Source: Candidatus Nomurabacteria bacterium | GTDB taxonomy: Bacteria; Patescibacteriota; Minisyncoccia; Phycocordibacterales; UBA9973 | Reading direction: 5' to 3' | Length of the DNA stretch: 64,000 nt | Assembly (NCBI GenBank): GCA_016699085.1 | Contig: CP064958.1 | Location: 271,630-335,629, forward strand | In this document: positions 1 to 64,000 of the stretch, one piece after another | How positions within the stretch are numbered: the first letter of the stretch is position 1 | Layout: each line of letters opens with the position of its first letter | The notes under the pieces: model-generated | Told to the model about the DNA's origin: nothing | Database searches by the model: none | What the model saw: the letters and a program-made list of their open reading frames with translations, nothing else | Position numbers and translations under genes: made by a program

Positions 1-136
1 CAATAAAAACCATATATTAAAGGACTATTACTTTCAGTATAATAGCATATATATTGGGAAAAGTCAATGTTTTAATAAGCAGGAAAATAAAAAGAGGTAA
101 CCTCGACGGTATACCTCTCAATGTGCTATTTACTAT

Positions 137-700
137 TTACAAATCTACCTCAATGACCTTGTGCTCATAGACTCGTAACAAAAGTGTTTCAAGATCAGGT
201 TTAAGATTATCCAGTTTACCCTCATACTCTTGCGTGTAATGCGGGATCAGCTTTATAGGTAGAAAAGCTAAACCTTCAAACGAACTACCAGCACTCGGGC
301 TGTAAAATGCAGAGGTGAGGACATTTGCTCCTGCAGATTCACCGGCGACAATTTTTCCTTGTAACATTTCTTTCAGAGTAGGAAACTTTTTCAGCGCCTC
401 AAGCAATTTCAATGTTTTACCTCCCTGAAAGTAAACAATATCAGCTAAACGCAATTGTTCAATGAAAGATTCTTCCCTGGCAACATTAAAATAGATCCAC
501 TTTTGCCATTTATTTGCAGTAAATTCCTCCATTACTTTTTGTGTACTAGCCTCTATCCGGCCAGGTTCTTTTGCAAATGGCACAATTAAAATCTCTGGTT
601 CTTCGGGGGCATCTTTTAATATTTCTGCGTAGAAATCGTCGTTATCTTCATCTGTTTTTCCTGGAGTGAATCCTCCATGTAAAATAAATTTTGTTGTCAT
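137..700 (-). CDS. Peptidase S51 family protein (cyanophycinase/peptidase E-like)
   Basis: ORF 137..820. Family motifs are present (FILHGGF, QGGKT, IVAGESAGANVL). The likely start is the internal Met (MTTKFILHGGF, ATG at 698-700). The first 40 codons have no similarity and overlap upstream AT-rich DNA. Confidence 0.6.
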   Translation of the reverse strand: MTTKFILHGGFTPGKTDEDNDDFYAEILKDAPEEPEILIVPFAKEPGRIEASTQKVMEEFTANKWQKWIYFNVAREESFIEQLRLADIVYFQGGKTLKLLEALKKFPTLKEMLQGKIVAGESAGANVLTSAFYSPSAGSSFEGLAFLPIKLIPHYTQEYEGKLDNLKPDLETLLLRVYEHKVIEVDL

Positions 701-902
701 CCTTATTATTTTTAGGTGAATACAAAAGACTTTTAGAAATCTCCTGTGTTCACCTAAAAATGGATTGTATGGAAGAGCAATTATTTTGCATATAATAGCA
801 TAAATAATAGTAAAAGTCAATCAGTACTCTACATTTTGAGGCAATGAAGAAATGTAAAAATAAAAAGTCGGAAGTGGGGATACCGTATGATACAATAAAA
901 TC

Positions 903-1193
903 ATGTTTTACATGCTACAACTTAGAAAAATTGTTATTGCGATTTACGACTATCAGGTCAATACACCCGGAAGTACAATAAATGGGATGGAAGAGAACAA
1001 GATAATTGAGTATCTTATGAAAAAATATGATGCTTCCCGCGAAAAAGTACAAGCTAAGTTAAAAGAATTACAGAAAGAAAATATAATTGATGATGCCCTA
1101 AGTGGTAATGCTAATGAAAGAAAATTAGAACTAACGAAAAAGGGTTATAAATTAAAGCGTTCATGGATAAACGCTTTGATATTTGGGTTCTAA
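903..1193 (+). CDS. Hypothetical small protein
   Basis: 96-aa ORF in a gap between a convergent and a divergent gene. It is charged, coiled-coil-like, has no recognisable motif, and its start is uncertain. Confidence 0.3.
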   Translation: MFYMLQLRKIVIAIYDYQVNTPGSTINGMEENKIIEYLMKKYDASREKVQAKLKELQKENIIDDALSGNANERKLELTKKGYKLKRSWINALIFGF

Positions 1194-1212
1194 TCCACAA
1201 GTTCGAAACGAA

Positions 1213-1701
1213 TTAATCCTCTCTTTCTGATCTTTTAGATACTGCAAGCCAGATTGCAAAACCTGCGAATATTATTTCAAGAAACCCGCCCTCAATGTTT
1301 GGGCCTTTTACCGTGACATAATCACCAACACATTCACTCCCATCCCTAGTCTGTATTCTTTGAGCACATTCACTATGATACTTAGCGTTAAAAGAAAAAT
1401 ATGCCTGAACTAATAAGACTCCCGCAACAATGGCAATGAGTGCTCGCCAGAGTCTGTCGTTTGATAGTTTGTCCATACCCCACTTTCTTCCCCAGAAATA
1501 GAGGATCAGCCAAACCAGCGATGGAAAAATAATCAAATATGCAATGCGAACTAAAAACCCGTAGGGTTCAACTGGCCCAAAAAGAAATAGGGCAACGAAA
1601 ACCATACCTACAATAAAACTTCTATTCCCACTGCTTAAACCAATCTCTTTTTCGGAGCTATGTATCATAAACTTAATTATACCACTCAAATAAATAAGCA
1701 A
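1213..1701 (-). CDS. Hypothetical integral membrane protein
   Basis: 162-aa ORF with about 4 hydrophobic helices. No motif recognised. Confidence 0.45.
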   Translation of the reverse strand: MLIYLSGIIKFMIHSSEKEIGLSSGNRSFIVGMVFVALFLFGPVEPYGFLVRIAYLIIFPSLVWLILYFWGRKWGMDKLSNDRLWRALIAIVAGVLLVQAYFSFNAKYHSECAQRIQTRDGSECVGDYVTVKGPNIEGGFLEIIFAGFAIWLAVSKRSERED

Positions 1702-1789
1702 GCCCGAATTGCGAGCAAAATATTATCACTAGACCCCTCCCTACAGGATATTGGGAAATGCCACAAGATAAAGGAGATGTGGTAGAATT

Positions 1790-2290
1790 TTGACCATGAG
1801 TGATATTGAGAATGATATAAATATCGACGCAAATTATATAAAAATAAAAGAGAAAGCTGAAGTTTTTTATAAGACTGTCAGCGAAGTTTACTGTCCATAT
1901 TTCAAAGAAAAAGTTGCATTTAACGATAAAGGAATTAAACATATTAAATTTAAATCCGAGAGAGTAGCACGCGATAGGAAAGATCAGTATATGCGTCTGA
2001 AAAATATTCATCTTGCTCCACTAGTGTTGAAGAGTAGCTATACACTCCAAGAAATTCAAACCAAAAAAATGTTTATTGATATCGACACCAACACAAGACA
2101 TGAAAAAATGTTAAAAGAAGTTACATATTATGCTTTTATTGCAATTCTAAAAGATGGTCAGTTTGATAAAAGAGTGAAGGTAATTGTTAAACAAGTATCA
2201 GGTGGTATTAAAATGTTTTGGAGTATTATTCCATTCTGGAAAAGTAACAAGGAATTAAAACTACATACTGGTGATTTAGAAAATGACTAG
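1790..2290 (+). CDS. Hypothetical protein
   Basis: 166-aa ORF followed by a stem-loop (CACCAAG/CTTGGTG at ~2299-2325). No motif recognised. Confidence 0.45.
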   Translation: MTMSDIENDINIDANYIKIKEKAEVFYKTVSEVYCPYFKEKVAFNDKGIKHIKFKSERVARDRKDQYMRLKNIHLAPLVLKSSYTLQEIQTKKMFIDIDTNTRHEKMLKEVTYYAFIAILKDGQFDKRVKVIVKQVSGGIKMFWSIIPFWKSNKELKLHTGDLEND

Positions 2291-2528
2291 AAACTAAAAA
2301 CCACCAAGTTTCCTTGGTGAGTTTTAGTGTGTTTGGTTACAGTTTGGTTTCTAACCGTGACGGGGTAAAGACCCCCCAAACACTTTTCAATAATAACATA
2401 AACGATATCCACAAGTCAATAAAGTAACATTATACTTTATAATGTCAAGGTCTTTTAAAAAAGGATCACTCCCTACAGAACATGTGATATACTTAAATTG
2501 CTTAATTAAGCAACGCGTTAAATAACCT

Positions 2529-2573
2529 AAACAAGCAAAAGCCCGATCTCTAAATCGGGTCTTTTGTTTGCTT
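2529..2573 (+). terminator. Intrinsic terminator-like hairpin in an ORF-free region
   Basis: GCCCGAT-ctctaa-ATCGGGT followed by CTTTTG. The stem is extended by A-rich and T-rich arms (aaacaagcaaaag / cttttgtttgctt). Confidence 0.45.
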
Positions 2574-3254
2574 CAAATTATTGTCGTTTTCCAATAAGCT
2601 TAGAATGTACAGAAGTGTTCAGACAGTTCTGCCTTATTCCACCCTTAGAGGGGTGTTTATAACTTACCATCCTACCAGACAATTCTTTTTAGACTTGTAC
2701 TTCCGCTCTCTTGGTAGGATGCATTTACTTACTAAATTTCTGAAAATTTAGCTTTGCTGGTTCCGCCGAGAACGAAAGGTGGTACTACTAGTATTGTTAT
2801 AGTTATTTTCATAAATATAAAATAGTTAGTTAATAAACCTCTTCATTCTCGAAGAGCTGGCAATTTTTCTACCTAAACAAATAGATAATTTAAACTGCTT
2901 GTTTAGAACTATATCATTTACACATCGGAAAAGTTAATGTGAAAAGTGGAAAACATGTGATTTACTGTCTCCCGCAAAGTAGAGAATTCAGACAGGAACG
3001 TAAAATGCTTTCTAAAATTAAATCAAGACCAGAAAATTTATCATACCTAGCAAATTTTCCCTGGTAAATAATCGATTCTACGACTACCTCCCTTAGAGAA
3101 CTGCTCATCCAACCTCTTTTTTAAGGGGCAGTTCTCTATTTTTGTAAAGTTTTCTTATGAACCGAGATTTTCTCCAACTCACGAAATACCTTTATATATC
3201 AACGTGAAATCAAGAATTCCAAAATTTTTCTCACGTTTCAAATCTCAAAATTTG

Positions 3255-3327
3255 TGCGCCCGGTAGGAATCGAACCTACGACCATCTCCTTAAAAGGGAG
3301 CTGCTCTACCGACTGAGCTACGGGCGC
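3255..3327 (-). tRNA. tRNA-Lys (anticodon UUU)
   Basis: The minus-strand sequence GCGCCCGTAGCTCAGTCGGTAGAGCAGCTCCCTTTTAAGGAGATGGTCGTAGGTTCGATTCCTACCGGGCGCA folds as a cloverleaf. The anticodon loop is CUUUUAA with UUU at positions 34-36, the T-loop is GGTTCGATTCC, and the acceptor stem is 7 bp. CCA is not encoded. Confidence 0.85.
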
Positions 3328-3536
3328 ATATATCTACTTTAAAATCTACACTATTCTATGTTTTCTATTGAAGCCACTACGACTAGCTATGGCGCAAATG
3401 AATAAAAATTACAGACATTACTCTGTACTAAACGCTTTAAAAAGTAACATATTTACACACATAAATCAATATTGGTGGTAAATAAAATAGTTTACAAAAA
3501 CATACTTCACTCCGTAACCTGTGCTAAACTAGTACT

Positions 3537-3932
3537 ATGAAACCAAAAACCAAAATCAGTATTGCAATTGTTGTAGGGATTATTGTTCTTATTATTGCTA
3601 GTATCTTTATTAATAGCCAAAAAAGCACTGACCCTAAAGTACTTGCACCGATTGAGCAGTTTGCACAGTGTATAGCTGACAGTGGCGCCAAGTTTTACGG
3701 TGCTTTCTGGTGTCCTCATTGCGCCACCCAAAAGCAGCTCTTTAGTAAAAGCGCCTCCAAACTCTTGCCATATGTCGAATGCTCAACACCAGACAGTAAA
3801 AGCCAAACACAGATCTGTATTGATGCAGGCATCAAGAGCTACCCTACCTGGGTATTTACTGATGGATCAACACTCTCTGGTGAACAATCTCTCAAAACTC
3901 TAGGCGCTAAGACTAACTGCCCACTCCCATAA
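3537..3932 (+). CDS. Thioredoxin-fold thiol-disulfide oxidoreductase (DsbA/BdbD-like), N-terminal TM anchor
   Basis: N-terminal TM helix followed by a CxxC active site (FWCPHCATQK). It sits immediately upstream of a DsbB/BdbC-like gene with a 1-nt gap. Confidence 0.65.
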   Translation: MKPKTKISIAIVVGIIVLIIASIFINSQKSTDPKVLAPIEQFAQCIADSGAKFYGAFWCPHCATQKQLFSKSASKLLPYVECSTPDSKSQTQICIDAGIKSYPTWVFTDGSTLSGEQSLKTLGAKTNCPLP

Positions 3933-3933
3933 T

Positions 3934-4455
3934 ATGTTCACAACGATTCTCAACAACATAACGACAATAAGTGCGATTGTGATTGGACTTAGCGGAAGTG
4001 TGCTTATTATCTGTAAAATATGTAAAATCAAAATCCCAGAAGGGGTTGTCAAGCACGCATATTTATTTGGTTTTATTATTTCGCTCGGTGCTATATGCAT
4101 GAGCCTCTTGTACTCGGAAATCATCGGTTTCCCTCCATGCAAGCTTTGCTGGTTGCAACGGATCTTTATTTACCCACAAGCGATAGTATTCGGACTCGCT
4201 CTTTGGAAAAAATACCCGACCTATATCATCCGGAATATCGCACTATGGTTAACCGCTATAGGAGGAATCATATCTGCCTACCACAACTTCATCTACTATA
4301 CTGACTATTCGCCGCTACCTTGCGATGCAGCCGCTTCATGCACGCAGCAGCTGGTGACGACACTCGGCTTTATGTCTATACCGCTTATGGCGCTTTGTGC
4401 TTTTATTGGTCTTTTTGCAGTCATTTTGCTATTACCCAAAGAATCCAAGGAGTAG
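3934..4455 (+). CDS. Disulfide bond formation protein B (DsbB/BdbC family)
   Basis: 4-TM protein of 173 aa. The motif FPPCKLCWLQRIFIY closely resembles the BdbC/DsbB first-loop motif (F.PC.LCWYQRI). A second cysteine pair is present later. Confidence 0.7.
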   Translation: MFTTILNNITTISAIVIGLSGSVLIICKICKIKIPEGVVKHAYLFGFIISLGAICMSLLYSEIIGFPPCKLCWLQRIFIYPQAIVFGLALWKKYPTYIIRNIALWLTAIGGIISAYHNFIYYTDYSPLPCDAAASCTQQLVTTLGFMSIPLMALCAFIGLFAVILLLPKESKE

Positions 4456-4637
4456 TTATCCACAGATGTTCTTACGCAAGTGCAGAAAATAGCATATACT
4501 GTATGCAAGTACATTTATATTTCCAACCAGAGCTTGCCGTTTAGGCATCAAATTAGTGGTATGGAAAAAATATCGAAACAGTTCTTTCAGCACAGAATTA
4601 TTTGTGCATAGTATGTTCTTTATCGTAGGATAGGAGA

Positions 4638-4695
4638 AAGAGCCTCATGTTTGCCCCATAGATTTCTATGAGCCAAACACGAGGCTCTTTTTTTA
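4638..4695 (+). terminator. Hairpin with T-tract between convergent genes
   Basis: AAGAGCCTC ... GAGGCTCTT forms a 9-bp stem around a large loop that contains an inner CATAGA/TCTATG palindrome, followed by TTTTTTT. Confidence 0.45.
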
Positions 4696-4697
4696 TG

Positions 4698-5408
4698 TTA
4701 CATATATGCCAGCAGTATCGCCTCAAGTCCTTCATCAATCGATACTGTACCTCGTCTCGCATCATGATACAGTTTTACAATTGCCTGCCGGAATGCGAAC
4801 AGCTCGTCGTTAGTATATTTCGTCATATAAGTACGGGATTTTTTTTCAACATAGGGATTAAGTCCAGAGGGTGCACCTTTTGGCAACTTGGTTAGAAGGC
4901 TTACTGTTTTTAAGAGCCAGAAAAGTGCACCAATAATCTCGTCAGGACTTTTATCATGGAGTATAGCCTCCGTATACATTGCCCATGCTCCTTTTTTATC
5001 GCGCATACCAACACGCTCAGTAAATGCAAATGGCGTCCACACTTGGTTACGCTCTTTTGGTAAGGCATATTCTGCACATAACTTTGCATTTTTTTTAAAT
5101 AATTCTCTCTCAGCTGCAAGTATTGTCTCTTCAGAAATAACACAAACCGCAGGTGAATCTACTATTGTTTCTATGTTTGATAGGATATAGTCTTTGACCT
5201 CGCTTACCATCATCGCTCCATCGAGGATAACTACGTAAGCCTGTCCAAAGAGTGATGTACTCTCAAAATATTGAGTGAGTAATTCAGGCTTTGCCGTCAA
5301 ATCATTAAGTGTAATGGTTTCGTATGCTTTATATAAATCATTGTTCACCAATTCCTTTACAGCATTCTGTCGCTTATCTGTATCAGTGCCGTAGAAAACA
5401 AAAAGCAT
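4698..5408 (-). CDS. Possible DNA polymerase III delta subunit (HolA-like), short form
   Basis: The N-terminus MLFVFYGTD...SLFGQAYVVIL resembles the HolA N-terminal pattern. At 236 aa it is shorter than typical, so this is a weak call. Confidence 0.35.
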   Translation of the reverse strand: MLFVFYGTDTDKRQNAVKELVNNDLYKAYETITLNDLTAKPELLTQYFESTSLFGQAYVVILDGAMMVSEVKDYILSNIETIVDSPAVCVISEETILAAERELFKKNAKLCAEYALPKERNQVWTPFAFTERVGMRDKKGAWAMYTEAILHDKSPDEIIGALFWLLKTVSLLTKLPKGAPSGLNPYVEKKSRTYMTKYTNDELFAFRQAIVKLYHDARRGTVSIDEGLEAILLAYM

Positions 5409-5409
5409 A

Positions 5410-5898
5410 CTAGAATGTAACTATTTTTTTATAATTTACATACGCCTCACCATATCGTTCAACCAAAATTTCTTCTTCGCGTCTGATATAGGTATATCGA
5501 GTGACCACATAGGCAACAATGGCACCCATGACAATAAGTCCAGAATTCATAATGAAGCCAAAACCAAGCACTAAAAACACAAGGCCGATATGTGTGGGAC
5601 TGCGCGTATATTTATACGGGCCATACATAAAATCAGCTGGTGTCATACCTATACCATGCTCTTTTCGATTTTTAGCGGTCATTTCCGATGTATGTTGCGC
5701 CCAATATATAAGCGCCGTACCAACTATCAGGAGTACGGGACCGAAAGCTATAATCGTTCCACCAAAAATCCGAAATGGGTAGAAGTAATCAACAATAAAG
5801 CCAAATATTGCAGCTGCAAAATAGATTAAATATGAATGCGCTAGAACTTGATGAATATTGGTTATATGGCCCAAAAATTGTATATGTTTTTTCTGCAT
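5410..5898 (-). CDS. Isoprenylcysteine carboxyl methyltransferase (ICMT/PEMT) family membrane protein
   Basis: Multi-TM protein. The C-terminal signature GPYKYTRSPTHIG ... RREEEILVERYGEAYVNYKK matches the ICMT/PEMT family pattern (RHPxY ... EE.L...FG..Y..Y). Confidence 0.6.
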   Translation of the reverse strand: MQKKHIQFLGHITNIHQVLAHSYLIYFAAAIFGFIVDYFYPFRIFGGTIIAFGPVLLIVGTALIYWAQHTSEMTAKNRKEHGIGMTPADFMYGPYKYTRSPTHIGLVFLVLGFGFIMNSGLIVMGAIVAYVVTRYTYIRREEEILVERYGEAYVNYKKIVTF

Positions 5899-5931
5899 AG
5901 CGTATGATTTGCAAAGTATACCATACCCCTC

Positions 5932-8319
5932 CTATTTCAATTCTCCCCAATGAGCACCCTCTTTGCTATGAACTTCGATTGGTACTGACTTAAGATTCTC
6001 AAGGAATGATGGCGGGATGATGTCTTGCATAGCTTTACCAATTATCTGCTTTGCCAGTAGTGCAACTGATGTGTCCACTTCATAGACCAATTCATCATGC
6101 ACCTGCAGTACAAGCAGTACCTTATCTACAATTTTGTTTTCTTCAAGCTTTACTTGAACATCCCGAATTGCCAATTTGACGATGTCTGCAGTTGCTGTAC
6201 CTTGGATTGGCGCATTGATCGCCATGCGCTCTGCCATAGCGCGTACAAATGGCATTTTAGATTTCAATCCTGGGAAATAACGTTTACGACCAAAGAGAGT
6301 CTTGGTATAGCCATACTTATACGCATCAGCTTTGACCGTATCTAAATACTCTCGAATTGTAGGAAATTGTGCAAAGTAATTATCATAGAATTCCTGTGCA
6401 GTTTTCCGATCAGTACCGAGATTCTCCCTCAGTGCCGTAACTCCCATACCATAGAGGATACCGAAATTAATAACTTTGGCGCGACGGCGCATTTCATTAT
6501 CTACTTTATCTTCTGGTACACCGAACACTTTCGAAGCAACAGCAGCATGCACATCTTTGCCTTCTTGAAAGACTTTAATCATAAAAGGATCTTGTGATAG
6601 AAGTGCAGCAATACGAAGCTCGATTTGGGAATAATCAAATGCTAAGAGCACACTTCCCTTTTTGGCAACAAAAGCATTCCTGATATTTCTACCAAGTTCT
6701 GTGCGAGTGGGAATATTTTGCAAATTTGGATCTTGGGAGGCAAACCTACCAGTTGTTGTGCCTGCCTGGATAAACTTGGCATGCAATCGTTTGTCGTCAC
6801 TTATAAGTAACGGCAACGTGTCTATATATGTCGAAAGTAATTTCTGTAATTCCCGGTGCAGTAATATGTCAGCAACGATTGGGTGAGCATCACGAAGCTT
6901 CACAAGTTCGCTTTCCCGTGTCGAACGCGCTCCGCCTGCAGTTTTCTTGAGCTTTGTGCCCGTACCCTCGTTGATCGCCAGTTCGTCGAAGAGTATATCT
7001 CCTAGCTGCTTCGGTGAATTGATATTAAACTCTCTGCCTGCATGTTTCCATATTTTAGCTTCGAGACTAGCAAGTTCCTTGTGGTACGTCTTCGAAAGTT
7101 TTTCTAAATAAGCCTTGTCGACTTCGATACCTGTCTCATAGATACCATCAACGATAGGGATAATCGGAAGCTCTATTTGTTCATACACATATGACAAGTC
7201 ATTGGTTTTGATATCTTCTAGGATCTTTGTCCGCGCGCTATCAAATGTAGCAACATGCGCATAGGCGAGCATGTCAGCAAGGGTAATATTGGTTAATTCT
7301 GAATTCAAAAGCCAGAGAGCGATTGCAGTTTCATTAAATAATTTCTGGTCGACTTGCTCTTGGGGTATTTCTGTTTTTTCTTCTGCCACAATTGCAACAT
7401 TAAAAATTGTTCCAACTCGAGCAATAAGACTTCGAAATTCATACTCACGGAAAAGTATTTCGATTTTAGAAACATCAATATTGTCTCGAAACGTTTTCTC
7501 TGGTAGTTGAAATGCTATAGCTGCATCACGCCTAATGGTTGCTAGTGTTTTAGAAAAAAGGGCTTCATCCTCTCCTTCTTCGAGAAGTGTAATGATGCGG
7601 TCAGTGATGCCTGCTTTCTTGAAAGCTGCTTTGTCTTTTTTTAATTTCTTATAAATCTCTTCAATGGTGCCAAATGTTTGAATAAGCGTTGTTGCTGTTT
7701 TCTCGCCAATACCTTTGATGCCAATAATATTATCTGACGGATCACCACGAAGCCCTTTATAGTCAACGAGAAGTTTCGGCTTGAAACCATAGCGTGCCAC
7801 AACCAAATCTTCATTATAGAGAATCGTGTCATTGATGCCTTTCTTCAAGGTAAAGACTTGGACCTTCTCATCATCGACAAGCTGCAATGTATCCATATCA
7901 CCTGAGGCAATAATAATATCTATATCTTTATCTTTTTTCATATTCTCAACAATTGTTCCCAAGACATCATCAGCCTCAAATCCCGGCGCATCATACATAG
8001 GAATATTGAATGCTTCGAATATAGTTCGAGAACTTTTGATCTGAGTGACGAGGTCATCATCGGCTTTCATGCGTCCAGCTTTGTACGCATCGTATACTTC
8101 GTGGCGAAATGTTTTCTGCGGCAAGTCATAGGCGGCAACAATATAGTCAGGCTTGAGATCGGTAATTATCTTCATGAGCATAGTCGATAAACCATAGAGC
8201 GCCCCAGTCGGCTCACCCTTTGAGCTCATAAAATCAGGCAAGGCATGATAGGCTCGGTGAATAATCGCATGAGAATCAAGCAAAATTAGGCGTTTTTTGA
8301 TTATTTTCTTATCTCTCAT
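5932..8319 (-). CDS. polA: DNA polymerase I
   Basis: 795 aa. It has a 5'-3' exonuclease N-terminus (LLDSHAIIHRAYHALP), a pol A motif A DYSQIELR and a motif C QVHDELVYE. Confidence 0.95.
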   Translation of the reverse strand: MRDKKIIKKRLILLDSHAIIHRAYHALPDFMSSKGEPTGALYGLSTMLMKIITDLKPDYIVAAYDLPQKTFRHEVYDAYKAGRMKADDDLVTQIKSSRTIFEAFNIPMYDAPGFEADDVLGTIVENMKKDKDIDIIIASGDMDTLQLVDDEKVQVFTLKKGINDTILYNEDLVVARYGFKPKLLVDYKGLRGDPSDNIIGIKGIGEKTATTLIQTFGTIEEIYKKLKKDKAAFKKAGITDRIITLLEEGEDEALFSKTLATIRRDAAIAFQLPEKTFRDNIDVSKIEILFREYEFRSLIARVGTIFNVAIVAEEKTEIPQEQVDQKLFNETAIALWLLNSELTNITLADMLAYAHVATFDSARTKILEDIKTNDLSYVYEQIELPIIPIVDGIYETGIEVDKAYLEKLSKTYHKELASLEAKIWKHAGREFNINSPKQLGDILFDELAINEGTGTKLKKTAGGARSTRESELVKLRDAHPIVADILLHRELQKLLSTYIDTLPLLISDDKRLHAKFIQAGTTTGRFASQDPNLQNIPTRTELGRNIRNAFVAKKGSVLLAFDYSQIELRIAALLSQDPFMIKVFQEGKDVHAAVASKVFGVPEDKVDNEMRRRAKVINFGILYGMGVTALRENLGTDRKTAQEFYDNYFAQFPTIREYLDTVKADAYKYGYTKTLFGRKRYFPGLKSKMPFVRAMAERMAINAPIQGTATADIVKLAIRDVQVKLEENKIVDKVLLVLQVHDELVYEVDTSVALLAKQIIGKAMQDIIPPSFLENLKSVPIEVHSKEGAHWGELK

Positions 8320-8350
8320 ATTATCTGCTAACTATAACGTGTTTACATAA

Positions 8351-8396
8351 AATAAAAAACCGAACCTCTTTGAATGTAATTCGAAGAAGTTCGGTT
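8351..8396 (-). terminator. Intrinsic terminator of the 8405..8863 gene
   Basis: An A-tract on the plus strand is followed by AACCGAACCTCTTTGAAT-gta-ATTCGAAGAAGTTCGGTT, which forms a long hairpin. Confidence 0.5.
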
Positions 8397-8404
8397 ATTG
8401 TGAA

Positions 8405-8863
8405 CTAATCATATGACAGACTTTTGTGTACTTCTAAAAGAAACATTGTTAGAGAAGTTGTCATGAATCCTGTAACTGCAATAACAGGGAAAATAATCAT
8501 CATGATTAATACAAAATCTAATCTTACAATAATTGAAAAAATGAGTGTCGTTGCAAACAATATTATCACAACCGGTGCAAGCGCTTTTGGTTTCTGATAA
8601 CTAAAAATATCTACACCCTTTTCAAAGAGTCGGTGTGTCTCTATTAGATATTGCGCTAAGAAGAAACTGGTTGGCATGACAAGCATTAACCCCACTAAAA
8701 GAATCGTGAAATACTCTTGTAGTGTCCAAGCAAAATCTGAGTACAAATTGATAGACATACTACAGACAAATGCCCATATAATGTGGCTGATCACCAAAGC
8801 TGTCATATTTTTATTGCCCCACAGCTTTGCACTTTCTAAGGAAGTTCTTAATTTCTGTATCAT
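8405..8863 (-). CDS. Hypothetical integral membrane protein
   Basis: 152 aa with 4 predicted TM helices. Confidence 0.45.
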   Translation of the reverse strand: MIQKLRTSLESAKLWGNKNMTALVISHIIWAFVCSMSINLYSDFAWTLQEYFTILLVGLMLVMPTSFFLAQYLIETHRLFEKGVDIFSYQKPKALAPVVIILFATTLIFSIIVRLDFVLIMMIIFPVIAVTGFMTTSLTMFLLEVHKSLSYD

Positions 8864-9018
8864 TTTTAAGTTTTCTTAACAATACATTATTTATAGCATT
8901 TTGTCAAAAAAACAACTCCAATATTTTAAACCAAGATTTTTCTATCAAGAACCCACGGTAAGCCCTGGGGAATTCTTTTAGGAATTATGCAAAACATAGT
9001 TAGAGCCTTAAGCTCTAA

Positions 9019-9465
9019 CTATGTGATCCGTATTGAGCGAGACTGATCCTTGTGTTCCAAAGAAATTCTCACCGCATCTTTTGGAATCAATTTTTTCACT
9101 CGCACTGGCCACTCAATTAAAATCAAATTTTCTGGTTCAGCTATTATTTCTTGCCAGCCAAGTTTCTCCAATTCTTGTTCACTGTCGAGACGATAGGCAT
9201 CAATATGTATCAAAAGTCGAAAGCCGGGAATCATAAGTGGTATCTTGTACTTTTTCATAATGACGTACGTTGGAGAATTGACGTTTTCCTTGATACCAAG
9301 CTGTCTAGCAATTTCTTGGGTCAACGTTGTCTTCCCTGCACCGAGTTCACCGGAGAGTGCGACAACTTGTGCTTTGCGGTGAGTTGAAAGTCTTAAAGTC
9401 AAAAGTTGTTTCAAAATTTCTTTGGCTATACCTGGAAGTTCTTTTTCAGTAAATATCCTTTTCAT
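9019..9465 (-). CDS. tsaE: tRNA threonylcarbamoyladenosine biosynthesis protein TsaE
   Basis: P-loop ALSGELGAGKTTLTQ and SPTYVIMKKY, matching the TsaE/YjeE pattern. The size (148 aa) also fits. Confidence 0.85.
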   Translation of the reverse strand: MKRIFTEKELPGIAKEILKQLLTLRLSTHRKAQVVALSGELGAGKTTLTQEIARQLGIKENVNSPTYVIMKKYKIPLMIPGFRLLIHIDAYRLDSEQELEKLGWQEIIAEPENLILIEWPVRVKKLIPKDAVRISLEHKDQSRSIRIT

Positions 9466-9503
9466 TCCTGCACTATATCACAACCTTGTCTTTGAAACGG
9501 AGC

Positions 9504-9580
9504 AATCAAATATTTTGAGCCGAACATTGTTTGAGCCCCGCTCATGCGGGGCGAGTTTGAGAGGCAAAAAATATTTGATT
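9504..9580. repeat. IR-flanked GC-core hairpin element (divergent member of the intergenic element family)
   Basis: The flanks aatcaaatatttt / aaaaaatatttgatt are inverted repeats. The core is GAACATTGTTTGA-GCCCCGCTCATGCGGGGC-GAGTTTGAG. It shares the TGTTTGA-[hairpin]-GAGTT arms with copies at 15152, 45308, 52433 and 63187. Confidence 0.55.
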
Positions 9581-9605
9581 ATGAAGTGTTTGGAAATATA
9601 ACAGC

Positions 9606-9635
9606 AAAAAATCACCCCGTGTGGGGTGATTTTTT
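9606..9635. terminator. Bidirectional intrinsic terminator
   Basis: AAAAAATCACCCCGTGTGGGGTGATTTTTT: a perfect 8-bp GC-rich stem flanked by an A-tract and a T-tract, immediately 3' of the 9649..11826 gene. Confidence 0.75.
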
Positions 9636-9648
9636 GTGTTGTGTTCTC

Positions 9649-11826
9649 TTAACTAAACATTGGTCCTGTTGGTCCAGGTCGGCGAGACATATAGAGTCGT
9701 CGAGCTAGATATACGAGAGCAAGGATGATAAGGAGAAGGAGCAACCAGCCAAATAGTGAGTTTGGAAAGAATCCAAATCCAGCTAAGAAGGCAAGACCAG
9801 CAAGTGCGTTTCTGACATTATTTACATGGTTGATTTCGTATGCTGTTGCTTCTTGCTGAGCACCATTTGTATTGGTATATACCAAGTTTGCTGTTGCAAC
9901 CAAGGTATCACCATAGCGAGCTACACCAGCGACCTGACCTGAGAGGTAGTATGTACCTGTCTGGTTAGGAATAAGGCTACCTAGCTCAATCGTAAGTGCA
10001 TTATCTGCATTTGAGAAGAAGCCAGTTGAAGAGTTACGGTAGGAAATATCTTGTGGCAAGATAACACGGAGAATTGCGTTTTGGAGTGTTCGTCCACTGA
10101 TATTTTTGTAGATTACTGTGTAGTCAATGATGTCACCAACGTACACGTTTTCATATCGTGAATCGATTGTAAGCATGATGTCACCGTTACCATTACCTGT
10201 ACCAATAACGGTACCTGTATGAATAACAATTGGTGCCGGTGCAACACTAGTTGAAAGTGTTCGGAAAGAAAGTATCTGACCGTACTTCAAGGTGCCATCA
10301 TTTGCACGAGCAACTGCACGGAAGTAATAGGTAGTATTTGAACTAAGTCCTGTTACTGTATTGAAGAAGCTAAGTGTGCTGTTGGTACCGAGTACTTGCT
10401 GTGTTGAATATTTACCCATCGAGGTTGTTGTACCATATTCGAACCAGCCAGTGACACTATCATTTGAGCTGTTAAGGACAAGAGCATTTAGTACTGCACT
10501 TGATTGTGTGATTGATGAAGCAGGAGTCGTGGTAACTGATACATTGCTGTATATGATACCGCCTGTCGTCGTAAAGCTAAGCACTTGTCCACAAACTGGA
10601 CCTGAACTAGACGATGTGCTCTGTGCGCAAGCTTTGTAGTAATACACATGGTTAGAAGATAGGCCATAGAGTGAGTAGTTGAAACTACCAGAGTATGACT
10701 GTGTACCTGAAGCATAGACAGTGTTGGCTAGATTGTACGTACTATTTGATGTACCCCATTCAAACCATCGAGTCACATTTGAATACGAAGTATTATTTGT
10801 ATTCAAGTATCCTTGGAGCACTGCTGACGTATCAGTAATGTTTGTTGGATAGTTTGTGGTAACTGTTAGATTAGTGTTATTTGAACCATTGTATAGATTT
10901 TCAGAGTCATTGAATGATGTACAATCTGGGTCAGACGCATAACCATTGTAACCACCATAGTCTATGTAGCCATCACCATCGTTATCGAGGTGGTCGTTAC
11001 ATGTATACACTGTTTGACCATTAAATACGTTTTCAAAATCAGTATACGATGTACAATCTGGGTCAGACGCATAACCATTGTAACCACCATAGTCTATGTA
11101 GCCATCACCATCGTTATCGAGATGGTCGTTACAGGTAGCTAAGATTTGGCCGTTAAATACATTTTCTGAATCAGTATTTGATGTACAATCTGGATCAGCT
11201 GGATAGTCAACGAAACCGTCACCATCATTGTCGAGATCATCATTACATGTTGCAGTCGCAACTGTATCTTTACTGATAAGGTATTGTACGCGGAGGTACC
11301 CTTGTGTTGACCAACCAGGAGCAATGTTACCAATATTAATACCACTAGTGAAAAGTTCACTATCACCTATAGTCTGTTGCGTCGTCTGATTTGGAAACCA
11401 AACTGCTGAACCAGGAATGTAGGCCATGGTTTGTGGAGATGAGATTGCAATCGTTACTGAATCTGAGATACCACTGTATCCATCCGCAGTAATCGTTGCT
11501 GTGTAGTTGAAACTAGTGCCTTCAGTAGGACCAGTTGTTGATGGTGACATTTTGATGCGAGTGTTATTCGCAGTTGTCGTACCAGTGTTGTGGTAGTAGA
11601 TATCAAAAGATATAGTATCACCGGCATCCGCTGACACTGTTGTTGAAATCCAGTTTGAACTGTTTGGATACTTTGTCGCATTGATTGCGCGAAGTGTCGC
11701 ATAGTCCTGAGGATCATTATTAAAGCTTACAAACGCTTGCGCGCTATGTGTCACACCAAATACTCCAACACTGAAAACAGCGAGGAAGGCGAACACGGTA
11801 GCGACTTTTGTTATATATGTTTTCAT
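9649..11826 (-). CDS. Large surface protein with signal peptide, three tandem Cys-bounded Asp-rich Ca-binding-like repeats, FN3-like domains and a C-terminal TM anchor
   Basis: N-terminal signal MKTYITKVATVFAFLAVFSVGVFGVTHSAQA. It has three ~44-aa repeats (CNDHLDNDGDGYIDYGGYNGYASDPDCTS) and a C-terminal helix (GWLLLLLIILALVYLARRLYMSRR). Confidence 0.7.
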   Translation of the reverse strand: MKTYITKVATVFAFLAVFSVGVFGVTHSAQAFVSFNNDPQDYATLRAINATKYPNSSNWISTTVSADAGDTISFDIYYHNTGTTTANNTRIKMSPSTTGPTEGTSFNYTATITADGYSGISDSVTIAISSPQTMAYIPGSAVWFPNQTTQQTIGDSELFTSGINIGNIAPGWSTQGYLRVQYLISKDTVATATCNDDLDNDGDGFVDYPADPDCTSNTDSENVFNGQILATCNDHLDNDGDGYIDYGGYNGYASDPDCTSYTDFENVFNGQTVYTCNDHLDNDGDGYIDYGGYNGYASDPDCTSFNDSENLYNGSNNTNLTVTTNYPTNITDTSAVLQGYLNTNNTSYSNVTRWFEWGTSNSTYNLANTVYASGTQSYSGSFNYSLYGLSSNHVYYYKACAQSTSSSSGPVCGQVLSFTTTGGIIYSNVSVTTTPASSITQSSAVLNALVLNSSNDSVTGWFEYGTTTSMGKYSTQQVLGTNSTLSFFNTVTGLSSNTTYYFRAVARANDGTLKYGQILSFRTLSTSVAPAPIVIHTGTVIGTGNGNGDIMLTIDSRYENVYVGDIIDYTVIYKNISGRTLQNAILRVILPQDISYRNSSTGFFSNADNALTIELGSLIPNQTGTYYLSGQVAGVARYGDTLVATANLVYTNTNGAQQEATAYEINHVNNVRNALAGLAFLAGFGFFPNSLFGWLLLLLIILALVYLARRLYMSRRPGPTGPMFS
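10916..11311. repeat. Tandem 132-bp repeat inside the surface-protein gene (3 copies; copies 1 and 2 near-identical)
   Basis: The unit gatgtacaatctgggtcagacgcataaccattgtaaccaccatagtctatgtagccatcaccatcgttatcgag... recurs at 10916, 11048 and 11180 (the third copy is diverged). Confidence 0.8.
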
Positions 11827-12003
11827 ATTTTTATTGTGATTAAGCGCACCTAATAACTTGTTATGCTATAATAATAGCATATTTTAATAAATAAGTCAAT
11901 AGTATACTAACCCTAAGCTTTTGGCCTAGTTTTATTACTGTTAACCTTATTAAACTGCTAACTACATCTTTTAGGCCTCAATCAATCTGTATGACGATTA
12001 AGA

Positions 12004-12049
12004 ACTAAAAATGTAGTGCGATTGTTTCATAAAAACGAAACAATCGCAC
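12004..12049 (-). terminator. Intrinsic terminator of the 12075..13043 gene
   Basis: A perfect 14-bp stem AGTGCGATTGTTTC / GAAACAATCGCACT is preceded on the plus strand by an A-tract. Confidence 0.65.
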
Positions 12050-12074
12050 TGTATGCTTATAATTTTGCAAGATA

Positions 12075-13043
12075 CTATTGGGGATAATATACCCCATTTA
12101 ATACATAGCCTCCTCCAGATCCTCCGCTGGTATTAGTCCAAGGACCATTGGTTCCCGTACTACCTCCAGTGTTTGTTCCTGTCCCTGTACTTCCATTATT
12201 AAATGGGTACCCACTTGGATTCCCGTATCCAGGAATGGATCCTTTGTTATTCTTTCCTAAAGTTTCGGAAAGTATCCAAGCAGTACCGACAGCAGCAGCA
12301 CCGATAGCAGCACCCACAGCATATTTGCCATTTTTGGGTTTGCATTCTTTGCAATCAGCCTCTGTTTTGGTGGTAGTTGTCGTTGCAGTTTTATCTACAT
12401 ACAACGTTTCAACCACTACAGTATGTTTAATAGGCGGCATTGGGGGGTAATAATTCGCGCCAGCCAAACGAGCTGTGGTGTCCGCGTAGGTAGTATGGTT
12501 ACCGTTATTATTGCCGTTGTTATTACCGGCGTTAACAAAAATGTTAGTAACACCACCTGGTGTCGTTGCCACAGATGTAACTTTTGTGAACCCTTGGGGG
12601 GCACGCAAATCATCTGTAAAATTAAAACACCGTGCTGAACCAATCATTCCACCGGTTGCAGCGTGAAGAAACTGCTCACCATTAATATTTGCACGAAAGG
12701 CTCTATAATTGAAACTTCCGTCAGGATTCTGGGAGCATGAAATTTTTACTTCCCCGGCCTTGAATTTGTCCTCAGCTAAATACGATGCATGGAGTGCATC
12801 AATTAAATCTTCCTTGTAGACTATTGGTACACCTGCGGCTCGATACCGGTTTGCTAATTCAAGCTGAAAGCTCGTAGCGCCGTAATTTAAGATACCATCA
12901 ACATCGCCCTTATCAACGATGTTTACCATTACGTTGATGCAATCGCTGTAGGCGATTGAACCAGCGTCTTTTAGTCCAGGCTGTGCGTAACACAGGCTAA
13001 CACTTTGCAAAATTAAGAAAATTAAGAACGTTATTTGTTTCAT
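12075..13043 (-). CDS. Secreted/anchored protein with signal peptide, glycine-zipper TM segment and Gly/Asn/Thr-rich tail
   Basis: Signal peptide MKQITFLIFLILQSVSLCYA, a globular domain, YAVGAAIGAAAVGTAWIL (a glycine zipper), then a G/N/T-rich C-terminus. Confidence 0.55.
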   Translation of the reverse strand: MKQITFLIFLILQSVSLCYAQPGLKDAGSIAYSDCINVMVNIVDKGDVDGILNYGATSFQLELANRYRAAGVPIVYKEDLIDALHASYLAEDKFKAGEVKISCSQNPDGSFNYRAFRANINGEQFLHAATGGMIGSARCFNFTDDLRAPQGFTKVTSVATTPGGVTNIFVNAGNNNGNNNGNHTTYADTTARLAGANYYPPMPPIKHTVVVETLYVDKTATTTTTKTEADCKECKPKNGKYAVGAAIGAAAVGTAWILSETLGKNNKGSIPGYGNPSGYPFNNGSTGTGTNTGGSTGTNGPWTNTSGGSGGGYVLNGVYYPQ

Positions 13044-13188
13044 AGTCTATCGTTTAAGGTATTATGAATTTTTTGGTTTATTTACCTATATCCTATCATA
13101 TTTAACTATATATGTCAATAGCCAGAGGTAGTCTGAAAAGAGTTCTATTTCCTTCGTTTTTAGCACATTTCCTTGTATTATAAGGACA

Positions 13189-14886
13189 ATGATTCAATTC
13201 GATGAGGATAAACAAAACAAGCGACTCGAAGACCTACACAAGCTAGAAGAGGAAGAGTTAGTCAAAGTTCTTGCAGCTGCCAAGTACGATATTCCCTATA
13301 TTGATCTCTCCAGTGTCACCATCGAAAATGAGGCACTACGCATGATTAGTGAACCAGAGGCTCGCAAGGCCGAAGTTGCAGCATTTAAAATTGCCGGCAA
13401 AACCATCGATGTCGCAGTACGATCCCCTGTCCGTGAAGAGCTCGCTTCGATTCGCGACTCTCTCGAGAAGCAAAACTATAGCGTACAATTTTTCATGGCA
13501 TCGCACGCTAGCCTCGAGAAAGCGTGGAGCAGATACGCTGAACTTTCTATGGCATCAGCTTCGAAAGCCGGTGGCATCGATATTTCCGGTGAAGCACTCG
13601 AAGAAATCGCCGAGAAAGTACACTCAATCAAAGATGTTGCACATGTTGTAGAAGAAGTCACCAGTGAAAGCAAGACTCACAAGCTATCACACATGCTTGA
13701 GATTATTTTAGGCGGTGCTATCGCTATCAAAGCATCCGACATTCACATCGAACCCGAAGAAGATCATGTGCGTTTGCGCTTCCGACTCGATGGTGTGCTC
13801 GAAGACATACTGACATTCCCTCACGATACGAATAAACTTTTAAATTCACGCATCAAACTTATCTCGGGACTTAAGCTCACAATGAAAAGTATTGCTCAAG
13901 ACGGACGCTTCAGTATATTTATGAAAGACGGCACTGAGATAAGTATGCGTGTGTCGATCATTCCTGGTGCGTATGGTGAGTCAGTCGTCATGCGTATTTT
14001 GGATCCGAAATCTATCCAAGTAAAACTCGAAGACATGGGTATAGCCAAACGACTCTTTGAGCTCATGGATCGTGAAATCAAAAAACCAAACGGATTGATA
14101 CTCTTAACAGGCCCGACTGGTTCCGGCAAAACGACGACACTCTATGCTTTCCTACGCCGGATATATTCTGCTGAAATAAAAATCATCACTATCGAAGATC
14201 CTATCGAATATCACCTGCCTGGTATTACACAGACACAAGTCGAGAATAATTATTCGTTCCTCGATGGCTTGCGTGCTGCACTCCGCCAAGACCCAGACGT
14301 CATCATGGTCGGCGAAATCCGAGACGCTGAAACAGCAAAAATTGCCGTTGAATCAGCATTGACCGGGCATTTGGTCTTCTCAACACTCCATACGAATAAC
14401 GCTGGCGGTGTTATTCCTCGATTGATCGATCTTGAAGTCAATCCTAAAATTATGGCAGCGGCACTAAGGCTTTCTATCGCACAGCGACTCGTACGCAAGC
14501 TCTGTCCTGTCTGCAAGAAAGAACATGTCCCGACAGAAAGTGAATCCACAAAAATTAAAAGTATTCTAACGGCAGCAGTCGCTAATGGCAAAAACCTCAC
14601 TGAGTATGGCATTGATCCAAATGCACCGATCAAGCTCTGGGATCCTGTGGGTTGTGACAAATGTAATACGACAGGTTACAAAGGACGTATGGGTATCTAC
14701 GAAGCCATTTATACTGATGAAGCAGTTGAAAAAATAATTCCTCTTAATCCAAGCGAACGAGAAATCAAAGCTGCCGCACTTTCCCAAGGCACACTCGATA
14801 TGAAAGAAGACGGTATCGTCAAAGTACTTTTGGGTATCACTTCCTATGATGAAGTCAAAAGTGTCGTTGATCTCGACGAGGAGTAA
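13189..14886 (+). CDS. pilB: Type II/IV secretion system ATPase, GspE/PilB family
   Basis: Walker A LLTGPTGSGKTTTLYA, DPDVIMVGEIRD, GHLVFSTLHTNNA, and a C-terminal tetracysteine motif (CPVCKK ... CDKCNTTGYKGR). Confidence 0.9.
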   Translation: MIQFDEDKQNKRLEDLHKLEEEELVKVLAAAKYDIPYIDLSSVTIENEALRMISEPEARKAEVAAFKIAGKTIDVAVRSPVREELASIRDSLEKQNYSVQFFMASHASLEKAWSRYAELSMASASKAGGIDISGEALEEIAEKVHSIKDVAHVVEEVTSESKTHKLSHMLEIILGGAIAIKASDIHIEPEEDHVRLRFRLDGVLEDILTFPHDTNKLLNSRIKLISGLKLTMKSIAQDGRFSIFMKDGTEISMRVSIIPGAYGESVVMRILDPKSIQVKLEDMGIAKRLFELMDREIKKPNGLILLTGPTGSGKTTTLYAFLRRIYSAEIKIITIEDPIEYHLPGITQTQVENNYSFLDGLRAALRQDPDVIMVGEIRDAETAKIAVESALTGHLVFSTLHTNNAGGVIPRLIDLEVNPKIMAAALRLSIAQRLVRKLCPVCKKEHVPTESESTKIKSILTAAVANGKNLTEYGIDPNAPIKLWDPVGCDKCNTTGYKGRMGIYEAIYTDEAVEKIIPLNPSEREIKAAALSQGTLDMKEDGIVKVLLGITSYDEVKSVVDLDEE

Positions 14887-15006
14887 GAAACAACTAGAAA
14901 AATTGATAGTGGATATTAAAAAAATAAGCACTTCTCGCCCCGTAGCCAAAATATATGCATTCGATATATTTTGTGGTTCGGGGTGGTTGATTTGGATGAA
15001 GAGTGA

Positions 15007-15113
15007 TTGCTTTGATTATATATTTAAAGAGTACGAATATTTTTGTACTCAAAAATTCCTCGAGTTCACGCCGCCGCACTCGCTAGCCTCTTGAAATATA
15101 TAATCAAAGCAAA
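15007..15113. repeat. IR-flanked element (divergent family member), in tandem with copy 15131..15224
   Basis: Flanks ttgctttgattatatattt / aaatatataatcaaagcaa form a 19-bp perfect IR. The core contains a GAGTAC-N10-GTACTC hairpin followed by CGAGTTCACGCCGCC (compare GAGTTCCGC in the main family). Confidence 0.5.
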
Positions 15114-15130
15114 AAGGGATGGTTTGGGGA

Positions 15131-15224
15131 AAAATAAAACACAATTATTTTTGCAGCGAGGACTGTTTGAATCCAATTGTAATTGGATGAGTTCCGCAAC
15201 AAGAAAATAATTGTGTTTTATTTT
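15131..15224. repeat. Intergenic element family copy A: 21-bp perfect AT-rich IR flanks around a conserved 52-nt core
   Basis: Flanks aaaataaaacacaattatttt / aaaataattgtgttttatttt. Core TGCAGCGAGGACTGTTTGA-ATCCAATTGTAATTGGAT-GAGTTCCGCAACAAG. The core is near-identical (reverse complement) to 45308..45359 and 52433..52484. Confidence 0.85.
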
Positions 15225-15254
15225 TTACTTACATTAATATACAAAAGAAAAAAC

Positions 15255-15396
15255 ATGAATCTCTAAACAATCCTTATAACGCTAGGCGCCATAAGTAACA
15301 CAAGTTTGAAGGATGGCCCCAGCGCTCTTAATAAATTAAGTGCCAAAGCGTCCTACGCACAAGCATAGAGATAAATCTGATTGCTTAGAGATTCAT
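15255..15396. repeat. 142-nt element closed by a 19-bp terminal inverted repeat, upstream of ruvB. Candidate structured RNA or large family member
   Basis: CATGAATCTCTAAACAATC ... GATTGCTTAGAGATTCATG (18 of 19 positions complementary). The interior contains GCTTGTGCGTAGGACGC, which resembles the CTTGTGGGGCGTAGGTCCTC core at 28248. Confidence 0.4.
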
Positions 15397-15601
15397 GTCC
15401 TCTCAAGGTTTCTATTCAAAGTATACCGTGGTTACAAGTACCACCAAGCCTTATTTCTAAAGGTTTTGTGGAAATGCTGTGGAAAAATAAAAATCACTGG
15501 AGTTTCTAAATCTCCTTGATTTATATGGGTAATGGTATACTTGGGAGGTCTTATTAACCTAAAAGGTTTTCACTGAGGAGAGTATAGCATATATAAACTT
15601 T

Positions 15602-16618
15602 ATGTCAAGCGATTCGAAACAACCAATCAAGTCCGATGATCACTACCTCGACACAACCCTTCGACCAAATACGTGGGATGAATACATCGGGCAAAATCAC
15701 ATCAAAGAAAATTTACAGATATTACTCCGTGCGGCGCATGAACGAAGTCATACTGCCGAACATATTTTATTTTACGGACCACCGGGTCTCGGTAAAACCA
15801 CCCTTGCGCACCTGATCGCCAAAGAAACAGGCAGACAAATGAAAACAACATCAGGTCCTGCAATCGAAAAAGTTGGCGACCTTGCATCAATACTCACCAA
15901 TCTCTCACCAGGCGATATACTTTTTATTGACGAGATTCATAGACTCAACAAAATGATCGAGGAAGTCCTCTACCCCGCCATGGAGTCAGGCATTCTCGAT
16001 ATTATCATCGGCAAAGGTCCTTCTGCACGAACCATCCAACTCGATTTGCCACCATTTACCCTCATCGCTGCAACAACACGCGTCGCACTACTCTCTGCCC
16101 CTCTTCGCTCGAGATTCTCAGGTGGCACCTTCCGCCTCGAGTTCTACACTGAGCAAGAAATAACCGAAATTGTGAAGCGTTCTGCAAGCATCTTGGGAGT
16201 TACGATCGATGAAGAAGCCATCGGAGAAATTGCCAAGCGTAGCCGCTTTACACCACGTACAGCCAACTATTTCTTGAAGCGCTGCCGCGACTATGCACAA
16301 GTCCACAAGAAAGATTTGGATAAAAAGACTGTGTTCTTGGCATTATCGCTCCTCGGTATCGATGAGCTCGGTCTTTCTGAAATCGATCGAGCAGTGCTTA
16401 CGGTTATCATTGAGAAATTCGACGGAGGGCCTGTGGGACTTAACACCATCGCAGCTGCAACTTCGGAAGAAGAAGCCACTATCGAAGAAGTCGTTGAGCC
16501 GTACCTTATCCAGCGAGGATTGCTTGATCGCACTGCCCGCGGCCGCACAGCAACTAAAAAAGCCTACGAACATTTGGGATTTGAATATAAAGGCGACGTA
16601 CAAGAAAAACTCTTATAA
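15602..16618 (+). CDS. ruvB: Holliday junction branch migration helicase RuvB
   Basis: AAA+ Walker [22 protein letters not shown], Walker [10 protein letters not shown], and a C-terminal winged helix. Confidence 0.95.
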
Positions 16619-16622
16619 TATA

Positions 16623-17204
16623 GTGACCAAATACATTTTAATAGGCGGACAAATTCATAAAGCAGATGACGGAGGCAAGGCATTTTGTGAAGAATTAATT
16701 AAAAACGCCACTAATAAACCTATAAAAATTCTTGACTGCCTTTTTGGCCGTGCGAAAGAAGAATGGAAAGAAAAATTTGAAAATGATACGGATTTCTTTT
16801 CTAAAAATCTTGAAAGTTTTGAGCTTGCACTTGCGTCACCCGAAAAATTTATTGATCAGATGAAAAATAGTGATGTGATATTTTTCCAAGGTGGTATTCC
16901 TGGTATGTTCATGTCGATCCTTAACACAATTCCTAATTGGCAAAATGAACTTGAAGGAAAAGTACTCGTCGGAAGTTCCGGTGGAGCAGATACTATTGTC
17001 AAATATTATGGAGTTGGAAAAACTATGAATATTGGCAATGGACTGGGTCTGCTGCCTATCAAATTTATTCCACATTGGAAATCTGATTACGCAAAAGGTT
17101 TAAATATCGACTGGGATGCACTCTTAGAGAAATTGAAATCCTATAAAGAAAAACTTGAAACAATAGTATTAAAGGAAGGAGAGTTTTTAGTTTTAAATCA
17201 ATAA
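16623..17204 (+). CDS. Peptidase S51 family protein (second paralog)
   Basis: ORF 16293..17204 overlaps ruvB. The similar region (VIFFQGG ... VGSSGGA) starts after the ruvB stop. A GTG at 16623 is proposed as the start, which is uncertain. It is a paralog of 137..700. Confidence 0.5.
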   Translation: MTKYILIGGQIHKADDGGKAFCEELIKNATNKPIKILDCLFGRAKEEWKEKFENDTDFFSKNLESFELALASPEKFIDQMKNSDVIFFQGGIPGMFMSILNTIPNWQNELEGKVLVGSSGGADTIVKYYGVGKTMNIGNGLGLLPIKFIPHWKSDYAKGLNIDWDALLEKLKSYKEKLETIVLKEGEFLVLNQ

Positions 17205-17253
17205 AAAACCCAAACATCTTAGAATGCTTGGGTTCTTGTTAACTTCAAATAAT

Positions 17254-17661
17254 TCAGATTGTTTTGGTATGTATGCCTTTATCTTTAACGGTATATAGAA
17301 TTTTTGGTTCAATCAAATCTCTGAGCCACCGAGCAGTGCTTGCGAGAAATTCAACTGTTCCAAGGATTTCCTCACTTACATTTTTAAACATATGTTCATC
17401 TGTGCGGTTATCATCCCTGAAACTAATTGTAACTTTATTGTCACGTTCAAAGTCGATTGTGACCTCCCTCTCTTGCTTTCTTGCATACTGTTCATTTAAC
17501 CAAATATAAATAGAACAAGTATTTGGCTCGACCCCCTCTTCGAGGGTTAAATCCATTATTTCCCAATCGAGAATGTACTCTTTTAATTCCGTTTCCAGCA
17601 AATAAAGGAGTGTTGAGTTTTTCCGCTGAGCTATTAACTTCTGAATTTTTTTATTAATCAT
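17254..17661 (-). CDS. Hypothetical protein
   Basis: 135-aa ORF convergent with the S51 gene and separated from it by a hairpin. No motif recognised. Confidence 0.45.
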   Translation of the reverse strand: MINKKIQKLIAQRKNSTLLYLLETELKEYILDWEIMDLTLEEGVEPNTCSIYIWLNEQYARKQEREVTIDFERDNKVTISFRDDNRTDEHMFKNVSEEILGTVEFLASTARWLRDLIEPKILYTVKDKGIHTKTI

Positions 17662-17821
17662 ATAATCCAGTTTAATGGTGGACAGAAAAGACGGTACTTA
17701 TCATCTACTCTGGTCACCACTAAACAATTTCAAAGAACACCATAGCACTTTTAATATTAACATAAATATATTAAATGTCAATATTCTTTCTACTTACTAC
17801 TTTATACTTTATACTATCCCC

Positions 17822-18346
17822 ATGTCTGGTCATTCCAAATGGTCACAAATCAAACGACAAAAAGGCGCAACCGATGCCAAGAAAAGCCAAATCTTCGGCA
17901 AACTTTCACGACTCATTTCAACAAATGTGAAATTGGCTCATGGAGATCGTAACGCACCATCAGTTCGAGCTGTTATAGAGAAAGCCCAAATGGCAAATAT
18001 GCCGAAAGACACAATCGAGCGAGCGATCCTTAAAGCCCCTGAAACCAAAGACATGGAATACATCACCTATGAAGCATATGGCCCCGGCGGCGTTGGGATC
18101 ATGGTTGAGACATTGACCGACAACCGCAATCGCACAGCACAAGAAATCAAGCATATTTTTTCAAATCATACGTTCGCACTTGCGGGCATCGGATCTGTTA
18201 CCTGGGCATTCGTAAAAGAAGACGGAGAACTAAAAGCAACAACAACTATTGCCCTATCTGATAAAGATACCACCATCCTTGAAACACTAGTTGAAGAGCT
18301 AGAAGCTAATGAAGATGTACAACATGTCTACACCAATGCCGAATAA
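17822..18346 (+). CDS. yebC: YebC/PmpR-family probable transcriptional regulator (short form)
   Basis: Starts MSGHSKWSQIKRQKGATDAKK (the canonical YebC N-terminus). The ORF table extends upstream to 17675, but similarity begins at the ATG at 17822. Confidence 0.85.
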   Translation: MSGHSKWSQIKRQKGATDAKKSQIFGKLSRLISTNVKLAHGDRNAPSVRAVIEKAQMANMPKDTIERAILKAPETKDMEYITYEAYGPGGVGIMVETLTDNRNRTAQEIKHIFSNHTFALAGIGSVTWAFVKEDGELKATTTIALSDKDTTILETLVEELEANEDVQHVYTNAE

Positions 18347-18827
18347 TAAAATAATTTTAGGCATTGACCCAGGTTATGACCGGATTGGTGTAGCTATACT
18401 TGAAGGTAGTAAAAACTTACTTTACTCAGATTGTATTACGACAAACCCAAAAGATACTTTTTGTGATCGTCTGGTTATGCTCGGCAATGATGTTGAGAAA
18501 CTTATTAAAAAATACAAACCTAAATTACTCTCGATTGAGAAACTTTTCTTTACCACCAATCAGAAAACTGCCATGCAGGTAGCTGAGGCAAGAGGGACGA
18601 TTATGTATCTCGCCCGGCAAAATGGCTTGGAAATTATGGAGTTTACACCAATGGAAATCAAAGTCGCAGTTACTGGTTATGGTAAAGCATCCAAAGAAAA
18701 CGTACACGATATGGTAAGAAAATTAATAGATGTTCCAATAAAAAAGACTTTCGATGATGAAATAGATGCCATAGCGATAGCACTCACCGGCGAGACATGT
18801 CAACAGTCATACAAGCGAGGTAAATAG
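18336..18827 (+). CDS. ruvC: Crossover junction endodeoxyribonuclease RuvC
   Basis: IILGIDPGYDRIGVAIL N-terminus typical of RuvC. The proposed start ATG at 18336 overlaps the yebC stop by 11 nt. The yebC-ruvC linkage is classic. Confidence 0.85.
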   Translation: MPNNKIILGIDPGYDRIGVAILEGSKNLLYSDCITTNPKDTFCDRLVMLGNDVEKLIKKYKPKLLSIEKLFFTTNQKTAMQVAEARGTIMYLARQNGLEIMEFTPMEIKVAVTGYGKASKENVHDMVRKLIDVPIKKTFDDEIDAIAIALTGETCQQSYKRGK

Positions 18828-18934
18828 TTTTCCACAGTATTGGTATTTTTGTCTTGCAAAGATAAACAACTTTTGTTAAAACTATCGCATACACAAAAGG
18901 TGTACTATATTCATTTTATTTTTTTGTAACAAAT

Positions 18935-19078
18935 ATGTACGAAGAAGAAGAATTGATTGGTTTGGAATTAGGAGAGGAAGAAGATCCACTAGCAGATGAT
19001 ATCGATTCAGATCTTGAGCCTTTAGCCGACGATGCTGTTGGCGTACCAGAAGAAGAGGAGGAAGAGGCAGGATACTAG
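18935..19078 (+). CDS. Possible 47-aa highly acidic mini-protein
   Basis: MYEEEELIGLELGEEEDPLADDIDSDLEPLADDAVGVPEEEEEEAGY, read directly from the sequence. It is below the ORF-track cutoff and is followed immediately by a strong terminator. Confidence 0.25.
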   Translation: MYEEEELIGLELGEEEDPLADDIDSDLEPLADDAVGVPEEEEEEAGY

Positions 19079-19111
19079 TAAAAACACCCCATGATGGGGT
19101 GTTTTTACTAG
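19075..19111. terminator. Bidirectional intrinsic terminator between ruvC and tyrS
   Basis: CTAGTAAAAACACCCCAT-ga-TGGGGTGTTTTTACTAG is a perfect extended palindrome. Confidence 0.8.
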
Positions 19112-20520
19112 TCTGTGACGAGTTTTATAAAACGGTGTTTGCCGATACGAATCACGAGGCTCTCAACAATTGGCATCTTGGGATCAGTGACGATAGTCTC
19201 CTTTTCGCCATTACCCATCACTATCTTGATTGCATTTTGGGTAACAAGTCTTGCAAACTCTGATTTTGATTCAATGATCCCTTTGTCTAATAGAAAATCA
19301 ACGAGTGGCGTACCCCGTGTAACGATATGTTCTGGTATATGATCAGGCATTTCCTTTTTCTGAAATGTATTTATGAAAAAAGTTTCAGCACCATTCGCCT
19401 TCTGTTCACCATGATAGATAGCCACAATTTCCCGCGCTAGTCTCATTTTAAGATCCTTAGGATTTAAGTTGGTATCAGTAAGTTTTGTTTTTATCTCATC
19501 GATTTCATTAAGGGGTGTAAAAGTAGCTAGTTCAAAATAATTTGCAATTGATGCGTCCGGTATCGACATAACTTTGCCGTACATATCTTCTGGTGTATCA
19601 GTAATCGCAATATAATTATCAAGACTTTTCGACATTTTTTCTTTACCATCAGTGCCGACAAGGAGATCGCAAGCAAGAACTGCCTGCTCTGGTTGACCAT
19701 TAGCTTTCATGACATCACGACCCATAAGCATGTTGAATGTTTGATCAGTGCCACCAATTTCCAAATCGCAGGTGGTATATATTCGCGCAAGTGCAAATGA
19801 GTCAATACCCTGAAGCACTGGGTAGAGCATTTCATGCATATAGAGTTCCCGACCATCATCTATCCTCTTTTGAAACATGTCCCGTTCAATAAGTCGCGCA
19901 TGAGTAACATGTTTGAGTGTCCACAATAATCCCCGGAGTGTAATGGCAACGATGTTATCTGTATTATGAAGATGGGTTATTTGCATTCGCGTCTTTTCAA
20001 ATAAGACGGATTTACCAATAAATGAATTTGGTGCAAATGGCACACTCATTTTTTTGTGCTCACTATCTTCTACATCAAGCGATATAGCAGTATCTTCTGA
20101 TGGAGCAATGTCAGTAATACCAAAAAACCAATCAGAATTTCTGATCCAAGAAAATAATTCTGGATCAATCGTGAGAATATTGCCTACTTGATCCAAGTAC
20201 GTTTGCATGTTTATTTCAACTTCCTTTTGATCCATTTCTGGTCGTATTTTATCTTTTCCGGTCGGATCACCAATTCGCGCAGTAAAATCCCCAATAAGAA
20301 AAATAACTTTACAACCCATGTCTTGGAATTTTCGCAATTTTCTAAGTACAACAGCATGACCCAAATGTATATCAGGGCGTGTAGGATCAACGCCAAATTT
20401 AATGACAACTTTTTCTGGAGTTTCTAAAATTTTCTTTTTAAACGATCCTTCTGGATCAATGAAAGAGCCCACGCCGCGGGAAAGGAGTTCATCTATTTCT
20501 TTTTCAGTTGGCTTTGCCAT
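19108..20520 (-). CDS. tyrS: Tyrosyl-tRNA synthetase
   Basis: Class I HIGH motif (PTRPDIHLGHAV), KMSKS motif (KMSKSLDNYI), and a C-terminal S4-like domain. At 470 aa it is consistent with TyrRS rather than TrpRS. Confidence 0.85.
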   Translation of the reverse strand: MAKPTEKEIDELLSRGVGSFIDPEGSFKKKILETPEKVVIKFGVDPTRPDIHLGHAVVLRKLRKFQDMGCKVIFLIGDFTARIGDPTGKDKIRPEMDQKEVEINMQTYLDQVGNILTIDPELFSWIRNSDWFFGITDIAPSEDTAISLDVEDSEHKKMSVPFAPNSFIGKSVLFEKTRMQITHLHNTDNIVAITLRGLLWTLKHVTHARLIERDMFQKRIDDGRELYMHEMLYPVLQGIDSFALARIYTTCDLEIGGTDQTFNMLMGRDVMKANGQPEQAVLACDLLVGTDGKEKMSKSLDNYIAITDTPEDMYGKVMSIPDASIANYFELATFTPLNEIDEIKTKLTDTNLNPKDLKMRLAREIVAIYHGEQKANGAETFFINTFQKKEMPDHIPEHIVTRGTPLVDFLLDKGIIESKSEFARLVTQNAIKIVMGNGEKETIVTDPKMPIVESLVIRIGKHRFIKLVTD

Positions 20521-20589
20521 AGTGAGAGCCTAGCATATTTTGGCTATTTTGTCCTTATACAGTCTGCTCGTATGGTAGAATAAAGCTCT

Positions 20590-23094
20590 ATGAAATTAAC
20601 GAAAAAAGAGAGGCACTTTCTACGGAGCACAGCGCTTGTAACACTTTCTGCGGTAGTACTTATCTTATCAGCTGCTTTTATTTGGGTAGCAACACTGCAA
20701 GTCCCTGATTTCCGAGCATTTGAAGATAGAAAAATTTCAAATTCAACAAAAATATATGACAAGACCGGTCTTGTTCTACTTTATGATGTCCATCATGACT
20801 ATAAACGGACAGAGATTCAACCTGAAGCCATGGGTACTAACATTAAAAATGCTACCGTCGCAATTGAAGATGCTGAATTCTACCAGCATAAAGGTATCCG
20901 CATCACTTCCATTATACGTGCTGTGCTCATAAACCTCGCCCATGGAGAATTTTCCCAAGGCGGATCGACGATTACCCAGCAAATAGTCAAAAATACACTT
21001 CTCACCAAAGAAAAGACAATTACACGCAAATTTAAAGAGTGGATTCTGGCGCTTAAACTTGAACGAACAATGACAAAGGAGGAAATACTCACGATTTATC
21101 TCAATGACAATCCGTATGGTGGCAGTATTTATGGTATTGAAGAAGCTTCAGTTACATACTTTGGTAAACACCCCATAGATCTTACCCTCGCTGAGGCAGC
21201 TTATTTGGCTGCTATACCTAAAGCCCCGAGTTATTATTCCCCTTTTGGTAAAAATCTTGATAAATTAGAGGAAAGGAAAAATCTTGTTTTGAGTCGCATG
21301 GATGACTTGCATTTTATTACACCAGAAGAGTACGCCGCAGCAAAAGCGGAAGCGGTTGTATTTTTACCACAAGAGCCTACTGGTATTAAAGCGCCACACT
21401 TTGTATTTTTTATTAAAGACTACTTAGTTCAAAAATATGGTGAAGATGTTGTTGAAAATGGAGGACTCAAAGTTGTCACAACGCTTGATTGGGATTTACA
21501 ATCAAAAGCGGAAGAAATAGTTAAACGGAATGCGCTACTAAATGAGAAAAATTGGAATGCAACGAATGCTAGCATGGTTGCTATTGATGCAAAAACTGGA
21601 CAAATAATTACTATGGTTGGTTCCAGAGATTATTTTGATAAAGCAATTGATGGCAATTTTAATATTGCAACAGCAAAACGTCAGCCAGGGTCTTCATTTA
21701 AACCGTTTGTGTACGCAACTGCATTTAACAAAGGCTACACTCCTAATACCGTCGTCTTTGATGTACCAACAGAATTTCAGAGCAGTTGTGATCCATATGG
21801 TAATGCCTATCCTGGACACTCTCAAAATGACTGCTACAGCCCATCAAACTATGACAACAAGTATGTTGGTCCTATCAATCTTCGAAATGCACTTGCTCAG
21901 TCTCGAAACATACCTGCTGTTAAGGTATTATATTTAGCGGGAATTAAAGATGCAATAACCGTTGCTAGAAATATGGGCATTAGTACTCTTACCGATGCTT
22001 CAGTCTATGGTCTTACACTTGTGCTCGGAGGTGGTGAGGTTAGTTTACTCGATATGACATCCGCCTACAGTACATTTGCTACAGCGGGTATTCATCATGA
22101 TCCAACTGGTATTATTAGTGTCACAGATGAAGATGGTGTAACTCTTGAAACATATACTGATTCTTCAAAAACCGCGATTCCTAAAAATACTGCACTTATG
22201 ATTTCTGATATCCTATCTGACAACACTGCTCGCACGCCGCTTTTTGGAGCTAATTCATTTTTGTATTTTCCTGGACACGAAGTTGCAGGCAAAACTGGTA
22301 CAACTAATAATAATAAAGATGCGTGGCTCTTGGGATACACACCTGATGTTGCACTCGGTGTATGGTCTGGCAATAATGACAACAAACCGATGAAAAAAGG
22401 TTCAGCTATTGATGGACCTATGTGGAATGAATTCATGAAATTATTACTTGCTAAATATCCAAACTCTTCGTTTGAAAAGCCACTCATCAATACGGACCCA
22501 TCACTAAAGCCAATACTGCGCGGGGTGTGGCAGGGAAATCAAAGTGTTGTTATAGATACTGTTTCTGGAAAACTAGCCACTGAATTAACCCCACCAGAAA
22601 CGAGGAAAGAACTTGTGGTTACTGATGTTCATTCAATACTTTATTGGGTAAATAAAAATGATCCATTAGGACCCCCACCCGCTAACCCTGCTAGTGATCC
22701 AGAGTTTGATCATTTTGAAACAACTGTGCAAAACTGGTGGAATGCGAATAAATTTGCATACCCAAGCATTGCACCAAGTATGATTCCAACACTCATTGAC
22801 GATGTTCATACTCTAGAACACATACCAACCGCCATACTCAATAGCCCTTCAGAAACAGTTCTCTATGGAGCAGTCAACCCTATTACTGTTGCATTGCTTT
22901 ATCAAGGCTTCTATCCATTTCAAAAAATGGATATTTACGCTAATGATCAATATATAGGTACAACTTCATCACATACATATACCTTTGTACCAAATGAATT
23001 AAATACGACTAGTTCTATAAATAATCTAAAAGTTATCGTCTATGATAGCGTCTACAACCAGCAAATACTAAACTCAACCTTTAGTATTAATTAA
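20590..23094 (+). CDS. Class A penicillin-binding protein (glycosyltransferase + transpeptidase)
   Basis: GT51 motifs (EDAEFYQHKGI, GGSTITQQ), transpeptidase SxxK (GSSFKP), SxN (SRN) and KTG(T) motifs. N-terminal TM anchor. Confidence 0.9.
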   Translation: MKLTKKERHFLRSTALVTLSAVVLILSAAFIWVATLQVPDFRAFEDRKISNSTKIYDKTGLVLLYDVHHDYKRTEIQPEAMGTNIKNATVAIEDAEFYQHKGIRITSIIRAVLINLAHGEFSQGGSTITQQIVKNTLLTKEKTITRKFKEWILALKLERTMTKEEILTIYLNDNPYGGSIYGIEEASVTYFGKHPIDLTLAEAAYLAAIPKAPSYYSPFGKNLDKLEERKNLVLSRMDDLHFITPEEYAAAKAEAVVFLPQEPTGIKAPHFVFFIKDYLVQKYGEDVVENGGLKVVTTLDWDLQSKAEEIVKRNALLNEKNWNATNASMVAIDAKTGQIITMVGSRDYFDKAIDGNFNIATAKRQPGSSFKPFVYATAFNKGYTPNTVVFDVPTEFQSSCDPYGNAYPGHSQNDCYSPSNYDNKYVGPINLRNALAQSRNIPAVKVLYLAGIKDAITVARNMGISTLTDASVYGLTLVLGGGEVSLLDMTSAYSTFATAGIHHDPTGIISVTDEDGVTLETYTDSSKTAIPKNTALMISDILSDNTARTPLFGANSFLYFPGHEVAGKTGTTNNNKDAWLLGYTPDVALGVWSGNNDNKPMKKGSAIDGPMWNEFMKLLLAKYPNSSFEKPLINTDPSLKPILRGVWQGNQSVVIDTVSGKLATELTPPETRKELVVTDVHSILYWVNKNDPLGPPPANPASDPEFDHFETTVQNWWNANKFAYPSIAPSMIPTLIDDVHTLEHIPTAILNSPSETVLYGAVNPITVALLYQGFYPFQKMDIYANDQYIGTTSSHTYTFVPNELNTTSSINNLKVIVYDSVYNQQILNSTFSIN

Positions 23095-23348
23095 CGAATA
23101 TCAATTATTGGAGATGTTTCAAACACTTCATTAATTTCTTTCAGTATAGTATCTTTTTTTAAAAAAAGTTGGCTTTTTATGATTGGTTTTATAGAAAGAT
23201 ATACCACATTATTAGTGATGGTAATTTGATCAATAGAAATATTTTCCGCTACTGCTTTCGATAATATAGAAGCTACCGCATCAAATGATTTCTTTTTTTT
23301 AAAAGTTTTACCTAATGATGTAAGTAATAATTCTTTAACTGTCTTCAT
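23091..23348 (-). CDS. Small hypothetical protein downstream of dnaN (possibly DUF721-like)
   Basis: 85-aa ORF ending 3 nt after dnaN. Its position is analogous to the small DUF721/DciA-type genes found after dnaN in other bacteria. The sequence evidence is weak. Confidence 0.4.
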   Translation of the reverse strand: MKTVKELLLTSLGKTFKKKKSFDAVASILSKAVAENISIDQITITNNVVYLSIKPIIKSQLFLKKDTILKEINEVFETSPIIDIR

Positions 23349-23351
23349 ATA

Positions 23352-24449
23352 CTATCTATTCATGGGCATAATGAGATAACGAAATGTTGCATCTGACCCA
23401 CCTTTGAGTATTAATGGTTTATTTATTCCATTAAAATTAAGTGTAATACTATCAGCACTTATTGACTGGAAACAATCAATAATATACTTATAATTAAAAC
23501 TAATCGTTATAGGTTCTCCTTCTAGTGCCCCTTCAACCATAGTCTTATTTTCACCCACATCATTGTTTTTTGTTGCTAGGAAAAAAGCTTTTTGTACTGG
23601 ATCAATAGTAAAAGTAATCTGATTAAACTTATCAGAGAAAATATTTGCTATTTTCAAAGCCCTTATAAAATCTTCTTTCAAAACAACGACACTAGTTGTT
23701 GTTTCTTTGGGAATAATTTGTTTATAATCAGGAAAAATTGCATCAATAATACGTGAAGTAAGATATATTCCACCATATGCTATAGCTAGTTGGTTTTTAC
23801 TTGCAGTAATAGTTATATCATCATTTATTTCTTCAAAAATTCTTATTATTTCGATTATATTTTTATAAGGTATAAGAATGCCTGGAAATTCGGTATCATG
23901 GGAAATTTTTATTTTCTTTTCAGCAAGTCTAAAGGAATCAGTAGCCACAAAACTAAGTACGTCTGCGTCAGTATATATATAAATACTGGCAATTTCAGGT
24001 TTTATATCTGATATTGATGAACTATAATAAACTGATTTAATCCCTTCAATAAATTTCTTACACGAAATATGATGCTGTGCCCCCTCAACGATAGGTATTG
24101 TGGGAAAATCTTCATACGAGGCAGTCTTTATTCTAGAAAAATTATTTTTACTTGTACAGACTAAACTATCATTTTCAATAGTTAGGGTAATATTTTTTGT
24201 ATCCGTTATTGTCGCTAAAAACCGTGACAACACATCACCTTTAATTGCAACAACACCTTCTTTTTCAACTGTAGCTGGAATTTCAACCTCAATACCTAAA
24301 CTTAAATTAGTAGAACGTAATTTTATTGATTTTCCTGAAGCAATAAGTAATATACTTCCTAAGATAGGAAGTGATAAATTTTTCCCAGTAATTCTTTCTG
24401 CATATGTAATACCTCGTAATAATTTTTCAACTGAACATTCTAGTTTCAT
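23352..24449 (-). CDS. dnaN: DNA polymerase III beta subunit (sliding clamp)
   Basis: 365 aa immediately downstream of dnaA, with a clamp-like three-domain length and a MKLECSVEKL...PILGSILLIA N-terminus. Confidence 0.85.
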   Translation of the reverse strand: MKLECSVEKLLRGITYAERITGKNLSLPILGSILLIASGKSIKLRSTNLSLGIEVEIPATVEKEGVVAIKGDVLSRFLATITDTKNITLTIENDSLVCTSKNNFSRIKTASYEDFPTIPIVEGAQHHISCKKFIEGIKSVYYSSSISDIKPEIASIYIYTDADVLSFVATDSFRLAEKKIKISHDTEFPGILIPYKNIIEIIRIFEEINDDITITASKNQLAIAYGGIYLTSRIIDAIFPDYKQIIPKETTTSVVVLKEDFIRALKIANIFSDKFNQITFTIDPVQKAFFLATKNNDVGENKTMVEGALEGEPITISFNYKYIIDCFQSISADSITLNFNGINKPLILKGGSDATFRYLIMPMNR

Positions 24450-24659
24450 AGTAGTAGTATTTATTTTATATAAAATTAATTATTACTATTAGTCCTGTGG
24501 ATATGTGGATTACTATATATAGTCATATATACAAGCCTATTTACCGAAATAATATTTTTTACTAACTGCGATTGTATGGTTTTATTTTTCATAACTATAC
24601 TTTTTCTTTTAATTTTTTTATTTATACACAGTCTACACATTTCTATCCACACGTTATTA
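24450..24659. promoter_or_regulatory. Putative oriC (dnaA-dnaN spacer) with DnaA boxes and an AT-rich unwinding region
   Basis: Tandem boxes TGTGGATA (24495-24502) and TGTGGATT (24503-24510), plus TATCCACA (24644-24651), lie in a 210-bp spacer that is very AT-rich (ttttatttttcataactatactttttcttttaattttttta). Confidence 0.5.
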
Positions 24660-26009
24660 TTATTTGAACATACCGCGTATCTGTTCAAGTTCTTGGGATA
24701 AATTTGGGTTTCTTTTTAAATCCTCTTTAATTTTTAAAAATGAATGTATAACAGTTGTGTGATCTTTGCCACCAAGTTTCTGTCCTATGAGTGGATATGA
24801 AACATTAAAATCCTCACGGAGAATATACATAATCATTTGCCTCGCGTGCACGATCTCTTTGCGTCGGGTTTTTTCATATATAGAAGATTCATCAATATTA
24901 TAAAATGTGGAAATAATGTGTACTACTTCATCAATAGAAACATTTTTCTTTGGTTTGATATTATTTTTAATAAGACCTTTGACCTCACTCATTGAAATAT
25001 CCTTATTTTTCAACCTTGTTTGACAAATAATAGCATTTAAACTTCCCTCGAGTTCTCGGATACTGCCGCTTATAACTGCTGCTGTATATTCTAAAACCTC
25101 ATCAGAAATTTCAATTTTTTGTTCTTGCAGTTTTGTTCTGAGTATTGCTAACCTTGATTCATAATCAGGCTCAGTAATATCTACTATCATGCCAGCCGAG
25201 AATCTAGATTTTAATCGGTCTTCAAGACCGGGGATATAATTGGGATGTTTATCTGAAGAAAAAATTATTTGACGGTTACTTTCATAGAAAGTATTGAATG
25301 TATGAAATAATTCTTCTTGTGTTTTCTCCATTTTCCCTACAAATTGGATATCATCGATGATTAGCACATCGTATTTTCTATATTTTTCTTTAAAATTATT
25401 TGCTTTATTTGTTTGAAAAGAATTAATTAGGTCTGTTGCAAACTTTTCAAGGGTAATATAATGCACTTTTTTATCTGGATACTTTGTTTTAATAGCATTA
25501 CCCACACCTTGAATCAGATGTGTCTTTCCTAACCCGGTACCACCATAGATGAAAAATGGGTTATAACTAGCACCAGGCTTACTAACAATAGCTTGGGCCG
25601 CTGCAAATGCTAGTTCATTGAATGAGCCAACAATAAAGCTTTCAAATATATAACGTGGGTTTAAATTATCCTCTTTATTGATATATAAGTCTTGTAAAGG
25701 TAATTCTTTGTTGATAAAAGATTTCTGCTCGATACTAACTTCCTCTTTTGGTTTAATATCATAGCGAGTAATAGTATATTCTACAGCTCTTACATTCTCT
25801 GAATATTGCATCAAGGTCTTCAGTATCAGTTTGTGGTATTTATTACAAAGCCAATCTTTAACAAATTCATTTGGTACACCAATACAAGCGGTGCCATTTT
25901 CTTGACGAGTAATTGTCGTATTTTTAAACCATGTACTATAGTTTGCTCGCGAAACTGCTTGCTCTATATCGCCTAAACATTGTTCCCAAAGTTGTTTTGT
26001 ATCTTGCAT
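24660..26009 (-). CDS. dnaA: Chromosomal replication initiator protein DnaA
   Basis: AAA+ Walker A GGTGLGKTHLIQ, Walker B DDIQFV, a C-terminal DnaA-box binding domain, and a position divergent from rpmH. Confidence 0.95.
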   Translation of the reverse strand: MQDTKQLWEQCLGDIEQAVSRANYSTWFKNTTITRQENGTACIGVPNEFVKDWLCNKYHKLILKTLMQYSENVRAVEYTITRYDIKPKEEVSIEQKSFINKELPLQDLYINKEDNLNPRYIFESFIVGSFNELAFAAAQAIVSKPGASYNPFFIYGGTGLGKTHLIQGVGNAIKTKYPDKKVHYITLEKFATDLINSFQTNKANNFKEKYRKYDVLIIDDIQFVGKMEKTQEELFHTFNTFYESNRQIIFSSDKHPNYIPGLEDRLKSRFSAGMIVDITEPDYESRLAILRTKLQEQKIEISDEVLEYTAAVISGSIRELEGSLNAIICQTRLKNKDISMSEVKGLIKNNIKPKKNVSIDEVVHIISTFYNIDESSIYEKTRRKEIVHARQMIMYILREDFNVSYPLIGQKLGGKDHTTVIHSFLKIKEDLKRNPNLSQELEQIRGMFK

Positions 26010-26156
26010 AAGGTTGAAGTTAACCTATTATAGTCCCTTGTGTGGAAATGCCAACAGGGGTCAATTGGGATGTCTTTGTTGATATCATGTTAATAAGTGT
26101 ATTGTCGATTTTTAGCTAGATATTGTTTTTTATTCAAATTCGCCTATACTAGCACT

Positions 26157-26303
26157 ATGCAAACCTATAAACCTAAAAAGCGTAAGCGAGCAAAGACTCA
26201 CGGCTTTCTTGTCAGAAATGAGACAAAAAATGGCAAAAATGTCCTTCTTAGGCGTCGCCGAAAGGGACGAGTGAAGCTTACTGTGTCCAAACCACGTAAA
26301 TAA
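26157..26303 (+). CDS. rpmH: 50S ribosomal protein L34
   Basis: [43 protein letters not shown] matches the L34 consensus. The ORF table start (26097) is an upstream extension. Confidence 0.85.
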
Positions 26304-26310
26304 GCCTTAC

Positions 26311-26640
26311 ATGTTAGCCAAACAAAAGCGTATTACCAAACAAAGCTTTCCTAGAAAAGCTGATTTTCGTCTGTCAGGCAATACGCTATCTGCTACTATT
26401 ACCCATTTAAATCAAGGTAAAATAGGTTTTTCAGTCGTTATATCAAAAAAGGTTGCTAAACTTGCTGTTACTAGAAATAAAGCCAGACGTCGTATTTATG
26501 CAATTCTTGAGACATATAGTACAACCACTTCCCCAATGCTTATTGTCATATATGTTAAAAAAAGCATTGAAAAGCTTACAAATCAAGAATTAAAAGAAGA
26601 AATGAAGAGATTATTTCACCAAACACCAATACACACATAA
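26311..26640 (+). CDS. rnpA: Ribonuclease P protein component
   Basis: 109 aa, basic, with RNR motif TRNKARRRIYA, directly after rpmH. Confidence 0.8.
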   Translation: MLAKQKRITKQSFPRKADFRLSGNTLSATITHLNQGKIGFSVVISKKVAKLAVTRNKARRRIYAILETYSTTTSPMLIVIYVKKSIEKLTNQELKEEMKRLFHQTPIHT

Positions 26641-26647
26641 CGTTCCT

Positions 26648-26899
26648 GTGCATTTTATGGTAAAAAAAGTTGTACTCATTGCTATTCGTGTCTATCAGAA
26701 AGTATTTTCACTTGATACTGGCATATTGCCGTGGTTGGGTTTGATTAAAACAAAGAGTTGTGTTTTTTACCCAACATGTTCTGAGTATATGTACCAAGCA
26801 ATAGTTAAATATGGTATTTGGAAAGGTAGTAAGCTTGGCTTACGAAGGCTTTCTAAATGTCATCCATGGGCAAAACCTACCATTGATCCACTTCTGTAA
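26648..26899 (+). CDS. yidD: Membrane protein insertion efficiency factor YidD
   Basis: CVFYPTCSEYMYQAIVKYGIWKGSKLGLRRLSKCHPW, the haemolytic-domain signature. Confidence 0.8.
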   Translation: MHFMVKKVVLIAIRVYQKVFSLDTGILPWLGLIKTKSCVFYPTCSEYMYQAIVKYGIWKGSKLGLRRLSKCHPWAKPTIDPLL

Positions 26900-26938
26900 T
26901 ATTCTTTCGTAATCCCTACTTTCTGCTACAATGGGGGA

Positions 26939-27694
26939 ATGTTACTATTACTTTGGAATTTCATACTCTATAAACCCCTCCTTAATGCTTTGGTCTTTCT
27001 AACATCGATTGCTCCGGCGCACGATGTCGGTATTGCGGTCGTTCTCCTTACTATTGTCGTTAAATTGATACTTTTTCCTTTAACCAAGAAATCGATTATT
27101 AATCAGGCGAAAATGAAGAATATTGAGGGTGAAGTCGCAAAAATAAAGGCAGAAACCCCTGATAAGACAGAACAAGCTAAAAAAACCTTTGAATTGTATA
27201 AGGCAAATAAGGTCAATCCATTTTCGAGTTGTCTTGTTGTGCTTATCCAGTTCCCTATCATTATTGCGCTCTATCAGACATTCAAGAATGGACTAGATCA
27301 ATATCCAGAACTTCTCTACTCTTTTGTTCATTATCCTGAACACATACGGACATTTTTCCTTGGATTTATTGATATAACCAAACACAGCTTACTCTTAGCT
27401 ATTTTGGCTGGCGTAACACAGTTTATACAGGCTCACCTCTCGTTTTCATCAACTGCGCCAAGCGTCCCAGTAAGCAAGGATGCTTCGTTTAGTGCTCAAC
27501 TGGGGCAAAGCATGCAATTTCAAATAAAGTATCTCCTGCCGCCATTTATAGCCTTTATTGGCTATACCGTGTCAGCAGCTATCGTACTGTATTGGGTAAC
27601 TAGCAACATAGTAAGTATTATTCAGGAAGTTATCATTAGAAAAAAAGCTGGTTTATTAGACACCAAAGCACTTTTTAAGTTTAGAAATAAATGA
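26939..27694 (+). CDS. yidC: Membrane protein insertase YidC (short form)
   Basis: 251-aa, 5-TM YidC/Oxa1-like protein in the canonical rnpA-yidD-yidC-jag order. Confidence 0.75.
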   Translation: MLLLLWNFILYKPLLNALVFLTSIAPAHDVGIAVVLLTIVVKLILFPLTKKSIINQAKMKNIEGEVAKIKAETPDKTEQAKKTFELYKANKVNPFSSCLVVLIQFPIIIALYQTFKNGLDQYPELLYSFVHYPEHIRTFFLGFIDITKHSLLLAILAGVTQFIQAHLSFSSTAPSVPVSKDASFSAQLGQSMQFQIKYLLPPFIAFIGYTVSAAIVLYWVTSNIVSIIQEVIIRKKAGLLDTKALFKFRNK

Positions 27695-28152
27695 AAGATG
27701 AAACTAAAAAATTATTGGATGATCTCATACTGAAAAGTGGTTTTGATGTTGTTAAAACTGAAGTGATTCTTGATGAGACTGGTTCGTACTATTGGTATCA
27801 CATTGAAACTAGTGAGCCGAAATATTTGATTGGTCATAACGGAGAAACACTACAAGCGCTTAATCATATTGCAAGAAGAATGCTTGAAACAATAGAGACT
27901 GTAGATGACAAAACCATACTGATCGATGTCAATAACTACCAAAAGACCAGAGTAGATAATTTAAAAACAATAGCTCATATGATGGCTGAGCGAGCGATAT
28001 TTTTCAAATCTAGCGTTGAGATTGACCCAATGTCTGCTTTTGAACGGAAAATCATCCATACTTTTTTAGAGAATAAGAACGACATTAAAACAGAATCAAC
28101 AGGCATTGGTCGTGACCGACGAGTAGTCATCAAATATATAGGGAACATCTAA
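27691..28152 (+). CDS. khpB: Jag/KhpB RNA-binding protein (KH + R3H domains)
   Basis: C-terminal R3H signature FERKIIHTFLENKNDIKTESTGIGRDRRVVI. It overlaps the yidC stop by 4 nt. Confidence 0.75.
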   Translation: MKDETKKLLDDLILKSGFDVVKTEVILDETGSYYWYHIETSEPKYLIGHNGETLQALNHIARRMLETIETVDDKTILIDVNNYQKTRVDNLKTIAHMMAERAIFFKSSVEIDPMSAFERKIIHTFLENKNDIKTESTGIGRDRRVVIKYIGNI

Positions 28153-28235
28153 ATAATTGCGAATTTACAACTACAAATTACGAATGCATACTGTATTTCA
28201 ATTCGTCATTCGTAATTTTTAATTACAACTAAAAT

Positions 28236-28290
28236 AAGACGATTATTTTCTTCTTGTGGGGCGTAGGTCCTCATCGAGAATAATCGTTTT
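28236..28290. repeat. Small IR-flanked GC-core element (family relative) between convergent genes
   Basis: Flanks aagacgattatt / aataatcgtttt. Core CTTCTTGTGGGGCGTAGGTCCTCATCGAG shares the GTCCTCA and CTTGT(T)G motifs with the main family. Confidence 0.45.
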
Positions 28291-28296
28291 TTTATT

Positions 28297-29706
28297 TTAG
28301 TTGAATTGATAGCTCCAAAGTGATCCATCGATTTTGTTGGTGAAATATATAAATTTTTCAGATGGATCAGTAAACAGTTTTGTCATGTCGATCGGGGATT
28401 GATTGATTGTGCTTGGATCGACAAGGTTGGCAAAGATGTTTGTTGTCAGGTTGATTCTCCAAAGTGAATCATCGAAAGCTACTTTGCCTTGGTACCATGC
28501 ATCGGGATATGTTTCGACTGGTAGAGCCTTAGGTATGCCGCAATATAGAACCTGGCTACCTATTCCCCAGGTACATTTTTCAGGTAATGTCGCTAGTCCA
28601 AGATTTGCTGATACGTGGGTTAATACATCATACGAATAGAGGGAGTAACTGCCTGCAATTGTTGCGCCGTAAATAAGTTTTTTTCCGTCAGGGCTCATGA
28701 GAGTGGTTACTCCAGGAACATTGCCAAGTATTTTTGTCATAGTGCCCGTTGTCGCATTGATAGAATACACATAGCCGCCAAGTATACCTGCTGGTTTTGT
28801 TGTTGCGACAATAGTTGAGCTATTTGCATATTGCATGAGCCACTCAGTAAATGCTGAATTCCAAAATTGTGATTTTTTAATACCTGCAAAATCCGTACTT
28901 ATCCCGAGTAGTCCCCCATCTGTTGGAAATGTATAGAATATTTTTGTGCCGTCACTTGATTTTGTCATTTCAGTAATATTTTCTGGCATAAAAGTGCCTT
29001 CAAGTGTATATGGTGTTGTGGCGAGTGGTACTTCCTTTATTTCAAGTAGCTCTTCTTCATTGGAGAGTGTATCGAGTGGAAGTTGGGCTATGAATGTTGC
29101 CATATAGGTCTTGATTTTGCCTGTCGCGTCATCAAGGTAGCGAAGAATAACAGAGGTGCCCGATGCGTCCCATATTGCCTCATGAATTCTCGGAATTGTT
29201 GTATTAGAAATCCTTTTTGTCTGTAAAGAATCGGTATACGTTTCGTAGGCATGTGCCGTCTTGGTTTCAATGTAGCGGATAGCTGTAGCTGGCACAGTGG
29301 TGATAATTGGAGGTGGAACGATCGACAGTGATCCAGGGATACCACCTGAATCGCCTTCAATTGCTGCTGGTGCGACAGGGGTCACAATGGTGCGTGTTGT
29401 TAGAAATGCAATTGCTCCTGCTACAGGTTCGGTTGTGATATGGCGAAGTTTAGGTAGTAGAGGCTCCTCGCCTATTGGTTGAGGTTCTCCAGGGACACTT
29501 CCTGGTGGCATAACGTCATTTGTTGGGGGTAGTGGCGTAGGGTTGTCATTCGTCTTTTGTCCAAATGGGAAAAGGTTTCGTAGTGTTATTTCGATATTGC
29601 TTGGATTTGGATTAGTGTCTGTTTTTTTTATAAAAAATCCAATAGCAATAAATGCAATGAGCAATATTCCCGTGATTAGTATTACTAATTTGAATTTTTT
29701 ATTCAT
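28297..29706 (-). CDS. Membrane-anchored protein with Pro-rich linker and beta-rich (propeller-like) ectodomain. Last gene of the T4SS-like cluster (VirB8-position)
   Basis: N-terminal TM LVILITGILLIAFIAIGFFI, a Pro-rich segment, then a ~350-aa beta-rich domain. The call is by position and topology only. Confidence 0.45.
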   Translation of the reverse strand: MNKKFKLVILITGILLIAFIAIGFFIKKTDTNPNPSNIEITLRNLFPFGQKTNDNPTPLPPTNDVMPPGSVPGEPQPIGEEPLLPKLRHITTEPVAGAIAFLTTRTIVTPVAPAAIEGDSGGIPGSLSIVPPPIITTVPATAIRYIETKTAHAYETYTDSLQTKRISNTTIPRIHEAIWDASGTSVILRYLDDATGKIKTYMATFIAQLPLDTLSNEEELLEIKEVPLATTPYTLEGTFMPENITEMTKSSDGTKIFYTFPTDGGLLGISTDFAGIKKSQFWNSAFTEWLMQYANSSTIVATTKPAGILGGYVYSINATTGTMTKILGNVPGVTTLMSPDGKKLIYGATIAGSYSLYSYDVLTHVSANLGLATLPEKCTWGIGSQVLYCGIPKALPVETYPDAWYQGKVAFDDSLWRINLTTNIFANLVDPSTINQSPIDMTKLFTDPSEKFIYFTNKIDGSLWSYQFN

Positions 29707-29715
29707 AGATATCTA

Positions 29716-31155
29716 TTAGCCGTTGGTGAGGCAAGATTGGTAAATACCATATGCATTTTGGCCATATGCACTCGGTGATGATGCACTGCACATACTGTTA
29801 CCACCATTGTAGGCTGAGAAAGTTTTTGCATAATCGCTTGTACATCCTGGGAGTCCATTGAAATATTTCCAGATTTTAGCACCTTCAGTCAAATTTTTTG
29901 TCATATCCAACATATCAGCTGGGGTAAAACCATCCCGTGTTGGGTAGGTATTCCTACTTTCCCATGATGGTGGATTCGTTGTGTATGTTCCAGAATCATA
30001 CCCAATTGGGAAAAACGTAACTTGTACGAGACCTATGCCATTACTAAATCTCCAATCAAGGCCGAGTCCAGGTGTGTTGGTAATCTCATTTTTGCTTACA
30101 TCATTTTTTTTATTTGGATCACTTGCACCATTAAAGGTTACTCCTTTGTATGTTTTACCTGAGTTTAGGAAAGCTTTGTTGGATTTTGTGCCTTTTACAT
30201 TTGCATCCATGCCTATTTGTCCCGCTTGCCCGCCTTTAGTTTCTACTTGCAAAAGTGTGTGTAATACACAATATGGAATGCCAGTGTTTGTGGCAACGGT
30301 ATGTGCTGCCGCATCAATAGCACCTGGAAGTGGTACAGCATTGCCAGTAATTGATTGGTAGACGGTATCTGGAATGATAATATCTTCGACGGCAATGCTT
30401 TGGGTACTAATCCCAAGGTGTAAGCGAACTAAGTTAGGATTGATGGTGTTAAGTATAAGAAATGCAGCAAGTGCAAGTAGTAGTCCTCCAATGGCATGTC
30501 CAATCATCCCCTTAGCATCTTCTTTTTTAGTAAATGACTCACTTCCCATGTAGGTAATACCGCCTAAGACTATCATAACTACAGCCAGTACTCCCGCAAA
30601 ACCTATAGTAAACTTAACCACAATATTAAGATAATCCCCTAGGCCTGTTGTAGGAGTGACTTTTACTATGTTTGGCAATGGTGCAAGTAGACAATATTCA
30701 CCAGCTCCCTCATTGCACTTTATTATTTCACCGTTTTGCGTTGGTGCTGCAGGCAAGTTAACATCTGCGTCCTGGCCACTCACTGCTCCTTTCGCAGTGT
30801 CTGGCGTTTTAAACTGCTTTAAGTCACTGACGGGTTCCTGGTTGCTAGCATTATATAATTCAAAGTAATAGGTTGTATTTGGTAGTACCCCATCAATTTT
30901 TCCGGTAAACGTATTGTCGCTCAACGGCGTAATAGTTTGCCCAGTTTTATCAAGTGACGAGGTACTGGTGCCGTACTTCACCTGCATAACTAGATTTTGA
31001 TATTCAAATACTTCCCCATTGAAACTAAAAGAAGTTGGAGTTGCTTCTGTAATGCTGTAGATGATTACTTGCTGGTCTGCATGGAGTAACCCATGAGGCA
31101 TGAGTATTGCAACAATGAGTGAAAAGAAGAATATAATTCGTTGTATTTTTTGCAT
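29716..31155 (-). CDS. Secreted FN3-like domain + VirB2/TrbC-like pilin TM hairpin + C-terminal SLT-like lytic transglycosylase (fusion)
   Basis: Signal peptide, then TTYYFELY (FN3-like). A two-helix hydrophobic hairpin FAGVLAVVMIVLGGITYMGSE...GHAIGGLLLALAAFLILNT follows. The C-terminus has LLQVETKGGQ...GIGLVQV...AYNGG, which resembles the SLT E-S/GLMQ/AYNxG motifs with Thr in place of Ser. Confidence 0.45.
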   Translation of the reverse strand: MQKIQRIIFFFSLIVAILMPHGLLHADQQVIIYSITEATPTSFSFNGEVFEYQNLVMQVKYGTSTSSLDKTGQTITPLSDNTFTGKIDGVLPNTTYYFELYNASNQEPVSDLKQFKTPDTAKGAVSGQDADVNLPAAPTQNGEIIKCNEGAGEYCLLAPLPNIVKVTPTTGLGDYLNIVVKFTIGFAGVLAVVMIVLGGITYMGSESFTKKEDAKGMIGHAIGGLLLALAAFLILNTINPNLVRLHLGISTQSIAVEDIIIPDTVYQSITGNAVPLPGAIDAAAHTVATNTGIPYCVLHTLLQVETKGGQAGQIGMDANVKGTKSNKAFLNSGKTYKGVTFNGASDPNKKNDVSKNEITNTPGLGLDWRFSNGIGLVQVTFFPIGYDSGTYTTNPPSWESRNTYPTRDGFTPADMLDMTKNLTEGAKIWKYFNGLPGCTSDYAKTFSAYNGGNSMCSASSPSAYGQNAYGIYQSCLTNG

Positions 31156-31156
31156 A

Positions 31157-32131
31157 TTATTCTAAATTAACGATTACTGACTTTTCTGCTGATTGAAAGA
31201 GTCGTGAAATACTTGCAATCGATACGGCAATCGATGCGCTTCCTGCAATACCTTCTGGTTTCTTGATGACAAGCCAATTCTTTTTGCTTGGTGTTGCTAT
31301 GTTCTGCTCATTTAATTTCCAGCTGTATTTTAGATCACTGCTTACTGGATCAAGTGGTGAAAAAAAGTATGGCTCTGCAACAATGGTCGCCTCGCTACTT
31401 TCTAGACTAAATATGTTGCCAAGCTCATGGCTGTACAATATCCCTTCGAGCGGATTATAAACATAAAAAAGAATCTGTGGTTTACCGGTTGTAAGTGTGA
31501 TACTCTGTGTTCCTGTTGCTCCGGAGCTTACGTCGGTTGCTTTGACACTTATCTGCTCTTTGGCATTTAGGTAGCTCGTTTGAAACAAAAAGCTATTTTT
31601 GCTATAGCCAGAAAAATCTGGGTATGCGTTAAAATTTCTTTGCCACGCAAATGTCATGCTCGTAGGACTTGCAATAGTGCCAGCTTTTACTTGTGGCATA
31701 GCAACAACTTTGATTACTGACTGGGATGATGGCATTGCTTTGCCTTTATAAAATGGTGGTACATGCGAATCAACGGCTTGCCAAAGAAGATCGATCGAGG
31801 ACGGGACTATCAGAACACTTTTTGTTATTGATGAGCCATCAACTGAAATGATTGCTTCAACGGTGACTGATGTTCCGACACTGTCAGTTTTTACTTGATA
31901 GCTTATTGCTCCCGTTTTATTGAGTCCAATTTTGCCATTTACCTTCCAAGTAATGTCTGCGCGGCTTAAATCAATAGCAAAACTAGTTAATTTTATGGTG
32001 ACAATTTGATCAGGCCCTGGAATTTCTGGTACTGTCGATACACTGACATCGCTTTGTACTAGTTCTGCGTGTGCGACCACAGTTAATCCGAAATATATCG
32101 AAATAATGAGGAGGATAAAAGCTTTTTTCAT
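31157..32131 (-). CDS. Secreted beta-rich protein of T4SS-like cluster
   Basis: Signal peptide MKKAFILLIISIYFGLTVVAHA. No motif recognised. Confidence 0.5.
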   Translation of the reverse strand: MKKAFILLIISIYFGLTVVAHAELVQSDVSVSTVPEIPGPDQIVTIKLTSFAIDLSRADITWKVNGKIGLNKTGAISYQVKTDSVGTSVTVEAIISVDGSSITKSVLIVPSSIDLLWQAVDSHVPPFYKGKAMPSSQSVIKVVAMPQVKAGTIASPTSMTFAWQRNFNAYPDFSGYSKNSFLFQTSYLNAKEQISVKATDVSSGATGTQSITLTTGKPQILFYVYNPLEGILYSHELGNIFSLESSEATIVAEPYFFSPLDPVSSDLKYSWKLNEQNIATPSKKNWLVIKKPEGIAGSASIAVSIASISRLFQSAEKSVIVNLE

Positions 32132-32197
32132 TGCTTAAAGTATAGCATAGGAGCATAAAACGTAAATCACATTCCTATTGAAATCAGTGCAACTTTT

Positions 32198-34033
32198 TTA
32201 CGCACTATCCTTTTCACTTGCTTCTAGTTCCTTTTTTGCTTTTTGTATGGCAAGGACTTGCGAAGGATCAGAGGTGATAATTTGATCTTCGGTATAGGAA
32301 GCAATCGTCTTAATCGCTACATGTTTGAGTCCTGCAAAGAATATGCCTTCACCGACACCGGATTCGAGGAGAAGATATTTCTCTTCGTCAGTAAGATTAA
32401 AGGTTTTTTGTAGTAAATCGATTGACGATGGGGACTGTTTCAGAAGAAATTGGATTGAAGAGTTCGTCACAATCGGTATACCATAGGGACTTTTCATGAA
32501 GTCTGCAACGTCTTGGGTAATTGTAGCAAGTCCTAGGTAGTACTTACGGCCACGTTTTGCAATCGAGTAGAGAAACGATGCTGTATCTTCTGATTTCATC
32601 ATCCACCAGGCTTCATCAACGACGAGGAGGCGTTTCCTTAAGTTTTTACGAACGGAGTTCCATATATAGTGGGTCACGATGTACATGGCAACAGGTTTAA
32701 GCTCGTCTTCCATGTCACGGACAGAAAAAACGACGAATTTTTTGTTGATATCTACATTTGATGGTTTGTTGATGAATCCTGCCCATGAACCGCGGGTATA
32801 CTTGGTAAGCTTTTGTATGATTGACTCAGTTCCCTCCATACCAGAGAGCACCATTTCAAAATCAGACATGAGCGGTGGCTCAATATTTGAGAAATCAGAA
32901 TTTGGAGTGATATCTTTGATGCCGTACGTTTCAGTAATCGCTCGATCAATAATAGAATCTTCTTCAGGTGTGAGGCCGCCTAGCATGATGCGGAATAGTC
33001 CGACTAAGTTGATCGTATTTGATCTGAGCACATCTGCTGCTGTCTCATCATCGTGTGGAATCGGTAAATCAAAAGGATTGATGTGGTGATCAGATGATAG
33101 TGAAATATTAAAGTATCGTCCTCCGACTGCTTCAGCCAGATATTCATACTCGCGCTCCGGATCAATAACGATTACTTCTGTATCAAACATGAGTGTACGG
33201 ATGATTTCGAGTTTGGTTGCATATGATTTACCTGAACCTGATTTGGCAAAGGTAATGGAGTTGTAGTTTTCGAGAGAGAAACGGTCAAAGATAACCAAGC
33301 TTGAATTGTGGCGGTTGATACCATAGAGAATACCTTTGTCTGAGGTCAAGTCAAAAGAAACAAAGGGGAAAATTGAAGATAGAGGCTCAGAATTAAGCTT
33401 CTGGTGTACATTGAGGAGGTCAGTGCCAATCGGTATAACACTCTTGAATCCTTCTTCTTGCTGGAAAAGTGCTGGTTTCAAATACACGAGCTTAGCATCG
33501 AGTATTGATTTGATTTCATTTTCAATTTTAAAAAGCTCATTTTCATTGTCGGCATACATAGTGAGGTACAGTCCAACATCAAACATTTTCTCCTGTGCTT
33601 GCTGTAGATTATCCCGGAGCGTTTCAATATCGCGATAGGCAGTATCGAGCATTGGGTCGCGCACCAAACCGCGCGATTCGCGCATATTGATCTGGCTCTG
33701 CACTTCTGCAACTTTCTTTTGAAATTGTCGCAAAATTGTCGCAGTATCAATCGGATGAATAAAGATTGAAACATCAAAAATCTTGTCGAGGTTGATAATC
33801 GGCGCAAACCAGTTGTCAGTCAAATACCTTGGATACGAAATCACGAAGAAAGTTCGGGCAATCTTATCTCCTAGATGTAGTGCTTTTGGCTCAACTTGTA
33901 GTGCTGATGGTGCAATAATATCCTGTAGCTCAAGTGTTGCGGCCTCGTATATTTCTTGTGGCAAAACAGGCAACACTTGCTTGTCGCTCCCGCTTCCCTT
34001 TTTTGATTTTCCTAAAAGTCCAAAAAGTGCCAT
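32198..34033 (-). CDS. virB4: VirB4/TrbE/CagE-family type IV secretion ATPase (C-terminal 611-aa portion)
   Basis: Walker A FAKSGSGKSYATK, then IDPEREY, a Walker B LLVVDEAWWMM (the DEAW signature) and GLATITQDVADF. The N-terminus contains the Gram-positive VirB4 NTD segment ARTFFVISYPRYL. Confidence 0.85.
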   Translation of the reverse strand: MALFGLLGKSKKGSGSDKQVLPVLPQEIYEAATLELQDIIAPSALQVEPKALHLGDKIARTFFVISYPRYLTDNWFAPIINLDKIFDVSIFIHPIDTATILRQFQKKVAEVQSQINMRESRGLVRDPMLDTAYRDIETLRDNLQQAQEKMFDVGLYLTMYADNENELFKIENEIKSILDAKLVYLKPALFQQEEGFKSVIPIGTDLLNVHQKLNSEPLSSIFPFVSFDLTSDKGILYGINRHNSSLVIFDRFSLENYNSITFAKSGSGKSYATKLEIIRTLMFDTEVIVIDPEREYEYLAEAVGGRYFNISLSSDHHINPFDLPIPHDDETAADVLRSNTINLVGLFRIMLGGLTPEEDSIIDRAITETYGIKDITPNSDFSNIEPPLMSDFEMVLSGMEGTESIIQKLTKYTRGSWAGFINKPSNVDINKKFVVFSVRDMEDELKPVAMYIVTHYIWNSVRKNLRKRLLVVDEAWWMMKSEDTASFLYSIAKRGRKYYLGLATITQDVADFMKSPYGIPIVTNSSIQFLLKQSPSSIDLLQKTFNLTDEEKYLLLESGVGEGIFFAGLKHVAIKTIASYTEDQIITSDPSQVLAIQKAKKELEASEKDSA

Positions 34034-34036
34034 ATA

Positions 34037-34705
34037 TTATTCTAGTTTAATATTTTGCTCTGTCTCGCCTGGATTAAATATCTTATAAAAAAGTTCAATA
34101 ATCTCTTCGGTTCCAAGTTGGGTGCTTCGAATACCACATCGGTTAAGCCCTTGTTGGATGACAGCAATGCGCTCTTCGAGTTGTGAACGTTTCTCTTCAA
34201 AAGCTGCCAATGCATCTTCTTTTGCTTCTTTTGATGATTTATTAAAGCCGGTGAACATTTGGGTAATGCCGCCAGTATTACCTATCGTAGTTGCTGAATA
34301 CGGGATAACGATAAAGAAGTTCTTTGTCATGATGTTTACCTGCTCAGTAAAGCTTTTGATGAATTCGATGTATTCTTTTGTCTGTACCTTAAGGAGTGGC
34401 TCTAACTGCTCCTTCATTCTGTTTTCAAGAGTTACAAGGTATGGCTGAATATTTAATCGTCGTGATTGGATAATAATCTGAGTTGAAAATTCAATCGAAT
34501 TCAAGAAATTTTGAAATTGCAGAAGAATCGCGTGCTGTTCATCAGCTGACTTGAGTGACAGATTGATTGATGAAGCTATAACAACAGCTCGTAAGCCGCC
34601 ATCTTTAAGTACGATGATGCCGTCGCGAACTTCTTTGATTGGCACAAACCCTTGGGTGGCCTTCGCATTGATTGCCATATGGGACAGTATACCATCCCCG
34701 CGCAT
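34037..34705 (-). CDS. VirB4 N-terminal domain encoded as a separate 222-aa ORF
   Basis: VPIKEVRDGIIVLKDGGLRAVVIASSINLSLKSADEQHAILLQFQNFL matches the N-terminal segment of Gram-positive VirB4/PrgJ-type proteins. The ORF stops 3 nt before the ATG of the 611-aa ORF, which lies in a different frame. Confidence 0.55.
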   Translation of the reverse strand: MRGDGILSHMAINAKATQGFVPIKEVRDGIIVLKDGGLRAVVIASSINLSLKSADEQHAILLQFQNFLNSIEFSTQIIIQSRRLNIQPYLVTLENRMKEQLEPLLKVQTKEYIEFIKSFTEQVNIMTKNFFIVIPYSATTIGNTGGITQMFTGFNKSSKEAKEDALAAFEEKRSQLEERIAVIQQGLNRCGIRSTQLGTEEIIELFYKIFNPGETEQNIKLE

Positions 34706-34713
34706 GGATATTG

Positions 34714-35163
34714 TTATTTTTTGTTGATATCAAGCACATCCAAGCTCCAAGAAATCTCTTTGAGCTTGCTGCCGGAGAGTCTTGGGATAACTGAGGTTGG
34801 CAATTCAGTGTCTTTTTTCTCGACAATTTTCTTTTTCGGTTCACGTTTCCAAATGTAGAGTTTTGACTGGAAAAAATATCGTAAACTATTTTCAAGTACG
34901 AATATAAATGGCTTATTATTCACCTTATAGAACGCAAGGGCGAGTGCTAGTCCGCCTATCGGTGCAATAAAAAGTACAGCAAAGAAAAATGGCAATAGCC
35001 TATACGCAATAAAGCAAAGTCCTGCCCCACCTGCGAGGTAGACGAATTGTCTGAAGGTAAATGGCCCGAATATCTTGTCTTCTATATCAATAAATTGTGG
35101 AACTTGGAATCGCATATAGGTATTATATAGCTTCTCGGTATAAATCTTTTTGTTTATCTGCAC
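34714..35163 (-). CDS. Small 2-TM membrane protein, VirB3/PrgI-like by position and topology
   Basis: IFGPFTFRQFVYLAGGAGLCFIAYRLLPFFFAVLFIAPIGGLALALAF. It lies immediately upstream of VirB4, as prgI/virB3 does. The start may be the internal Met (35115), which would avoid overlap. Confidence 0.4.
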   Translation of the reverse strand: MQINKKIYTEKLYNTYMRFQVPQFIDIEDKIFGPFTFRQFVYLAGGAGLCFIAYRLLPFFFAVLFIAPIGGLALALAFYKVNNKPFIFVLENSLRYFFQSKLYIWKREPKKKIVEKKDTELPTSVIPRLSGSKLKEISWSLDVLDINKK

Positions 35164-36013
35164 TACCTGTTACTTGAGGTAATGTGTAATTGCTTTCTTG
35201 CTTTGGAATCTTAAATGTCGTCTGTAATTTTTGAGCGACAACATTACCTTGAGGTGCTGGGACTGGTGTCGGGGTAGCTGTTGATGGTGCAGTAGATTCT
35301 GGTTGGTTTTTAGGCATGCCCACAAATTGCTGTGGCACTGGCATATCTTGGAGTTTTACTGTAGGCGGAATGATTTTTGGTGTTTGGATAGCACTAGCTA
35401 TACCTACATTAGCAGGCTTTTGTAGTGGATGAGGCATCGATGTGTCGTTTCTGATTGGATTCTCGAGTGACTTTATAAGTGCATCTCGAGTCAATGCTTG
35501 AGCGTCGGTAGTATCTAATGCGTCACTAATAGCGGTCTCTCTCGGTTTGATGAGTTCAATCTTTGCGTCTTTTAGAATATTTGTGGTGTTTTTCTCTTGA
35601 GTTGGGCTATCAAGATCAACAGAAATTATTTCTTTAGGAATTACATCTTGTTGTATAGTTTCAACTACTTCTTCATCCTCAATTGGTCTATTTAATTCTT
35701 CGATCTCCTGCATCTTTTGACGAACTGGAGCAAATATTTTTTCATTGAGATCACTAATCAAAAGCGGTGTTTGGATAACAGAAAGTCCCATTTCTTGCGT
35801 GATCTCTTGTGAGAATTCTTGAGGATTAAGAAGACCTATAAATACAAGTGGAATCAAGCCATCAAGTATTCCAATTTTATCTATATGAAGATTATATTTC
35901 TTCCCTAATTCTTGAGTAATTTGATCAATTTTTATGCGAGAAGTAGCTTGCATAAGTTCAGTTGGTGCATTCTCGAAAGCTTTTTTGATTTCTTCTGGTG
36001 AAATATTTTTCAT
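35123..36013 (-). CDS. Bitopic membrane protein with Pro-rich C-terminal region (T4SS-like cluster)
   Basis: Cytoplasmic N-domain, one TM (IGILDGLIPLVFIGLL) and a P/Q/T-rich extracytoplasmic tail. Confidence 0.45.
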   Translation of the reverse strand: MKNISPEEIKKAFENAPTELMQATSRIKIDQITQELGKKYNLHIDKIGILDGLIPLVFIGLLNPQEFSQEITQEMGLSVIQTPLLISDLNEKIFAPVRQKMQEIEELNRPIEDEEVVETIQQDVIPKEIISVDLDSPTQEKNTTNILKDAKIELIKPRETAISDALDTTDAQALTRDALIKSLENPIRNDTSMPHPLQKPANVGIASAIQTPKIIPPTVKLQDMPVPQQFVGMPKNQPESTAPSTATPTPVPAPQGNVVAQKLQTTFKIPKQESNYTLPQVTGSADKQKDLYREAI

Positions 36014-36020
36014 TGTTCTA

Positions 36021-39000
36021 TTAGCTATTTAGTTTATCATTAGCGTCCCTTGTTTTTTGCTCAACAGTATCTTTTTTAGCAAATACTTCTTTATACATTT
36101 TAATATCTTCCTTTGCCTTCTCTATATTCATGTGGGCCTTAGCAATCTCAATTGGATTTTTTGAAGCTTCAGCTATGGTTAGATTTGCCTGTGCGGTTGC
36201 AAGGTCTTTTTGCCTGTACTCAACTACTTGTTTAATATGACTTTCATCTACTACTGGAGGACGAACACCTGTTTCAAATTCAATATTATCAGCAATGTCT
36301 TTCAAATGATCATTAACTTCTGCCATTTCTCGAGCGGCCTTATCAAGTGTTTGTTGTGCACGTCGTCTCTCTGTAATACTAATTGGTTTCTGTGCGTCCT
36401 TTGTTTCTTCGCCAGCTTGTTTACGCAATGAGGATATCGTTGCTTTCTCAGTTGCATTTAAGTTACGTTTTGAAATTGTTTCAGCTTCTCTCCACTTTTC
36501 TTCACTAAATGCTGCTGTTCGACTTCCAGCTGCTACACCAGCTGCTATTTCTTCGGCAACTTGCTGTTCGTTTGCAGTTCTAGCAGCATTTTTAGCACTG
36601 ACATAGCCTGGTCCATATTCGATAGTATCTGCAGAATCACGCATGCGCTGAGCATTAACTTCTGCGGCTGATTGTACTTTTGCGCCACCACCATTTCCGT
36701 TGTGGGTAATATTGCCATCTTTGTCATAAATAGTTGCCATCTGTTTTTCATATAATTTTTTGAAATCTGCTTCCTTAAATTTATCACCCAGTGCAGCTCG
36801 AGCATTTTCTTTGTCTGTCTCATATCTTTCTTGCCAATCTTTTGCTTTTTTATTTTGCTGGTCAGCTTCATACCCTGACATCTTGTAAGTTTCTGCTTCT
36901 TTCATGCGAGCGTCCTTCTTGCGTTCAGTAGCACCTTTTGCTCCACCTTCAGTAGATAGATCAATTCTGCCAGTGCCAAGTGTTAAATTAGCTGCGCCCT
37001 GAGCAAATCCGCCAAGGCCAGATGAAGCTTTGGTATCCCAGCCAGTTTGTTTCGCAAAACCTTCGCCAGCTTTTGTCTTTCTGAAATCAAAACTACTTGC
37101 TGCCATTGAATTTGAAATTGTAAGTTGTCGTTGTGCCCACTTATCCCCTTCAGCCGCACGTCGTTGTAGATCAGGATCTTTTGCCCTTGCGGCTGCGACT
37201 GCTCCGAGTGTTGATCGTAGTCCAAGTGCTGCTCCACCTGTTGCAACGCCAACCGCGGCGCCGCCAACTTTGTTCATAACTGCAAGCGATGCTGCCCCAA
37301 TGTCACCAGAAAGTTTGACTGCCATATCAACCGCTGTTTTTATCAAGAAATATATAATCGCAAACGGTATGATGAGGCCGATAAGTCCTTGGATATTACT
37401 TTCGAGACTGCCGCCAGTTGGACTGTTACTTGCTGCGATTGGTAGTAGCTTAAGATCAGTCGCCATAATGATGATATAAAGGAAAAAGAGGAATATTGGT
37501 GCCATAAATGCCTGAGATACTAGTTCGTGCCACCAGTTTGTCCAACCAATTTTCATCCAACCTTTCATCGACGGCACGATCCATGATACGAACGCAAACG
37601 GAGATAGTATCATTGAAACCATCAGCCCTATGACACGGCCGAGAAACAGTACAGCAACCTTGAGAAACATGAGGAACATAAATATATTGATTGCAATAGC
37701 AATGAGTAGCACAAAGAAGAACCAGCCAGTGTTTGCGTTTGCGTCGATATCGCTTGTTTTGAATATTTTCTGTGGATTAAATTTAGAAACAAGTCCAAGG
37801 GTTATACTCTTCTCGCCACCCACTGAAGAGCTTTGTCCGGTCACATTTACTGAGTCGTACATGATCCGAGCGAGGATATTTGACGTGTCGATAATAATTT
37901 TGGTAAAAAATAAGCTGAAGTTGATAAGGAGCGCCACAACGACGAGCGAGGCGATCATTTTCTTGGCATCGACACCACTGATTCGTAGAATAGTGCCGAT
38001 AGCAATATAGAGCAGTACGAATATGAAAAGAATATTTGAAATATCACGAACAATGCGCCAGCCTTGAGGTACGAATTCTGTAGCGGTGTAACTTGAGCTT
38101 TGTAGGGAGAAATGTAAGAACCAATCAAGGAATCCAGCAGCAAGTCTCGCAAGTGCAGCTGTTGGAATGTATAAGACGTAATACACCAGCTGAGTAAAAC
38201 ACCCGAGCATGTTGATTGCTGCCCTGCCTGATGTCAGACTGAAATCTAGACAGTATGGCAAATTACCAGGATTGCCTGTGTCCGTTGAGCCTTCGACTAT
38301 GTTTTGGCCCCCTGTTGGACTTGTTGTTACCTCAGGAGAGCCAGCTGGCAGAGTTTTGAAGGGCGCAATTTTTTCCTCATCATCACTAAGGGCGCTCAAG
38401 GTGTCATTACTAAGCTCACCAATACAATTACGAATTAGCGGGATAACTGAACAAGTCTCCTCAAGTCTCCCTTGACTTACATATTGGGTATCTGGCTTTA
38501 AACCCGTAACAGTAATGTTGATTGTTTGAGTGCCAAGAAAAATGTCTGGAATAACGACAATGCTCTGTCCAATATTTTGATCGAAAGTAATTCCTGGAAT
38601 GGGCTTTCCTGCACGGTCTAGAATTTTACCATTGATAACTTCTTCGTCGGAGAGGGTCGCTGCTTCCTTTTTGGCCATAGTACCCAGATTGTCCTCATTT
38701 GTAGCAATATCTAAATAGACACCGCAGCCATACCCATTACATTCGAGTGGATCATAGGATCCTAGTGCCCCACCATTGCCTGGGATTTCTTCATTGCCTT
38801 GAGACGAATTGGATTGTCCAGAAAGTACTTCGTAAATAGGATTACCGTCTTGCCCTTCGATGTATGTCCATCCAGTAATTCCATTGGTGCTTCCATTAGG
38901 AGGAATTCTTCCTTTATAAATATCATGACCAATATTGCCGTCATTACCGCCATTAACTTGTAACTGGAATTGAAGTACAGCTGTTGTTGCTCCGACGCTT

Positions 39001-39128
39001 ATCACCTTAACTTCAGGTATATTAAAATTATCATCCAAATAAGCTTCGGCTTTTTGCGGAGTAAATATTGGCAAAAAGCTTCCTGATAGGATAGTGATGA
39101 AGAGCACATAGAGCAGGAATTTTTTCAT
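36021..39128 (-). CDS. Giant polytopic membrane protein, VirB6/TrbL-like core, with ~350-aa ectodomain and ~450-aa charged coiled-coil cytoplasmic tail
   Basis: Signal peptide, large N-terminal ectodomain, at least 7 hydrophobic helices (residues ~330-620), then a K/E/A/Q-rich low-complexity C-terminus. Confidence 0.5.
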   Translation of the reverse strand: MKKFLLYVLFITILSGSFLPIFTPQKAEAYLDDNFNIPEVKVISVGATTAVLQFQLQVNGGNDGNIGHDIYKGRIPPNGSTNGITGWTYIEGQDGNPIYEVLSGQSNSSQGNEEIPGNGGALGSYDPLECNGYGCGVYLDIATNEDNLGTMAKKEAATLSDEEVINGKILDRAGKPIPGITFDQNIGQSIVVIPDIFLGTQTINITVTGLKPDTQYVSQGRLEETCSVIPLIRNCIGELSNDTLSALSDDEEKIAPFKTLPAGSPEVTTSPTGGQNIVEGSTDTGNPGNLPYCLDFSLTSGRAAINMLGCFTQLVYYVLYIPTAALARLAAGFLDWFLHFSLQSSSYTATEFVPQGWRIVRDISNILFIFVLLYIAIGTILRISGVDAKKMIASLVVVALLINFSLFFTKIIIDTSNILARIMYDSVNVTGQSSSVGGEKSITLGLVSKFNPQKIFKTSDIDANANTGWFFFVLLIAIAINIFMFLMFLKVAVLFLGRVIGLMVSMILSPFAFVSWIVPSMKGWMKIGWTNWWHELVSQAFMAPIFLFFLYIIIMATDLKLLPIAASNSPTGGSLESNIQGLIGLIIPFAIIYFLIKTAVDMAVKLSGDIGAASLAVMNKVGGAAVGVATGGAALGLRSTLGAVAAARAKDPDLQRRAAEGDKWAQRQLTISNSMAASSFDFRKTKAGEGFAKQTGWDTKASSGLGGFAQGAANLTLGTGRIDLSTEGGAKGATERKKDARMKEAETYKMSGYEADQQNKKAKDWQERYETDKENARAALGDKFKEADFKKLYEKQMATIYDKDGNITHNGNGGGAKVQSAAEVNAQRMRDSADTIEYGPGYVSAKNAARTANEQQVAEEIAAGVAAGSRTAAFSEEKWREAETISKRNLNATEKATISSLRKQAGEETKDAQKPISITERRRAQQTLDKAAREMAEVNDHLKDIADNIEFETGVRPPVVDESHIKQVVEYRQKDLATAQANLTIAEASKNPIEIAKAHMNIEKAKEDIKMYKEVFAKKDTVEQKTRDANDKLNS

Positions 39129-39262
39129 TACGTAGGATGAATAAGAAAGCTATAATCTGCCTTCTCATTTTATCACTAGAGCCTTTGTTTAGATAGCAAA
39201 AAACTGTTAATTAAAACAAAATACACTTCCTACATTAGGAAGTGTATGAGTAAGGAGATTGT

Positions 39263-41515
39263 TTAGTAATTCTGTGGGAGATAATCACTGATTGAGCTCC
39301 TGTAGAATTTACTACACTCCATTTTAAACGGCTCATTATTGTAGCCTTTCGTATAGGTATATCCTCCTCCCTCACCTGCGTGATAGACAAATGGTATCTC
39401 TGAGAAAATCCATTGCCAGCCTGGTTCAACGAGTGGATCGGCGTCATGATTTGCATCAGTTCCGCAGAAAAGTAGTTGCACGGCATCTTTGCCGACCGCT
39501 TCTCTTGCAATTGGGTCTGTGCTATTTTTTTCGTTTAGGCAAGCCTGCTGGAGAGATGGTTCACTAATGGTAGTTCCGGGCGTATAGTTTGCAGGATCAG
39601 ATGAGCATTTTTTATATAATGCATTAATATCTTCGCCACTTACTTTAAACGCGTAGGATAGATCAGCAACATAGCCGTTACATTCATTTTGGGCATCACT
39701 AATCGTATCACTGCGGCTAATTTTATCTTTTAAAACTACATATTGTCCTGCAAGTTGGTTTTTATACTGAGCAACACTTGCAGAATCAGGGCTACCATCA
39801 GAAGGTTTTGGGTGTGCGGCTATGCCTGCAACGATGCTCTTTAATAATGCAAGGGATCGTACTTTATCAGAAATTCTATTCTGTAGATTACTTTGGTCTT
39901 GGTTGTACTCCTCGACTTTTTTGACTTGATCAACAATTGCTGCTGCAGAAGTAATATTCTTGATAAGGATATTAGTCTGGAAATTAGCGAGAATATATGA
40001 CATTGCATTATTCAAATATTTTATCTGGTCCTGAGCTTGCTCTCCATTATTTGTATTATTATCTGATTTTGATTCCAGTTTTCTTGATTCAGTGGTAAAT
40101 TCTGACTGCATTCTGGATGCGTATTTGTAGTCTGGTCCAGGTAAACATTGGTCAAGCTGCATTGTTCTTAATGGAAATGTTTTTAATAGATCGCGACTTG
40201 CAGTTAGAATCGTAAGCTCTGTTTGGGTTTTATTTATTGCATCAAGTAATTCTGGGGATGGTGTTCCAGGAGCTGTCCCTTCGAGAGGTACTGCATCAGC
40301 GACATTCCAGCTAAATGTTCCATTTGTGTCTGACACAAATGCACTGTTATCTCCCGGGCCTTCGACGGTTTCATCACCGCTTCCGGTTGCAATGCTGCCA
40401 ATCAGTTGACTCAAGCCTTTACTAATAAGCCCTGCAGCTAAATTTGAAACAGCATCGACGACTGGACTGCCACTTGCAGAGTCAAGGAGGGCTTTTTCAA
40501 GTGGTGCAGTGACAGATTGGTTGAGCTGATCAGCAACAAGTTTGCCTGGAGTTACAGTTTCATACCTTGCGCAGTCATCGCTAGCATCAAATTGGATACT
40601 GCTTCCGAGGCTGAGGCTTAAGCTGTTCAAATAATCATCTGCATTCGTGCCGCTGCTCGTACATTCACTGGTTGCGTTTGTATTGTTTGCAGAATCAGAC
40701 TGGCATTCGGTCTTGGTAGTAAACGGGCCGACAGTGTATGTTTGTAGATTGTCATTCACTGCTGTGTATGTCCAATCTGTTGCTGTAATTGCATTTTGAC
40801 CACTTGAGCCATCTTTGTATTCAACACATTTTTTTGCTGACAGGAATCCTCCACTTTGATTGAGTTCATTTTGGATTGTGCCCTGTGCCTCTTTTGCCCG
40901 ATTCTCTAATTCCTCAGCAGTTCGTAAATATGAACCAACGGGATTATTTGCGTCATTTTGAGTAAATGCCATCCAACCATCCCATCCTCCTACAGCAAAA
41001 TCGCCGTCAGTAAAGTCTTGCCAGTTGGGGCCGATTACTTTATCTAAGGTAAATTTTGATTTATCTGCAAACACACTCGAATTTGTTGTCAAATACGAGG
41101 TAATGAGGTTTTTAGCAACCCCTTGGGAATACGGGAACTTTGTTATATCCCCTGTAATTTCATTAACAAAGGATTCAACTTTCTGGTCTGCTATGCTTTT
41201 AAAAAAACTTGATTGATCACGGACAAAAAAAGGATTGCCATTAAATCCAGTTGATCCCCAGTTGATGATTTGCTGGGTCATGTTGAGTGCAACCTGAGAA
41301 CTTATACGCTTGAGAGATTTTTGGAGCAAGGTACCAGCTAAAGTTTTGCCGGCACTCGCAGCTGATTGGGAGCCAAAAATAGTCTGTATAATTTGTTGGG
41401 GCAAATTCGGCAAATCTACAACTGGCAATCCTGCGTGAGCTGGCTTAATTTGTACCGCCAATAATAAGAAAAGACTAAGAAAAGAAATAATACTATACTG
41501 ATAGCGCTTTTTCAT
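39263..41515 (-). CDS. Large secreted protein (750 aa) of T4SS-like cluster, Cys-containing
   Basis: Signal peptide MKKRYQYSIISFLSLFLLLAVQIKPAHA, with multiple Cys pairs. No motif recognised. It could be an adhesin or VirB5-like tip protein. Confidence 0.5.
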   Translation of the reverse strand: MKKRYQYSIISFLSLFLLLAVQIKPAHAGLPVVDLPNLPQQIIQTIFGSQSAASAGKTLAGTLLQKSLKRISSQVALNMTQQIINWGSTGFNGNPFFVRDQSSFFKSIADQKVESFVNEITGDITKFPYSQGVAKNLITSYLTTNSSVFADKSKFTLDKVIGPNWQDFTDGDFAVGGWDGWMAFTQNDANNPVGSYLRTAEELENRAKEAQGTIQNELNQSGGFLSAKKCVEYKDGSSGQNAITATDWTYTAVNDNLQTYTVGPFTTKTECQSDSANNTNATSECTSSGTNADDYLNSLSLSLGSSIQFDASDDCARYETVTPGKLVADQLNQSVTAPLEKALLDSASGSPVVDAVSNLAAGLISKGLSQLIGSIATGSGDETVEGPGDNSAFVSDTNGTFSWNVADAVPLEGTAPGTPSPELLDAINKTQTELTILTASRDLLKTFPLRTMQLDQCLPGPDYKYASRMQSEFTTESRKLESKSDNNTNNGEQAQDQIKYLNNAMSYILANFQTNILIKNITSAAAIVDQVKKVEEYNQDQSNLQNRISDKVRSLALLKSIVAGIAAHPKPSDGSPDSASVAQYKNQLAGQYVVLKDKISRSDTISDAQNECNGYVADLSYAFKVSGEDINALYKKCSSDPANYTPGTTISEPSLQQACLNEKNSTDPIAREAVGKDAVQLLFCGTDANHDADPLVEPGWQWIFSEIPFVYHAGEGGGYTYTKGYNNEPFKMECSKFYRSSISDYLPQNY

Positions 41516-41538
41516 GTTGTTTTAGTATAACACCCGCT

Positions 41539-42483
41539 TTATTGTGAACCAAAGCCTCCTGCAATATAAATATCATTTTGAAGTATATTTAAATTTGTCT
41601 CGAGTGAAGTCAAAATATCATTTGACTGGTAAATACTTGCAAGTGCTGGAATTGGATCAATAGGATATTTGGCAATATCGGCAAACATATCAGCTGTTCT
41701 GTTGATACTATTAATAAGGGCAAGATGTGTCACTGCCTCGCTCTCAGGTACTGGCAAAGCGATAAGCGTAGTAACTAATGCGTGATACTTGTCAGCGATT
41801 TTTTGTATATTTGCATCAGGTGTCGTTAAGTTTGGAGTAACAACAATACTACCAAGGGTAATAAAATCTTCTTGTTTAATTGGGTATTTGAGTAATGCAT
41901 TACCAAAACCAGTAATATATGCCAAAGAGTTAGTGCTCGTATTAGCGTTACTTTTAATATCAGTAATTGTGTATGTTTTCCCTGGTGGTTTAGTTTTTAT
42001 AAACGTGATTATTTCAGCTGTAATGCTTGCTGATGATTCATCAGTTAGTTCTCCATTTTCTTGCAATGCTGCAATCGTTGAGAAAAGCTCTCTGGTAAAT
42101 GTATCTGTTTGACTTAAAATTTCACTGGCAGATTCCTCTGATGTTGCTGTTGATGTATTAATAGACGTGCGTAGATTGGCAACTTCTTCACCATCGCTTA
42201 TGCCATTACCATTTGTGTCTGAATTTTTTGGGTCCATATCCCACAGTGGCTCTTCCCAATCAGCTAATCCATCGTTATCTGTGTCTGTTTCAACAAGCGT
42301 ACCTAATGCGACGGTAGGTCCTGCAGGAATACGAGTATCTTTGATCTCATTTGTTTTATTAAACTCGATCCGAGTACGTATGTATGAAATGCCAACACCG
42401 ACAATGATGACAATGCCGATAATCAAAAGCACGCGAAGCATCTTTTTGCTAGGTAAATATGAAGTGATTCTAGATGGTTCCAC
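41539..42483 (-). CDS. N-terminally anchored protein with Asp-rich Ca-binding-like repeat. First gene of the cluster after ksgA
   Basis: TM VLLIIGIVIIVGVGISYI, then DTDNDGLADWEEPLWDMDPKNSDTNGNGISDGEE (thrombospondin type 3 / dockerin-like). Confidence 0.5.
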   Translation of the reverse strand: MEPSRITSYLPSKKMLRVLLIIGIVIIVGVGISYIRTRIEFNKTNEIKDTRIPAGPTVALGTLVETDTDNDGLADWEEPLWDMDPKNSDTNGNGISDGEEVANLRTSINTSTATSEESASEILSQTDTFTRELFSTIAALQENGELTDESSASITAEIITFIKTKPPGKTYTITDIKSNANTSTNSLAYITGFGNALLKYPIKQEDFITLGSIVVTPNLTTPDANIQKIADKYHALVTTLIALPVPESEAVTHLALINSINRTADMFADIAKYPIDPIPALASIYQSNDILTSLETNLNILQNDIYIAGGFGSQ

Positions 42484-42502
42484 AGAGTACAGTATACACG
42501 TT

Positions 42503-43324
42503 TTAGATTTCTTTTTCTAAAGAGTTTTGCAGTAGCTTTTTTGCAATAATAAACCAGGTTTCTAAATCTATGTCCTCTGCCCGTATTTGTTCTGGTAAAT
42601 CTCCGGCTTGCCAAATATTGGTCAGTGCATCATATGGCATAGGCAATGATGTAAGATTTCTGATGAGTACTTTGCGTTTATGGGCAAATCCTGTGCGAAC
42701 AACATTGAAAAAATGTTTTTCCGATACAGCATACTTTGTAAAAAGATTTTTTGAGATTTTCTCAATTGAAAGTATGGCTGAGTCGACGCGAGGCGGTGGT
42801 GTAAAACTACCGCGTCCTACCTTGGCTATGATCTTTGGGTTACCGTAGGCTTTGACTGCGATTGAGAGAATGCTTTCCTTGTTGTCTTTAGCGATAATCC
42901 TTTCGGCGACTTCTTTTTGCACCAAAAGAACCATCTGTTCTGGTATACAAGGAGCGCTCAAGATATGCTTCAATATTGCGCCAGTGATATTGTATGGGAT
43001 ATTGGCAATGACTTTGTAGGTAAGATCATGATAAAAAGCAAATACACCTGGGTCAAAATCAAGAATGTCTTTTTCAATAAGCTCAAGTTTACCGTCTGCT
43101 ATTTCTTTTGCAAATGTAGCCGAAAGTTCTTCGACTAGTGTACGATCTTTTTCAATCGCAACCACTTTGCCAGCAAAAAAAAGTAATTTTTTGGTAAGCA
43201 CACCGTGCCCTGGTCCAATTTCAAGAATAATATCAGTCGGCTGTATATCCCCACTCTCTATAATAGTGTCGAGTGCGTGTTGGTTATGGAGAAAGTGTTG
43301 TCCTAAAGATTTTTTAGCAAGCAT
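42503..43324 (-). CDS. rsmA: 16S rRNA (adenine1518/1519-N6)-dimethyltransferase RsmA/KsgA
   Basis: KKSLGQHFLHNQ, SAM-binding ILEIGPGHGVLT, ANIPYNITGAIL. The true start is the internal ATG at 43322-43324. The longer ORF to 43630 overlaps the helicase. Confidence 0.85.
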   Translation of the reverse strand: MLAKKSLGQHFLHNQHALDTIIESGDIQPTDIILEIGPGHGVLTKKLLFFAGKVVAIEKDRTLVEELSATFAKEIADGKLELIEKDILDFDPGVFAFYHDLTYKVIANIPYNITGAILKHILSAPCIPEQMVLLVQKEVAERIIAKDNKESILSIAVKAYGNPKIIAKVGRGSFTPPPRVDSAILSIEKISKNLFTKYAVSEKHFFNVVRTGFAHKRKVLIRNLTSLPMPYDALTNIWQAGDLPEQIRAEDIDLETWFIIAKKLLQNSLEKEI

Positions 43325-43325
43325 G

Positions 43326-45236
43326 TTATTCAAAGTATAGTATTTTTTCACTGCGTCCTCTAGATTGGTAGAGTTCTTGTTCGACGAGCAAAGGCGGAAT
43401 ATCATAAATAAATTCCGAAGGTATATTGATTTGGCGCATACCAAATATAGTTCTCGTTTCTGCGTATGATAGATAGAGAAATTCCTTAGCGCGAGTGACA
43501 GCGACATAAAACAACCTGCGTTCCTCTTCGGCATCTTCGATTGTCTTACTATCGAGTCTGGCATGTGGGAAAAGATCTTGTTCAAGGCCAACAATAAAGA
43601 CAACTTTAAATTCCAAACCCTTCGCGGCATGGACGGTCATGAGCCTAACCCCACCTCTGTCTTCTTCTAGATTATCTTGATCGCTTGCGAGTGCTGCGTC
43701 AGTTAAAAGCTTATCCATGCCTTCATCAATCCCCCATGCGTCATACTTGGTCGCAAGTGTTACGAGTTCTTCTAAGTTCATGAGTCGATCTTCATCATCT
43801 ACGCCTCCAGCTCGTAATGTCTCGTCAATTTTTGCTTCATGAAGAATATACTTAAATACTTCTGATGGAAGCATGGTTTTTTTACATTCGTTGATACGAT
43901 CGAGTAGTTCATAGAAAGCATTGATTTTTACTTGCATTGGTCTTGGTAATGATTCAAGTTCTCCGGCAAATAGTTTTACCAATGTCACTTTACCAATGCC
44001 TCGTGTTGGGAAATTGATGATGCGTTTGATGTCAGATAGTGAATTGCGATTGTGCGCTGCCCGAACATAGGCAAGCATGTCTTTGATCTCTTTACGCTCA
44101 AAGAATTTTGTACCAACAACTTGGTATGGAATATTGGAACCTAGCATGGCTTCCTCGAGTACGCGTGATTGGAAGTTGGCTCGATATAAAACGGCAATAT
44201 CCTTTGGAGCTGTTCCCTCTCGAATGAAGTTGTCTGCTGTGTCAGCGACAAATTGCGCTTCATCATTCTCACCAAAGGCAGTATAGAGCTTGATACTATC
44301 ACCGTCTTTACCGGTATGCAGAAGAAGTTTCGGTATCCGAACAGTATTTTTTTTAATGATAGCGTTTGCCGCATCCAGGATTACTTTTGTCGATCGGTAA
44401 TTATGCTCAAGAAAAACAATCTTGGCTTCTGGATAGTCCTTCTCAAACCGAAGCATATTTTTCATGTTGGCACCCCGCCAGCTATAAATGTTTTGGTCCA
44501 TATCTCCCACGACGCAGATATGATGGTCATTGCCGACCAATAGCTTGGCAAGTTCATATTGCACTGTATTGGTGTCTTGGTATTCGTCAATGTGGACGTA
44601 GCGCCAGCGCGACTGATATTCATCACGTATGGTTTGGTTACGAAGTGCGATAAGTGCATAGAGCAAGAGATCGTCGAAATCAACCGAACCTTCTTTCTTT
44701 TTCTTCTCTTCATATTTCTGCCAAACACTATTGATAAGTTCTTCACTATAGTTTGAAGCTTTGGCTGCAAATTGTTCTTGGGTCTCACCTTCACCTTTGG
44801 CCTTAGATATGACGTATCGGAATTTGCGTGGCTCTTGGGCTTTGGGATCAAGGCCGAGCTCTTTGATGGATTCTTTGATAAGCGATATCGTATCTCCGTC
44901 ATCTAAAATAGTAAAATATCTTGTTAAATTAAAAAGTCTTGCGTGTTCACGCAGGATAGTCGCTGCCAACGCATGAAATGTTGCGACAAATGGCACTTCG
45001 GTTATACCTTTTGGTAACACGTTTACCACACGCTCACGCATTTCTTTAGCAGCTTTGTTGGTAAAGGTGATAGCTAGAATATGTGATGGCAACACGCCTT
45101 CTTTGATGAGGTGCACAATCCGATGAGTAATGGTTTTTGTCTTGCCAGCGCCAGCGCCGGCCACGATTAATAGTGGTCCATGTATAGAAAGTGCGGCCTC
45201 TTTTTGCTTTTCATTGAGTCCATCGAGATATTCCAT
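43326..45236 (-). CDS. pcrA: ATP-dependent DNA helicase, UvrD/PcrA/Rep family
   Basis: Walker A GAGAGKTKTITHRIVHLI, VHIDEYQDTN, and the helicase motifs of SF1A. Confidence 0.9.
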   Translation of the reverse strand: MEYLDGLNEKQKEAALSIHGPLLIVAGAGAGKTKTITHRIVHLIKEGVLPSHILAITFTNKAAKEMRERVVNVLPKGITEVPFVATFHALAATILREHARLFNLTRYFTILDDGDTISLIKESIKELGLDPKAQEPRKFRYVISKAKGEGETQEQFAAKASNYSEELINSVWQKYEEKKKKEGSVDFDDLLLYALIALRNQTIRDEYQSRWRYVHIDEYQDTNTVQYELAKLLVGNDHHICVVGDMDQNIYSWRGANMKNMLRFEKDYPEAKIVFLEHNYRSTKVILDAANAIIKKNTVRIPKLLLHTGKDGDSIKLYTAFGENDEAQFVADTADNFIREGTAPKDIAVLYRANFQSRVLEEAMLGSNIPYQVVGTKFFERKEIKDMLAYVRAAHNRNSLSDIKRIINFPTRGIGKVTLVKLFAGELESLPRPMQVKINAFYELLDRINECKKTMLPSEVFKYILHEAKIDETLRAGGVDDEDRLMNLEELVTLATKYDAWGIDEGMDKLLTDAALASDQDNLEEDRGGVRLMTVHAAKGLEFKVVFIVGLEQDLFPHARLDSKTIEDAEEERRLFYVAVTRAKEFLYLSYAETRTIFGMRQINIPSEFIYDIPPLLVEQELYQSRGRSEKILYFE

Positions 45237-45284
45237 CTGATTACTATAGCATGACGTAGAATTCCCCTTTCCTTTACGTTTTTT

Positions 45285-45383
45285 AAGAAAGTTTGGATAA
45301 ATTTTTTCTTGTTGCGGAACTCATCCAATTAAAATTGGATTCAAACAGTCCTCACGGCAAAAAATATTTTTCCAAACTTTCTT
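45285..45383. repeat. Intergenic element family copy B
   Basis: Flanks aagaaagtttggataaatttttt / aaaaatatttttccaaactttctt. Core CTTGTTGCGGAACTCATCCAATTAAAATTGGATTCAAACAGTCCTCACGGCA. Confidence 0.85.
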
Positions 45384-45445
45384 TTGGTTTGTTCATAAAC
45401 AACAAAAGTGCCATGGTATACCATGGCACTTTTGTTGTTTATTTA

Positions 45446-45754
45446 TTATTTTCCAATTTGACTCATCACATCCATGCTCTCTTGTTGGAATCGTTCTGCT
45501 TCTTCTTTGGCCATGACATCGAAGTTCTCAACGTTAGTTCGTAGGTATTCCATAAGTTCTTCGGGACTTGCATCGTTATCGAGCATTTTCTCAAATGCTT
45601 TTTGCATTGTGTCATCCATTGTTTCCATTGCCTTGATAAGAACACTCTGGAAGATTAGTCCACCGATTCGTTCGATAGTATCATTCTGTTCTGCCTCAGA
45701 TAATCCACCTAAGTTGTATGCAGCAATAATTGTTTTTCGTAATGTTGGATCCAT
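45446..45754 (-). CDS. Hypothetical small acidic protein
   Basis: 102 aa, helical and acidic, last gene of the operon that begins at 50941. Confidence 0.4.
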   Translation of the reverse strand: MDPTLRKTIIAAYNLGGLSEAEQNDTIERIGGLIFQSVLIKAMETMDDTMQKAFEKMLDNDASPEELMEYLRTNVENFDVMAKEEAERFQQESMDVMSQIGK

Positions 45755-45799
45755 ATAGATAGTGTATCGTATTAATAATTTTTTACAAACTACGTTTTA

Positions 45800-48700
45800 T
45801 TATTTTGGTATGTTGCCTGTCGGTATAGTAGCTCCGGGTCTATTTGCAACATTAGGAATTCCCCCGTTGTTTACGCCTGGCCGATTGGTAACATTCTGGA
45901 GTCCGTCGTTACTTACTCCGGGTCTGTTGGCAAGTTTCTGTAATCCGCCTGTTGTAGCTTGCCCATCTGTTGTACTGGTTGGTAGTGCATCTGGTCGTGA
46001 TGGTAGTGGCTGTAAGTTTGGATTGTTAGGCAATGGCTTTAGTGCCTGTGCGCCAGTGCCAGATTTATTATTGTAACCATATTCGTAGCTATCGGGATTT
46101 GATTCAAATGCAGAACTGCCAATGATGTGCATTCCGTTGTCTTTTGGTATGCCGTCCATATATTCTTGAACTAAGTAGCCAGCGCCAAAAGGATTTTTCT
46201 CAATAGCGTACGATGCATGACCAATGCTGCCCGTAGCGAGGCGAACTTCATGTCCATTTTGGAAGTAGCCAGTTTTGCTTGCAATCTCATGCGCTTGGTG
46301 TTGTGCGAATTCATGCAAATCACCACCAGTCCAGCCCATTTTTGCAGCCAATGCACCATTATTGGCTTCAAGTTGTCGTATAAATACATTTTCAACACCG
46401 TCACCTTTTTGTACCAATGCATATTCGCTAATCGAAGTTGGAGTTTCTATTGTTGGCTGATCAATGGTCGTTGGGTGGTCTACAGTTGCTGGTGCCTGGT
46501 TTGCAAAATGCTCAGTGGCGTAGTGTCCTGCCCATAGCCCAAAGCCAATGCTCGAAGCTCCACGGATGCCGGCATTCAAGTAACGATCAAGGCTCTCACT
46601 CTTTTGCTTTCTTTTGTGAACACTTTGATACAGTGCCTCATTTCTGGTGAGCCATTCATTACCAAATCCTTCACCGTATTTATTGAGACGCTTCATGCGT
46701 TCCATGTCTCTCTCAAAATCTCTGTCAATTATTTTTTGATTATGGAAAAGATTTTTGATTCCAATCCCTACTTCACCAGCTGCGGCACCACCGACAACTC
46801 TCGCACCTACACCAGCTGCCGCTGCGCCAAAGGCAGCCAAGCCTCCGCCGCCTGTGAGTGTTGTGACTACTGCGACTCCTGTACCTATACCGATCGATAG
46901 AAGGATGCGTTTCCAGCGAGGTTGAATTTTGCCATACCATGCGATGCCTTTTTCCAAAATACCGCGTTCACGTGTTGGTAATGCCTCTAGTTTTGCTCGA
47001 GCAAGTGTGTCACCTTCATCGAGAATGAGTGTTTTAAATAAAGCGCCATTTTGAAAGCTATCGAGTGCCAATTTCTTTTCTACTGGACTCGCATGATTAC
47101 GGTCAAGCTTGTCGTTTTCTTGTTTAAGTAGATGTTTGCCGTACGCGACCTTGGCGTCCTTGTACGTTTGTTGGGCACGCTCGTGTGCAAGGCGCACTGG
47201 GTCAGTCGCCTTGAGATCTTCTTTGGCAATTTTTTCACCCACAAGTTTGTTCCAAATATTTCTTTGAAACCATGCACCGAAACCTTTTTTATTGCGAGCT
47301 TGATCCTGTCGCTCTTCGAGCATGTCGCGGTAGGTTTCGATATAGATTGCACGTGCTTCTTGTAATGATTGCTCAGGAGTTTTGGCTTGTTCTTGTCGAT
47401 TAGCTGGATCATTTATTTGCTGCGCAAGCACTTCTCCTGGTGCCTGCCTTGCTTCAGTCGGTTGTGGCTCTGTTCTCGCTGTAGTTTCATTTTCTGTTAC
47501 TACATGGATACTTGTTGCACCTTCGTGTTCGCGTATATCTTCTGGGGTTGCGATGCGAAGTTCTCCATTTTCAAATTGTCCAAGAAATTGTCTCTCTGGT
47601 ATTGATTTAGTCTGATTTGAGACAAAATAGACGTTGTACTTTATGCCTCGGGCATTAGTTTTTTCTTGAATATCAGTTATAGAAAATAGCTCTTTCTTTA
47701 CACTATCGAAAATAGTAGTACCTTTTTTTAATTCAAACGCCGGGGATGTTTCCACTTTTTCTACCTCTGGAGTTTTAGTTTCGATAGGTTCCCCGTCTGC
47801 TAGTAATAATATTTTCCCTGAGGTAAATGCGCGAGCAAGGTTAATTGCTGATACTTCATTCGGTTTATCACTAAAAACATATGCATTGAATTTTTCTCCC
47901 TTAAAATTTGTTTGCTCTTTAATTTCTAAAACAGTAAGTATTTTTCTTTTACTTACACCAGGCAGAGCCTCTCCGACGCGACTACCAATCTTAAGTTTTG
48001 CAACCTTGTCCATACCGGCAGTAATTTCTGGTTTTGCTTCGACTGCCCCCGCTTTCTTTTCTGGTGGAGTTATTTTGGTTTCTACAGTTGGTGCTGGTGT
48101 TTCACTCTCAGTCATTAGTCTAATTTTCCCTGTAGCAAAGGCAAACGTGAGTCCTCTTGCAGATACCTTGTTTGCTTTGTCACTAAACGTATACATATTC
48201 TTCTCTACGTTTTTGGTCACATCCTCCTCTATATTTAGAAGAGTATGTAGTTTTCTCTTGTTTGCACGAGGTAAAGCTTCACCAACGACGCTACCATTTT
48301 TAAGTGCCATGACTTTTTCCCATGCCGCAGCCCATGATTCATCTGTAATTTTATCTTTAAATTGCTCAGAACCAGTTTTTTTGGTCTCTATTTTTGGTGG
48401 ATGCGTAGATAGTATAGCTACTTTTGGTAGACGCTTTGCCTGTGCTGTGTACGTTGTATAACGTTCACCTTTTTCTTTTTTATTTGCTATTGGTCCAAGT
48501 AAGTTCTCAATGGTCTTATTCGTATATATTTCTGTAGTTGCATTTGTATTCTTATCTAAATCTTCTTTACTAGCGAACACACTTACAGTAAAATGTTCAG
48601 TACCTTTTTCGTCAGTTTCTTCCTTATCGATTCGATAATAGTTGGTATCTTTTTGCCAAGTATCTCCTTCGTGGAAAGTCTTTAATGGTGACATGTAAAA

Positions 48701-49063
48701 TCCACTATTTTCTTTGTATCCTTCTAAGTTCACTTTCTCTTCATTTGAACTAAAAAGCTTTACACCTTGTGCAACCATGTCATCGTATGAAAAAGTCACT
48801 TTATTATTTTTTGAATCTTCGAGTTCAACAGTAGAAGCTTTTGGATCTCCAGGAACTATATTAACTTCACTTATTGTGTAATTTTTTTGATCCCCAGGGA
48901 ATTTCCATACTTGGCCTTTTTCAAATTTTAAATTTTGCTTGATTTGGTCTAATGCTCTATTTTTGCGAGCACGTAAAGCTTCTAGCCCATTATTGATAGC
49001 ATCTGTTTTATTATTTGAACTTTTGATTATGCTCTCAGCAATTTTATCTGTGTCGATCGACAT
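45800..49063 (-). CDS. Very large hypothetical protein (1087 aa) with ~65-aa internal repeats, a Gly/Ala-rich TM segment and a Pro/Asn-rich tail
   Basis: Repeats such as GSVVGEALPRANKRKLHTLLNIEED...FSDKANKVSARGLTFAFATGKIRL and GSRVGEALPGVSKRKILTVLEIKEQ...FSDKPNEVSAINLARAFTSGKILL. TM ILLSIGIGTGVAVVTTLTGGGGLAAFGAAAAGVG. C-terminal NRPGV repeats. Confidence 0.55.
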   Translation of the reverse strand: MSIDTDKIAESIIKSSNNKTDAINNGLEALRARKNRALDQIKQNLKFEKGQVWKFPGDQKNYTISEVNIVPGDPKASTVELEDSKNNKVTFSYDDMVAQGVKLFSSNEEKVNLEGYKENSGFYMSPLKTFHEGDTWQKDTNYYRIDKEETDEKGTEHFTVSVFASKEDLDKNTNATTEIYTNKTIENLLGPIANKKEKGERYTTYTAQAKRLPKVAILSTHPPKIETKKTGSEQFKDKITDESWAAAWEKVMALKNGSVVGEALPRANKRKLHTLLNIEEDVTKNVEKNMYTFSDKANKVSARGLTFAFATGKIRLMTESETPAPTVETKITPPEKKAGAVEAKPEITAGMDKVAKLKIGSRVGEALPGVSKRKILTVLEIKEQTNFKGEKFNAYVFSDKPNEVSAINLARAFTSGKILLLADGEPIETKTPEVEKVETSPAFELKKGTTIFDSVKKELFSITDIQEKTNARGIKYNVYFVSNQTKSIPERQFLGQFENGELRIATPEDIREHEGATSIHVVTENETTARTEPQPTEARQAPGEVLAQQINDPANRQEQAKTPEQSLQEARAIYIETYRDMLEERQDQARNKKGFGAWFQRNIWNKLVGEKIAKEDLKATDPVRLAHERAQQTYKDAKVAYGKHLLKQENDKLDRNHASPVEKKLALDSFQNGALFKTLILDEGDTLARAKLEALPTRERGILEKGIAWYGKIQPRWKRILLSIGIGTGVAVVTTLTGGGGLAAFGAAAAGVGARVVGGAAAGEVGIGIKNLFHNQKIIDRDFERDMERMKRLNKYGEGFGNEWLTRNEALYQSVHKRKQKSESLDRYLNAGIRGASSIGFGLWAGHYATEHFANQAPATVDHPTTIDQPTIETPTSISEYALVQKGDGVENVFIRQLEANNGALAAKMGWTGGDLHEFAQHQAHEIASKTGYFQNGHEVRLATGSIGHASYAIEKNPFGAGYLVQEYMDGIPKDNGMHIIGSSAFESNPDSYEYGYNNKSGTGAQALKPLPNNPNLQPLPSRPDALPTSTTDGQATTGGLQKLANRPGVSNDGLQNVTNRPGVNNGGIPNVANRPGATIPTGNIPK

Positions 49064-49084
49064 AATGGTTTAAATTTAAAATTA

Positions 49085-50941
49085 TTATTTAACTTCTTTA
49101 ACCTCAATTTTCAAATTCAATGCTGCTTGGCGACGTTTTTCTTCTTTTGCATTTACTTTATCACCTATGAATAAATAGTAGCCTTCTCCCTCATCAAGTG
49201 CCTTAACAATATTTTTTCCTCCAGGACGATGCTCCATAGCCAGAGCACTAGTAATACGATTTGCAATTAATTCTTCATATTTATTGAGTGTAATTCGATA
49301 TGAGCGATTTTTATCGTTAGTGCCAGAACTGAATTCAAGTATATCCTCATTTTTTTCAAGATCAAAGTATACTCTTTTAACAATAAATGTATCTTTAGAC
49401 TTAAAAAAAGTTTCGAGAATAAACTGTTGGTAGTTTTCCGTAACCGTTTCGCCCGGCTTGTATATTTGTCCAGCCATATTTATTGGTGTTTCTTCAAGTC
49501 GTTTTGTCTGGTCTCGTAATATTTTCGAAACAACCATTCCTTGAGCTACAACAAATTCCTTGTCAGGACTTTCCTCTGGCGCAAGCACTAGCATAATATT
49601 ATTTTTTTCCTCTTTTATTTCTTTCAGTATGTATTTGGGTGAATTTTGGATTGTAACTGCTTTTACTGCTTCAATAAATAAAGGTTCAGTAATTACATCA
49701 CCAGGTTTTATCATTTTACCCCCAATATATGTACGTGTGATCTCTACATCACTGCCAATTTGGGCTCTACTTTCAGCAGTATCTTTAGTCCTCTTTTCGT
49801 GCTTAATGTTTCGTAGTTCATAGCCATGTCTATATCTCATTACATTCGTTAATTTTGAAACAGTCATAGCTTGTTCACCTTTTTTCTCATAGTCGCCTTT
49901 CCTAACTTGAACTTTCCTTGCCCTTATGTCATTTAACCAATCTCTTTTGCCACATAATATATTAATTATTTCATCATCAATTTCTCCCAACTCCTCATAT
50001 AATTCACTAAGCTCTCTTTCAAGTGTTTCCATGGTACCTGCCCTTTCACCATTACTGATGCCAGCTTTAAATCGATCAAATTCATCAGGCTCACCTATAT
50101 TTTTATAGTAATTAATTTCATCCTCAATATTTTTTAATTGTACCCCTGCTGCTTCTTTGGCTTTCTTGCTTTTTGCATGCGTAAGTTCGTCAAGTTTTTC
50201 TACATAACGTTTTAATAGTTCTTTTTTTTCATATTCTCTACGCAGTGTATCTTGTTCAGCCATCTTTTTCTTATATGCTTTCAGCTCACTTTCATTAAGT
50301 GTTTTGTTGCCTTTATTTACAAAACCACTATTTGGATCTGGTGGGTTTGTGTCAGTAACTTCAATTATTTGACCCCACATTGGATCATAAATACGATCCC
50401 CAGTTTTAAACACATTTGGTATTCTTCTATTAATACGCTCAATTTCTTCAGCTGAAAGGTTTAGGATTCCCTTCATTCGTTTCTTGAAAGCTTCTGAAAG
50501 TTTTCCAAATGGTTTTGATTCGATTTTACTTAGGGGGCCATGGCCGTTATCAACATATTCAATAATTTTATCTTTTGACCAGCTCTTTACACCTTCATGC
50601 CACCCTCGTGATTCAAGGATTGCAATACCTGTTTCAATTAGATTCTGGTTTATTTCCTGACGTTCATGCACACTCATGCCTCCTGATTCTATTTGTTCTC
50701 GTAACAAATCAAAAAATTTAGATAGAGTTGTCTCTTCTTGTTTTTTTACTAGATCTTTATTTTCAACTGATGGCGATTCAGTTTTTTTTGCCGTATTTCT
50801 TGGCTTGGCTACTTTCTTAGGTATTGATTTCTCATCTTCTGGCTTAGACTTGAGAAGATCCTTAATTTTTGATAGGTCATTAGCTTCTACAGGAGTCTTT
50901 TCGTTCGAATCCTTTTTTGCACCCTCAAATTGTTTCGCCAT
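49085..50941 (-). CDS. Large hypothetical charged protein (618 aa)
   Basis: K/E-rich with no TM and no recognised motif. First gene of the operon. Confidence 0.5.
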   Translation of the reverse strand: MAKQFEGAKKDSNEKTPVEANDLSKIKDLLKSKPEDEKSIPKKVAKPRNTAKKTESPSVENKDLVKKQEETTLSKFFDLLREQIESGGMSVHERQEINQNLIETGIAILESRGWHEGVKSWSKDKIIEYVDNGHGPLSKIESKPFGKLSEAFKKRMKGILNLSAEEIERINRRIPNVFKTGDRIYDPMWGQIIEVTDTNPPDPNSGFVNKGNKTLNESELKAYKKKMAEQDTLRREYEKKELLKRYVEKLDELTHAKSKKAKEAAGVQLKNIEDEINYYKNIGEPDEFDRFKAGISNGERAGTMETLERELSELYEELGEIDDEIINILCGKRDWLNDIRARKVQVRKGDYEKKGEQAMTVSKLTNVMRYRHGYELRNIKHEKRTKDTAESRAQIGSDVEITRTYIGGKMIKPGDVITEPLFIEAVKAVTIQNSPKYILKEIKEEKNNIMLVLAPEESPDKEFVVAQGMVVSKILRDQTKRLEETPINMAGQIYKPGETVTENYQQFILETFFKSKDTFIVKRVYFDLEKNEDILEFSSGTNDKNRSYRITLNKYEELIANRITSALAMEHRPGGKNIVKALDEGEGYYLFIGDKVNAKEEKRRQAALNLKIEVKEVK

Positions 50942-50996
50942 AGTCTTTAAATTATGTATAAAATATTAGTTTCTGTCAATTTTTAGCCTTTTTTCT

Positions 50997-51018
50997 TATC
51001 CACATGTCGATGTGGATA
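50997..51018. promoter_or_regulatory. Perfect palindrome of two DnaA-box-like 9-mers upstream of the 50941 operon
   Basis: TATCCACAT-gtcg-ATGTGGATA. The left arm, with its preceding T, is the consensus DnaA box TTATCCACA. It lies 56-77 nt upstream of the start codon. Confidence 0.45.
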
Positions 51019-51305
51019 TCGTGATTGACTCACCCAGCCTAAGGCGGTACCCTTGTATCTGTGGGTGGTATAGAGCTAGTATATATCCTACAAATTTGTT
51101 TACCTAGTAGATATCCCCATTTTCAAGCAATTTCCTCATATTTCTGAACTGATCGTAACGACTGTCTAAGCTTGTGTAATCCTTGCAGCCTTCTTATGTA
51201 GCCATAAGGTCGTTCTGTGAGAGAGCTTCGCAGTTATTTTTTTAGTATATAAAACCCTTTTTAAAAGATTCTTCAAGCGACAACGCTGTCTCAGATCGCT
51301 CAAAG

Positions 51306-52403
51306 ATGATAAAACCCTTATTTTACAAGCGCGGAGCATCCGGGGTTGTTTTTGTGTTGCTGGCTATTGGTTTACTACTCTACCCACTCGAGTCATATGC
51401 CAATTTTTTCTCAACCGCTCTATTTCAAAAGCCCGAAAAAGCTTATGCCCAAAACGTGCCAATAGCTAAAAATTCACAAACATTGCCAATTTTGAGGGCA
51501 GAAAATACGACAGTGGCCATGAAAAGTAGCGAAATTGCTGACATTATTATCTCAGATGATACTGCCTTGGTACCACAAGCTGGACCTTCGGGAACTGTCG
51601 CTGATATGTCAGAAGATATAACGAGTGGTCAGATTAGCACCTATGTTGTTAGATCAGGTGATTCGCTGTCGGTCATAGCTGACATGTTTAATGTCTCTAT
51701 TAATACGATTCTTTGGGCAAATGATTTAAAGAAAGGTCAAGCACTCCAAACGGGTGATACGCTCATTATTTTACCAGTAACAGGACTTAAATATACAGTC
51801 AAAAAGGGTGATACAGTTAGTTCAATTGCTAAAAAGTTTAGTCTTAGTTCATCAGAAGAAATTATTTCATACAATAATTTAGAGACAGTCACAGTTGCTG
51901 TTGGTGATGTACTCATTATTCCTGGTGCAGAATTGCCTGCTGAAGTTCCAGTGACACCAAAGAAAACCCCTGTCAAACAAGGGGGTAGTAGTAGTGTATT
52001 CGTTAAGAATCAATCTGCAGGAAGCAAAATTGCAGGTTACTTTATAAAGCCAATACCGTGTGGCCTTACCCAAAACAAGCATGATAAGTATGCGATCGAT
52101 ATGAGTTGCGGTGGTTCTGGTATGCCAGTCAAAGCTGCTGCAAGTGGTACTGTCAAATTTGCTAAAACTGGTTGGAACGGTGCTTTTGGTAACCTCGTCG
52201 TTATTGCTCATGCTAACGGCACGCAGACTTTCTATGCTCATCTTTCCAAGATAAGTGTTTCAATTGGTCAGGAAGTGAATCAAGGTAGTATTATCGGCAA
52301 TGTCGGTTCTACAGGACGCTCAACTGGTCCACACCTTCACTTCGAAGTTCGAGGTGCGTATAATCCTGGCTTTGACACTTCAGGACAGCTTTGGAAGAAG
52401 TAA
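51306..52403 (+). CDS. LysM-domain M23 family metallopeptidase
   Basis: Two LysM repeats (YVVRSGDSLSVIADMF..., YTVKKGDTVSSIAKKF...) and a C-terminal M23 domain with HLHFEVR. Confidence 0.85.
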   Translation: MIKPLFYKRGASGVVFVLLAIGLLLYPLESYANFFSTALFQKPEKAYAQNVPIAKNSQTLPILRAENTTVAMKSSEIADIIISDDTALVPQAGPSGTVADMSEDITSGQISTYVVRSGDSLSVIADMFNVSINTILWANDLKKGQALQTGDTLIILPVTGLKYTVKKGDTVSSIAKKFSLSSSEEIISYNNLETVTVAVGDVLIIPGAELPAEVPVTPKKTPVKQGGSSSVFVKNQSAGSKIAGYFIKPIPCGLTQNKHDKYAIDMSCGGSGMPVKAAASGTVKFAKTGWNGAFGNLVVIAHANGTQTFYAHLSKISVSIGQEVNQGSIIGNVGSTGRSTGPHLHFEVRGAYNPGFDTSGQLWKK

Positions 52404-52411
52404 AATAGATT

Positions 52412-52505
52412 AAAAAGAGCGAAAAGATTTTTCTTGTTGAGGAACTCATCCAATTAAAATTGGATTCAAACAGTCCTCATTGCAAAAAATCTTTTCGCTC
52501 TTTTT
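52412..52505. repeat. Intergenic element family copy C (between convergent M23 and comM genes)
   Basis: Flanks aaaaagagcgaaaagattttt / aaaaatcttttcgctcttttt form a perfect 21-bp IR. Core CTTGTTGAGGAACTCATCCAATTAAAATTGGATTCAAACAGTCCTCATTGCA. Confidence 0.85.
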
Positions 52506-52522
52506 ATGTGACTGTACATTTC

Positions 52523-54058
52523 TCACAGCGCCTTCGGCCGATACTGTAGTGCTTCTAATATATGTGGAGTACCCACGGTTTCATCTCCGTTAACATCAGC
52601 GATTGTTCTTGCTAGTTTTAACACTCGATGATACGCACGTGGCGAGAGATTAAGCTTGGTTGCACTTTGATTGAAGAATGTCTGTGTTTTTGGATCTAGT
52701 GTAATTAGTGCACTAATATCTTTGGCATTCATATCACTATTGGTAGTGTGTGGGCGATTTGCATTTTCGAAACGTGTGCGTTGTTTGGCTCTGGCTACTT
52801 GAACTCGATCTCGGATGGTTTCTGTTTTTTCGCCAACAGGAGCATCACTGCCTAATTTCTCATAGCCGATCGCGCCGACTTCAACCCAGATATCGACACG
52901 GTCCATGATCGGACCTGAAAGTTTACGATTATATCTCGCTATGTCGCCTGCGGTGCAGGTGCATTCTTTTGCTCGTGTACCGCGATAGCCACAAGGGCAT
53001 GGATTCATAGCAGCAATCAAAATAAAATGTGACGGAAACAATGCAGTGCCTTTGGCCCTGGAAATAGATACGATTTTGTCTTCGAGCGGTTGGCGCAGAG
53101 ATTCGATGACTCGCTTGTCGAATTCTGGAAATTCATCCATAAATAATACTCCGCGATGCGCAAGTGTTATTTCACCAGGCTTCGGTGTGCTACCACCACC
53201 GATGATCGATACATAGGATGACGTATGGTGTGGTGCACGAAATGGTGGCAATGTAATCACATCAGCGTTGAGATTGCCGGCAACAGAATGAATGCTCGTG
53301 ATCTCGAGTGCTTCAGTAAGTGTGAGCGACGGCAAAAGTGTTGCAAATGCTCTCGCGAGCATGGTTTTGCCTGTGCCAGGTGGTCCATACATGGCGATAT
53401 TATGTCCGCCAGCTGCTGCTATCTCAAGCCCACGTTTAGCACCTTCTTGTCCACGGATATCTGAGAAATCAATATCACTGACATGCCTAGAAACATCAAT
53501 TGGTGTTTTTTCTTTTGGTTGTATTTTAGCAGTTTCTTCTGTTGCAGTAAGGTGAGTAATCAATTCACTAAGCGTATGTACACCAAATACTTTGATACCA
53601 TCAACCAGTGCTGCTTCACGTGCATTCGCTTCTGGTACATAGAGTTCTTCAAATCCATCACGCTTGGCTTTCTCCGCAAGCGGTAGCGTGCCTTTGATAG
53701 GTAACACTTCCCCATTGAGTGCGAGTTCTCCTAGGAATAACTTTTTTTGAATTTCAAATGTAATTTCTTCTGAGGCCAATAAATAACCGAGTGCAATGCC
53801 AATATCAAATGTTGAGCCTTCTTTTTTTGTTTCTGCTGGCGAGAGCGAGACGATGATTTTCTCGTTTTTGCTTTTTGGGGACGTGTAGCCTGAATTTTTG
53901 ATTGCTGAGCTTACACGATCGCGCGCTTCCTCGACTGCTTTATCAGGCAACCCAACAATAGAGAATGTGTGGAGTCCTTTTGAAAGATCTACTTCAATAG
54001 TAATAAGTTCTCCGCGAAGGAGTGATGTTTGTGCCGAATATAATCTGGCAAAAGACAT
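52523..54058 (-). CDS. comM: YifB/ComM family Mg-chelatase-like AAA+ ATPase
   Basis: Walker A GPPGTGKTMLARA, N-terminal Lon-like domain, C-terminal Mg chelatase subunit ChlI-like region. Confidence 0.85.
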   Translation of the reverse strand: MSFARLYSAQTSLLRGELITIEVDLSKGLHTFSIVGLPDKAVEEARDRVSSAIKNSGYTSPKSKNEKIIVSLSPAETKKEGSTFDIGIALGYLLASEEITFEIQKKLFLGELALNGEVLPIKGTLPLAEKAKRDGFEELYVPEANAREAALVDGIKVFGVHTLSELITHLTATEETAKIQPKEKTPIDVSRHVSDIDFSDIRGQEGAKRGLEIAAAGGHNIAMYGPPGTGKTMLARAFATLLPSLTLTEALEITSIHSVAGNLNADVITLPPFRAPHHTSSYVSIIGGGSTPKPGEITLAHRGVLFMDEFPEFDKRVIESLRQPLEDKIVSISRAKGTALFPSHFILIAAMNPCPCGYRGTRAKECTCTAGDIARYNRKLSGPIMDRVDIWVEVGAIGYEKLGSDAPVGEKTETIRDRVQVARAKQRTRFENANRPHTTNSDMNAKDISALITLDPKTQTFFNQSATKLNLSPRAYHRVLKLARTIADVNGDETVGTPHILEALQYRPKAL

Positions 54059-54126
54059 ACTAGTAATTTAAATTACAAAACGTACTACAATAATCTAAGC
54101 GCACATAGTCTCCAGTCTACGTTTTA

Positions 54127-54477
54127 TTATATGTGCTTCATGCACGTGCGAGCAGCAGGATTGGCCTCGAGTCGTTCTTCTTCGATTTTCTCCTCTCCTA
54201 TTTCACATGTTCCGTAAGCATTGTCTTTGATTTTCTGAAGTGCATCTTCGATATCTTTGAGTCGACTCGTGAGAGTTCTAACAAGTCCAGTTTTCTCTTC
54301 ATAATCTTCAGCTCGATCTGCGCGATCATTTTCATCGGCTTCAGCTATGCCTTCAAGTGGTCGTGCGTCCCAAAGTCCTGTTTCAGGGTTAAAGAGTGCA
54401 CCTTCTGATCCAAGCTGTGACAAAAGCATTTTCTGCTCCTCTTCAAGTTTTTGTTTGTATTGGTCTGTTGATTTCAT
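54127..54477 (-). CDS. DksA/TraR-family protein (degenerate zinc finger)
   Basis: Coiled-coil N-terminus and a C-terminal CEIGEEKIEEERLEANPAARTCMKH. Only two of the four Cys residues are retained. Confidence 0.6.
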   Translation of the reverse strand: MKSTDQYKQKLEEEQKMLLSQLGSEGALFNPETGLWDARPLEGIAEADENDRADRAEDYEEKTGLVRTLTSRLKDIEDALQKIKDNAYGTCEIGEEKIEEERLEANPAARTCMKHI

Positions 54478-54515
54478 GTGCTTATGATAGCAGTCAGGCC
54501 AGTCATGTGCAAATG

Positions 54516-55433
54516 CTACAGTGGTGTTTGTAATCGCACGAGTATTTCTTTGATTGTATCAATACTCGTGGTGACGAGAATAGTTTCTGTATCCAAAAAT
54601 ACGTATACCATCACAATATTCCCTGCACCGTCTCGCAATACGCGACCATCACGATTCTCAACAATAATATCCTCAAATTTTTTCTGAAAGAGTGCTGCAT
54701 TGTCGCCCTCGATAGACAGACCAAAGAGTTCATACATATTATCAAACAGTTTGCGTTCCCATGTGAGCATACCCGAGAAAGCTGTGTCATAGGAATTTGT
54801 TTTAAATATGAGAAACGGTACATTGACTATCTCCATATGCGTACCGAACATGTACTCTTCATCAAATGATCGTATGAGTGTTGGGTCGGCATCACTTTCG
54901 AGCTTCTTCAAGAATTCTTCTGTCGTAAGCATTCGCGCTCCCGGATAGGTCGGTGCCGTGAGAAGAATGGCAGTGATTTTGCCGGCATCTTGCGGCAGTA
55001 TCAATTTCTCCCGTATAGCATCTACAAGCTGTTTTTTCGTGAGGAGGCTACCAGTATCGACGCTTTGGTGCGCATCAGCAAAGATGAGTGTCTCTATGGT
55101 TGGTTTTTTCTCGACGACGATTGGGTCACTATCGTGAAAGAAATACAAATAGCCAAAGATACCGCCTGCGATAACAAGGCAGGCAATCGAACCAACGAGG
55201 AATGCAATATTTTTCTTTGCGACAGGAGAAATAAGTTTGGCAGTATCTTCTTTTTTCTTTTGTTCGGCGATAGCGATCTTGATCACCGAGCCTTGCTGTT
55301 CGCGTAGTGCTTCTGCCATATCGGACTGGTAGGTGCGAAGTGGCTCGATATTCTTGGCAAATAGCGGTTTAGTTTCCGGCGTAGCAGGCTTGGGTTCCTC
55401 TGGTATTTTTTGATCTGGAAGTAATGGATCCAT
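54516..55433 (-). CDS. Hypothetical bitopic membrane protein
   Basis: Pro-rich N-terminus, TM IAFLVGSIACLVIAGGIFGYLYFF, and a ~200-aa C-terminal domain. Confidence 0.45.
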   Translation of the reverse strand: MDPLLPDQKIPEEPKPATPETKPLFAKNIEPLRTYQSDMAEALREQQGSVIKIAIAEQKKKEDTAKLISPVAKKNIAFLVGSIACLVIAGGIFGYLYFFHDSDPIVVEKKPTIETLIFADAHQSVDTGSLLTKKQLVDAIREKLILPQDAGKITAILLTAPTYPGARMLTTEEFLKKLESDADPTLIRSFDEEYMFGTHMEIVNVPFLIFKTNSYDTAFSGMLTWERKLFDNMYELFGLSIEGDNAALFQKKFEDIIVENRDGRVLRDGAGNIVMVYVFLDTETILVTTSIDTIKEILVRLQTPL

Positions 55434-55437
55434 AGCT

Positions 55438-56343
55438 CTATAGTAGCGTATTAGTTGTTTCTTTTCGAGTATCTTGGAATTTAGTTTTCTTTATAAAAAA
55501 ATATTTTCTGAATATTCGTTTGATTTTGTCCGCTTTATGTTTGTTGCGACTAATGACCAGTTTATTTTTACCGCGAGTTCTGATAATTTCACTTAGCCTC
55601 AATTGGGCGTCAGTATTCCATTCAGTCGTGTCCGTATAGAATATATTGATCGATTCTGTGGTTTTTTGATCAAGCCAAGCTTCAATCAAGAAATCTCCAA
55701 AGATGTTGACGTAGTAGTTCTCTTTTGGAAACAATTTCTCTTCCGTCATATAGTAGAAACTCTTTTTGTTATCAAATTCCTTGCTCGCATATTTATCAAG
55801 TGGTGTTTTCCCTCCGACAATCATATAAATTTCTTTCCCATGTTCGAGCACCTCATCAAATAGCACTCTCTCACTCGCATGGCGCGCCAAGAAGAACCAT
55901 TCATGCGGATCATACATATAGAGGGGCTCGTGCTCACTTGTTGCGTTATTGAGAATACCAAATGCGTGTCCCCAAAACTGATCAGTTAGGTCTGGGTTTT
56001 TAAATGTGTATGAAATCTTGTCTCCATCTGCAAGTTTCAAGAAGTCTTCACTTGGAGTACTTGTCGACGTGTACATGCTCTCTGCTGTGCGGAAGTAGTC
56101 TGTCATTTTGTTGATCCAAATATGTGAGAGTGTTGCGCGTTTAGCATAGACTACCACCACTTCTTCCTTTTTGAGTTTCCTTAGGGCCTGATAGAAGCCC
56201 TGCTTTGTTGTTTTGGGGCGTACTACCTTAATTTTCTCTAGGAGTTCAATTGTTCCCGACGATCCCTTTTGTAGGTAGTTGAGAATATATTCTTCCAGCG
56301 TCTTTGGCTCATAAATCATCATATAAGTATAGTAAATAGTCAA
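55438..56343 (-). CDS. Hypothetical protein, paralog 1 of a ~300-aa family (wHTH-like N-terminus)
   Basis: Shares blocks with 58774..59637: KQGFYQALRKLKKEEVV vs KQAYYKALRELIKEEQVI, ISYTF...FWGHAF vs QSYTF...YWAHLF, HEWFFLARHASE vs HEWFMYDRPEAE, KLVISRNKHKADKIKRIFRK vs KILVDHNKSKAHILKKRFTK. Confidence 0.55.
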   Translation of the reverse strand: MTIYYTYMMIYEPKTLEEYILNYLQKGSSGTIELLEKIKVVRPKTTKQGFYQALRKLKKEEVVVVYAKRATLSHIWINKMTDYFRTAESMYTSTSTPSEDFLKLADGDKISYTFKNPDLTDQFWGHAFGILNNATSEHEPLYMYDPHEWFFLARHASERVLFDEVLEHGKEIYMIVGGKTPLDKYASKEFDNKKSFYYMTEEKLFPKENYYVNIFGDFLIEAWLDQKTTESINIFYTDTTEWNTDAQLRLSEIIRTRGKNKLVISRNKHKADKIKRIFRKYFFIKKTKFQDTRKETTNTLL

Positions 56344-56492
56344 ATAAAAGTAAACAAAACGCTTACTTTATATATAAAATAAGCTTATTGATAGACATAT
56401 ATCTATATTTATGTCATAATCTGTAAAGATCGGGTTTGATTGGCAAAATGGGGCAATTCTAGAAGCCCCTCTTACTAATTAAATCCAAACAA

Positions 56493-57281
56493 ATGAAAAA
56501 TTCAAAAAAATTACTTATTGTAGCGGGAGCTGCAGGCGAAATCGGAACCGAGTATTGCAAGATGGCCATTGCACACAAAGTTAATTGCATTGGGATTGTT
56601 AGAAATCGAAGAACAGGAATCAAATCACCTTTCTTTACTGAAGTAGTATGTGGCCTCGACAAAGAAGCATCCATACATGAGTCATTTGCAGATGTTGATT
56701 TCAGTGAATATAAAGAAATCATTTATCTGCACACTATTGGCGTAGATAACTTTGATCCCCGTGGTTACCCAAATATAGAGCCCTTAAAAACAATTCCGCT
56801 AGAGATCTATGATTCAAATGTAAATTCATTTAAGTATTTACTTAGGTATTGTGGAATGAAGATCAGTGCGTTAAATGATGGTAGAAGAGACTCTAAGATT
56901 AGCTTGAAAATTGCAATTATTGCAGGAGTTTCAGACAAGTACACTCCCTTTGTAATTGAGCCTTTTTGTGAAGCTAAATTTATCTTGAGACAGTATATTC
57001 AATCATATATACAACTGCATCCGGATTGGATTTCAGGACTCTCGATAAATATTACCTCAACAATTACTGCTTCTGCATTACGAGTACGGCCACATGCAGA
57101 TACCACGTACTGGCTACAGCCATCTGAAGTAGTTCAGAAATCATTTGAAACGCTTATCTCAAACGCCCGTAAGTACAAGGAGATGGATATCATAAAAAAC
57201 TTTCCAGATTTTATTCCTGGATATTATATGTCCAATAAAGATTTGTATGAAAAATGGAGCAGAGAAACAGGTGTTAAGTAA
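56493..57281 (+). CDS. NAD(P)-binding Rossmann-fold protein (SDR/epimerase-like)
   Basis: N-terminal LLIVAGAAGEIGTEY glycine-rich dinucleotide-binding motif. Confidence 0.55.
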   Translation: MKNSKKLLIVAGAAGEIGTEYCKMAIAHKVNCIGIVRNRRTGIKSPFFTEVVCGLDKEASIHESFADVDFSEYKEIIYLHTIGVDNFDPRGYPNIEPLKTIPLEIYDSNVNSFKYLLRYCGMKISALNDGRRDSKISLKIAIIAGVSDKYTPFVIEPFCEAKFILRQYIQSYIQLHPDWISGLSINITSTITASALRVRPHADTTYWLQPSEVVQKSFETLISNARKYKEMDIIKNFPDFIPGYYMSNKDLYEKWSRETGVK

Positions 57282-57393
57282 TAATCTAAGGAATTTCTGT
57301 CGATTAATCTTCAGAAATTCCTTTCATTATTCAGCTCACGATATTTCGTGGGTTGATAGTGAAATTGCCCTTTGTTAACTTAAAAAGTACATT

Positions 57394-58011
57394 ATGAAAA
57401 AGGATGTTTCTGAAATTCTTGCCTTTGTGTTTGCTAAAATTGTAGGTTGTATTTTCTTTGGTTGGCTAACATACCTCGCTGGGATTCTTGTAGTTCTAGC
57501 AGTACTGGATGATAATCAAAACTTGTTTTCAACATTCGGTTATTCCATCTTTTGTTTGGGCTCACTGATCTTTGCCGTATTTTTTCTTGCAATGAGTGAA
57601 GAAGATTTAAGGAAAAAGCGGAAAGATAGGAATACTAACTGGAGAAACTTGGCTCCCAAACTTTGCCGCCAGCGGATCATTATTGAAGCAATCACGGATC
57701 ACTGTGTCACACCAGAAGAGTTCAAAGACTATCTTTTGAAACTCTCTCATGTTGTCGGCATGCGATTACTGGAGCATGGCAAAGATCCTAACCCTTCTGC
57801 CTATGACGCCGAGAATATGGGTTACGGTGGCTGGATTCATTGGGTCACTTCCGGCGCGCATATGTATTCGTATCCTGCCGAGGTCACAGGTGGTGCAGGA
57901 CATTTGCTTAGTGTCGATGCCTATACCTGTAAACCGTTCTCCGTCGAGAAAGCTGTTAAATTCACCCGAGAGTATTTCAAACCGAAAGACATAGTCTGGC
58001 GGGAATTTTAA
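57394..58011 (+). CDS. Membrane-anchored S-adenosylmethionine decarboxylase-like (pyruvoyl AdoMetDC family) protein
   Basis: Two N-terminal TM helices. The C-terminal motifs WVTSGAHMYSYPAE and LSVDAYTCKP resemble the SpeH/SpeD-type ESHIxIHTWPE and DVFTCG motifs. Moderate. Confidence 0.4.
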   Translation: MKKDVSEILAFVFAKIVGCIFFGWLTYLAGILVVLAVLDDNQNLFSTFGYSIFCLGSLIFAVFFLAMSEEDLRKKRKDRNTNWRNLAPKLCRQRIIIEAITDHCVTPEEFKDYLLKLSHVVGMRLLEHGKDPNPSAYDAENMGYGGWIHWVTSGAHMYSYPAEVTGGAGHLLSVDAYTCKPFSVEKAVKFTREYFKPKDIVWREF

Positions 58012-58170
58012 CTCTATCCTAAGTCGTATTTTATGAAAATGAAATACGACTTTTTCTTATAGTCAGTAAACTTAAAGTTTATTAATTTATAATAACAAAC
58101 AATAAATTATATATCTGTCAATATTCCTGCTATGCTTATCACAAAATAAGTTCACTAAAAATCAAACAAG

Positions 58171-58740
58171 ATGAAAGAAAAATATTATGTAATAGCATCC
58201 ACTGCCTTCTTGTTGGTCTTGATTACTGTTTTGGTCTCTTTACCTTCTTGTGGTTTCCATCTGGTGAAATTTGGGTCACAACGCGCTTTCATTATGAAAA
58301 CTGGGAAAATAGTTTCAGTTCGTAGTGTTCCGACAGATAAGGAAATCGGGGATACAATCATTGTGTTCCATACTAGTGACCAATCAGATACAACATATGT
58401 TTGGATAGAAGATGACTTTGCTCCGACACATGAGCAGGAGGGAATAAAAAATCAAAGCGGTGAGTGTAGGTATAGGGCAATAATCGTCTCTCCTGGCACG
58501 AAACAAGTGACCCCAACTAATGCTTTTACTGTTGATACTTATTCGAGCTCGTATAATCCCAATACAAATTCATTCGAAGTTGGATTCGATGTTAAAGAAA
58601 GAAATACAACAGGAAAGGTTCAGGTATTTGTAAAGCAAGGAGAAGATTGCAGAACAACCAACCATAAGATTTTCGACAGTTTATTAGTAGTAACTCAGTA
58701 TGCAGACACCTACAGATTTATTTCATTTAAAGAACGTTAG
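58171..58740 (+). CDS. Secreted/anchored hypothetical protein
   Basis: N-terminal hydrophobic segment VIASTAFLLVLITVLVSL, a beta-rich body, and a terminator hairpin at 58746..58775. Confidence 0.45.
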   Translation: MKEKYYVIASTAFLLVLITVLVSLPSCGFHLVKFGSQRAFIMKTGKIVSVRSVPTDKEIGDTIIVFHTSDQSDTTYVWIEDDFAPTHEQEGIKNQSGECRYRAIIVSPGTKQVTPTNAFTVDTYSSSYNPNTNSFEVGFDVKERNTTGKVQVFVKQGEDCRTTNHKIFDSLLVVTQYADTYRFISFKER

Positions 58741-58745
58741 GGTTC

Positions 58746-58775
58746 CAAAAAACCAGACAGAATGTCTGGTTTTTT
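58746..58775. terminator. Bidirectional intrinsic terminator
   Basis: AAAAAACCAGACA-gaa-TGTCTGGTTTTTT. Confidence 0.75.
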
Positions 58776-59637
58776 ATATTTTGTCCTCCAGATTTTTAGG
58801 AATGACAAAATTTTTCGTAAAGCGTTTTTTGAGTATATGGGCTTTTGATTTGTTGTGATCGACAAGTATCTTGGACTTCCTGTGCTTGGATAATATTGCT
58901 CGTAGTTTCTTGTCAGCTTCTTCGTCATATACTTTTAGCGCTCTAAACAATATGTCGATTTCATTTGCAACTTTCTCATCATAGCGAGTCGTAATGATAT
59001 AGTCTCCCATCACGACAATATTGTCTGTGAGGGGAAAATTGAAACTCTCATCGATTGCAACTTGGACAGTATCGGTCTGATATTTTTTCTTAAAAGAAAT
59101 TGCCATTGGTGTCTGCACACCAAGTGTTGTGAAGAGTTGGTGCCTTTTCTTCTTGATTAAATCAAATAAGTTATTTTCAGCTTCTGGCCTGTCATACATG
59201 AACCACTCATGATGGTTATAGAAAAATATTGGTTCACCTTTTAGTTCTTCGGCCAACAGTAGAAAAAGATGTGCCCAATAAATATCAAGTTCGGTAGTTG
59301 ATGTGAACGTATATGACTGTATGCGTCCTTCTCGTTTGGAAAGCCTCTTAACAATACCGTATGCACTCTCTGCTTGTTCAACAAATTTGGCAATTTTTGC
59401 AATCCAAACAATATTTAACGATACACGCCGTCCATGTTTTATTACCTGTTCTTCTTTAATAAGCTCACGAAGTGCTTTGTAATAAGCTTGTTTCGTTGCG
59501 TCAAATGGTCTTGCAACTAAATCCATTAATTCGAGGCTATCCTTTTCACCAGCAACAAGCTCAAGTACGATTGCGCCTTTCAACCCTATTACGCTTCCCG
59601 GGAAAATATTGTGAGTAAACTTTTTATTTACTATCAT
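58774..59637 (-). CDS. Hypothetical protein, paralog 2 of the ~300-aa family
   Basis: See the paralog 1 alignment blocks. Confidence 0.55.
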   Translation of the reverse strand: MIVNKKFTHNIFPGSVIGLKGAIVLELVAGEKDSLELMDLVARPFDATKQAYYKALRELIKEEQVIKHGRRVSLNIVWIAKIAKFVEQAESAYGIVKRLSKREGRIQSYTFTSTTELDIYWAHLFLLLAEELKGEPIFFYNHHEWFMYDRPEAENNLFDLIKKKRHQLFTTLGVQTPMAISFKKKYQTDTVQVAIDESFNFPLTDNIVVMGDYIITTRYDEKVANEIDILFRALKVYDEEADKKLRAILSKHRKSKILVDHNKSKAHILKKRFTKNFVIPKNLEDKI

Positions 59638-59715
59638 AATATAACTATCGCATTTTTTGAAATGGTGTCAATAGCATTGTATGCTTAGAAAAATTGTTAA
59701 CTTAAATCAAAACCA

Positions 59716-60105
59716 ATGGCACTCTGCGGATTCAACAAGCAAATGATAGATGGCGTCAAGAATTTTTTTGAAGGCGCTGCTGATCAAATCACTATTCGTG
59801 CTCAAGAAGAAAATATGGTTATTCGAGAAGTAATTGAAAATATTGAGCTACCAGAACTTGATTTTATGATTTCTGAACTTTCACGTTCAGGCAAAGATGA
59901 TGTATTCTTGGGTCTTTCCTATCTAGCGAGAGCACAATACAAAGTTGGACTCAAAGGAGTTAAAGAAGGTGGTGATATAAAAATTGTTTGTAATACATTT
60001 GTCGAAAAAGAAATTCCCCGACTTTTGGAACTTGAGGATAAGTATTATAAAGAATTGCGACCAAAATATGGAATGGAAGAAGCAATAAAAAGAATGTTTT
60101 CGTAA
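59716..60105 (+). CDS. Hypothetical protein
   Basis: 129-aa ORF with a plausible RBS-less start, followed by a strong terminator. Confidence 0.45.
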   Translation: MALCGFNKQMIDGVKNFFEGAADQITIRAQEENMVIREVIENIELPELDFMISELSRSGKDDVFLGLSYLARAQYKVGLKGVKEGGDIKIVCNTFVEKEIPRLLELEDKYYKELRPKYGMEEAIKRMFS

Positions 60106-60108
60106 ATT

Positions 60109-60137
60109 CAAAAACCGACTCATCGAGTCGGTTTTTT
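60109..60137. terminator. Bidirectional intrinsic terminator between 59716 gene and pnp
   Basis: AAAAACCGACTC-atcg-AGTCGGTTTTTTT. Confidence 0.8.
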
Positions 60138-60152
60138 TCTTTTCCAAATTTA

Positions 60153-62333
60153 TTATTGCTCTGGTGGAGGAGTTGGTTTTGGTGGTGTTGGAATAGCTGG
60201 TGGGTACGGATTCTTGATGAAGTCTTTGTCAGCTTCACGGATCGACAGTGATATACGATTGCGTTCTTTATCAACACCGACGACTTTAACCGGTACGCGC
60301 ATGCCTTCTTTCAAAACATCAGTGACGCGGTTCACTCGGAAGCTACCGATCTCAGATATGTGTACGAGACCTTCAGCTTGCATGCCGATTTTGACGATAG
60401 CGCCGACCTCAATAATCTTTACCACTTCTCCTTCATATCGTTCGCCAGGCACATATTCATGCGTCATCTCTTCGATTATTTTTTTAGCTTTTTCAGCGCC
60501 GCCTTCCTTGCCGGTGACATACACTGTGCCATCATCTTCGATGGTGATCTCTGCACCTGTATCTTCGCGAATGGCATTGACTGTTTTGCCGCCTGAGCCG
60601 ATCACCATACCGATTTGATCAGGTCTGATTTTCAATACTAAAATTTTTGGCGCTTTTGGAGAAATATCTGCACGTGGTTTCGGTATCGTCGCCTCCATCA
60701 CATCGAGAATTTCGAGACGTGCTTTCTTGGCTTGGAGAAGGGATTCTTTCAAAATCTCTGGTGGTATGCCGTCGACTTTGATATCGAGTTGGAGTGCGGT
60801 GATACCAACACGAGTGCCTGCAACTTTGAAATCCATATCACCGTAGTGATCTTCGGGACCTTGGATGTCAGTTAGGATTTTATAATTTTTGTGTGACGTT
60901 GTGTCGAGCATGAGTCCCATGGCGATACCTGCGACAGGTCGGCTGATCGGCACACCACCATCCATGAGTGCGATCGATGCAGCACAGATTGATGCTTGCG
61001 ATGTTGAACCGTTCGACGCCATTGATTCTGAGACGACGCGAATTGTGTATGGGAAGTCGAGCTTGTTTGGCATCACTGGCCAGAGTGCTTTTTCTGCGAG
61101 GAAGCCATGTCCCATTTCACGGCGGTTGATACCACCGAGTCGTCCAGTCTCGCCGGCTGAGTACGGTGGGAAGTTGTAATGGTGCATGAAACGTTTCTCA
61201 CCTCTGACTTCCATGCCTTCTTGCATGTACGTATCAGCTGGTCCGCCGAGTGTTAGTACTGATAGTACATGTGTCTCGCCACGATAAAAAATACCTGAAC
61301 CATGGAGCGATGTTGATAGTCCGCCGGCGATCGCTTCGAGTGATCGAACTTGATCCATTGTGCGCAAGTCAGCACGCTTGTTCTCCTCGAGTGCACCTTT
61401 GTGGAGGAATGCATCAACTTCATTACTGAAATAATCTTTTGCAGTTGCGAGGAGTTCTTTATTTTTCTCATCAGCACCATACTTTTCTGCGACGAGTTCG
61501 TTCCATTTGTCTTCGAGTCCATGAATCATTTTCTTACTCTCAGTGCCGAAAAGATCTGTCATCATACTTTTCTCGATATGAGCATGAAACAAGTCTTTGA
61601 TGTCATCTGTTACGGTCGGGACAGCGAAGATTTTTTTCGTTTTGCCGATATCGCTCACGATTTGCTTCTGGAATGTCTCTAGGATTGTGATATGTTTCAC
61701 AGCGAGGTCAAATGCATCACCTAATTCATTTTCAGGAATTTCAAATGCCAATGCTTCGATCATATTGATATGCCCTTCGCGTCCACAGACCGTCAGATCA
61801 AGATCGTACTGTGGTTCACCGCCGGGTGCTACATAGAGATTGATACCGGTATCTGGCACGCCCTTCAATCTGCCAACATGCACAGCACCGACTGGTCCAT
61901 TCCATGGAATATCAGAAACTGCGATCGCAAGTGATGCAGCATTGATGCCCAAGATCGTAGGATCACAGTCACCGAGCGCGATGACTGTTACCACAACCTG
62001 TACGGCATTTTTAATATGGTGCTCAAACAGTGGTCTGATCGTTCGATCGATGACGCGCGATGCGAGGACTGCTTTGTCACTGGGTCGTCCCTCGCGACGG
62101 TTATACTGGCTACCCAATATAGAGCCAGATGCATAAAACTTTTCTAAGTATTCAACAGTCAGGTTAAAAAATCCTGGATTATTATTGCCATCTTTTGACA
62201 TGACAGCAGTAGCCAAGACGACTGTGTTGTCACATTTAAGCATGACTGAACCATGCGCCTGATCAGCCAGATCAGAGAACACGGCCGTAATTGTCCGACC
62301 AGCGAGCTCGAGTGTGTATTCTTTTATTTTCAT
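60153..62333 (-). CDS. pnp: Polyribonucleotide nucleotidyltransferase (PNPase)
   Basis: 726 aa with two RNase PH domains, a KH domain and a C-terminal S1 domain (GERYEGEVVKIIEVGAIVKI), downstream of rpsO. Confidence 0.95.
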   Translation of the reverse strand: MKIKEYTLELAGRTITAVFSDLADQAHGSVMLKCDNTVVLATAVMSKDGNNNPGFFNLTVEYLEKFYASGSILGSQYNRREGRPSDKAVLASRVIDRTIRPLFEHHIKNAVQVVVTVIALGDCDPTILGINAASLAIAVSDIPWNGPVGAVHVGRLKGVPDTGINLYVAPGGEPQYDLDLTVCGREGHINMIEALAFEIPENELGDAFDLAVKHITILETFQKQIVSDIGKTKKIFAVPTVTDDIKDLFHAHIEKSMMTDLFGTESKKMIHGLEDKWNELVAEKYGADEKNKELLATAKDYFSNEVDAFLHKGALEENKRADLRTMDQVRSLEAIAGGLSTSLHGSGIFYRGETHVLSVLTLGGPADTYMQEGMEVRGEKRFMHHYNFPPYSAGETGRLGGINRREMGHGFLAEKALWPVMPNKLDFPYTIRVVSESMASNGSTSQASICAASIALMDGGVPISRPVAGIAMGLMLDTTSHKNYKILTDIQGPEDHYGDMDFKVAGTRVGITALQLDIKVDGIPPEILKESLLQAKKARLEILDVMEATIPKPRADISPKAPKILVLKIRPDQIGMVIGSGGKTVNAIREDTGAEITIEDDGTVYVTGKEGGAEKAKKIIEEMTHEYVPGERYEGEVVKIIEVGAIVKIGMQAEGLVHISEIGSFRVNRVTDVLKEGMRVPVKVVGVDKERNRISLSIREADKDFIKNPYPPAIPTPPKPTPPPEQ

Positions 62334-62460
62334 TATTTTTTGAGATCAAAAAACTTTAGTATTGTTCCTCCACTTACTATGGAACACTACTACCTGTCTT
62401 TTGACCTCGATTATTGCTAATAATTTTAGCCTAGCAGAAAATGGATGATTCTGGAAGTTT

Positions 62461-62504
62461 TTAATAAAAAGAAATTCCCTAACAAATTTGTTCGGGAATT
62501 TCTT
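62461..62504 (-). terminator. Perfect 12-bp hairpin 3' of the NYN gene and within the pnp 5' leader
   Basis: AAAGAAATTCCC-taacaaatttgttc-GGGAATTTCTTT, with an A-run on the plus side (a U-run on the minus transcript). Confidence 0.5.
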
Positions 62505-62506
62505 TG

Positions 62507-63025
62507 TTATCTTCGTCCTTGGCCGAGCAAATATTTCCTTGGATTTTCTGATAGGTCCATGAAGTCATCTGCGACTTCTTTGAGTTTCATTGATGATGAT
62601 TTACCGAATGAGACGACTTCGACTTGGATACCTGAATGAATCTGCAAGTATTCAACGAGCGGGATAAAGTCTCCGTCACCTGCGACGAGTATGATTGCGT
62701 CAAGCTTTGGTGCCATCGTGATCGCATCAACAGCGAGTCCGACGTCCCAGTCGCCTTTCTTGGCGCCGCCCATAAATATTTGGAGGTCTTTGGTCTTAGT
62801 TTCGATGCCCATTTTCGTCAAGGCTTCAAAAAATGCTTTCTCATCACCAGCTTCAGTGTTGATGACGTAGGCGATCGCTCGCACGAGCTGACGGCCCGCA
62901 ACAGCATCTTTGACGATGGCTCCGAAGTTCACTCTCGCTTTATATAAATTGCGTGCGCTGTGGTAGAGATTTTGTGTATCGATAAATACAGCGACGCGTT
63001 GTTCTTTGTGTTTAATAATTGACAT
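62507..63025 (-). CDS. NYN-domain (LabA-like, PIN-fold) protein
   Basis: VAVFIDTQNLYHSA and ILVAGDGDFIPLVEYL are conserved NYN/LabA motifs. Confidence 0.7.
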   Translation of the reverse strand: MSIIKHKEQRVAVFIDTQNLYHSARNLYKARVNFGAIVKDAVAGRQLVRAIAYVINTEAGDEKAFFEALTKMGIETKTKDLQIFMGGAKKGDWDVGLAVDAITMAPKLDAIILVAGDGDFIPLVEYLQIHSGIQVEVVSFGKSSSMKLKEVADDFMDLSENPRKYLLGQGRR

Positions 63026-63075
63026 ATAGTTCTTAGTATAAAAAATTGTTTACTTAATTAGTATTAAAATGTTTC

Positions 63076-63159
63076 GCTTGCAGTATATATTTTTCTCATT
63101 GCGGGGCGCAGTCTGTTAGGTCGCGCTTGTCCTCATTTCGAAAAATATATACTGCAAGC
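63076..63159. repeat. IR-flanked GC-core element (divergent), tandem with copy D
   Basis: Flanks GCTTGCAGTATATATTTTTC / GAAAAATATATACTGCAAGC form a perfect 20-bp IR. Core TCATTGCGGGGCGCAGTCTGTTAGGTCGCGCTTGTCCTCATTTC. Confidence 0.55.
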
Positions 63160-63165
63160 TCGTTG

Positions 63166-63257
63166 CTTGTCTGTAAGAGAATTTTTGTAACGAGGACTGT
63201 TTGAACCTTGTTACCACAAGGTGAGTTCCGCAGTAAAAAAATTTTCTTACAGACAAG
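63166..63257. repeat. Intergenic element family copy D, with a compensatory variant of the internal hairpin
   Basis: Flanks cttgtctgtaagagaattttt / aaaaattttcttacagacaag. Core GTAACGAGGACTGTTTGA-ACCTTGTTACCACAAGGT-GAGTTCCGCAGT. It has the same arms as copies A, B and C, but the hairpin sequence is fully replaced while pairing is preserved. Confidence 0.8.
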
Positions 63258-63316
63258 TAGATTATTCTTCGATTTAGTATAACATCTGCCCGGACGATTG
63301 TTCAGTCGGACGAGGG

Positions 63317-63346
63317 AAAACCGCCCCGCACATGCGGGGCGGTTTT
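63317..63346. terminator. Intrinsic (bidirectional) terminator of rpsO
   Basis: AAAACCGCCCCGC-acat-GCGGGGCGGTTTT, immediately 3' of the rpsO stop. Confidence 0.8.
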
Positions 63347-63352
63347 CAAGCA

Positions 63353-63613
63353 TTACTCTTTGATTTTTTTGAGGGCTTTGGCGTAGCGAGTCTTGTCTTT
63401 CTTCTCGAGATATTTGAGGTGAGTTCGGCGATCAGAAACCATTTTGATAAGTCCACGCCTAGAATGGTTGTCTTTCTTGTGTTTCTTGAGGTGGGTCGCA
63501 AGTTCGCCGATTGAGGCTGAAAGCATGGCAATCTGGACTTCAGGAGAGCCGCTATCTGTAGCATGCGCCTGGTTTTCCTTGATGATTTTCTGTTTTTTCT
63601 TTGTCGTTAACAT
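63353..63613 (-). CDS. rpsO: 30S ribosomal protein S15
   Basis: [51 protein letters not shown] matches the S15 consensus (HKKDHHSRRGLLRMV). Confidence 0.9.
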
Positions 63614-63670
63614 GGGGAAATAGTAGCATATTTAAAGGAAAAATGCAAGCCCCCATGCTATACTGACCAT

Positions 63671-64000
63671 ATGAGTGCCTCTATTGATACCTTAAAGCGT
63701 CAATTCCTCGAATATATGGAAATCGAGCGCGGTTCCAGCTTGAAAACCGTTGCCAACTACTCGCACTACCTCACTAAATTTTTTGCCTTTGCCAAAATCA
63801 CCGACGTGAATGCCATAACAGATGATACGGTACGAGAATTTCGTCTGCACCTCAATCGCCAGTCTGGGTCGCGAACTCGCGGCCAGCGGAGCGGTACGAT
63901 GAAGAAAAATACGCAGAACTATTACTTGATTGCCGTTAGGAGATTTCTCAAATACTTGATGAAGCGAGGCATTACGTCGCTTTCTCCTGAGCGGATCGAG
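63671..64000 (+). CDS. Tyrosine recombinase XerC/XerD-like (N-terminal part; runs off window)
   Basis: LKRQFLEYMEIERGSSLKTVANYSHYLTKF is the N-terminal SAM-like core-binding domain of XerC/XerD integrases. No catalytic domain lies inside the window. Confidence 0.7.
   Translation, partial: MSASIDTLKRQFLEYMEIERGSSLKTVANYSHYLTKFFAFAKITDVNAITDDTVREFRLHLNRQSGSRTRGQRSGTMKKNTQNYYLIAVRRFLKYLMKRGITSLSPERIE

Follow-up and report, generated by a model that had tools for sequence, protein, structure and literature searches.

A widespread hairpin with a conserved, kink-turn-like tip and locus-specific arms: a candidate structured-RNA or palindromic-repeat family represented in a Nomurabacteria genome

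Why would an intergenic element keep its center and let its ends diverge? Four loci in a 64-kb stretch of a Candidatus Nomurabacteria genome (the window, by which we mean the whole stretch analyzed) carry near-identical cores between inverted repeats that differ from locus to locus. A first-pass annotation of this DNA had offered three explanations: a specialized bidirectional terminator, a tiny element inserted into the center of existing palindromic terminators, or a small structured RNA family. With roughly even confidence, we read the elements as the minimal form of a widespread, uncatalogued family of structured RNAs or palindromic repeats whose apex resembles a kink-turn. The evidence bearing on this reading, and on its alternatives, is set out below.

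All four cores were found where the annotation had placed them, with exact matches to GAGGACTGTTTGAA (n = 4) at 15158(+), 45340(−), 52465(−) and 63192(+), and its description of locus-specific inverted-repeat flanks of 20–23 bp was confirmed around each. The strand on which it had written the core is, in turn, the reverse complement of the folded strand that the evidence suggests. A covariance model (R2) scored the four core copies at 52–62 bits (E 1e-15 to 1e-18), and the four hairpins were far more stable than shuffled sequences (z −5.7 to −8.6). Only an inner A/T run is common to the four arm pairs; when the arms of copies 1, 3 and 4 were searched across the window, also as possible guides, none had a second match.

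Copy 1 (15130..15225, +) has 22-nt arms (15130-15151/15204-15225) that are 100% complementary, and its core with inner junctions (15150-15206, +) reads GAGGACUGUUUGAA-[UCCAAUU gu AAUUGGA]-UGAGUUCCGCA (dG −37.2, z −7.4; R2 60.2 bits, E 2e-17). Copy 2 (45285..45383, −), with 23-nt arms (45285-45307/45361-45383) that are 91% complementary and a core at 45305-45361, scores 62.5 bits and lies between a palindromic terminator (45395-45442) and the start of a uvrD-like gene at 45236. Copy 3 (52411..52506, −; core 52430-52486) has perfect arms of about 23 bp and GUUCCUCA in place of GUUCCGCA (dG −42.8, z −8.6; R2 52.5 bits); it occupies the spacer between the convergent comM/yifB (52523-54058, −) and M23 peptidase (51306-52403, +) genes. 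Copy 4 (63166..63257, +; arms about 21 bp, core 63184-63240) lies antisense to its neighbors, rpsO and the NYN gene, and its inverted repeat as a whole (63166-63196/63227-63257) spans 31 nt at 84% complementarity. The innermost hairpin of copy 4, which we call P3 in all copies, differs from the others yet covaries (CCUUGU uacc ACAAGG; R2 61.3 bits). The A-runs and T-runs said to bracket every unit are indeed terminal at copies 1 and 3, while elsewhere such runs mostly belong to the stems.

A looser pattern, TGTTTGAR-N8-30-YGAGTT, matched the window five times against 0.13 expected, a count that 0 of 100 shuffles reached. The fifth match, at 9528-9557(+), belongs to a divergent copy (9504..9580, +; 18-nt arms 9504-9521/9563-9580) that the covariance model also recovers as a further member (20.3 bits, E 3e-4, on 9514-9570(+)). 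Its apex, GAACAUUGUUUGAG-[CCCCGC ucau GCGGGG]-CGAGUUUGAG, carries compensatory changes in the short helix P2 (GAAC/GUUU) and in the R-Y pair beside it (G-C for A-U). The copy runs antisense to the two neighboring genes and adjoins a terminator at 9605-9636. Three further inverted repeats may be decayed or rearranged relatives. The first (63076..63159, −; 19-bp arms) abuts copy 4 head to head and has the apex GAGGAC-AA-[GCGCG..CGCGC]-CCCGCAAUGAG, lacking the bulge and G·A part; its R2 score, 8.7 bits, is not significant. The second (28233..28293, −) has 18-nt arms, 83% complementary, around GAUGAGGAC-CUACG-CCCCACAAGAA and looks by eye like a core with its center deleted, a likeness that R2 does not detect. 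The third adjoins copy 1 (15007..15112, strand unassigned; 25 bp, 96% complementary, 56-nt loop); its loop contains CGAGGAAUUUUUGAG on the minus strand, identical to the 5′ core strand at 12 of 15 positions, and GAGUUCAC on the plus strand, a by-eye likeness on which it may be a rearranged relative. The window thus holds five elements, or five to eight when degenerate relatives are counted.

Outside the window, the tip motif was recovered in more than 160 distinct copies from genomes and metagenomes, representing at least eight bacterial phyla. The 34 genome loci fall in CPR bacteria (Saccharibacteria, Falkowbacteria and Gracilibacteria), Gastranaerophilales, Chloroflexi, Gamma-, Beta- and Epsilonproteobacteria, Spirochaetes and Leptospirales, with Melainabacteria also among the carrier lineages, and at least 120 loci are metagenomic. 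Cultured carriers exist: Variovorax paradoxus VAI-C (chromid CP063167, about 174.0–174.2 kb), Ralstonia solanacearum (megaplasmid CP060702, about 75.5–75.8 kb), Comamonas and gamma proteobacterium HTCC5015. Relatives at about 70% ComM protein identity had no copies in 67 kb, and each of the two search patterns gave 0 matches in 2.9 million viral contigs. A search of the whole window against Rfam 15 matched tRNA only; at the locus itself, with E up to 10, the only matches were miRNA hairpins below threshold, with no likeness to a ribozyme or riboswitch, and neither 18 related loci nor full-length units reached the gathering threshold of any family. Literature searches with core and pseudoknot sequence strings returned only chance primer matches. 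The motif is new in that it was matched neither in Rfam nor in the searchable literature. The observations named in the first-pass annotation as ones that would tell against a distinct family did not materialize: further copies abound, they lie in palindromic flanks, and no already described Rfam family matches.

The conserved part consists of two strands at the hairpin tip, 5′-C GAGGAC UGUYUGAR-[free hairpin P3]-YGA GUUCC GCA G-3′, about 25 bases whose invariance is in part by construction, as the scan patterns preset most core positions. Variants found by the model include UGUCUGAG and GGAU, as well as Burkholderiales copies with a freely covarying P2. We read P2 as a short helix, GGAC/GUUC, with an obligatory G·U; in an alignment of 115 sequences it was invariant, G·U included, with C-G to U·G as the only kind of change. 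Next to P2, a 5-nt bulge (UGUYU), tandem G·A/A·G and an R-Y pair would form a kink-turn-like internal loop. At the R-Y position, 99 copies have G-C and 43 have A-U; A·C occurs in 10 and G·U in 8. P3 closes the internal loop and is free in sequence and length, from 1 bp with a GAA loop up to inserts of more than 70 nt; the constraint therefore sits in the internal loop. Identity of the ~25 bases from CPR bacteria to Proteobacteria, while P3 has fully diverged, implies long purifying selection and not recent transfer. We take UGUUUGAR to resemble rrn boxA cores, and GAGGA is presumably similar to a Shine-Dalgarno sequence.

Below the tip, the stem is long and evolves fast (20–23 bp in the window; a family median of about 38 paired positions). 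P1 and P3 covary, and the arms drift quickly yet remain complementary. Across the same 115 sequences, with 500 shuffles as controls, 82.9% of cells were paired against 69.5% in shuffles, and double-sided changes occurred in 225 cells against 106; none of the 500 shuffles reached either value. Moving the pairing register by 1–3 columns lowered the paired cells to 28–45%. The strands are not equivalent: the arms contain 424 G·U pairs when the motif strand is folded and 294 when the antisense strand is, and the sense-strand fold was the more stable in 126 of 155 instances.

In many copies outside the window, a pseudoknot follows on the same strand; it lies downstream of the hairpin in 42 cases and upstream in 7. 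Its first pyrimidine tract is the mirror of the second and so runs parallel to the purine strand. The automatic triplex test does not discriminate on low-complexity tracts, and the register of the third strand was scored by run lengths, which gave 16 parallel and 0 antiparallel informative cases over 8 distinct run patterns. Covariation of the third strand in parallel with the purine strand, in U·A-U and C+·G-C register, indicates a triple helix. In triple-helix H-type pseudoknots such as those of the SAM-II and preQ1-II riboswitches, telomerase RNA and the ENE, a pyrimidine loop likewise lies along the purine strand of stem 2 in parallel orientation; unlike them, the present module has no sequence or Rfam likeness to these RNAs and is missing from the window copies, which are hairpin-only. 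The full-length unit is about 270 nt, with the hairpin as its 5′ domain and the triple-helix pseudoknot plus a GC hairpin at its 3′ end. A coding origin of the pyrimidine and purine tracts was considered and rejected, since P3 does not come in multiples of three nucleotides and coding cannot explain the mirror covariation.

Covariation of P1 and P3, strand-biased G·U pairs and the linked pseudoknot together argue for a folded single strand, most likely RNA. The third of the original explanations, a small structured RNA family, is thus the one best borne out, given its occurrence in at least eight phyla, the covarying P1 and P3, the strand-specific G·U and the same-strand pseudoknot elsewhere. 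In the mechanism we propose, the working form would be the motif strand as written, folded; its apex would be the docking site for a conserved partner, either a protein or a cellular machine, and the stem would act as a scaffold, with the hairpin serving in many other lineages as the 5′ domain of the ~270-nt unit. The tip motif is probably an undescribed structured RNA's docking site, even though copies come, go and flip in the manner of selfish DNA. Each structural argument would hold equally for a folded single DNA strand, which can likewise form G·T wobbles and sheared G·A pairs and adopt a pyrimidine-motif triplex.

Could the hairpins instead be specialized bidirectional terminators, or mRNA 3′-end stabilizers, that halt transcription or exonucleases and are tuned through a factor bound at the tip? 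Every copy is intergenic, the stems are very stable, A/T runs end copies 1 and 3, and in one case, copy 3, two convergent genes have no other hairpin between them, as such a role would predict. In the window, however, three of the five copies come after an ordinary terminator that serves the upstream gene and before the start of the next gene (terminators at 9605-9636, 45395-45442 and 63316-63347), so that copies 2 and 4 and the copy at 9528 directly follow separate, canonical GC-rich terminators. A terminator scan passed over every element, while calling ordinary terminators (9604-9637, 45395-45442, 60110-60136 and others). Intrinsic terminators have a GC-rich stem, a short loop and a directly adjoining U-tract; here AT-rich arms, lacking the GC stem that the window's real terminators have, enclose a "loop" of 50 nt. 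Most members elsewhere have no U-tract, and the hairpins of Proteobacteria lead into further structure. Termination would not need a conserved asymmetric core, still less one that flips between strains (see below). A terminator role is accordingly weak as an explanation, and we consider it improbable.

The placement of the elements relative to genes is inconsistent. The five window copies are two sense, two antisense and one convergent, and the earlier statement that all lie 3′ of genes holds only in part, because copy 4 (with rpsO on the minus strand) and the 9528 copy are antisense to their neighbors. Family-wide, orientation to the neighboring genes was same/same in 14 cases, opposite/opposite in 8 and opposite/same in 8. 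Clustering of neighboring genes, at 34 and then at 163 loci, yielded no recurrent protein family and no transposase or RAYT-like gene; what looked like clusters proved to be ABC-F paralogues or ORFs called spuriously over the element, and a seemingly linked gene in Gastranaerophilales was the housekeeping gene obg. No tRNA adjoins the elements, GC skew across the window shows no replication switch, and promoter scans, which are uninformative in AT-rich DNA, gave nothing convincing at the elements. The absence of Rfam, viral and recurrent-neighbor matches fits a cellular element.

Inconsistent position also bears on the idea that the apex is itself a catalytic or ligand-binding RNA, a new class of self-cleaving ribozyme or aptamer carried in a long stem, since a riboswitch needs a consistent position relative to the gene. 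Strictly conserved nucleotides found only in two internal loops, with helices of unconstrained sequence on either side, a multi-copy, patchy, multi-phylum distribution like that of other small ribozymes, and the lack of a protein partner in cis would all suit such an RNA. Nonetheless, no Rfam ribozyme or riboswitch resembles it even at E up to 10, it is missing from viral contigs although small ribozymes are common there, and stems of this length are unusual for both classes. We regard this possibility as very unlikely.

The behavior of the elements as DNA was followed in closely related strains, a panel chosen by an identical NYN protein, as spacers in the relatives at about 70% ComM identity are too diverged for exact empty-site comparison. 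Among strains about 93–98% identical, cores are flipped in situ or missing. The core of copy 4 is flipped in strains of the L167 type and absent from L171, L172 and L175, and the adjacent degenerate relative (63076..63159) is likewise flipped in L167-type strains. In L171 the same arms meet directly, giving an 11-bp palindrome with no interruption. Comparison of strains showed a difference at 1 base of the invariant strands and at 7 of the 57 positions of the core span, while the arms are only about 60–70% identical and the surrounding spacer can barely be aligned. The orthologue of copy 2 is kept in L003 (89% DNA identity) and L039, and the fifth copy (9504-9580) was conserved across five strains. 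In short-read assemblies of the species, contigs break within copy 3.

The empty palindrome in L171 is what would be expected if the ~57-nt core were a mobile cassette that targets the loops of existing palindromic terminators, the strict form of the second original explanation, and the fact that the core points one way in the window and the other way in L167-type strains could then reflect independent insertions. Yet both of these cores have a locus-specific P3 in common (CCUUG..CAAGG, identical at 14 of 16 positions); they are therefore orthologous, and parsimony favors loss in L171, so the uninterrupted palindrome that the annotation had proposed to look for does exist but is best read as a loss. 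In CPR subfamilies, moreover, the arms of paralogues are homologous to one another and show compensatory changes, which means that arms travel with the element. Long, perfect palindromes of 20–70 bp are too rare to serve as a standing pool of targets, and the AT-rich arms are not the GC stems of this genome's terminators. IS1397, which brings its own transposase and enters the loops of REP palindromes, differs as well, the insert here being 57 nt with no ORF and the arms belonging to no existing repeat family. What survives of the proposal is the empty palindrome; ordinary terminators as targets, a transposase, target-site duplications and a viral carrier were not found, and we hold a cassette of this kind to be most improbable.

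A broader DNA-level alternative is a non-autonomous selfish palindrome, similar to a REPIN or MITE, whose folded core is recognized in single-stranded or cruciform DNA by an enzyme acting in trans that copies or inserts it; the core would be conserved as a recognition site and any RNA would be incidental. Five to eight copies in 64 kb of a genome of about 0.8 Mb, against none in 67 kb of the ~70% ComM relatives, fit such an expansion, as do the degenerate copies, the mixed orientation to genes, arms that are hypervariable but complementary, assemblies that break in the element, and polymorphism among strains that includes the L171 empty palindrome and the flipping of both adjacent cores. Selfish repeats show expansion in particular lineages, decay of copies and presence/absence polymorphism, all of which count against the RNA reading, and core flips sit awkwardly with a cis-acting RNA that has no promoter of its own. 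Flips and central deletions are, however, generic to short inverted repeats, which can turn over or lose their centers by template switching at quasi-palindromes with no dedicated enzyme, and under the structured-RNA reading the elements would simply be unstable palindromes at the DNA level, whose cores flip between the arms or drop out to leave a shorter palindrome. An enzyme in trans is also hard to reconcile with the lack of a transposase, RAYT-like or other recurrent gene near 163 loci, with the 0 copies in 2.9 million viral contigs, and with the absence of flanking direct repeats, target-site duplications or common terminal repeats. Nor would it account for ~25 bases identical across phyla despite a fully diverged P3, for the excess of arm G·U on the sense strand, or for a triple-helix pseudoknot linked on a fixed strand. 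We consider a selfish palindrome somewhat unlikely.

Like the REP, REPIN and BIME elements of Proteobacteria, the hairpins are short, intergenic and multi-copy, often occur as inverted pairs and expand in particular lineages, with roles in both DNA and RNA known for REPs. The stem of a REP, however, is the conserved, family-defining part and bears a 5′ GTAG-type tetranucleotide read by RAYT, whereas in the present family each locus has its own stem (the outer arms of copies 1, 3 and 4 have no second match in the window), no GTAG/GTGG-type tetranucleotide was found at the arm ends, and it is the asymmetric apex that is conserved. REP families are also species-specific, while this apex crosses phyla with no RAYT gene near 163 loci. 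MITEs that lie in terminators or make them up (Correia/NEMIS, ERIC, RUP and BOX) are similarly small, non-coding, dispersed and intergenic, and can fold into long hairpins and influence transcripts. A MITE has conserved terminal inverted repeats, target-site duplications and similarity over its full length; in the present family the arms differ between copies, no target-site duplications flank them, and the center alone is common.

The closest structural parallel is the kink-turn. As in Kt-7, the U4 5′ stem-loop and box C/D and C′/D′ motifs, a helix ending in C-G is followed by a 5′-strand bulge, tandem G·A/A·G and a non-canonical helix leading to a hairpin, and as in box C/D RNAs the terminal stem lies outside, with the bulged strand 5′. 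GA is invariant on both strands and the next pair, R-Y, covaries between A-U and G-C; from these features we infer sheared G·A pairs. The bulge, on the other hand, is 5 nt (UGUYU) if C14-G46 closes P2, where a kink-turn has 3, and extra invariant bases (GA ... CGCA) flank P2; the kink-turn geometry is a prediction from sequence. We know of no L7Ae- or Nop-type binder in most carrier phyla. A more specific version of the RNA reading would make the apex the assembly site of an undescribed RNP, widespread among bacteria, whose binder would recognize a kink-turn or be box-C/D-like, while specificity would come, for each paralogue, from the hypervariable duplex just below: a new class of guide-like or adaptor RNA, with full-length forms stabilized by the 3′ triple helix and the CPR genome holding dozens of minimal versions. 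We think this version unlikely. Keyword searches of the literature returned only work on TIGR-Tas and IS110/Nop5, which treats something different. TIGR-Tas systems do occur in CPR bacteria, with palindromic variable stems flanking conserved box C/D-like motifs, and are organized as tandem arrays beside a tas (Nop-domain) gene with two 8–12-nt spacers between the boxes (Faure et al. 2025, PMC12045711). In contrast, the elements described here are dispersed singly, have a base-paired P3 of 5 to more than 70 nt in place of spacers, and have no associated gene.

The conservation of the ~25-base motif is at the level of riboswitch or ribozyme cores. If the family acts as RNA, as we favor, it would be a new orphan class with a conserved partner and a rare triple-helix module, and the cultured carriers would allow experiments; if it is selfish DNA, it would be a repeat type conserved at its center and not at its ends, implying a novel structure-specific route of mobilization. 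At the density seen in the window, the element would fill on the order of 1% of a streamlined genome of about 0.8 Mb. On the practical side, it breaks short-read assemblies and yields spurious gene calls.

Reading all four loci named in the first-pass annotation bore out its description of cores lying inside inverted repeats. On the sense strand (the strand read as folded) the order is arm - GC - GAGGACUGUUUGAA - hairpin - UGAGUUCC - GCA(A/G) - arm', and the arms are locus-specific as had been claimed, the long inverted repeat around each core having a different sequence at each locus. The window contains exactly four occurrences of the 14-mer GAGGACTGTTTGAA, and a looser pattern, TGTTTGAR-N8-30-YGAGTT, gave 5 matches against 0.13 expected. 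Folding and covariance-model searches, both proposed at first pass, gave z-scores of -5.7 to -8.6 for the element folds and, with the model R2, 52-62 bits for the four copies; R2 also added a fifth at 9514-9570(+) (20.3 bits, E 3e-4). The inner hairpin of copy 4 differs yet pairs (CCUUGU/ACAAGG vs. UCCAAUU/AAUUGGA). In copy 5, P2 (the GGAC/GUUC helix) is GAAC/GUUU and G-C replaces A-U in the R-Y pair adjoining the G·A tandem; both changes keep pairing intact. The loops of long hairpins at 63076-63159, 28233-28293 and 15007-15112 resemble damaged or rearranged cores, as judged by eye only.

Copy 1 (15158, +) comes after the pilB-like gene region and shares the strand of its neighbours. Copy 2 (45316, -) has a perfect palindromic terminator on one side and the next gene on the other, and copy 3 (52441, -) takes up the spacer of a convergent gene pair. 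Copies 4 (63192, +) and 5 (9528, +) are antisense to both neighbours and directly follow an ordinary terminator. A pure terminator role, offered at first pass in bidirectional form, is a less likely reading of these hairpins. The palindrome upstream of copy 2 (a perfect 28-nt repeat at 45395-45442) is the terminator of a 102-aa gene, and its orthologue in a related contig, L003, has compensatory differences (GCCAUGG/CCAUGGC against GCUGUAG/CUACGGC). Public annotations place an 85-aa "gene" over both hairpins of the rpsO-NYN spacer (63096-63353 (-); L039 1185-1442; L166 and L169 1173-1430), a spurious call almost certainly caused by the palindromes. The bulge-plus-GA strand UGUUUGAR (15164-15171, with equivalents in all copies) presumably resembles the core of Gram-positive/actinobacterial rrn boxA elements, and we take the GAGGA of the core strand to be Shine-Dalgarno-like.

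Further copies exist beyond the window. A scan of one genome per species with the exact pattern returned 34 loci, with carriers among Saccharibacteria, Falkowbacteria, Gracilibacteria, Gastranaerophilales and Chloroflexi as well as Gamma-, Beta- and Epsilonproteobacteria, Spirochaetes and Leptospirales; a single Planctomycete match, situated within a gene, is probably due to chance. The window belongs to a CPR genome whose 808-kb contig NCBI labels Candidatus Nomurabacteria; an 89%-identical MAG carries the label Saccharibacteria. A slightly degenerate pattern found at least 120 metagenomic loci, the GAG...CGA form being commoner than GAA...UGA among the matches listed. Nearly all collected copies are intergenic, and several genomes are multi-copy, with four copies on one 12-kb contig. 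No protein family recurred near the loci in a comparison of neighbouring genes, nor did any tRNA. Neither the hairpin nor the larger units described below match any Rfam family, a check suggested at first pass, and no paper in the searchable literature contains the element's sequences. The sole above-threshold Rfam match in the window is a tRNA gene at 3255-3327 (-).

The part that stays invariant across 160 distinct copies is 5'-C GAGGAC UGUYUGAR ... YGA GUUCC GCA G-3', although the collection patterns fixed most core bases and the true variability of the family exceeds that of the sample. Covariation was measured in a 115-sequence alignment over P1 (the 5 bp adjoining the core), P2, and R-Y plus the capping hairpin P3. 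Paired cells reached 82.9% vs. 69.5% in shuffles and double-sided changes 225 vs. 106, values attained by 0 of 500 shuffles in each case, and sliding the partners by 1-3 columns left pairing at only 28-45%. Every Watson-Crick pair type is seen in P1 and P3; P2, which holds a fixed G·U, varies solely from C-G to U·G. Because P3 is so free in length, from C-GAA-G to inserts of more than 70 nt, the conserved entity is a two-strand internal loop: a C-G-closed helix, a 5'-strand bulge, tandem G·A/A·G, the R-Y pair and a second helix. This is the layout of a kink-turn, with the three-dimensional geometry a prediction; the kink-turn bulge has 3 nt, whereas that of the element is conserved and has 5. 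On Burkholderiales replicons the apex is reduced to C-UGUYUGAR...YGAGUU and P2 covaries freely (CCGCAG/CUGCGG, CCGCAU/AUGCGG, GGGGG/CCCCC); such forms belong to the outer limits of the family.

The element is strand-biased. In RNAfold structures, arm G·U pairs outside the core numbered 424 on the sense strand vs. 294 antisense (median 38 paired positions per arm), and in 126 of 155 cases folding the sense strand gave the more stable structure. A second module, on the hairpin's own strand and 60-120 nt downstream of it, accompanies copies from Proteobacteria, a Chloroflexi, a Spirochaete and some Saccharibacteria, in the order GUCGCC - Y1 - GGUUAC-Y2 - GGCGAC - R-GUAACC, then a GC hairpin. Y2 is paired with the purine tract R, and Y1, which mirrors Y2, therefore runs parallel to R. 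Comparing run lengths around interrupting C/G gave 16 parallel, 0 antiparallel, 4 tied and 3 symmetric cases in eight different patterns, the hallmark of a U·A-U / C+·G-C major-groove triple helix within an H-type pseudoknot. Full units span ~270 nt and are often paired head-to-head, 170-300 nt apart, across an AT-rich spacer; the window copies have no pseudoknot module. The G·U bias and the linked module indicate selection on a folded single strand, for which RNA would be the simplest reading. Single-stranded DNA also forms G·T and sheared G·A pairs and pyrimidine-motif triplexes, so a DNA strand is compatible with the structural evidence too. With middling confidence, we regard the element as new, widespread and structured, acting in folded, single-stranded form (most probably as RNA) with an apex that would dock a conserved partner, the window copies being minimal, hairpin-only forms. 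A ribozyme or aptamer is less likely.

The element differs among strains. No copy was found in 67 kb of relatives at about 70% ComM identity, whose rpsO-NYN spacer is 123-129 nt vs. 320 nt in the window. Within the species we sampled seventeen contigs encoding an identical NYN protein (DNA identity 97-98% in rpsO, 93% in NYN). Some match the window. Five strains of the L167 type carry both spacer elements at the corresponding position, the arms being homologous though diverged and both cores inverted relative to the flanking genes; their canonical core is nearly unchanged (50/57 positions) and keeps the locus-specific P3. The empty site sought at first pass was found in L171, which lacks the canonical core and whose arms meet in a continuous palindrome, TCCAUAAGAAA-auuc-UUUCUCAUGGA. 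No element is present in L172 and L175, whose 178-nt spacer is unrelated. Orthology of the window and L167 cores makes a clean loss the simplest account of L171, although two independent core insertions into an ancestral palindrome may explain the same pattern. Strict insertion into terminator loops is less likely. The first-pass proposal of pre-existing palindromic terminators is contradicted in other CPR subfamilies, where arms of different copies are clearly homologous, with compensatory pairs (UUGGGA/UCCCAA, UUGAGC/GCUCAA, UUGGCC/GGCCAA), and thus belong to the element. Template switching at short inverted repeats is expected to produce flips and central deletions without any dedicated enzyme, and these events explain why orientation relative to neighbouring genes is mixed across all loci. 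Arms are about 60-70% identical between strains and the core changes far less than arms or surrounding spacer; in the window's lineage it is thus maintained either by purifying selection or by homogenisation among copies.

This polymorphism, together with lineage-specific expansion, also fits a selfish, REPIN-like palindrome in which a putative enzyme working on folded DNA recognises the core. This is the main rival, at low confidence. It accords less well with the core's identity across phyla while P3 has fully diverged, the strand-biased wobble pairs, the lack of a linked enzyme near the loci and the 0 matches in two scans of 2.9 million viral contigs. The structured-RNA and selfish readings are compatible; REP elements work at the DNA and RNA levels alike. 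In lifestyle the element is similar to REP/REPIN repeats, and in apex layout to kink-turn and box C/D hairpins; its free-sequence palindromic stems around conserved boxes recall TIGR stem-loop units, and its linked triple helix recalls SAM-II and telomerase-type pseudoknots. It departs from each in a defining respect and so falls outside any named family, as a dispersed palindromic repeat or orphan structured RNA.

Palindromes systematically break assemblies: same-species short-read contigs L040-L043 end 73 nt after comM, inside copy 3 (52450), and L178 and L179 end 33 nt after the 102-aa gene (45413), inside its terminator. Gene content also differs near elements, with a block replaced in a 98%-identical strain (56420-60147 vs. 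L039 4392-7639) and a 269-aa gene inserted between NYN and pnp at L167-type loci (2061-2870) in identical-NYN strains.

Full units, comprising rod and triple-helix pseudoknot, lie unannotated in records of cultured Burkholderiales, which would be useful experimental hosts: Variovorax paradoxus CP063167 (L164 1380-1570), Ralstonia solanacearum CP060702 (L185 330-520) and Comamonas odontotermitis NZ_CP083452 (L186 330-540). Three tandem REP-like units (CCGAGCGNAGCGAAGGCCCGUUGGGUA) lie directly upstream of the Variovorax unit (L164 1260-1350). Proteobacterial rods also repeat the motif GAGNNNCGCAG three times internally: each strand of a second internal loop carries it, as does the core's 3' strand. 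A palindromic repeat on Sphingobium plasmid AP027342 (GUUCGGGCUGAGCUUGUCGAAGCCC ... GGGCUUCGACAAGCUCAGGGCGAACGG; L165 1440-1540) matched a metagenome unit's flank and is an unrelated, separate REP-like family of Alpha- and Betaproteobacteria. The gamma proteobacterium HTCC5015 carries two to three full units in tandem (L013 1900-2850), as 155-194-nt direct repeats spaced 373-477 nt.

Follow-up and report, generated by a model that had tools for sequence, protein, structure and literature searches.

Beside the replication origin of Candidatus Nomurabacteria (Paceibacteria) lies a gene cluster resembling the conjugation machinery of Gram-positive bacteria. Is it an integrated conjugative element (ICE), or a fixed apparatus with another role? 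The first-pass annotation favoured a chromosomally fixed secretion or contact apparatus, and the analysis below supports this through the VirB4 and PrgI profile scores, the lack of mobility genes and the synteny across 80 genomes.

Organization of the locus

The window analysed (64,000 nucleotides) encodes ten co-directional ORFs on the minus strand between positions 28297 and 42483, here g1 to g10 (314, 750, 1035, 296, 149, 222, 611, 324, 479 and 469 aa). The cluster recognized earlier is real, but its count of twelve genes is not. Twelve is reached only when ksgA and pcrA are included, and both lie outside 28297-42483. The spacers, given as 0-135 nt, range from a short overlap up to 134 nt. 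Predicted topologies also agree with the earlier description, with a signal peptide or single transmembrane (TM) helix in g1, g2, g4, g8 and g10, several TM helices in g3 and a two-TM hairpin in g9.

Upstream of g1 are two conserved minus-strand neighbours. The pcrA/uvrD-family helicase gene (43326..45236; Pfam UvrD-helicase, 284 bits; UvrD_C, 229 bits) is syntenic in related loci wherever the flank extends far enough, and is the first gene after a strong palindromic terminator (20-bp palindrome, 45395-45442). The 16S rRNA dimethyltransferase gene ksgA/rsmA (42503..43324; RrnaAD, 184 bits for the 273-aa version) begins 1 nt past pcrA and ends 19 nt ahead of g1. The mechanical ksgA ORF reaches 43630, and this 5' extension, which overlaps pcrA, is probably not translated. 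The claim that the cluster is co-operonic with these core genes is unproven. A terminator-like hairpin (39221..39247, minus strand; 12-bp stem followed by a U-tract) lies directly 3' of g2, inside the 134-nt g2-g3 spacer. It is a possible boundary between two transcription units. GC-rich hairpins occur at the same site in the close relatives L001, L005 and L058, although 13 of the 31 loci listed have a g2-g3 spacer of 0.8-2.2 kb.

On the other side are dnaA (24660-26009) and dnaN (23352-24449), both confirmed by Pfam. Four clustered DnaA-box-like 9-mers in the spacer between them (24496..24651) likely mark oriC, about 3.7 kb from the cluster end. The gene order pcrA-ksgA-g1...g10, jag-yidC, dnaA-dnaN recurs in 80 species-level Paceibacteria genomes; the cluster is thus present in relatives together with its housekeeping flanks. 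Across these species, median identity is 82% for VirB4, 68% for DnaA and 55% for DnaN. That VirB4 is more conserved than DnaA argues for long vertical inheritance under strong selection.

Profile searches found no type IV coupling protein (T4CP), relaxase or integrase in any window ORF scanned. No tRNA flanks the cluster (the sole tRNA of the window, at 3254-3327, is ~25 kb away), no boundary repeats of an integrated element were found at the locus, and its GC content is not distinct from that of the flanks. The reported lack of VirD4, relaxase, integrase and flanking tRNA is therefore borne out within the window, and since all four are missing there, the cluster is almost certainly not an ICE. 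Most Patescibacteria genomes encode T4CP homologues, as a rule at a distance from virB4 (PMC12102498), and one may be encoded elsewhere in this genome, outside the window.

Core components of the secretion system

The ATPase body of VirB4 is encoded by g7 (32198..34033; 611 aa), of the CD1110 / MPF_FATA type. It scores 380 bits against NF045971, above the curated cut-off of 325 bits, and also matches P-loop_TraG (86 bits). Walker A (K269) and Walker B (D473 and E474) residues are invariant in all 80 sequences. Residues 242-772 of PrgJ from pCF10 align with g7 at 26% identity over 540 residues (E 6e-43). There are at least 8000 homologues, one of them a Candidatus Nomurabacteria protein of 100% identity, and the best 120 are ~610 aa long (589-682, with one 541-aa fragment).

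The N-terminal domain of VirB4 is encoded separately by g6 (34037..34705; 222 aa), a TrsD-like protein recognized by NCBIfam profiles. Residues 102-285 of VirB4_plasma (E 4e-13) and TrsD/TraD (E 4e-7) match it, both under their curated cut-offs, and so does CD1110 (residues 9-123). At the g6/g7 junction an in-frame TAA is followed by TAT ATG. The division of VirB4 into a TrsD-like protein and an ATPase, noted earlier as two ORFs, is genuine, because each of the 79 related loci in which both parts were identified encodes them as separate ORFs, and spacers and frames vary among these loci.

The third core component, g5 (34714..35163), is a PrgI/VirB3-like small membrane protein, as first proposed (Pfam PrgI PF12666, 41.5 bits; gathering cut-off 27). 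Its real start is probably an internal ATG near 35115. It was found in 76 of 80 loci, with a median identity of 53%.

A pilin fused to a peptidoglycan hydrolase

Three parts can be distinguished in g9. The N-terminal part (30709..31155) consists of a signal peptide and a variable Ig/FN3-like ectodomain with a weak Pur_ac_phosph_N (FN3-like) match, and its length varies from 19 to 474 aa among orthologues. It is followed by a conserved block (30421..30708; residues ~150-245) that forms a VirB2/TrbC-like two-TM hairpin, the pilin core (PF18895). T4SS_pilin PF18895 matches 63 of 68 orthologues and TrbC/VirB2 matches 18 of 68. In a six-frame search of the window g9 gave the single HMM match, and it is thus the only pilin-like ORF there.

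The C-terminal cassette (29719..30420) is an SLT / goose-lysozyme-like lytic transglycosylase domain. The cassette itself has no direct Pfam SLT match, and the assignment comes from its family, in which 25 of 29 members match SLT PF01464 (best E 1.4e-12). The family profile matches MltC (4c5f; E 3e-4) and goose-type lysozyme in the PDB. E305, in the motif VETKGG, is the putative catalytic residue, and the motifs GLVQV and AYNGG lie at 375 and 448. The family comprises 181 representatives, and the pilin core is also found in 140 of 150. The pilin-hairpin/SLT-hydrolase fusion recognized in the first reading thus holds.

In relatives, the C-terminal position of g9 is occupied by unrelated hydrolase domains (NlpC/P60, VanY, YkuD and M15), with 26 unrelated cassettes across 71 species. 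Cassette type is independent of VirB4 similarity, being shared by 13 of 56 nearest neighbours, and tandem g9 paralogues, 98.6% identical as far as the junction, are unrelated beyond it. As judged from sequence, g9 joins a VirB2-like pilin to a peptidoglycan hydrolase, the C-terminal domain of which is swapped among relatives. The account in PMC12102498 mentions neither pilin and hydrolase as one polypeptide nor a cassette swap, and a fusion with a species-variable enzyme domain is apparently the one unreported feature of the system.

Other proteins of the cluster

The N-terminally anchored g1 protein (41539..42483; TM residues 15-33) carries a thrombospondin-type-3 (Ca-binding) repeat and a conserved C-terminal domain. 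Its TSP3_bac score of 18.3 bits is below the gathering cut-off; 8 of 33 orthologues match (best E 5.7e-9). Residues D67, W76 and E78 are invariant. The 750-aa g2 protein (39263..41515) is secreted with a Sec signal; its N-terminal ~480 residues are conserved, its C-terminus is variable, and it matched nothing in Pfam or among PDB sequences. A few g2 orthologues carry added Ig-like or discoidin modules.

The 1035-aa polytopic membrane protein g3 (36021..39128) stands in the VirB6/PrgH position. According to TM prediction and the conservation profile, its signal peptide is followed by an ectodomain that varies (30-290), a multi-TM core that is conserved (~300-660) and a charged cytoplasmic tail, again variable. 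The VirB6 likeness first ascribed to it is not demonstrable by homology: none of its 57 orthologues has a TrbL/VirB6 Pfam match, and hhalign gives 4.7% probability against pCF10 PrgH. The assignment draws on topology and position only and is unproven. The bitopic g4 protein (35123..36013; single TM 44-62), with a Pro-rich C-terminal half, is poorly conserved, being detectable in 24 of 80 loci, and hhalign found no relation to PrgF or PrgG.

Described before simply as secreted, g8 (31157..32131; 324 aa) can be refined to a secreted protein with three tandem Ig/FN3-like beta-sandwich domains, a conserved member of the cluster that belongs to no named family. The last cluster gene, g10 (28297..29706), encodes a TM helix (3-27), a disordered Pro-rich linker (28-85) and a 7-bladed beta-propeller ectodomain. 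As a VirB8-like candidate it was rejected in view of this membrane-anchored propeller. Modelling of the two conserved candidates revealed no VirB8 fold, and PrgL homology was not detectable in the cluster. Although conserved, none of the four envelope proteins g1, g2, g8 and g10 bears the name of a T4SS family. Besides the g9 cassette, other ectodomains (the N-termini of g3 and g9 and the C-terminus of g2) are hypervariable, whereas membrane and cytoplasmic parts are conserved.

Comparison with known systems

The cluster is almost certainly the Patescibacteria type IV secretion system (T4SS). A Gram-positive-type (MPF_FATA-like) T4SS, chromosomally fixed in a reduced-genome bacterium, is supported. 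It is very likely a chromosomal system of ultra-small, host-dependent Patescibacteria that sits beside the replication origin and derives from monoderm (MPF_FATA) conjugation machinery through loss of the DNA-processing parts. The system itself is not novel and can no longer be called barely characterised. Quinonero-Coronel et al. (2025, Microb Genom; PMC12102498) described the same system, lacking a relaxase and adjoining dnaA, dnaN, rnpA and ksgA; a Saccharibacteria counterpart was reported as essential in 2023 (PMC10633639), and a review covers Patescibacteria T4SSs (PMC12857230). The Paceibacteria arrangement in PMC12102498 shares the VirB4 of MPF_FATA affinity, the adjacent TrsD, PrgI/VirB3 and, in the vicinity of virB4, a VirB2-like pilin; a VirB1-type hydrolase is likewise linked to virB4. 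There is no essential difference; the Ig-like, propeller, 750-aa and TSP3 proteins are unnamed there.

The T4SS of Southlakia epibionticum ML1 (SEML1_0006-0019; Wang et al. 2023, Cell, PMC10633639) likewise has Gram-positive-like subunits and predicted pilins, lacks a recognisable coupling protein or relaxase, and is required for epibiotic growth. Its low locus-tag numbers suggest that it too is origin-proximal. Six small divergent pilins are arrayed there, and peptidase and lysozyme are encoded separately, downstream of virB4 (PMC12102498, PMC12857230), whereas the present cluster has a single pilin fused to the hydrolase.

The Prg/Pcf system of pCF10 (Enterococcus faecalis) shares the PrgI family, the VirB4 similarity given above and a monoderm envelope. 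As first noted, the order polytopic protein - PrgI - VirB4 - hydrolase - bitopic protein is common to both, although the parallel between g10 and prgL is positional only. Unlike pCF10, which has an unsplit VirB4 and no pilin, the cluster has a split VirB4 and a pilin, and neither the T4CP PcfC, the relaxase PcfG, the VirB8-like PrgL and PrgD nor the adhesin PrgB was found. The Trs/Tra systems of pGO1/pSK41/pIP501 (TrsD + TrsE) form the only MPF_FATA subclass with a separate TrsD, resembling the VirB4 N-terminus, beside VirB4 (PMC12102498). They differ in being plasmid-borne and conjugative, with a T4CP, a relaxase, a separate hydrolase (TrsG/TraG) and no pilin.

The cassette exchange recalls polymorphic toxins (CdiA-CT, Rhs, LXG), in which a conserved N-terminal delivery part is joined at a sharp boundary to a horizontally exchanged C-terminal enzymatic cassette. 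Tandem paralogues differing only past the junction add to the likeness. Here, however, the next gene downstream is the conserved g10 and not a variable immunity gene, a T4SS pilin acts as the carrier, and the cassettes encode wall hydrolases, not nucleases or pore-formers. The X-T4SSs of Xanthomonas and Stenotrophomonas are used against neighbouring bacteria, and their effectors include peptidoglycan hydrolases. Those are diderm VirB/D4 systems whose separate effectors are recruited by VirD4 via XVIPCD and paired with immunity proteins, none of which is seen here.

Proposed function

We anticipate that a VirB4 hexamer docks onto PrgI and the polytopic g3 protein and provides the energy to pull the pilin out of the membrane and build it into a short surface filament or conduit. 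With its signal peptide and two-TM hairpin, g9 would expose the Ig-like N-domain as well as the hydrolase C-domain on the outside of the cell, and the hydrolase could open peptidoglycan locally there. The propeller and Ig-like proteins may fill the wall-spanning scaffold role taken by VirB8-like proteins in Firmicutes. If the essential T4SS of Southlakia epibionticum is taken as an analogue, the apparatus would work at the contact between the cell and a host cell and not in conjugation, and on our analysis we lean towards such a non-conjugative, host-interface role. Judging from its phylum, the bacterium is probably episymbiotic. Against this role, essentiality is known only for a Saccharibacterium with a differing cluster (pilin arrays, separate hydrolases).

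That the locus is an ICE or a remnant of one, transferring DNA to other cells, is most improbable and largely refuted. Its VirB4, PrgI and TrsD have their closest characterised relatives among the conjugation proteins encoded on Gram-positive plasmids and ICEs, and its gene order is like prgH-I-J-K of pCF10. However, the missing mobility genes, flanking tRNA and boundary repeats, the identical site between ksgA and the oriC genes in 80 species, the flank-like GC content and the conservation of VirB4 beyond that of DnaA all speak against it, as do relaxases in only 103 of 3035 genomes (PMC12102498). A machine for DNA or nucleotide uptake like Helicobacter ComB or archaeal Ced, importing host DNA for a cell unable to make nucleotides (an idea raised in PMC11665869), would need neither relaxase nor T4CP, consistent with the gene content, and a pilin that cuts walls could open the way into a lysed or permeabilised host. 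We consider it unlikely: the weak match of VirB4 to the DNA-import ATPase CedB (30 bits, E 1.6e-7) is far under the 700-bit cut-off and reflects general VirB4/HerA similarity, the cluster has no recognisable DNA-binding or nuclease component, the window has no linked ComEC-like channel, and uptake has no experimental support in any Patescibacterium.

Possible, though not probable, is that the pilin hydrolase is only a housekeeping VirB1-type enzyme opening the cell's own wall so that the machine can be assembled, its diversity due to neutral replacement, in an apparatus that exports proteins or builds an adhesive filament and leaves the host wall intact. Gram-positive T4SSs always carry a wall hydrolase of varying domain type (PrgK, TraG, CD419; PMC12102498), and Patescibacteria have peptidoglycan of their own; a PBP1-type synthase (20590-23094) and an M23/LysM enzyme (51306-52403) are encoded in the window. 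Neutral replacement nevertheless fits poorly with the number of unrelated cassettes and their independence of VirB4 similarity, with the abrupt divergence of the tandem paralogues, and with the hypervariability of the other ectodomains beside conserved membrane and cytoplasmic parts. In the favoured host-interface model, the g9 pilin would either polymerise with domains of ~150 aa and ~230 aa at its two ends, or be processed first.

Gene content and layout of the cluster

The secretion cluster at 28297-42483 is made up of ten minus-strand ORFs (g1 to g10, numbered in the order of transcription), which encode proteins of 314, 750, 1035, 296, 149, 222, 611, 324, 479 and 469 aa. Two co-directional genes confirmed by Pfam, pcrA (43326-45236, minus strand) and ksgA (42503-43324, minus strand), lie directly upstream. 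From pcrA to g10 the spacers measure 1, 19, 23, 134, 7, a short overlap, 8, 3, 66, 1 and 9 nt. The first-pass annotation had described a co-directional run of twelve genes; the run holds, and the count falls to ten, twelve being reached only when ksgA and pcrA are added. The longest ksgA ORF (42503-43630, 375 aa) runs about 300 nt into the 3' end of pcrA. This extension would be an ORF-calling artefact, since the RrnaAD domain begins at an internal Met (start 43324). There is no indication of an alternative genetic code, as the ORFs are long under table 11 with normal stop usage. A promoter scan gave signals that were not above shuffled expectation.

The conserved VirB4, TrsD and PrgI core

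We identify g7 as an ATPase of the VirB4 family in which both Walker motifs, A and B, are intact. The 611-aa protein scores 380 bits against NCBIfam NF045971 (CD1110 family; cut-off 325) and 86 bits against Pfam P-loop_TraG, and aligns with residues 242-772 of pCF10 PrgJ at 26% identity (E 6e-43). K269 of Walker A and D473 and E474 of Walker B are invariant in 80 of 80 sequences. The preceding gene, g6 (222 aa), matches both the N-terminal region of the VirB4 model and the TrsD/TraD family, and is divided from g7 by an in-frame TAA. Stop-codon readthrough or a pseudogene could have accounted for this split. Both are ruled out by the relatives: in all 79 related loci in which both genes were found they are separate ORFs, with a wide variety of spacers and frames, so the two-gene arrangement is genuine. 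Thus the earlier description of VirB4 as two ORFs is borne out, and a TrsD homologue adjoining virB4 is a feature of the T4SS of the Patescibacteria clade. The PrgI/VirB3-like assignment of g5 is likewise sustained (PF12666, 41.5 bits; GA 27), and in 76 of 80 loci the gene for PrgI (PrgI/TrsC, VirB3-like) precedes the ATPase gene by two positions.

A homologue search with g7 returned at least 8000 matches, one of them a Candidatus Nomurabacteria protein that is 100% identical. The best 120 are 83-100% identical, and the organism-named entries among these 120 are all from Patescibacteria lineages. When one genome was scanned for each GTDB species, 80 related loci emerged, most of them carrying the label Nomurabacteria, Paceibacteria, Kaiserbacteria or Wolfebacteria, and gene order was established by tblastn of every window protein against them. 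Where the contig is long enough, the order pcrA-ksgA-g1-g2-g3-(g4)-PrgI-TrsD-VirB4-g8-g9-g10, then jag-yidC-(rnpA), then dnaA-dnaN is kept, so the synteny check proposed with the first-pass annotation supports it. PrgI-TrsD-VirB4-g8-g9-g10 is, in these comparisons, the invariant module. Median identity is highest for VirB4 (82%), followed by DnaA (68.5%), TrsD (62%), DnaN (55.5%), PrgI (53%), g9 (44%), g8 (34.5%), g3 and g10 (33%), and g1, g2 and g4 (27-28%). Constraint on the ATPase is thus stronger than on the replication initiator. Across the 80 loci, the cluster proteins are conserved in their membrane and cytoplasmic portions and hypervariable in all extracellular parts. Variation in length and sequence relative to the window is found in the N-terminal ectodomain of g3, the C-terminus of g2 and both ends of g9.

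A chromosomally fixed system of the Patescibacteria

One alternative reading of the cluster is an integrated conjugative element (ICE). The long ORFs outside the cluster and the ten cluster ORFs include no coupling protein, relaxase or integrase by Pfam. The window ORFs identified instead encode PolA, TsaE, RuvB, RuvC, YebC, TyrRS, PBP1, a PilB-like protein, PNPase and similar proteins. Queries with pCF10 PcfC and PcfG and the Tn916 integrase gave no tblastn match in the window or the 80 loci, and PrgJ in the same search matched all 81. The sole tRNA in the window, which is also the only hit of an Rfam scan, is at 3254-3327, about 25 kb from the cluster. GC content is even across the cluster and its flanks, and the position of the cluster is identical in 80 species. 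The cluster therefore has neither an integrase, attachment repeats or a boundary tRNA nor the patchy distribution typical of an ICE, and the 64-kb window does not hold the conjugative pair of a relaxase and a coupling protein (VirD4 or TcpA). As judged from its sequence and surroundings, the cluster is not an ICE, and the earlier statement that VirD4, relaxase, integrase and flanking tRNA are missing agrees with the scanned window ORFs.

Instead, the cluster belongs to a system already published, of which it is an ordinary and well-preserved example. In a survey of 3035 Patescibacteria genomes, VirB4 formed a monophyletic clade nested in MPF_FATA; its commonest partner was TrsD, accompanied by PrgI/VirB3 and by some VirB6 and VirB2-like pilins, VirB1 homologues were linked to virB4 in Paceibacteria specifically, and relaxases were nearly absent (Quinonero-Coronel et al. 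2025, PMC12102498). The system was located near dnaA, dnaN, rnpA and ksgA (PMC12102498), and the window cluster matches this Paceibacteria location. The Saccharibacteria counterpart, in which no coupling protein or relaxase can be recognised, is essential for growth as an epibiont (Wang et al. 2023, PMC10633639). Taken together, these two studies show that the first-pass interpretation, a chromosomally fixed T4SS and not an integrated conjugative element, was right and that the finding is not new. The T4SS is one of few machines common to the Patescibacteria, a very large and mostly uncultured group, and is essential in the one species tested. The window thus contains no new system; what it provides is an example from Paceibacteria that is clean and complete, described here component by component.

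Membrane and wall-associated components

Of the conserved partners, five lack a name from any T4SS family; two of these are given folds here, neither of which is the VirB8 fold. g3 occupies the VirB6/PrgH position and is polytopic by TM prediction, with a conserved polytopic core (approximately residues 300-660) flanked by an ectodomain and a charged tail, both of which vary. None of 57 orthologues has a TrbL/VirB6 Pfam match, and hhalign against PrgH gave 4.7% probability. g1 carries a TSP3-type Ca-binding repeat, which 8 of 33 orthologues show, g2 has no Pfam or PDB sequence match, and the weakly conserved g4 has no similarity to PrgF or PrgG, the two candidates considered for it. A TcpC/VirB8-like double-NTF2 protein was considered for g8 and rejected, the structure model consisting of three Ig-like domains. 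A VirB8-like identity is likewise rejected for g10, the "VirB8-position protein" of the first-pass annotation, which is modelled as a beta-propeller and gave 0.3% probability against PrgL by hhalign. Thus, a VirB8-like (NTF2-fold) bitopic protein of the PrgL, TraM or TcpC type is absent among g8 and g10, the modelled conserved candidates that follow VirB4.

A pilin fused to an exchangeable hydrolase

In the four-part protein encoded by g9, a signal peptide is followed by an Ig-like domain that varies, then by a strongly conserved hairpin of two TM segments (about residues 150-245; hereafter the pilin core), and finally by a C-terminal domain. T4SS_pilin (PF18895) matches this hairpin in 63 of 68 orthologues and TrbC/VirB2 (PF04956) in 18 of 68; the window protein scores 17.4 bits alone and 120 bits against the clade HMM. 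The cluster therefore has a VirB2-like pilin gene close to virB4, which in a monoderm is another feature of the T4SS of the Patescibacteria clade. The C-terminal domain of the window protein has no direct Pfam match, a 3-sequence profile found nothing in PDB, and hhalign against an SLT_2 cassette gave only 7% probability. Its identity was settled only once 181 family members (representative clusters) had been collected, and the pilin core also occurs in 140 of the best 150. Pfam SLT is found in 25 of 29 members, and in PDB the family profile picks up MltC, goose-type lysozymes and Slt70, in alignments that include the catalytic Glu. These family-level matches to SLT and to lytic transglycosylases support the proposed SLT-hydrolase fusion. 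Accordingly, the C-terminus of g9 is classified by homology as a VirB1-type peptidoglycan hydrolase within the cluster. The window protein has E305-T in place of E-S.

In the relatives this C-terminal domain behaves as an exchangeable cassette. The domains of 71 orthologues fall into 26 mutually unrelated BLAST clusters, including NlpC/P60 (13), VanY (8), YkuD (5), M15_4 (3), SLT_2 (3) and several unnamed types, and a CHAP domain is also found in this position. Cassette type is, on these data, independent of VirB4 similarity: VirB4 identity averages 81.5% for same-cassette pairs and 81.0% for different-cassette pairs, and the same cassette type is present in just 13 of 56 nearest neighbours. 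In the nearest relative (L001; VirB4 92-93%), g9 is 45% identical as far as residue 258 and then continues as VanY. A single pilin ORF is present in 71 of 74 loci and two paralogues occur in the other three. They flank g10 in L003 (12862-14616 and 15982-17868; 80% identity through the pilin core) and in L073 (12558-14297 and 15659-17359; 56%), and are adjacent in L057 (12774-14237 and 14236-15684; 98.6%). Each pair shares the N-terminus and pilin core, then diverges into different C-terminal cassettes, one SLT-like and one of NlpC/P60 type in L003.

A variable C-terminal cassette on a conserved carrier resembles polymorphic toxin systems. Unlike those systems, which have a cognate immunity gene directly downstream, g9 is followed by no variable immunity gene; the conserved propeller gene g10 is downstream in nearly all loci, with a median g9-g10 spacer of 5 nt. 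We found no mention of the pilin-hydrolase fusion or its polymorphism in the searchable literature. A possible reading, which we hold with clearly less than even confidence, is that Paceibacteria have, as their single T4SS pilin, a modular "armed" one, in which a conserved VirB2-like core would carry an interchangeable peptidoglycan-hydrolase cassette and a variable Ig-like domain on the outer face of the filament, evolving by swapping like polymorphic toxins without an immunity gene. If the cassette is matched to host wall chemistry, it would be what breaks through the wall of the host and would also help to determine host range. The observation is a lead worth following, and the fusion with its swapped cassettes offers a testable handle on whether the machine acts on the host wall and whether the cassette sets host specificity.

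Proposed working of the machine

Components, order, conservation and missing DNA-processing genes are observed here, and an operating scheme can be proposed on top of them. VirB4 with TrsD would dock on PrgI and g3 and drive pilin extraction and assembly. Given its topology, the pilin would expose both its Ig-like domain and its hydrolase on the outer side of the membrane, and g8 and g10, perhaps with g1 and g2, may make up a wall-associated part. The machine would serve host-cell contact, and may export proteins, import DNA or nutrients, or chiefly breach the host wall. Hypervariable ectodomains set against a near-invariant ATPase, together with cassette swapping, point to direct contact with a partner whose surface varies.

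Possible transcription units and the likely replication origin

A perfect 20-bp palindrome with T-runs on both sides lies at 45395-45442, upstream of pcrA. It reads AAACAACAAAAGTGCCATGG TATA CCATGGCACTTTTGTTGTTT, is located between a 102-aa ORF and pcrA, and is probably a bidirectional terminator, with a new transcription unit from pcrA on. After g2 there is a 12-bp hairpin with a U-tract (39221-39247), and similar GC-rich hairpins are present in the closest relatives. Of the 31 related loci listed, 13 (L003, L004, L010, L013, L015, L022, L038, L053 and L054 among others) have g2 and g3 0.8-2.2 kb apart, versus about 50-130 nt otherwise, so one or two extra genes must be inserted where the window has the terminator-like hairpin. 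Based on the hairpin and the long spacers, pcrA-ksgA-g1-g2 and g3-g10 may be separate transcription units.

At the other end of the cluster, jag is 144 nt beyond g10 and convergent with it, preceded on the plus strand by yidC, yidD and rnpA; dnaA and dnaN follow this block on the minus strand. Four DnaA-box-like 9-mers (at most one mismatch) are clustered at 24496-24651 in the dnaN-dnaA spacer, which is likely oriC. This would place the end of the cluster about 3.7 kb from the probable origin, with transcription toward it. If so, the 17-kb block from pcrA to g10 (28297-45236) runs head-on to replication, an orientation kept in the related loci. pcrA-type helicases are known to help replication forks past head-on transcription, and pcrA is the first gene of the block.

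Other features of the window

Two large minus-strand ORFs at 45800-49063 and 49085-50941 (1087 and 618 aa) have no Pfam match and lack counterparts among the 80 related loci, whose flanks rarely reach that far. In the 1087-aa protein a unit of about 100 aa (GEALP..KRK..L.I.E...F.FSDK.N.VSA) is repeated internally and the tail is Pro-rich; the region has strongly negative AT skew. A PilB-type T2SSE ATPase (13189-14886, plus strand; 378 bits) adjoins two minus-strand genes for secreted proteins, a 725-aa DUF11-containing protein (9649-11826) and a 322-aa protein (12075-13043). These three genes probably belong to a type IV pilus or adhesin locus; in Saccharibacteria the type IV pilus is, besides the T4SS, the machine known to be essential. 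The plus-strand gene at 51306-52403, some 9 kb upstream of the cluster, encodes a secreted wall hydrolase with two LysM domains and a Peptidase_M23 domain, and M23/LysM domains have been noted on some VirB1-like proteins (PMC12102498).

Follow-up and report, generated by a model that had tools for sequence, protein, structure and literature searches.

The VirB4 homologue encoded in the window, that is, the whole 64,000-nucleotide stretch analyzed here (contig CP064958.1, positions 271,630 to 335,629), is very probably a genuine and evolutionarily conserved two-gene VirB4, in which a gene for a TrsD-like N-terminal part (N-half) is followed by a downstream gene for the ATPase part (C-half). Essentially every close relative has them as separate cistrons. 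As passages of PMC12102498 indicate, the two-gene VirB4 is an ordinary, already published architecture in Patescibacteria and not a new discovery. The locus is a chromosomal type IV secretion system (T4SS) cluster of a Paceibacteria/Nomurabacteria-type (Patescibacteria/CPR) genome. It adjoins dnaA and dnaN, which lie within the window together with yidC and ksgA. The gene order is PrgI/VirB3-like, N-half, and ATPase, and the neighboring ORFs scanned yielded no relaxase or coupling protein. The features of the locus are as follows.

34714..35163, minus strand: PrgI-family (VirB3-like) gene, 149 aa, directly upstream of the N-half (Pfam PF12666 PrgI, E 2e-10)
34686..34691, minus strand: TATACT, −10-like box (consensus match only) that ends 7 nt before the probable N-half ATG
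34037..34678, minus strand: N-half gene, stop codon included, 213 aa if started at the probable ATG 34678
34037..34039, minus strand: TAA stop codon ending the N-half, with T as the next base (UAAU context)
34034..34036, minus strand: spacer of 3 nt, TAT, sharing the frame of both ORFs
32198..34033, minus strand: C-half gene, VirB4-type T4SS ATPase (TrsE-like, CD1110 family), 611 aa
33224..33247, minus strand: Walker A motif AKSGSGKS, C-half residues 263–270
32612..32629, minus strand: Walker B motif LLVVDE, C-half residues 469–474

Junction and gene starts

On the minus strand, the junction reads ...IKLE-TAA-TAT-ATG-MALFG... in a single frame. Translation of 34132..33941 (minus strand) in that frame gives ...NIKLE*YMALFGLLGK..., and the first positions of the two ORFs, 34705 and 34033, are both 1 mod 3. 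The ORFs do not overlap and are kept apart by the in-frame TAA and one codon. The initial annotation had correctly reported the ORF sizes (222 aa and 611 aa, 833 aa in total), the TAA at 34037–34039, the ATG at 34031–34033, and the 3 nt between them, and the N-terminal sequence it quoted is found in the N-half ORF. Its statement that the ORFs lie in different frames was wrong. Because they share one frame, neither a frameshift nor a 1-nt indel can join them, and the 1-nt indel restoring a single frame, which had been named as the observation that would overturn a split, is inapplicable. Three ~100%-identical 611-aa proteins (P0001–P0003) come from NCBI, JGI, and Logan assemblies; the C-half is 100% identical to P0001, a Ca. 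Nomurabacteria bacterium protein. The junction is therefore not peculiar to the present assembly.

The longest N-half ORF spans 34037..34705 (minus strand) and encodes 222 aa from ATG 34705, but the start is probably the second Met (ATG 34678), giving 213 aa. Homologues start at this Met, and a 99%-identical relative (P0271) differs upstream of it. The real start of the PrgI-like gene is probably also internal, near MRFQVPQF. Boxes resembling TATACT are found upstream of many genes in the present genome, and a Shine–Dalgarno-like match is absent from 39 of the 44 genes in the window. Upstream of the C-half, whose start ATG is at 34033–34031 (minus strand), no Shine–Dalgarno sequence was found in the present genome or in the relatives, and initiation driven by such a sequence is accordingly not proposed. 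With a 3-nt spacer (UAA-UAU-AUG) in a genome that lacks Shine–Dalgarno sequences, coupling of termination to reinitiation would be the likeliest route to translation of the ATPase. Species with longer spacers often seem to have a separate −10-like promoter box for the ATPase gene; such a box lies 4–20 nt before the C-half ATG at 15 of 39 long-spacer loci, compared with 7.9% at random positions.

Assignment of the two halves to VirB4

Pfam and NCBIfam profiles and structure-model matches support the initial reading of the upstream piece as the N-terminal part of VirB4 and of the downstream piece as its ATPase part. The C-half matches PF19044 (86.3 bits, cutoff 25.8), PF12846, and PF01935. It also exceeds the cutoff of the NCBIfam CD1110 family NF045971 (380.4 bits, cutoff 325), and hhalign aligned it with pSK41 TrsE at 99.3% probability (E 5e-20). 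Alignment A1 shows no variation at the Walker A residues G266, G268, K269, and S270 or at the Walker B residues D473 and E474, and its C-halves also share a conserved initiator Met and the N-terminal peptide MxxFDxLLGKK. The C-half alone is not a full-length single-chain VirB4, as the first ~180 profile positions are supplied by the 222-aa ORF. Judged by the profiles, its content is the second part of the VirB4 N-terminal domain together with the ATPase domain.

The N-half is a TrsD-like protein, a standalone first subdomain (~200 residues) of the VirB4 N-terminal domain. It matched the VirB4_plasma profile NF045975 (E 4e-13) and, at positions 20–142 of 201, the TrsD/TraD profile NF041427 (30.1 bits, E 3.8e-7), a significant match but one well short of the curated cutoff of 200 bits. 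Comparison of the N-half profile A2 with pSK41 TrsD using hhalign gave a probability of 70.5% and an E value of 3.9e-5 over 172 columns (20–208 versus 39–217 of 227), which is supportive without being strong. The N-half also fits the TrsD/TraD layout, a standalone gene of ~200–230 aa between a VirB3-like gene and a VirB4 ATPase gene. Its link to staphylococcal TrsD is thus one of apparent remote homology and synteny, not of family-level membership. No model of the local Pfam copy matched the N-half; PF26593 'TraC-like' comes from precomputed annotations, which assign it to the 99%-identical P0271 and to all 120 homologues listed. The named family (TrsD/TraD; PF26593) had been missed in the initial annotation.

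In the profile alignments, the two halves together tile one VirB4 without overlap. The N-half covers positions 102–285 and the C-half positions 288–892 of the 894 in NF045975, and the corresponding ranges in the CD1110 profile (752 positions) are 9–123 and 183–734. Natural fused VirB4 proteins of 775–807 aa occur in Ca. Colwellbacteria (P0208 and P0395). Structure prediction used alignments of fused proteins only (A4) and of N-halves only (A5). The AF2 model of the fused relative (pLDDT 70.6, moderate confidence) superposes on full-length R388 TrwK/VirB4 with a TM score of 0.64 in both directions (E 2.6e-24). Its pLDDT falls to 53–59 at residues 211–230, which correspond to the breakpoint, so that the model shows the breakpoint as a predicted low-confidence linker between two folded modules. 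A Foldseek search of the PDB with the N-half model (pLDDT 76.4, moderate confidence) returned R388 TrwK/VirB4 chains at ranks 1–14 (E 7e-4 to 2e-2, TMq 0.39–0.50), and the first match after them had an E value of 0.13. The Foldseek output carries no residue ranges, and the N-half was placed in the N-terminal part of TrwK because of the profile tiling and the full-length superposition of the fused relative.

Conservation of the split and competing explanations

The junction was surveyed in 78 analyzable genomes of distinct species. VirB4 is split at the same protein position in all 78, and both ORFs are intact throughout, with identities of 53–74% for the N-half and 77–93% for the C-half. The inter-half spacer ranges from 1 to 497 nt (median 11.5), the relative frames 0, 1, and 2 are found at 23, 31, and 24 junctions, respectively, and the junction sequence is not conserved. 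The N-half stop codon is TAA in 62 species, TAG in 13, and TGA in 3; a code 4/25 reassignment was considered for the window and rejected, as the stop is TAA here and in those 62 relatives. The halves are adjacent in 77 of the 78 species. A PF05635 gene lies between them in four species (L028, L046, L065, and L074), and the block of PrgI and N-half is inverted in L022. PrgI-like genes occupy the same position as in the window in L082, L083, and L022.

Searches with the protein sequences gave the same picture. With a conceptual fusion as the query, ~118 of the best 120 matches were standalone C-halves (~589–682 aa, 83–100% identity), and one further match was a 541-aa fragment. The best 120 matches of the N-half were all standalone proteins of 211–235 aa, and 149 of its best 150 cluster representatives at 50% identity were short (2211 clusters at E ≤ 1e-3). 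The one close relative that seemed fused (P0004, 846 aa, 70% identity) was rejected as a natural fusion, since its DNA has an in-frame TGA at the junction. Its "full-length" form is a gene-calling artifact in which TGA was translated as Trp. Alignment A3, which combined P0004 with the separate halves, was dropped because in it MAFFT had spread the short N-halves out along the long reference. In a rough neighbor-joining tree of the N-modules, midpoint-rooted and without support values, the fused clade lies nine nodes deep among split forms; pSK41 TrsD was unusable as an outgroup because only 82 profile positions aligned.

The comparison of orthologs suggested in the initial annotation thus revealed a constant split with variable spacer, frame, and stop codon. 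Of the four options it had offered, the genuine split stands, whereas a pseudogene, a programmed frameshift, and an indel are excluded by the single frame and by the same breakpoint in 78/78 species. For a programmed frameshift site, the locus shows no ORF overlap, a single frame, and a junction that is not conserved across the 78 species. That a recent nonsense mutation, or a sequencing or assembly error, created the stop is scarcely credible. All that speaks for it is that a stop interrupts a reading frame of VirB4 length, whereas the break recurs at the same position in every species, identical 611-aa products come from the independent NCBI, JGI, and Logan assemblies, both halves are intact and conserved, the Walker A and B motifs are unbroken, and there is no frameshift to repair. 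Programmed readthrough or recoding of the in-frame UAA, yielding a fused VirB4 of ~835 aa, is very improbable, although the ORFs are in frame with only UAA-UAU between them and the P0004 locus, where the stop is TGA and the spacer 24 nt, likewise keeps one frame. The in-frame junctions (23/78) are at the chance proportion, all three stop codons are used, the spacers of 1–497 nt hold further stops and even whole genes in the relatives, and the C-half conserves its own initiator Met and N-terminal peptide. No suppressor tRNA was found in the window, where tRNA-Lys was the only tRNA detected, and of the termination contexts in bacteria, UAA with U after it is the strongest. The in-frame arrangement of the halves in the window would then be a coincidence.

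A further explanation holds that the N-half is an independent accessory TrsD with a separate function, derived from the VirB4 N-terminus but no longer part of the ATPase, and that the 611-aa protein is an N-terminally short VirB4 acting alone. The N-half evolves faster than the C-half, and in some species another gene lies between the halves or the two are on opposite strands, all of which fits this explanation. We nevertheless consider it unlikely, as the halves tile the VirB4 profiles exactly, without overlap or duplication, single-chain versions from a related lineage are predicted to fold like full-length TrwK, and the halves stay together in nearly all species surveyed (77/78). In addition, a passage of PMC12102498 citing its reference 37 reports TrsD, along with the other T4SS genes, as essential in Ca. 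Southlakia epibionticum. Under the preferred reading, a conserved two-gene VirB4, the two polypeptides would bind each other noncovalently at the membrane to reconstitute a working VirB4 protomer. The N-terminal domains of VirB4 touch VirB3, VirB8, and the membrane (PMC12857230), and the VirB3-like PrgI protein would probably join the two-polypeptide assembly.

For annotation, a ~610-aa VirB4 that follows a ~215-aa "hypothetical" ORF in Patescibacteria should not be flagged as frameshifted or truncated, and the small ORF upstream should be named as a TrsD-like VirB4 N-terminal module. P0004 is a caution for public protein sets. The T4SS is among the few systems reported to be essential for the epibiotic lifestyle of Patescibacteria, and a two-polypeptide motor matters to structural or genetic work on it.

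Comparison with known systems

One of the closest known systems is the TrsD and TrsE pair of the Staphylococcus aureus conjugative plasmids pSK41 and pGO1, which belong to the pGO1 subclass of MPF_FATA T4SSs (TraD and TraE in pIP501 nomenclature). In pSK41, TrsC (135 aa) takes the VirB3 position and is followed by TrsD (227 aa) and then TrsE (672 aa, DUF87/VirB4), the order also seen in the window (PrgI-like 149 aa, 222 aa, and 611 aa), and the spacer before the ATPase gene is short in both (14 nt in pSK41 and 3 nt in the window). The breakpoints are equivalent by hhalign, with N-half residue 212 aligned to TrsD 217 and C-half residue 38 to TrsE 36. The sequences are remote, with ~19% identity for TrsD (hhalign) and 24% for the ATPase, and the window locus is chromosomal, by the replication origin genes of a patescibacterium, whereas the pSK41/pGO1 loci are on conjugative plasmids. 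Tentatively, and with some doubt on our part, the breakpoint may be a rare genomic change common by descent to the patescibacterial T4SS and the pGO1/pSK41 subclass; if so, the CPR system would have come from a pGO1/pIP501-like element whose VirB4 was already split, and the single-chain Colwellbacteria form would be a secondary re-fusion. The equivalent breakpoint in the profile alignments and the nested fused clade in the rough tree are compatible with shared descent; independent splits at a permissive linker are a possible alternative.

Within Patescibacteria, passages of PMC12102498 (Microb Genom 2025) describe TrsD as the most abundant T4SS component, with 2,272 homologues detected by the CONJScan/MacSyFinder MPF_FATA TrsD profile, 1,664 of them adjoining virB4, and treat it as a separate component remotely homologous to the VirB4 N-terminus. 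The T4SS described there, with VirB4, a TrsD homologue, PrgI/VirB3, pilin-like genes, and a dnaA/dnaN/yidC/ksgA neighborhood, is that of the window. Those passages are silent on where exactly the breakpoint lies, on the fused form in Colwellbacteria, and on junction anatomy, and otherwise show no substantive difference from the window. They also state that Gracilibacteria TrsD homologues do not adjoin virB4, and the partnership may therefore have exceptions. Guglielmini et al. 2014 (PMC4027160) do not name TrsD in their main text, and no literature was found under the phrase 'split VirB4'. That the two-gene layout is described for Patescibacteria and for pGO1/pSK41-type plasmids had been missed in the initial annotation.

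Single-chain VirB4 proteins, namely R388 TrwK (PDB 7O41 and 8RTD), the CD1110 family, the Mbov_0397-family ICE ATPases, and the Colwellbacteria proteins, cover the same profile positions and have the same fold as the combined halves. They share conserved Walker A and B motifs with the window C-half, and a VirB3/PrgI-like gene is the upstream neighbor in both arrangements. The difference is that the first ~200 residues form a separate polypeptide in the window. Moreover, the linker of the fused Colwellbacteria proteins is without the extra conserved N-terminal peptide, MxxFDxLLGKKK...VLPVLPxEIYE, that the split C-halves carry.

The VirB4 junction in the window

VirB4 is carried by two adjacent minus-strand genes, a short N-terminal ORF (N-half) and an ATPase-containing ORF (C-half):

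34037..34705, minus strand: N-half, longest ORF, 222 aa, TAA at 34039-34037
32198..34033, minus strand: C-half ORF, 611 aa, ATG at 34033-34031

The junction, as read from the minus strand, is ...AAA CTA GAA TAA TAT ATG GCA CTT.... The ORF scan and the junction sequence reproduced the sizes, coordinates, stop, and start of the initial annotation, which had also placed the two ORFs in different frames. The latter point was corrected: the one-frame translation over the junction is ...NIKLE*YMALFGLLGK..., and the N-half and C-half lie in the same frame, with TAA and one codon between them.

The 611-aa product is assigned as a VirB4-type ATPase. It matched PF19044, PF12846, and PF01935 in a profile search, scored 380 bits against the NCBIfam CD1110-family VirB4 model (curated cutoff, 325), and retains intact Walker A (AKSGSGKS) and Walker B (LLVVDE) motifs, having the features of a VirB4/CD1110 member except for single-chain completeness. 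The N-half gave no match in the local Pfam copy, and PF26593 "TraC-like" is annotated on its 99%-identical database relative. On NCBIfam NF045975, the N-half occupies positions 102-285 of 894 (E 4e-13) and the C-half 288-892; on the CD1110 model, the ranges are 9-123 and 183-734 of 752. Together, the two products thus cover one VirB4 and do not overlap. When the N-half was modeled alone (pLDDT 76.4), all the top 14 PDB matches were R388 TrwK/VirB4 chains, and the others were no better than E = 0.1. Against the NCBIfam "TrsD/TraD family conjugative transfer protein," it gave E 3.8e-7 with a score well under the curated cutoff. Because its position, size, and fold are those expected of a TrsD-like protein but the curated score was not reached, we call the N-half TrsD-like, meaning a remote homologue that takes the place of TrsD in the gene order, and do not assign it to the staphylococcal TrsD subfamily.

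Split and fused forms in relatives

Among the 120 best database matches of a conceptual fusion, ~118 were standalone C-halves (~589-682 aa, 83-100% identity) labeled Nomurabacteria, Paceibacteria, or Minisyncoccia, and the 120 best matches of the N-half were all standalone proteins of 211-235 aa. The N-half scan, exhaustive over 1.84 billion cluster representatives, found 2211 relatives at E<=1e-3; the best 150 of these comprised 149 short proteins and one fused. Eighty loci were retrieved, each from a different species-level genome, and the junction was measurable in 78. VirB4 was broken at the same protein position in 78/78, with both ORFs intact in every case. The spacer was 1-497 nt (median, 11.5), the relative frames 0/1/2 occurred in 23/31/24 loci, and the N-half stop codon was TAA in 62, TAG in 13, and TGA in 3. 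Identity was 53-74% for the N-half and 77-93% for the C-half. In four species, a whole PF05635 gene (23S-rRNA-intervening-sequence protein family, four-helix bundle; ~125-133 aa) lies exactly between the halves on the same strand, and a Pfam check of the inserted genes in two of the four gave E values of 1.8e-19 and 3.5e-40:

L028:2975-3419: PF05635 insertion
L046:5504-6000: PF05635 insertion
L065:1498-1978: PF05635 insertion
L074:4315-4756: PF05635 insertion
L022:4858-5923 (DALYDA010000004.1): inverted PrgI-like + N-half block, ~1.1 kb, on the strand opposite to the other T4SS cluster genes

In the last locus, the PrgI-like (VirB3-like) and N-half genes are both intact, and the N-half and ATPase genes are divergent with ~60-77 nt between their starts; the block could reflect either a true inversion or an error in assembling the MAG.

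The junction pattern in the relatives is that expected of two long-separated cistrons under purifying selection, and neither a pseudogene nor an assembly error nor conserved readthrough is compatible with it. Of the explanations initially offered, the genuine split holds. A frameshift pseudogene, a programmed frameshift, and a 1-nt indel are all removed by the shared frame alone, and the split in all 78 species also speaks against them. Given the shared frame, the search for a 1-nt indel restoring a single frame, proposed as a refutation, cannot apply. The in-frame layout in the window is a one-in-three chance outcome.

The only "fused" close relative, the database protein P0004 (846 aa), was rejected as an artefact, because the TGA at its contig junction (…AAT TGA ttc…aat ATG GGA…) had been read as Trp:

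L082:2060-4600 (ENA ERZ1758444 NODE_230): P0004 locus, public 846-aa "full-length VirB4" from a code-4-style gene call

Translated with table 11, the locus shows the usual split and an in-frame spacer of 24 nt. Genuine single-chain VirB4 forms >110 clusters of 775-807 aa labeled Ca. Colwellbacteria or Parcubacteria, and was confirmed under table 11 in one locus, L083, where the context is likewise PrgI ... rpmH-dnaA-dnaN. The AF2 model of one fused protein, P0208 (pLDDT 70.6), has a folded N-module at residues ~5-207 and a second module from ~239; between them, over the residues 211-230 at which split VirB4 is interrupted, pLDDT falls to 53-59. Superposition of the entire chain on full-length R388 TrwK/VirB4 gave a TM of 0.64 in both directions (E 2.6e-24). 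The window carries two cistrons that together make one VirB4, with the breakpoint in the inter-module linker. In a rough NJ tree of the N-module, rooted at the midpoint and without support values, the fused forms fall in a single clade that lies nine nodes deep within the split forms, which suggests that the Ca. Colwellbacteria form is a secondary re-fusion.

Gene starts and the T4SS cluster

Shine-Dalgarno sequences are almost absent from the genome (39 of the 44 window genes have no SD-like match), and many window genes have a TATAAT/TATACT-like box whose end lies roughly 6-14 nt upstream of the start codon:

34686-34691: -10-like box
Upstream of 41515, 42483, 32131, and 63025: further -10-like boxes

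The box positions suggest leaderless or very short-leader mRNAs. The second Met of the N-half (ATG 34678, 213 aa) is its probable start: homologues begin at this residue, the sequence of the 99%-identical relative departs from the window upstream of it, and the end of a TATACT box lies 7 nt ahead of the codon. For the ATPase gene, the most plausible route would be termination-reinitiation coupling at UAA-UAU-AUG. Spacers are <=10 nt in half of the relatives; where they exceed 10 nt, a TATAAT/TATACT-like box stands 4-20 nt before the C-half ATG in 15/39 loci versus 7.9% at random positions, suggesting that in long-spacer species the ATPase gene has a promoter of its own and a very short leader.

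PMC12102498 (Microb Genom 2025) places the Patescibacteria T4SS cluster typically near dnaA, dnaN, rnpA, rpmH, and ksgA, counts TrsD as its most abundant component (1,664 copies beside virB4), and gives TrsD as essential in Ca. S. epibionticum. The window has the same neighborhood, with dnaN, dnaA, and yidC beside the cluster and ksgA after it; the cluster adjoins the probable replication origin, as published for Paceibacteria.

23352-24449: dnaN
24660-26009: dnaA
26939-27694: yidC
28297-29706: 469-aa ORF
31157-32131: 324-aa ORF
34714..35163: PrgI-family (VirB3-like) gene by Pfam, directly upstream of the N-half
36021-39128: 1035-aa ORF
39263-41515: 750-aa ORF
42503-43630: ksgA

The longest PrgI-like ORF (GTG start 35163) shares 41 nt with the upstream 296-aa ORF (35123-36013). 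Judged against L022 (…MQFKVPQFIDVEDKIFGP), the real start is likely internal, at the Met of MRFQVPQF, near 35115. The four large cluster ORFs of 1035, 750, 469, and 324 aa had no Pfam match, and a 479-aa ORF (29716-31155) had a weak T4SS_pilin match (E 0.0047). In the Colwellbacteria locus L083, an upstream ORF of 509 residues, touching the locus end at position 1, weakly matched TrbL_3 (VirB6-like); on this basis, one of the large ORFs may be the VirB6 equivalent.

Proposed assembly of the halves and comparison with pSK41

According to a review (PMC12857230), the N-terminal domain of VirB4 forms dimers, is embedded in the membrane, and makes contact with VirB3 and VirB8. Given these contacts, the TrsD-like polypeptide would associate non-covalently with the ATPase polypeptide and the PrgI/VirB3-like protein, and the complex of the three would rebuild the VirB4 N-terminal domain. 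The split ATPase genes share a conserved N-terminal peptide, MxxFDxLLGKKK…VLPVLPxEIYE (~25-35 aa; window 33920-34033; columns 1-40 of the C-half alignment). In the genuinely fused Colwellbacteria proteins, the linker (P0208 residues 209-235) is shorter and lacks such a peptide. Speculatively, the N-half could dock on this peptide.

In this lineage VirB4 is normally encoded by two genes, an arrangement that has already been published. The present analysis adds a probably secondary re-fused VirB4 in Ca. Colwellbacteria, the exposure of one database "fusion" (P0004) as a translation-table artefact, and a breakpoint equivalent to that of TrsD/TrsE of the staphylococcal plasmid pSK41. On this plasmid, TrsC (135 aa) takes the VirB3 position and is followed by TrsD (227 aa, "TrsD/TraD family") and, after a 14-nt spacer, by TrsE (672 aa, DUF87/VirB4). 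In profile comparisons, the N-half aligned moderately well and nearly end to end with TrsD (probability 70.5%, E 3.9e-5), and the C-half matched TrsE at probability 99.3% (E 5e-20). N-half residue 212 aligns with TrsD residue 217 and C-half residue 38 with TrsE residue 36, and the breakpoints in the window and pSK41 are therefore equivalent.
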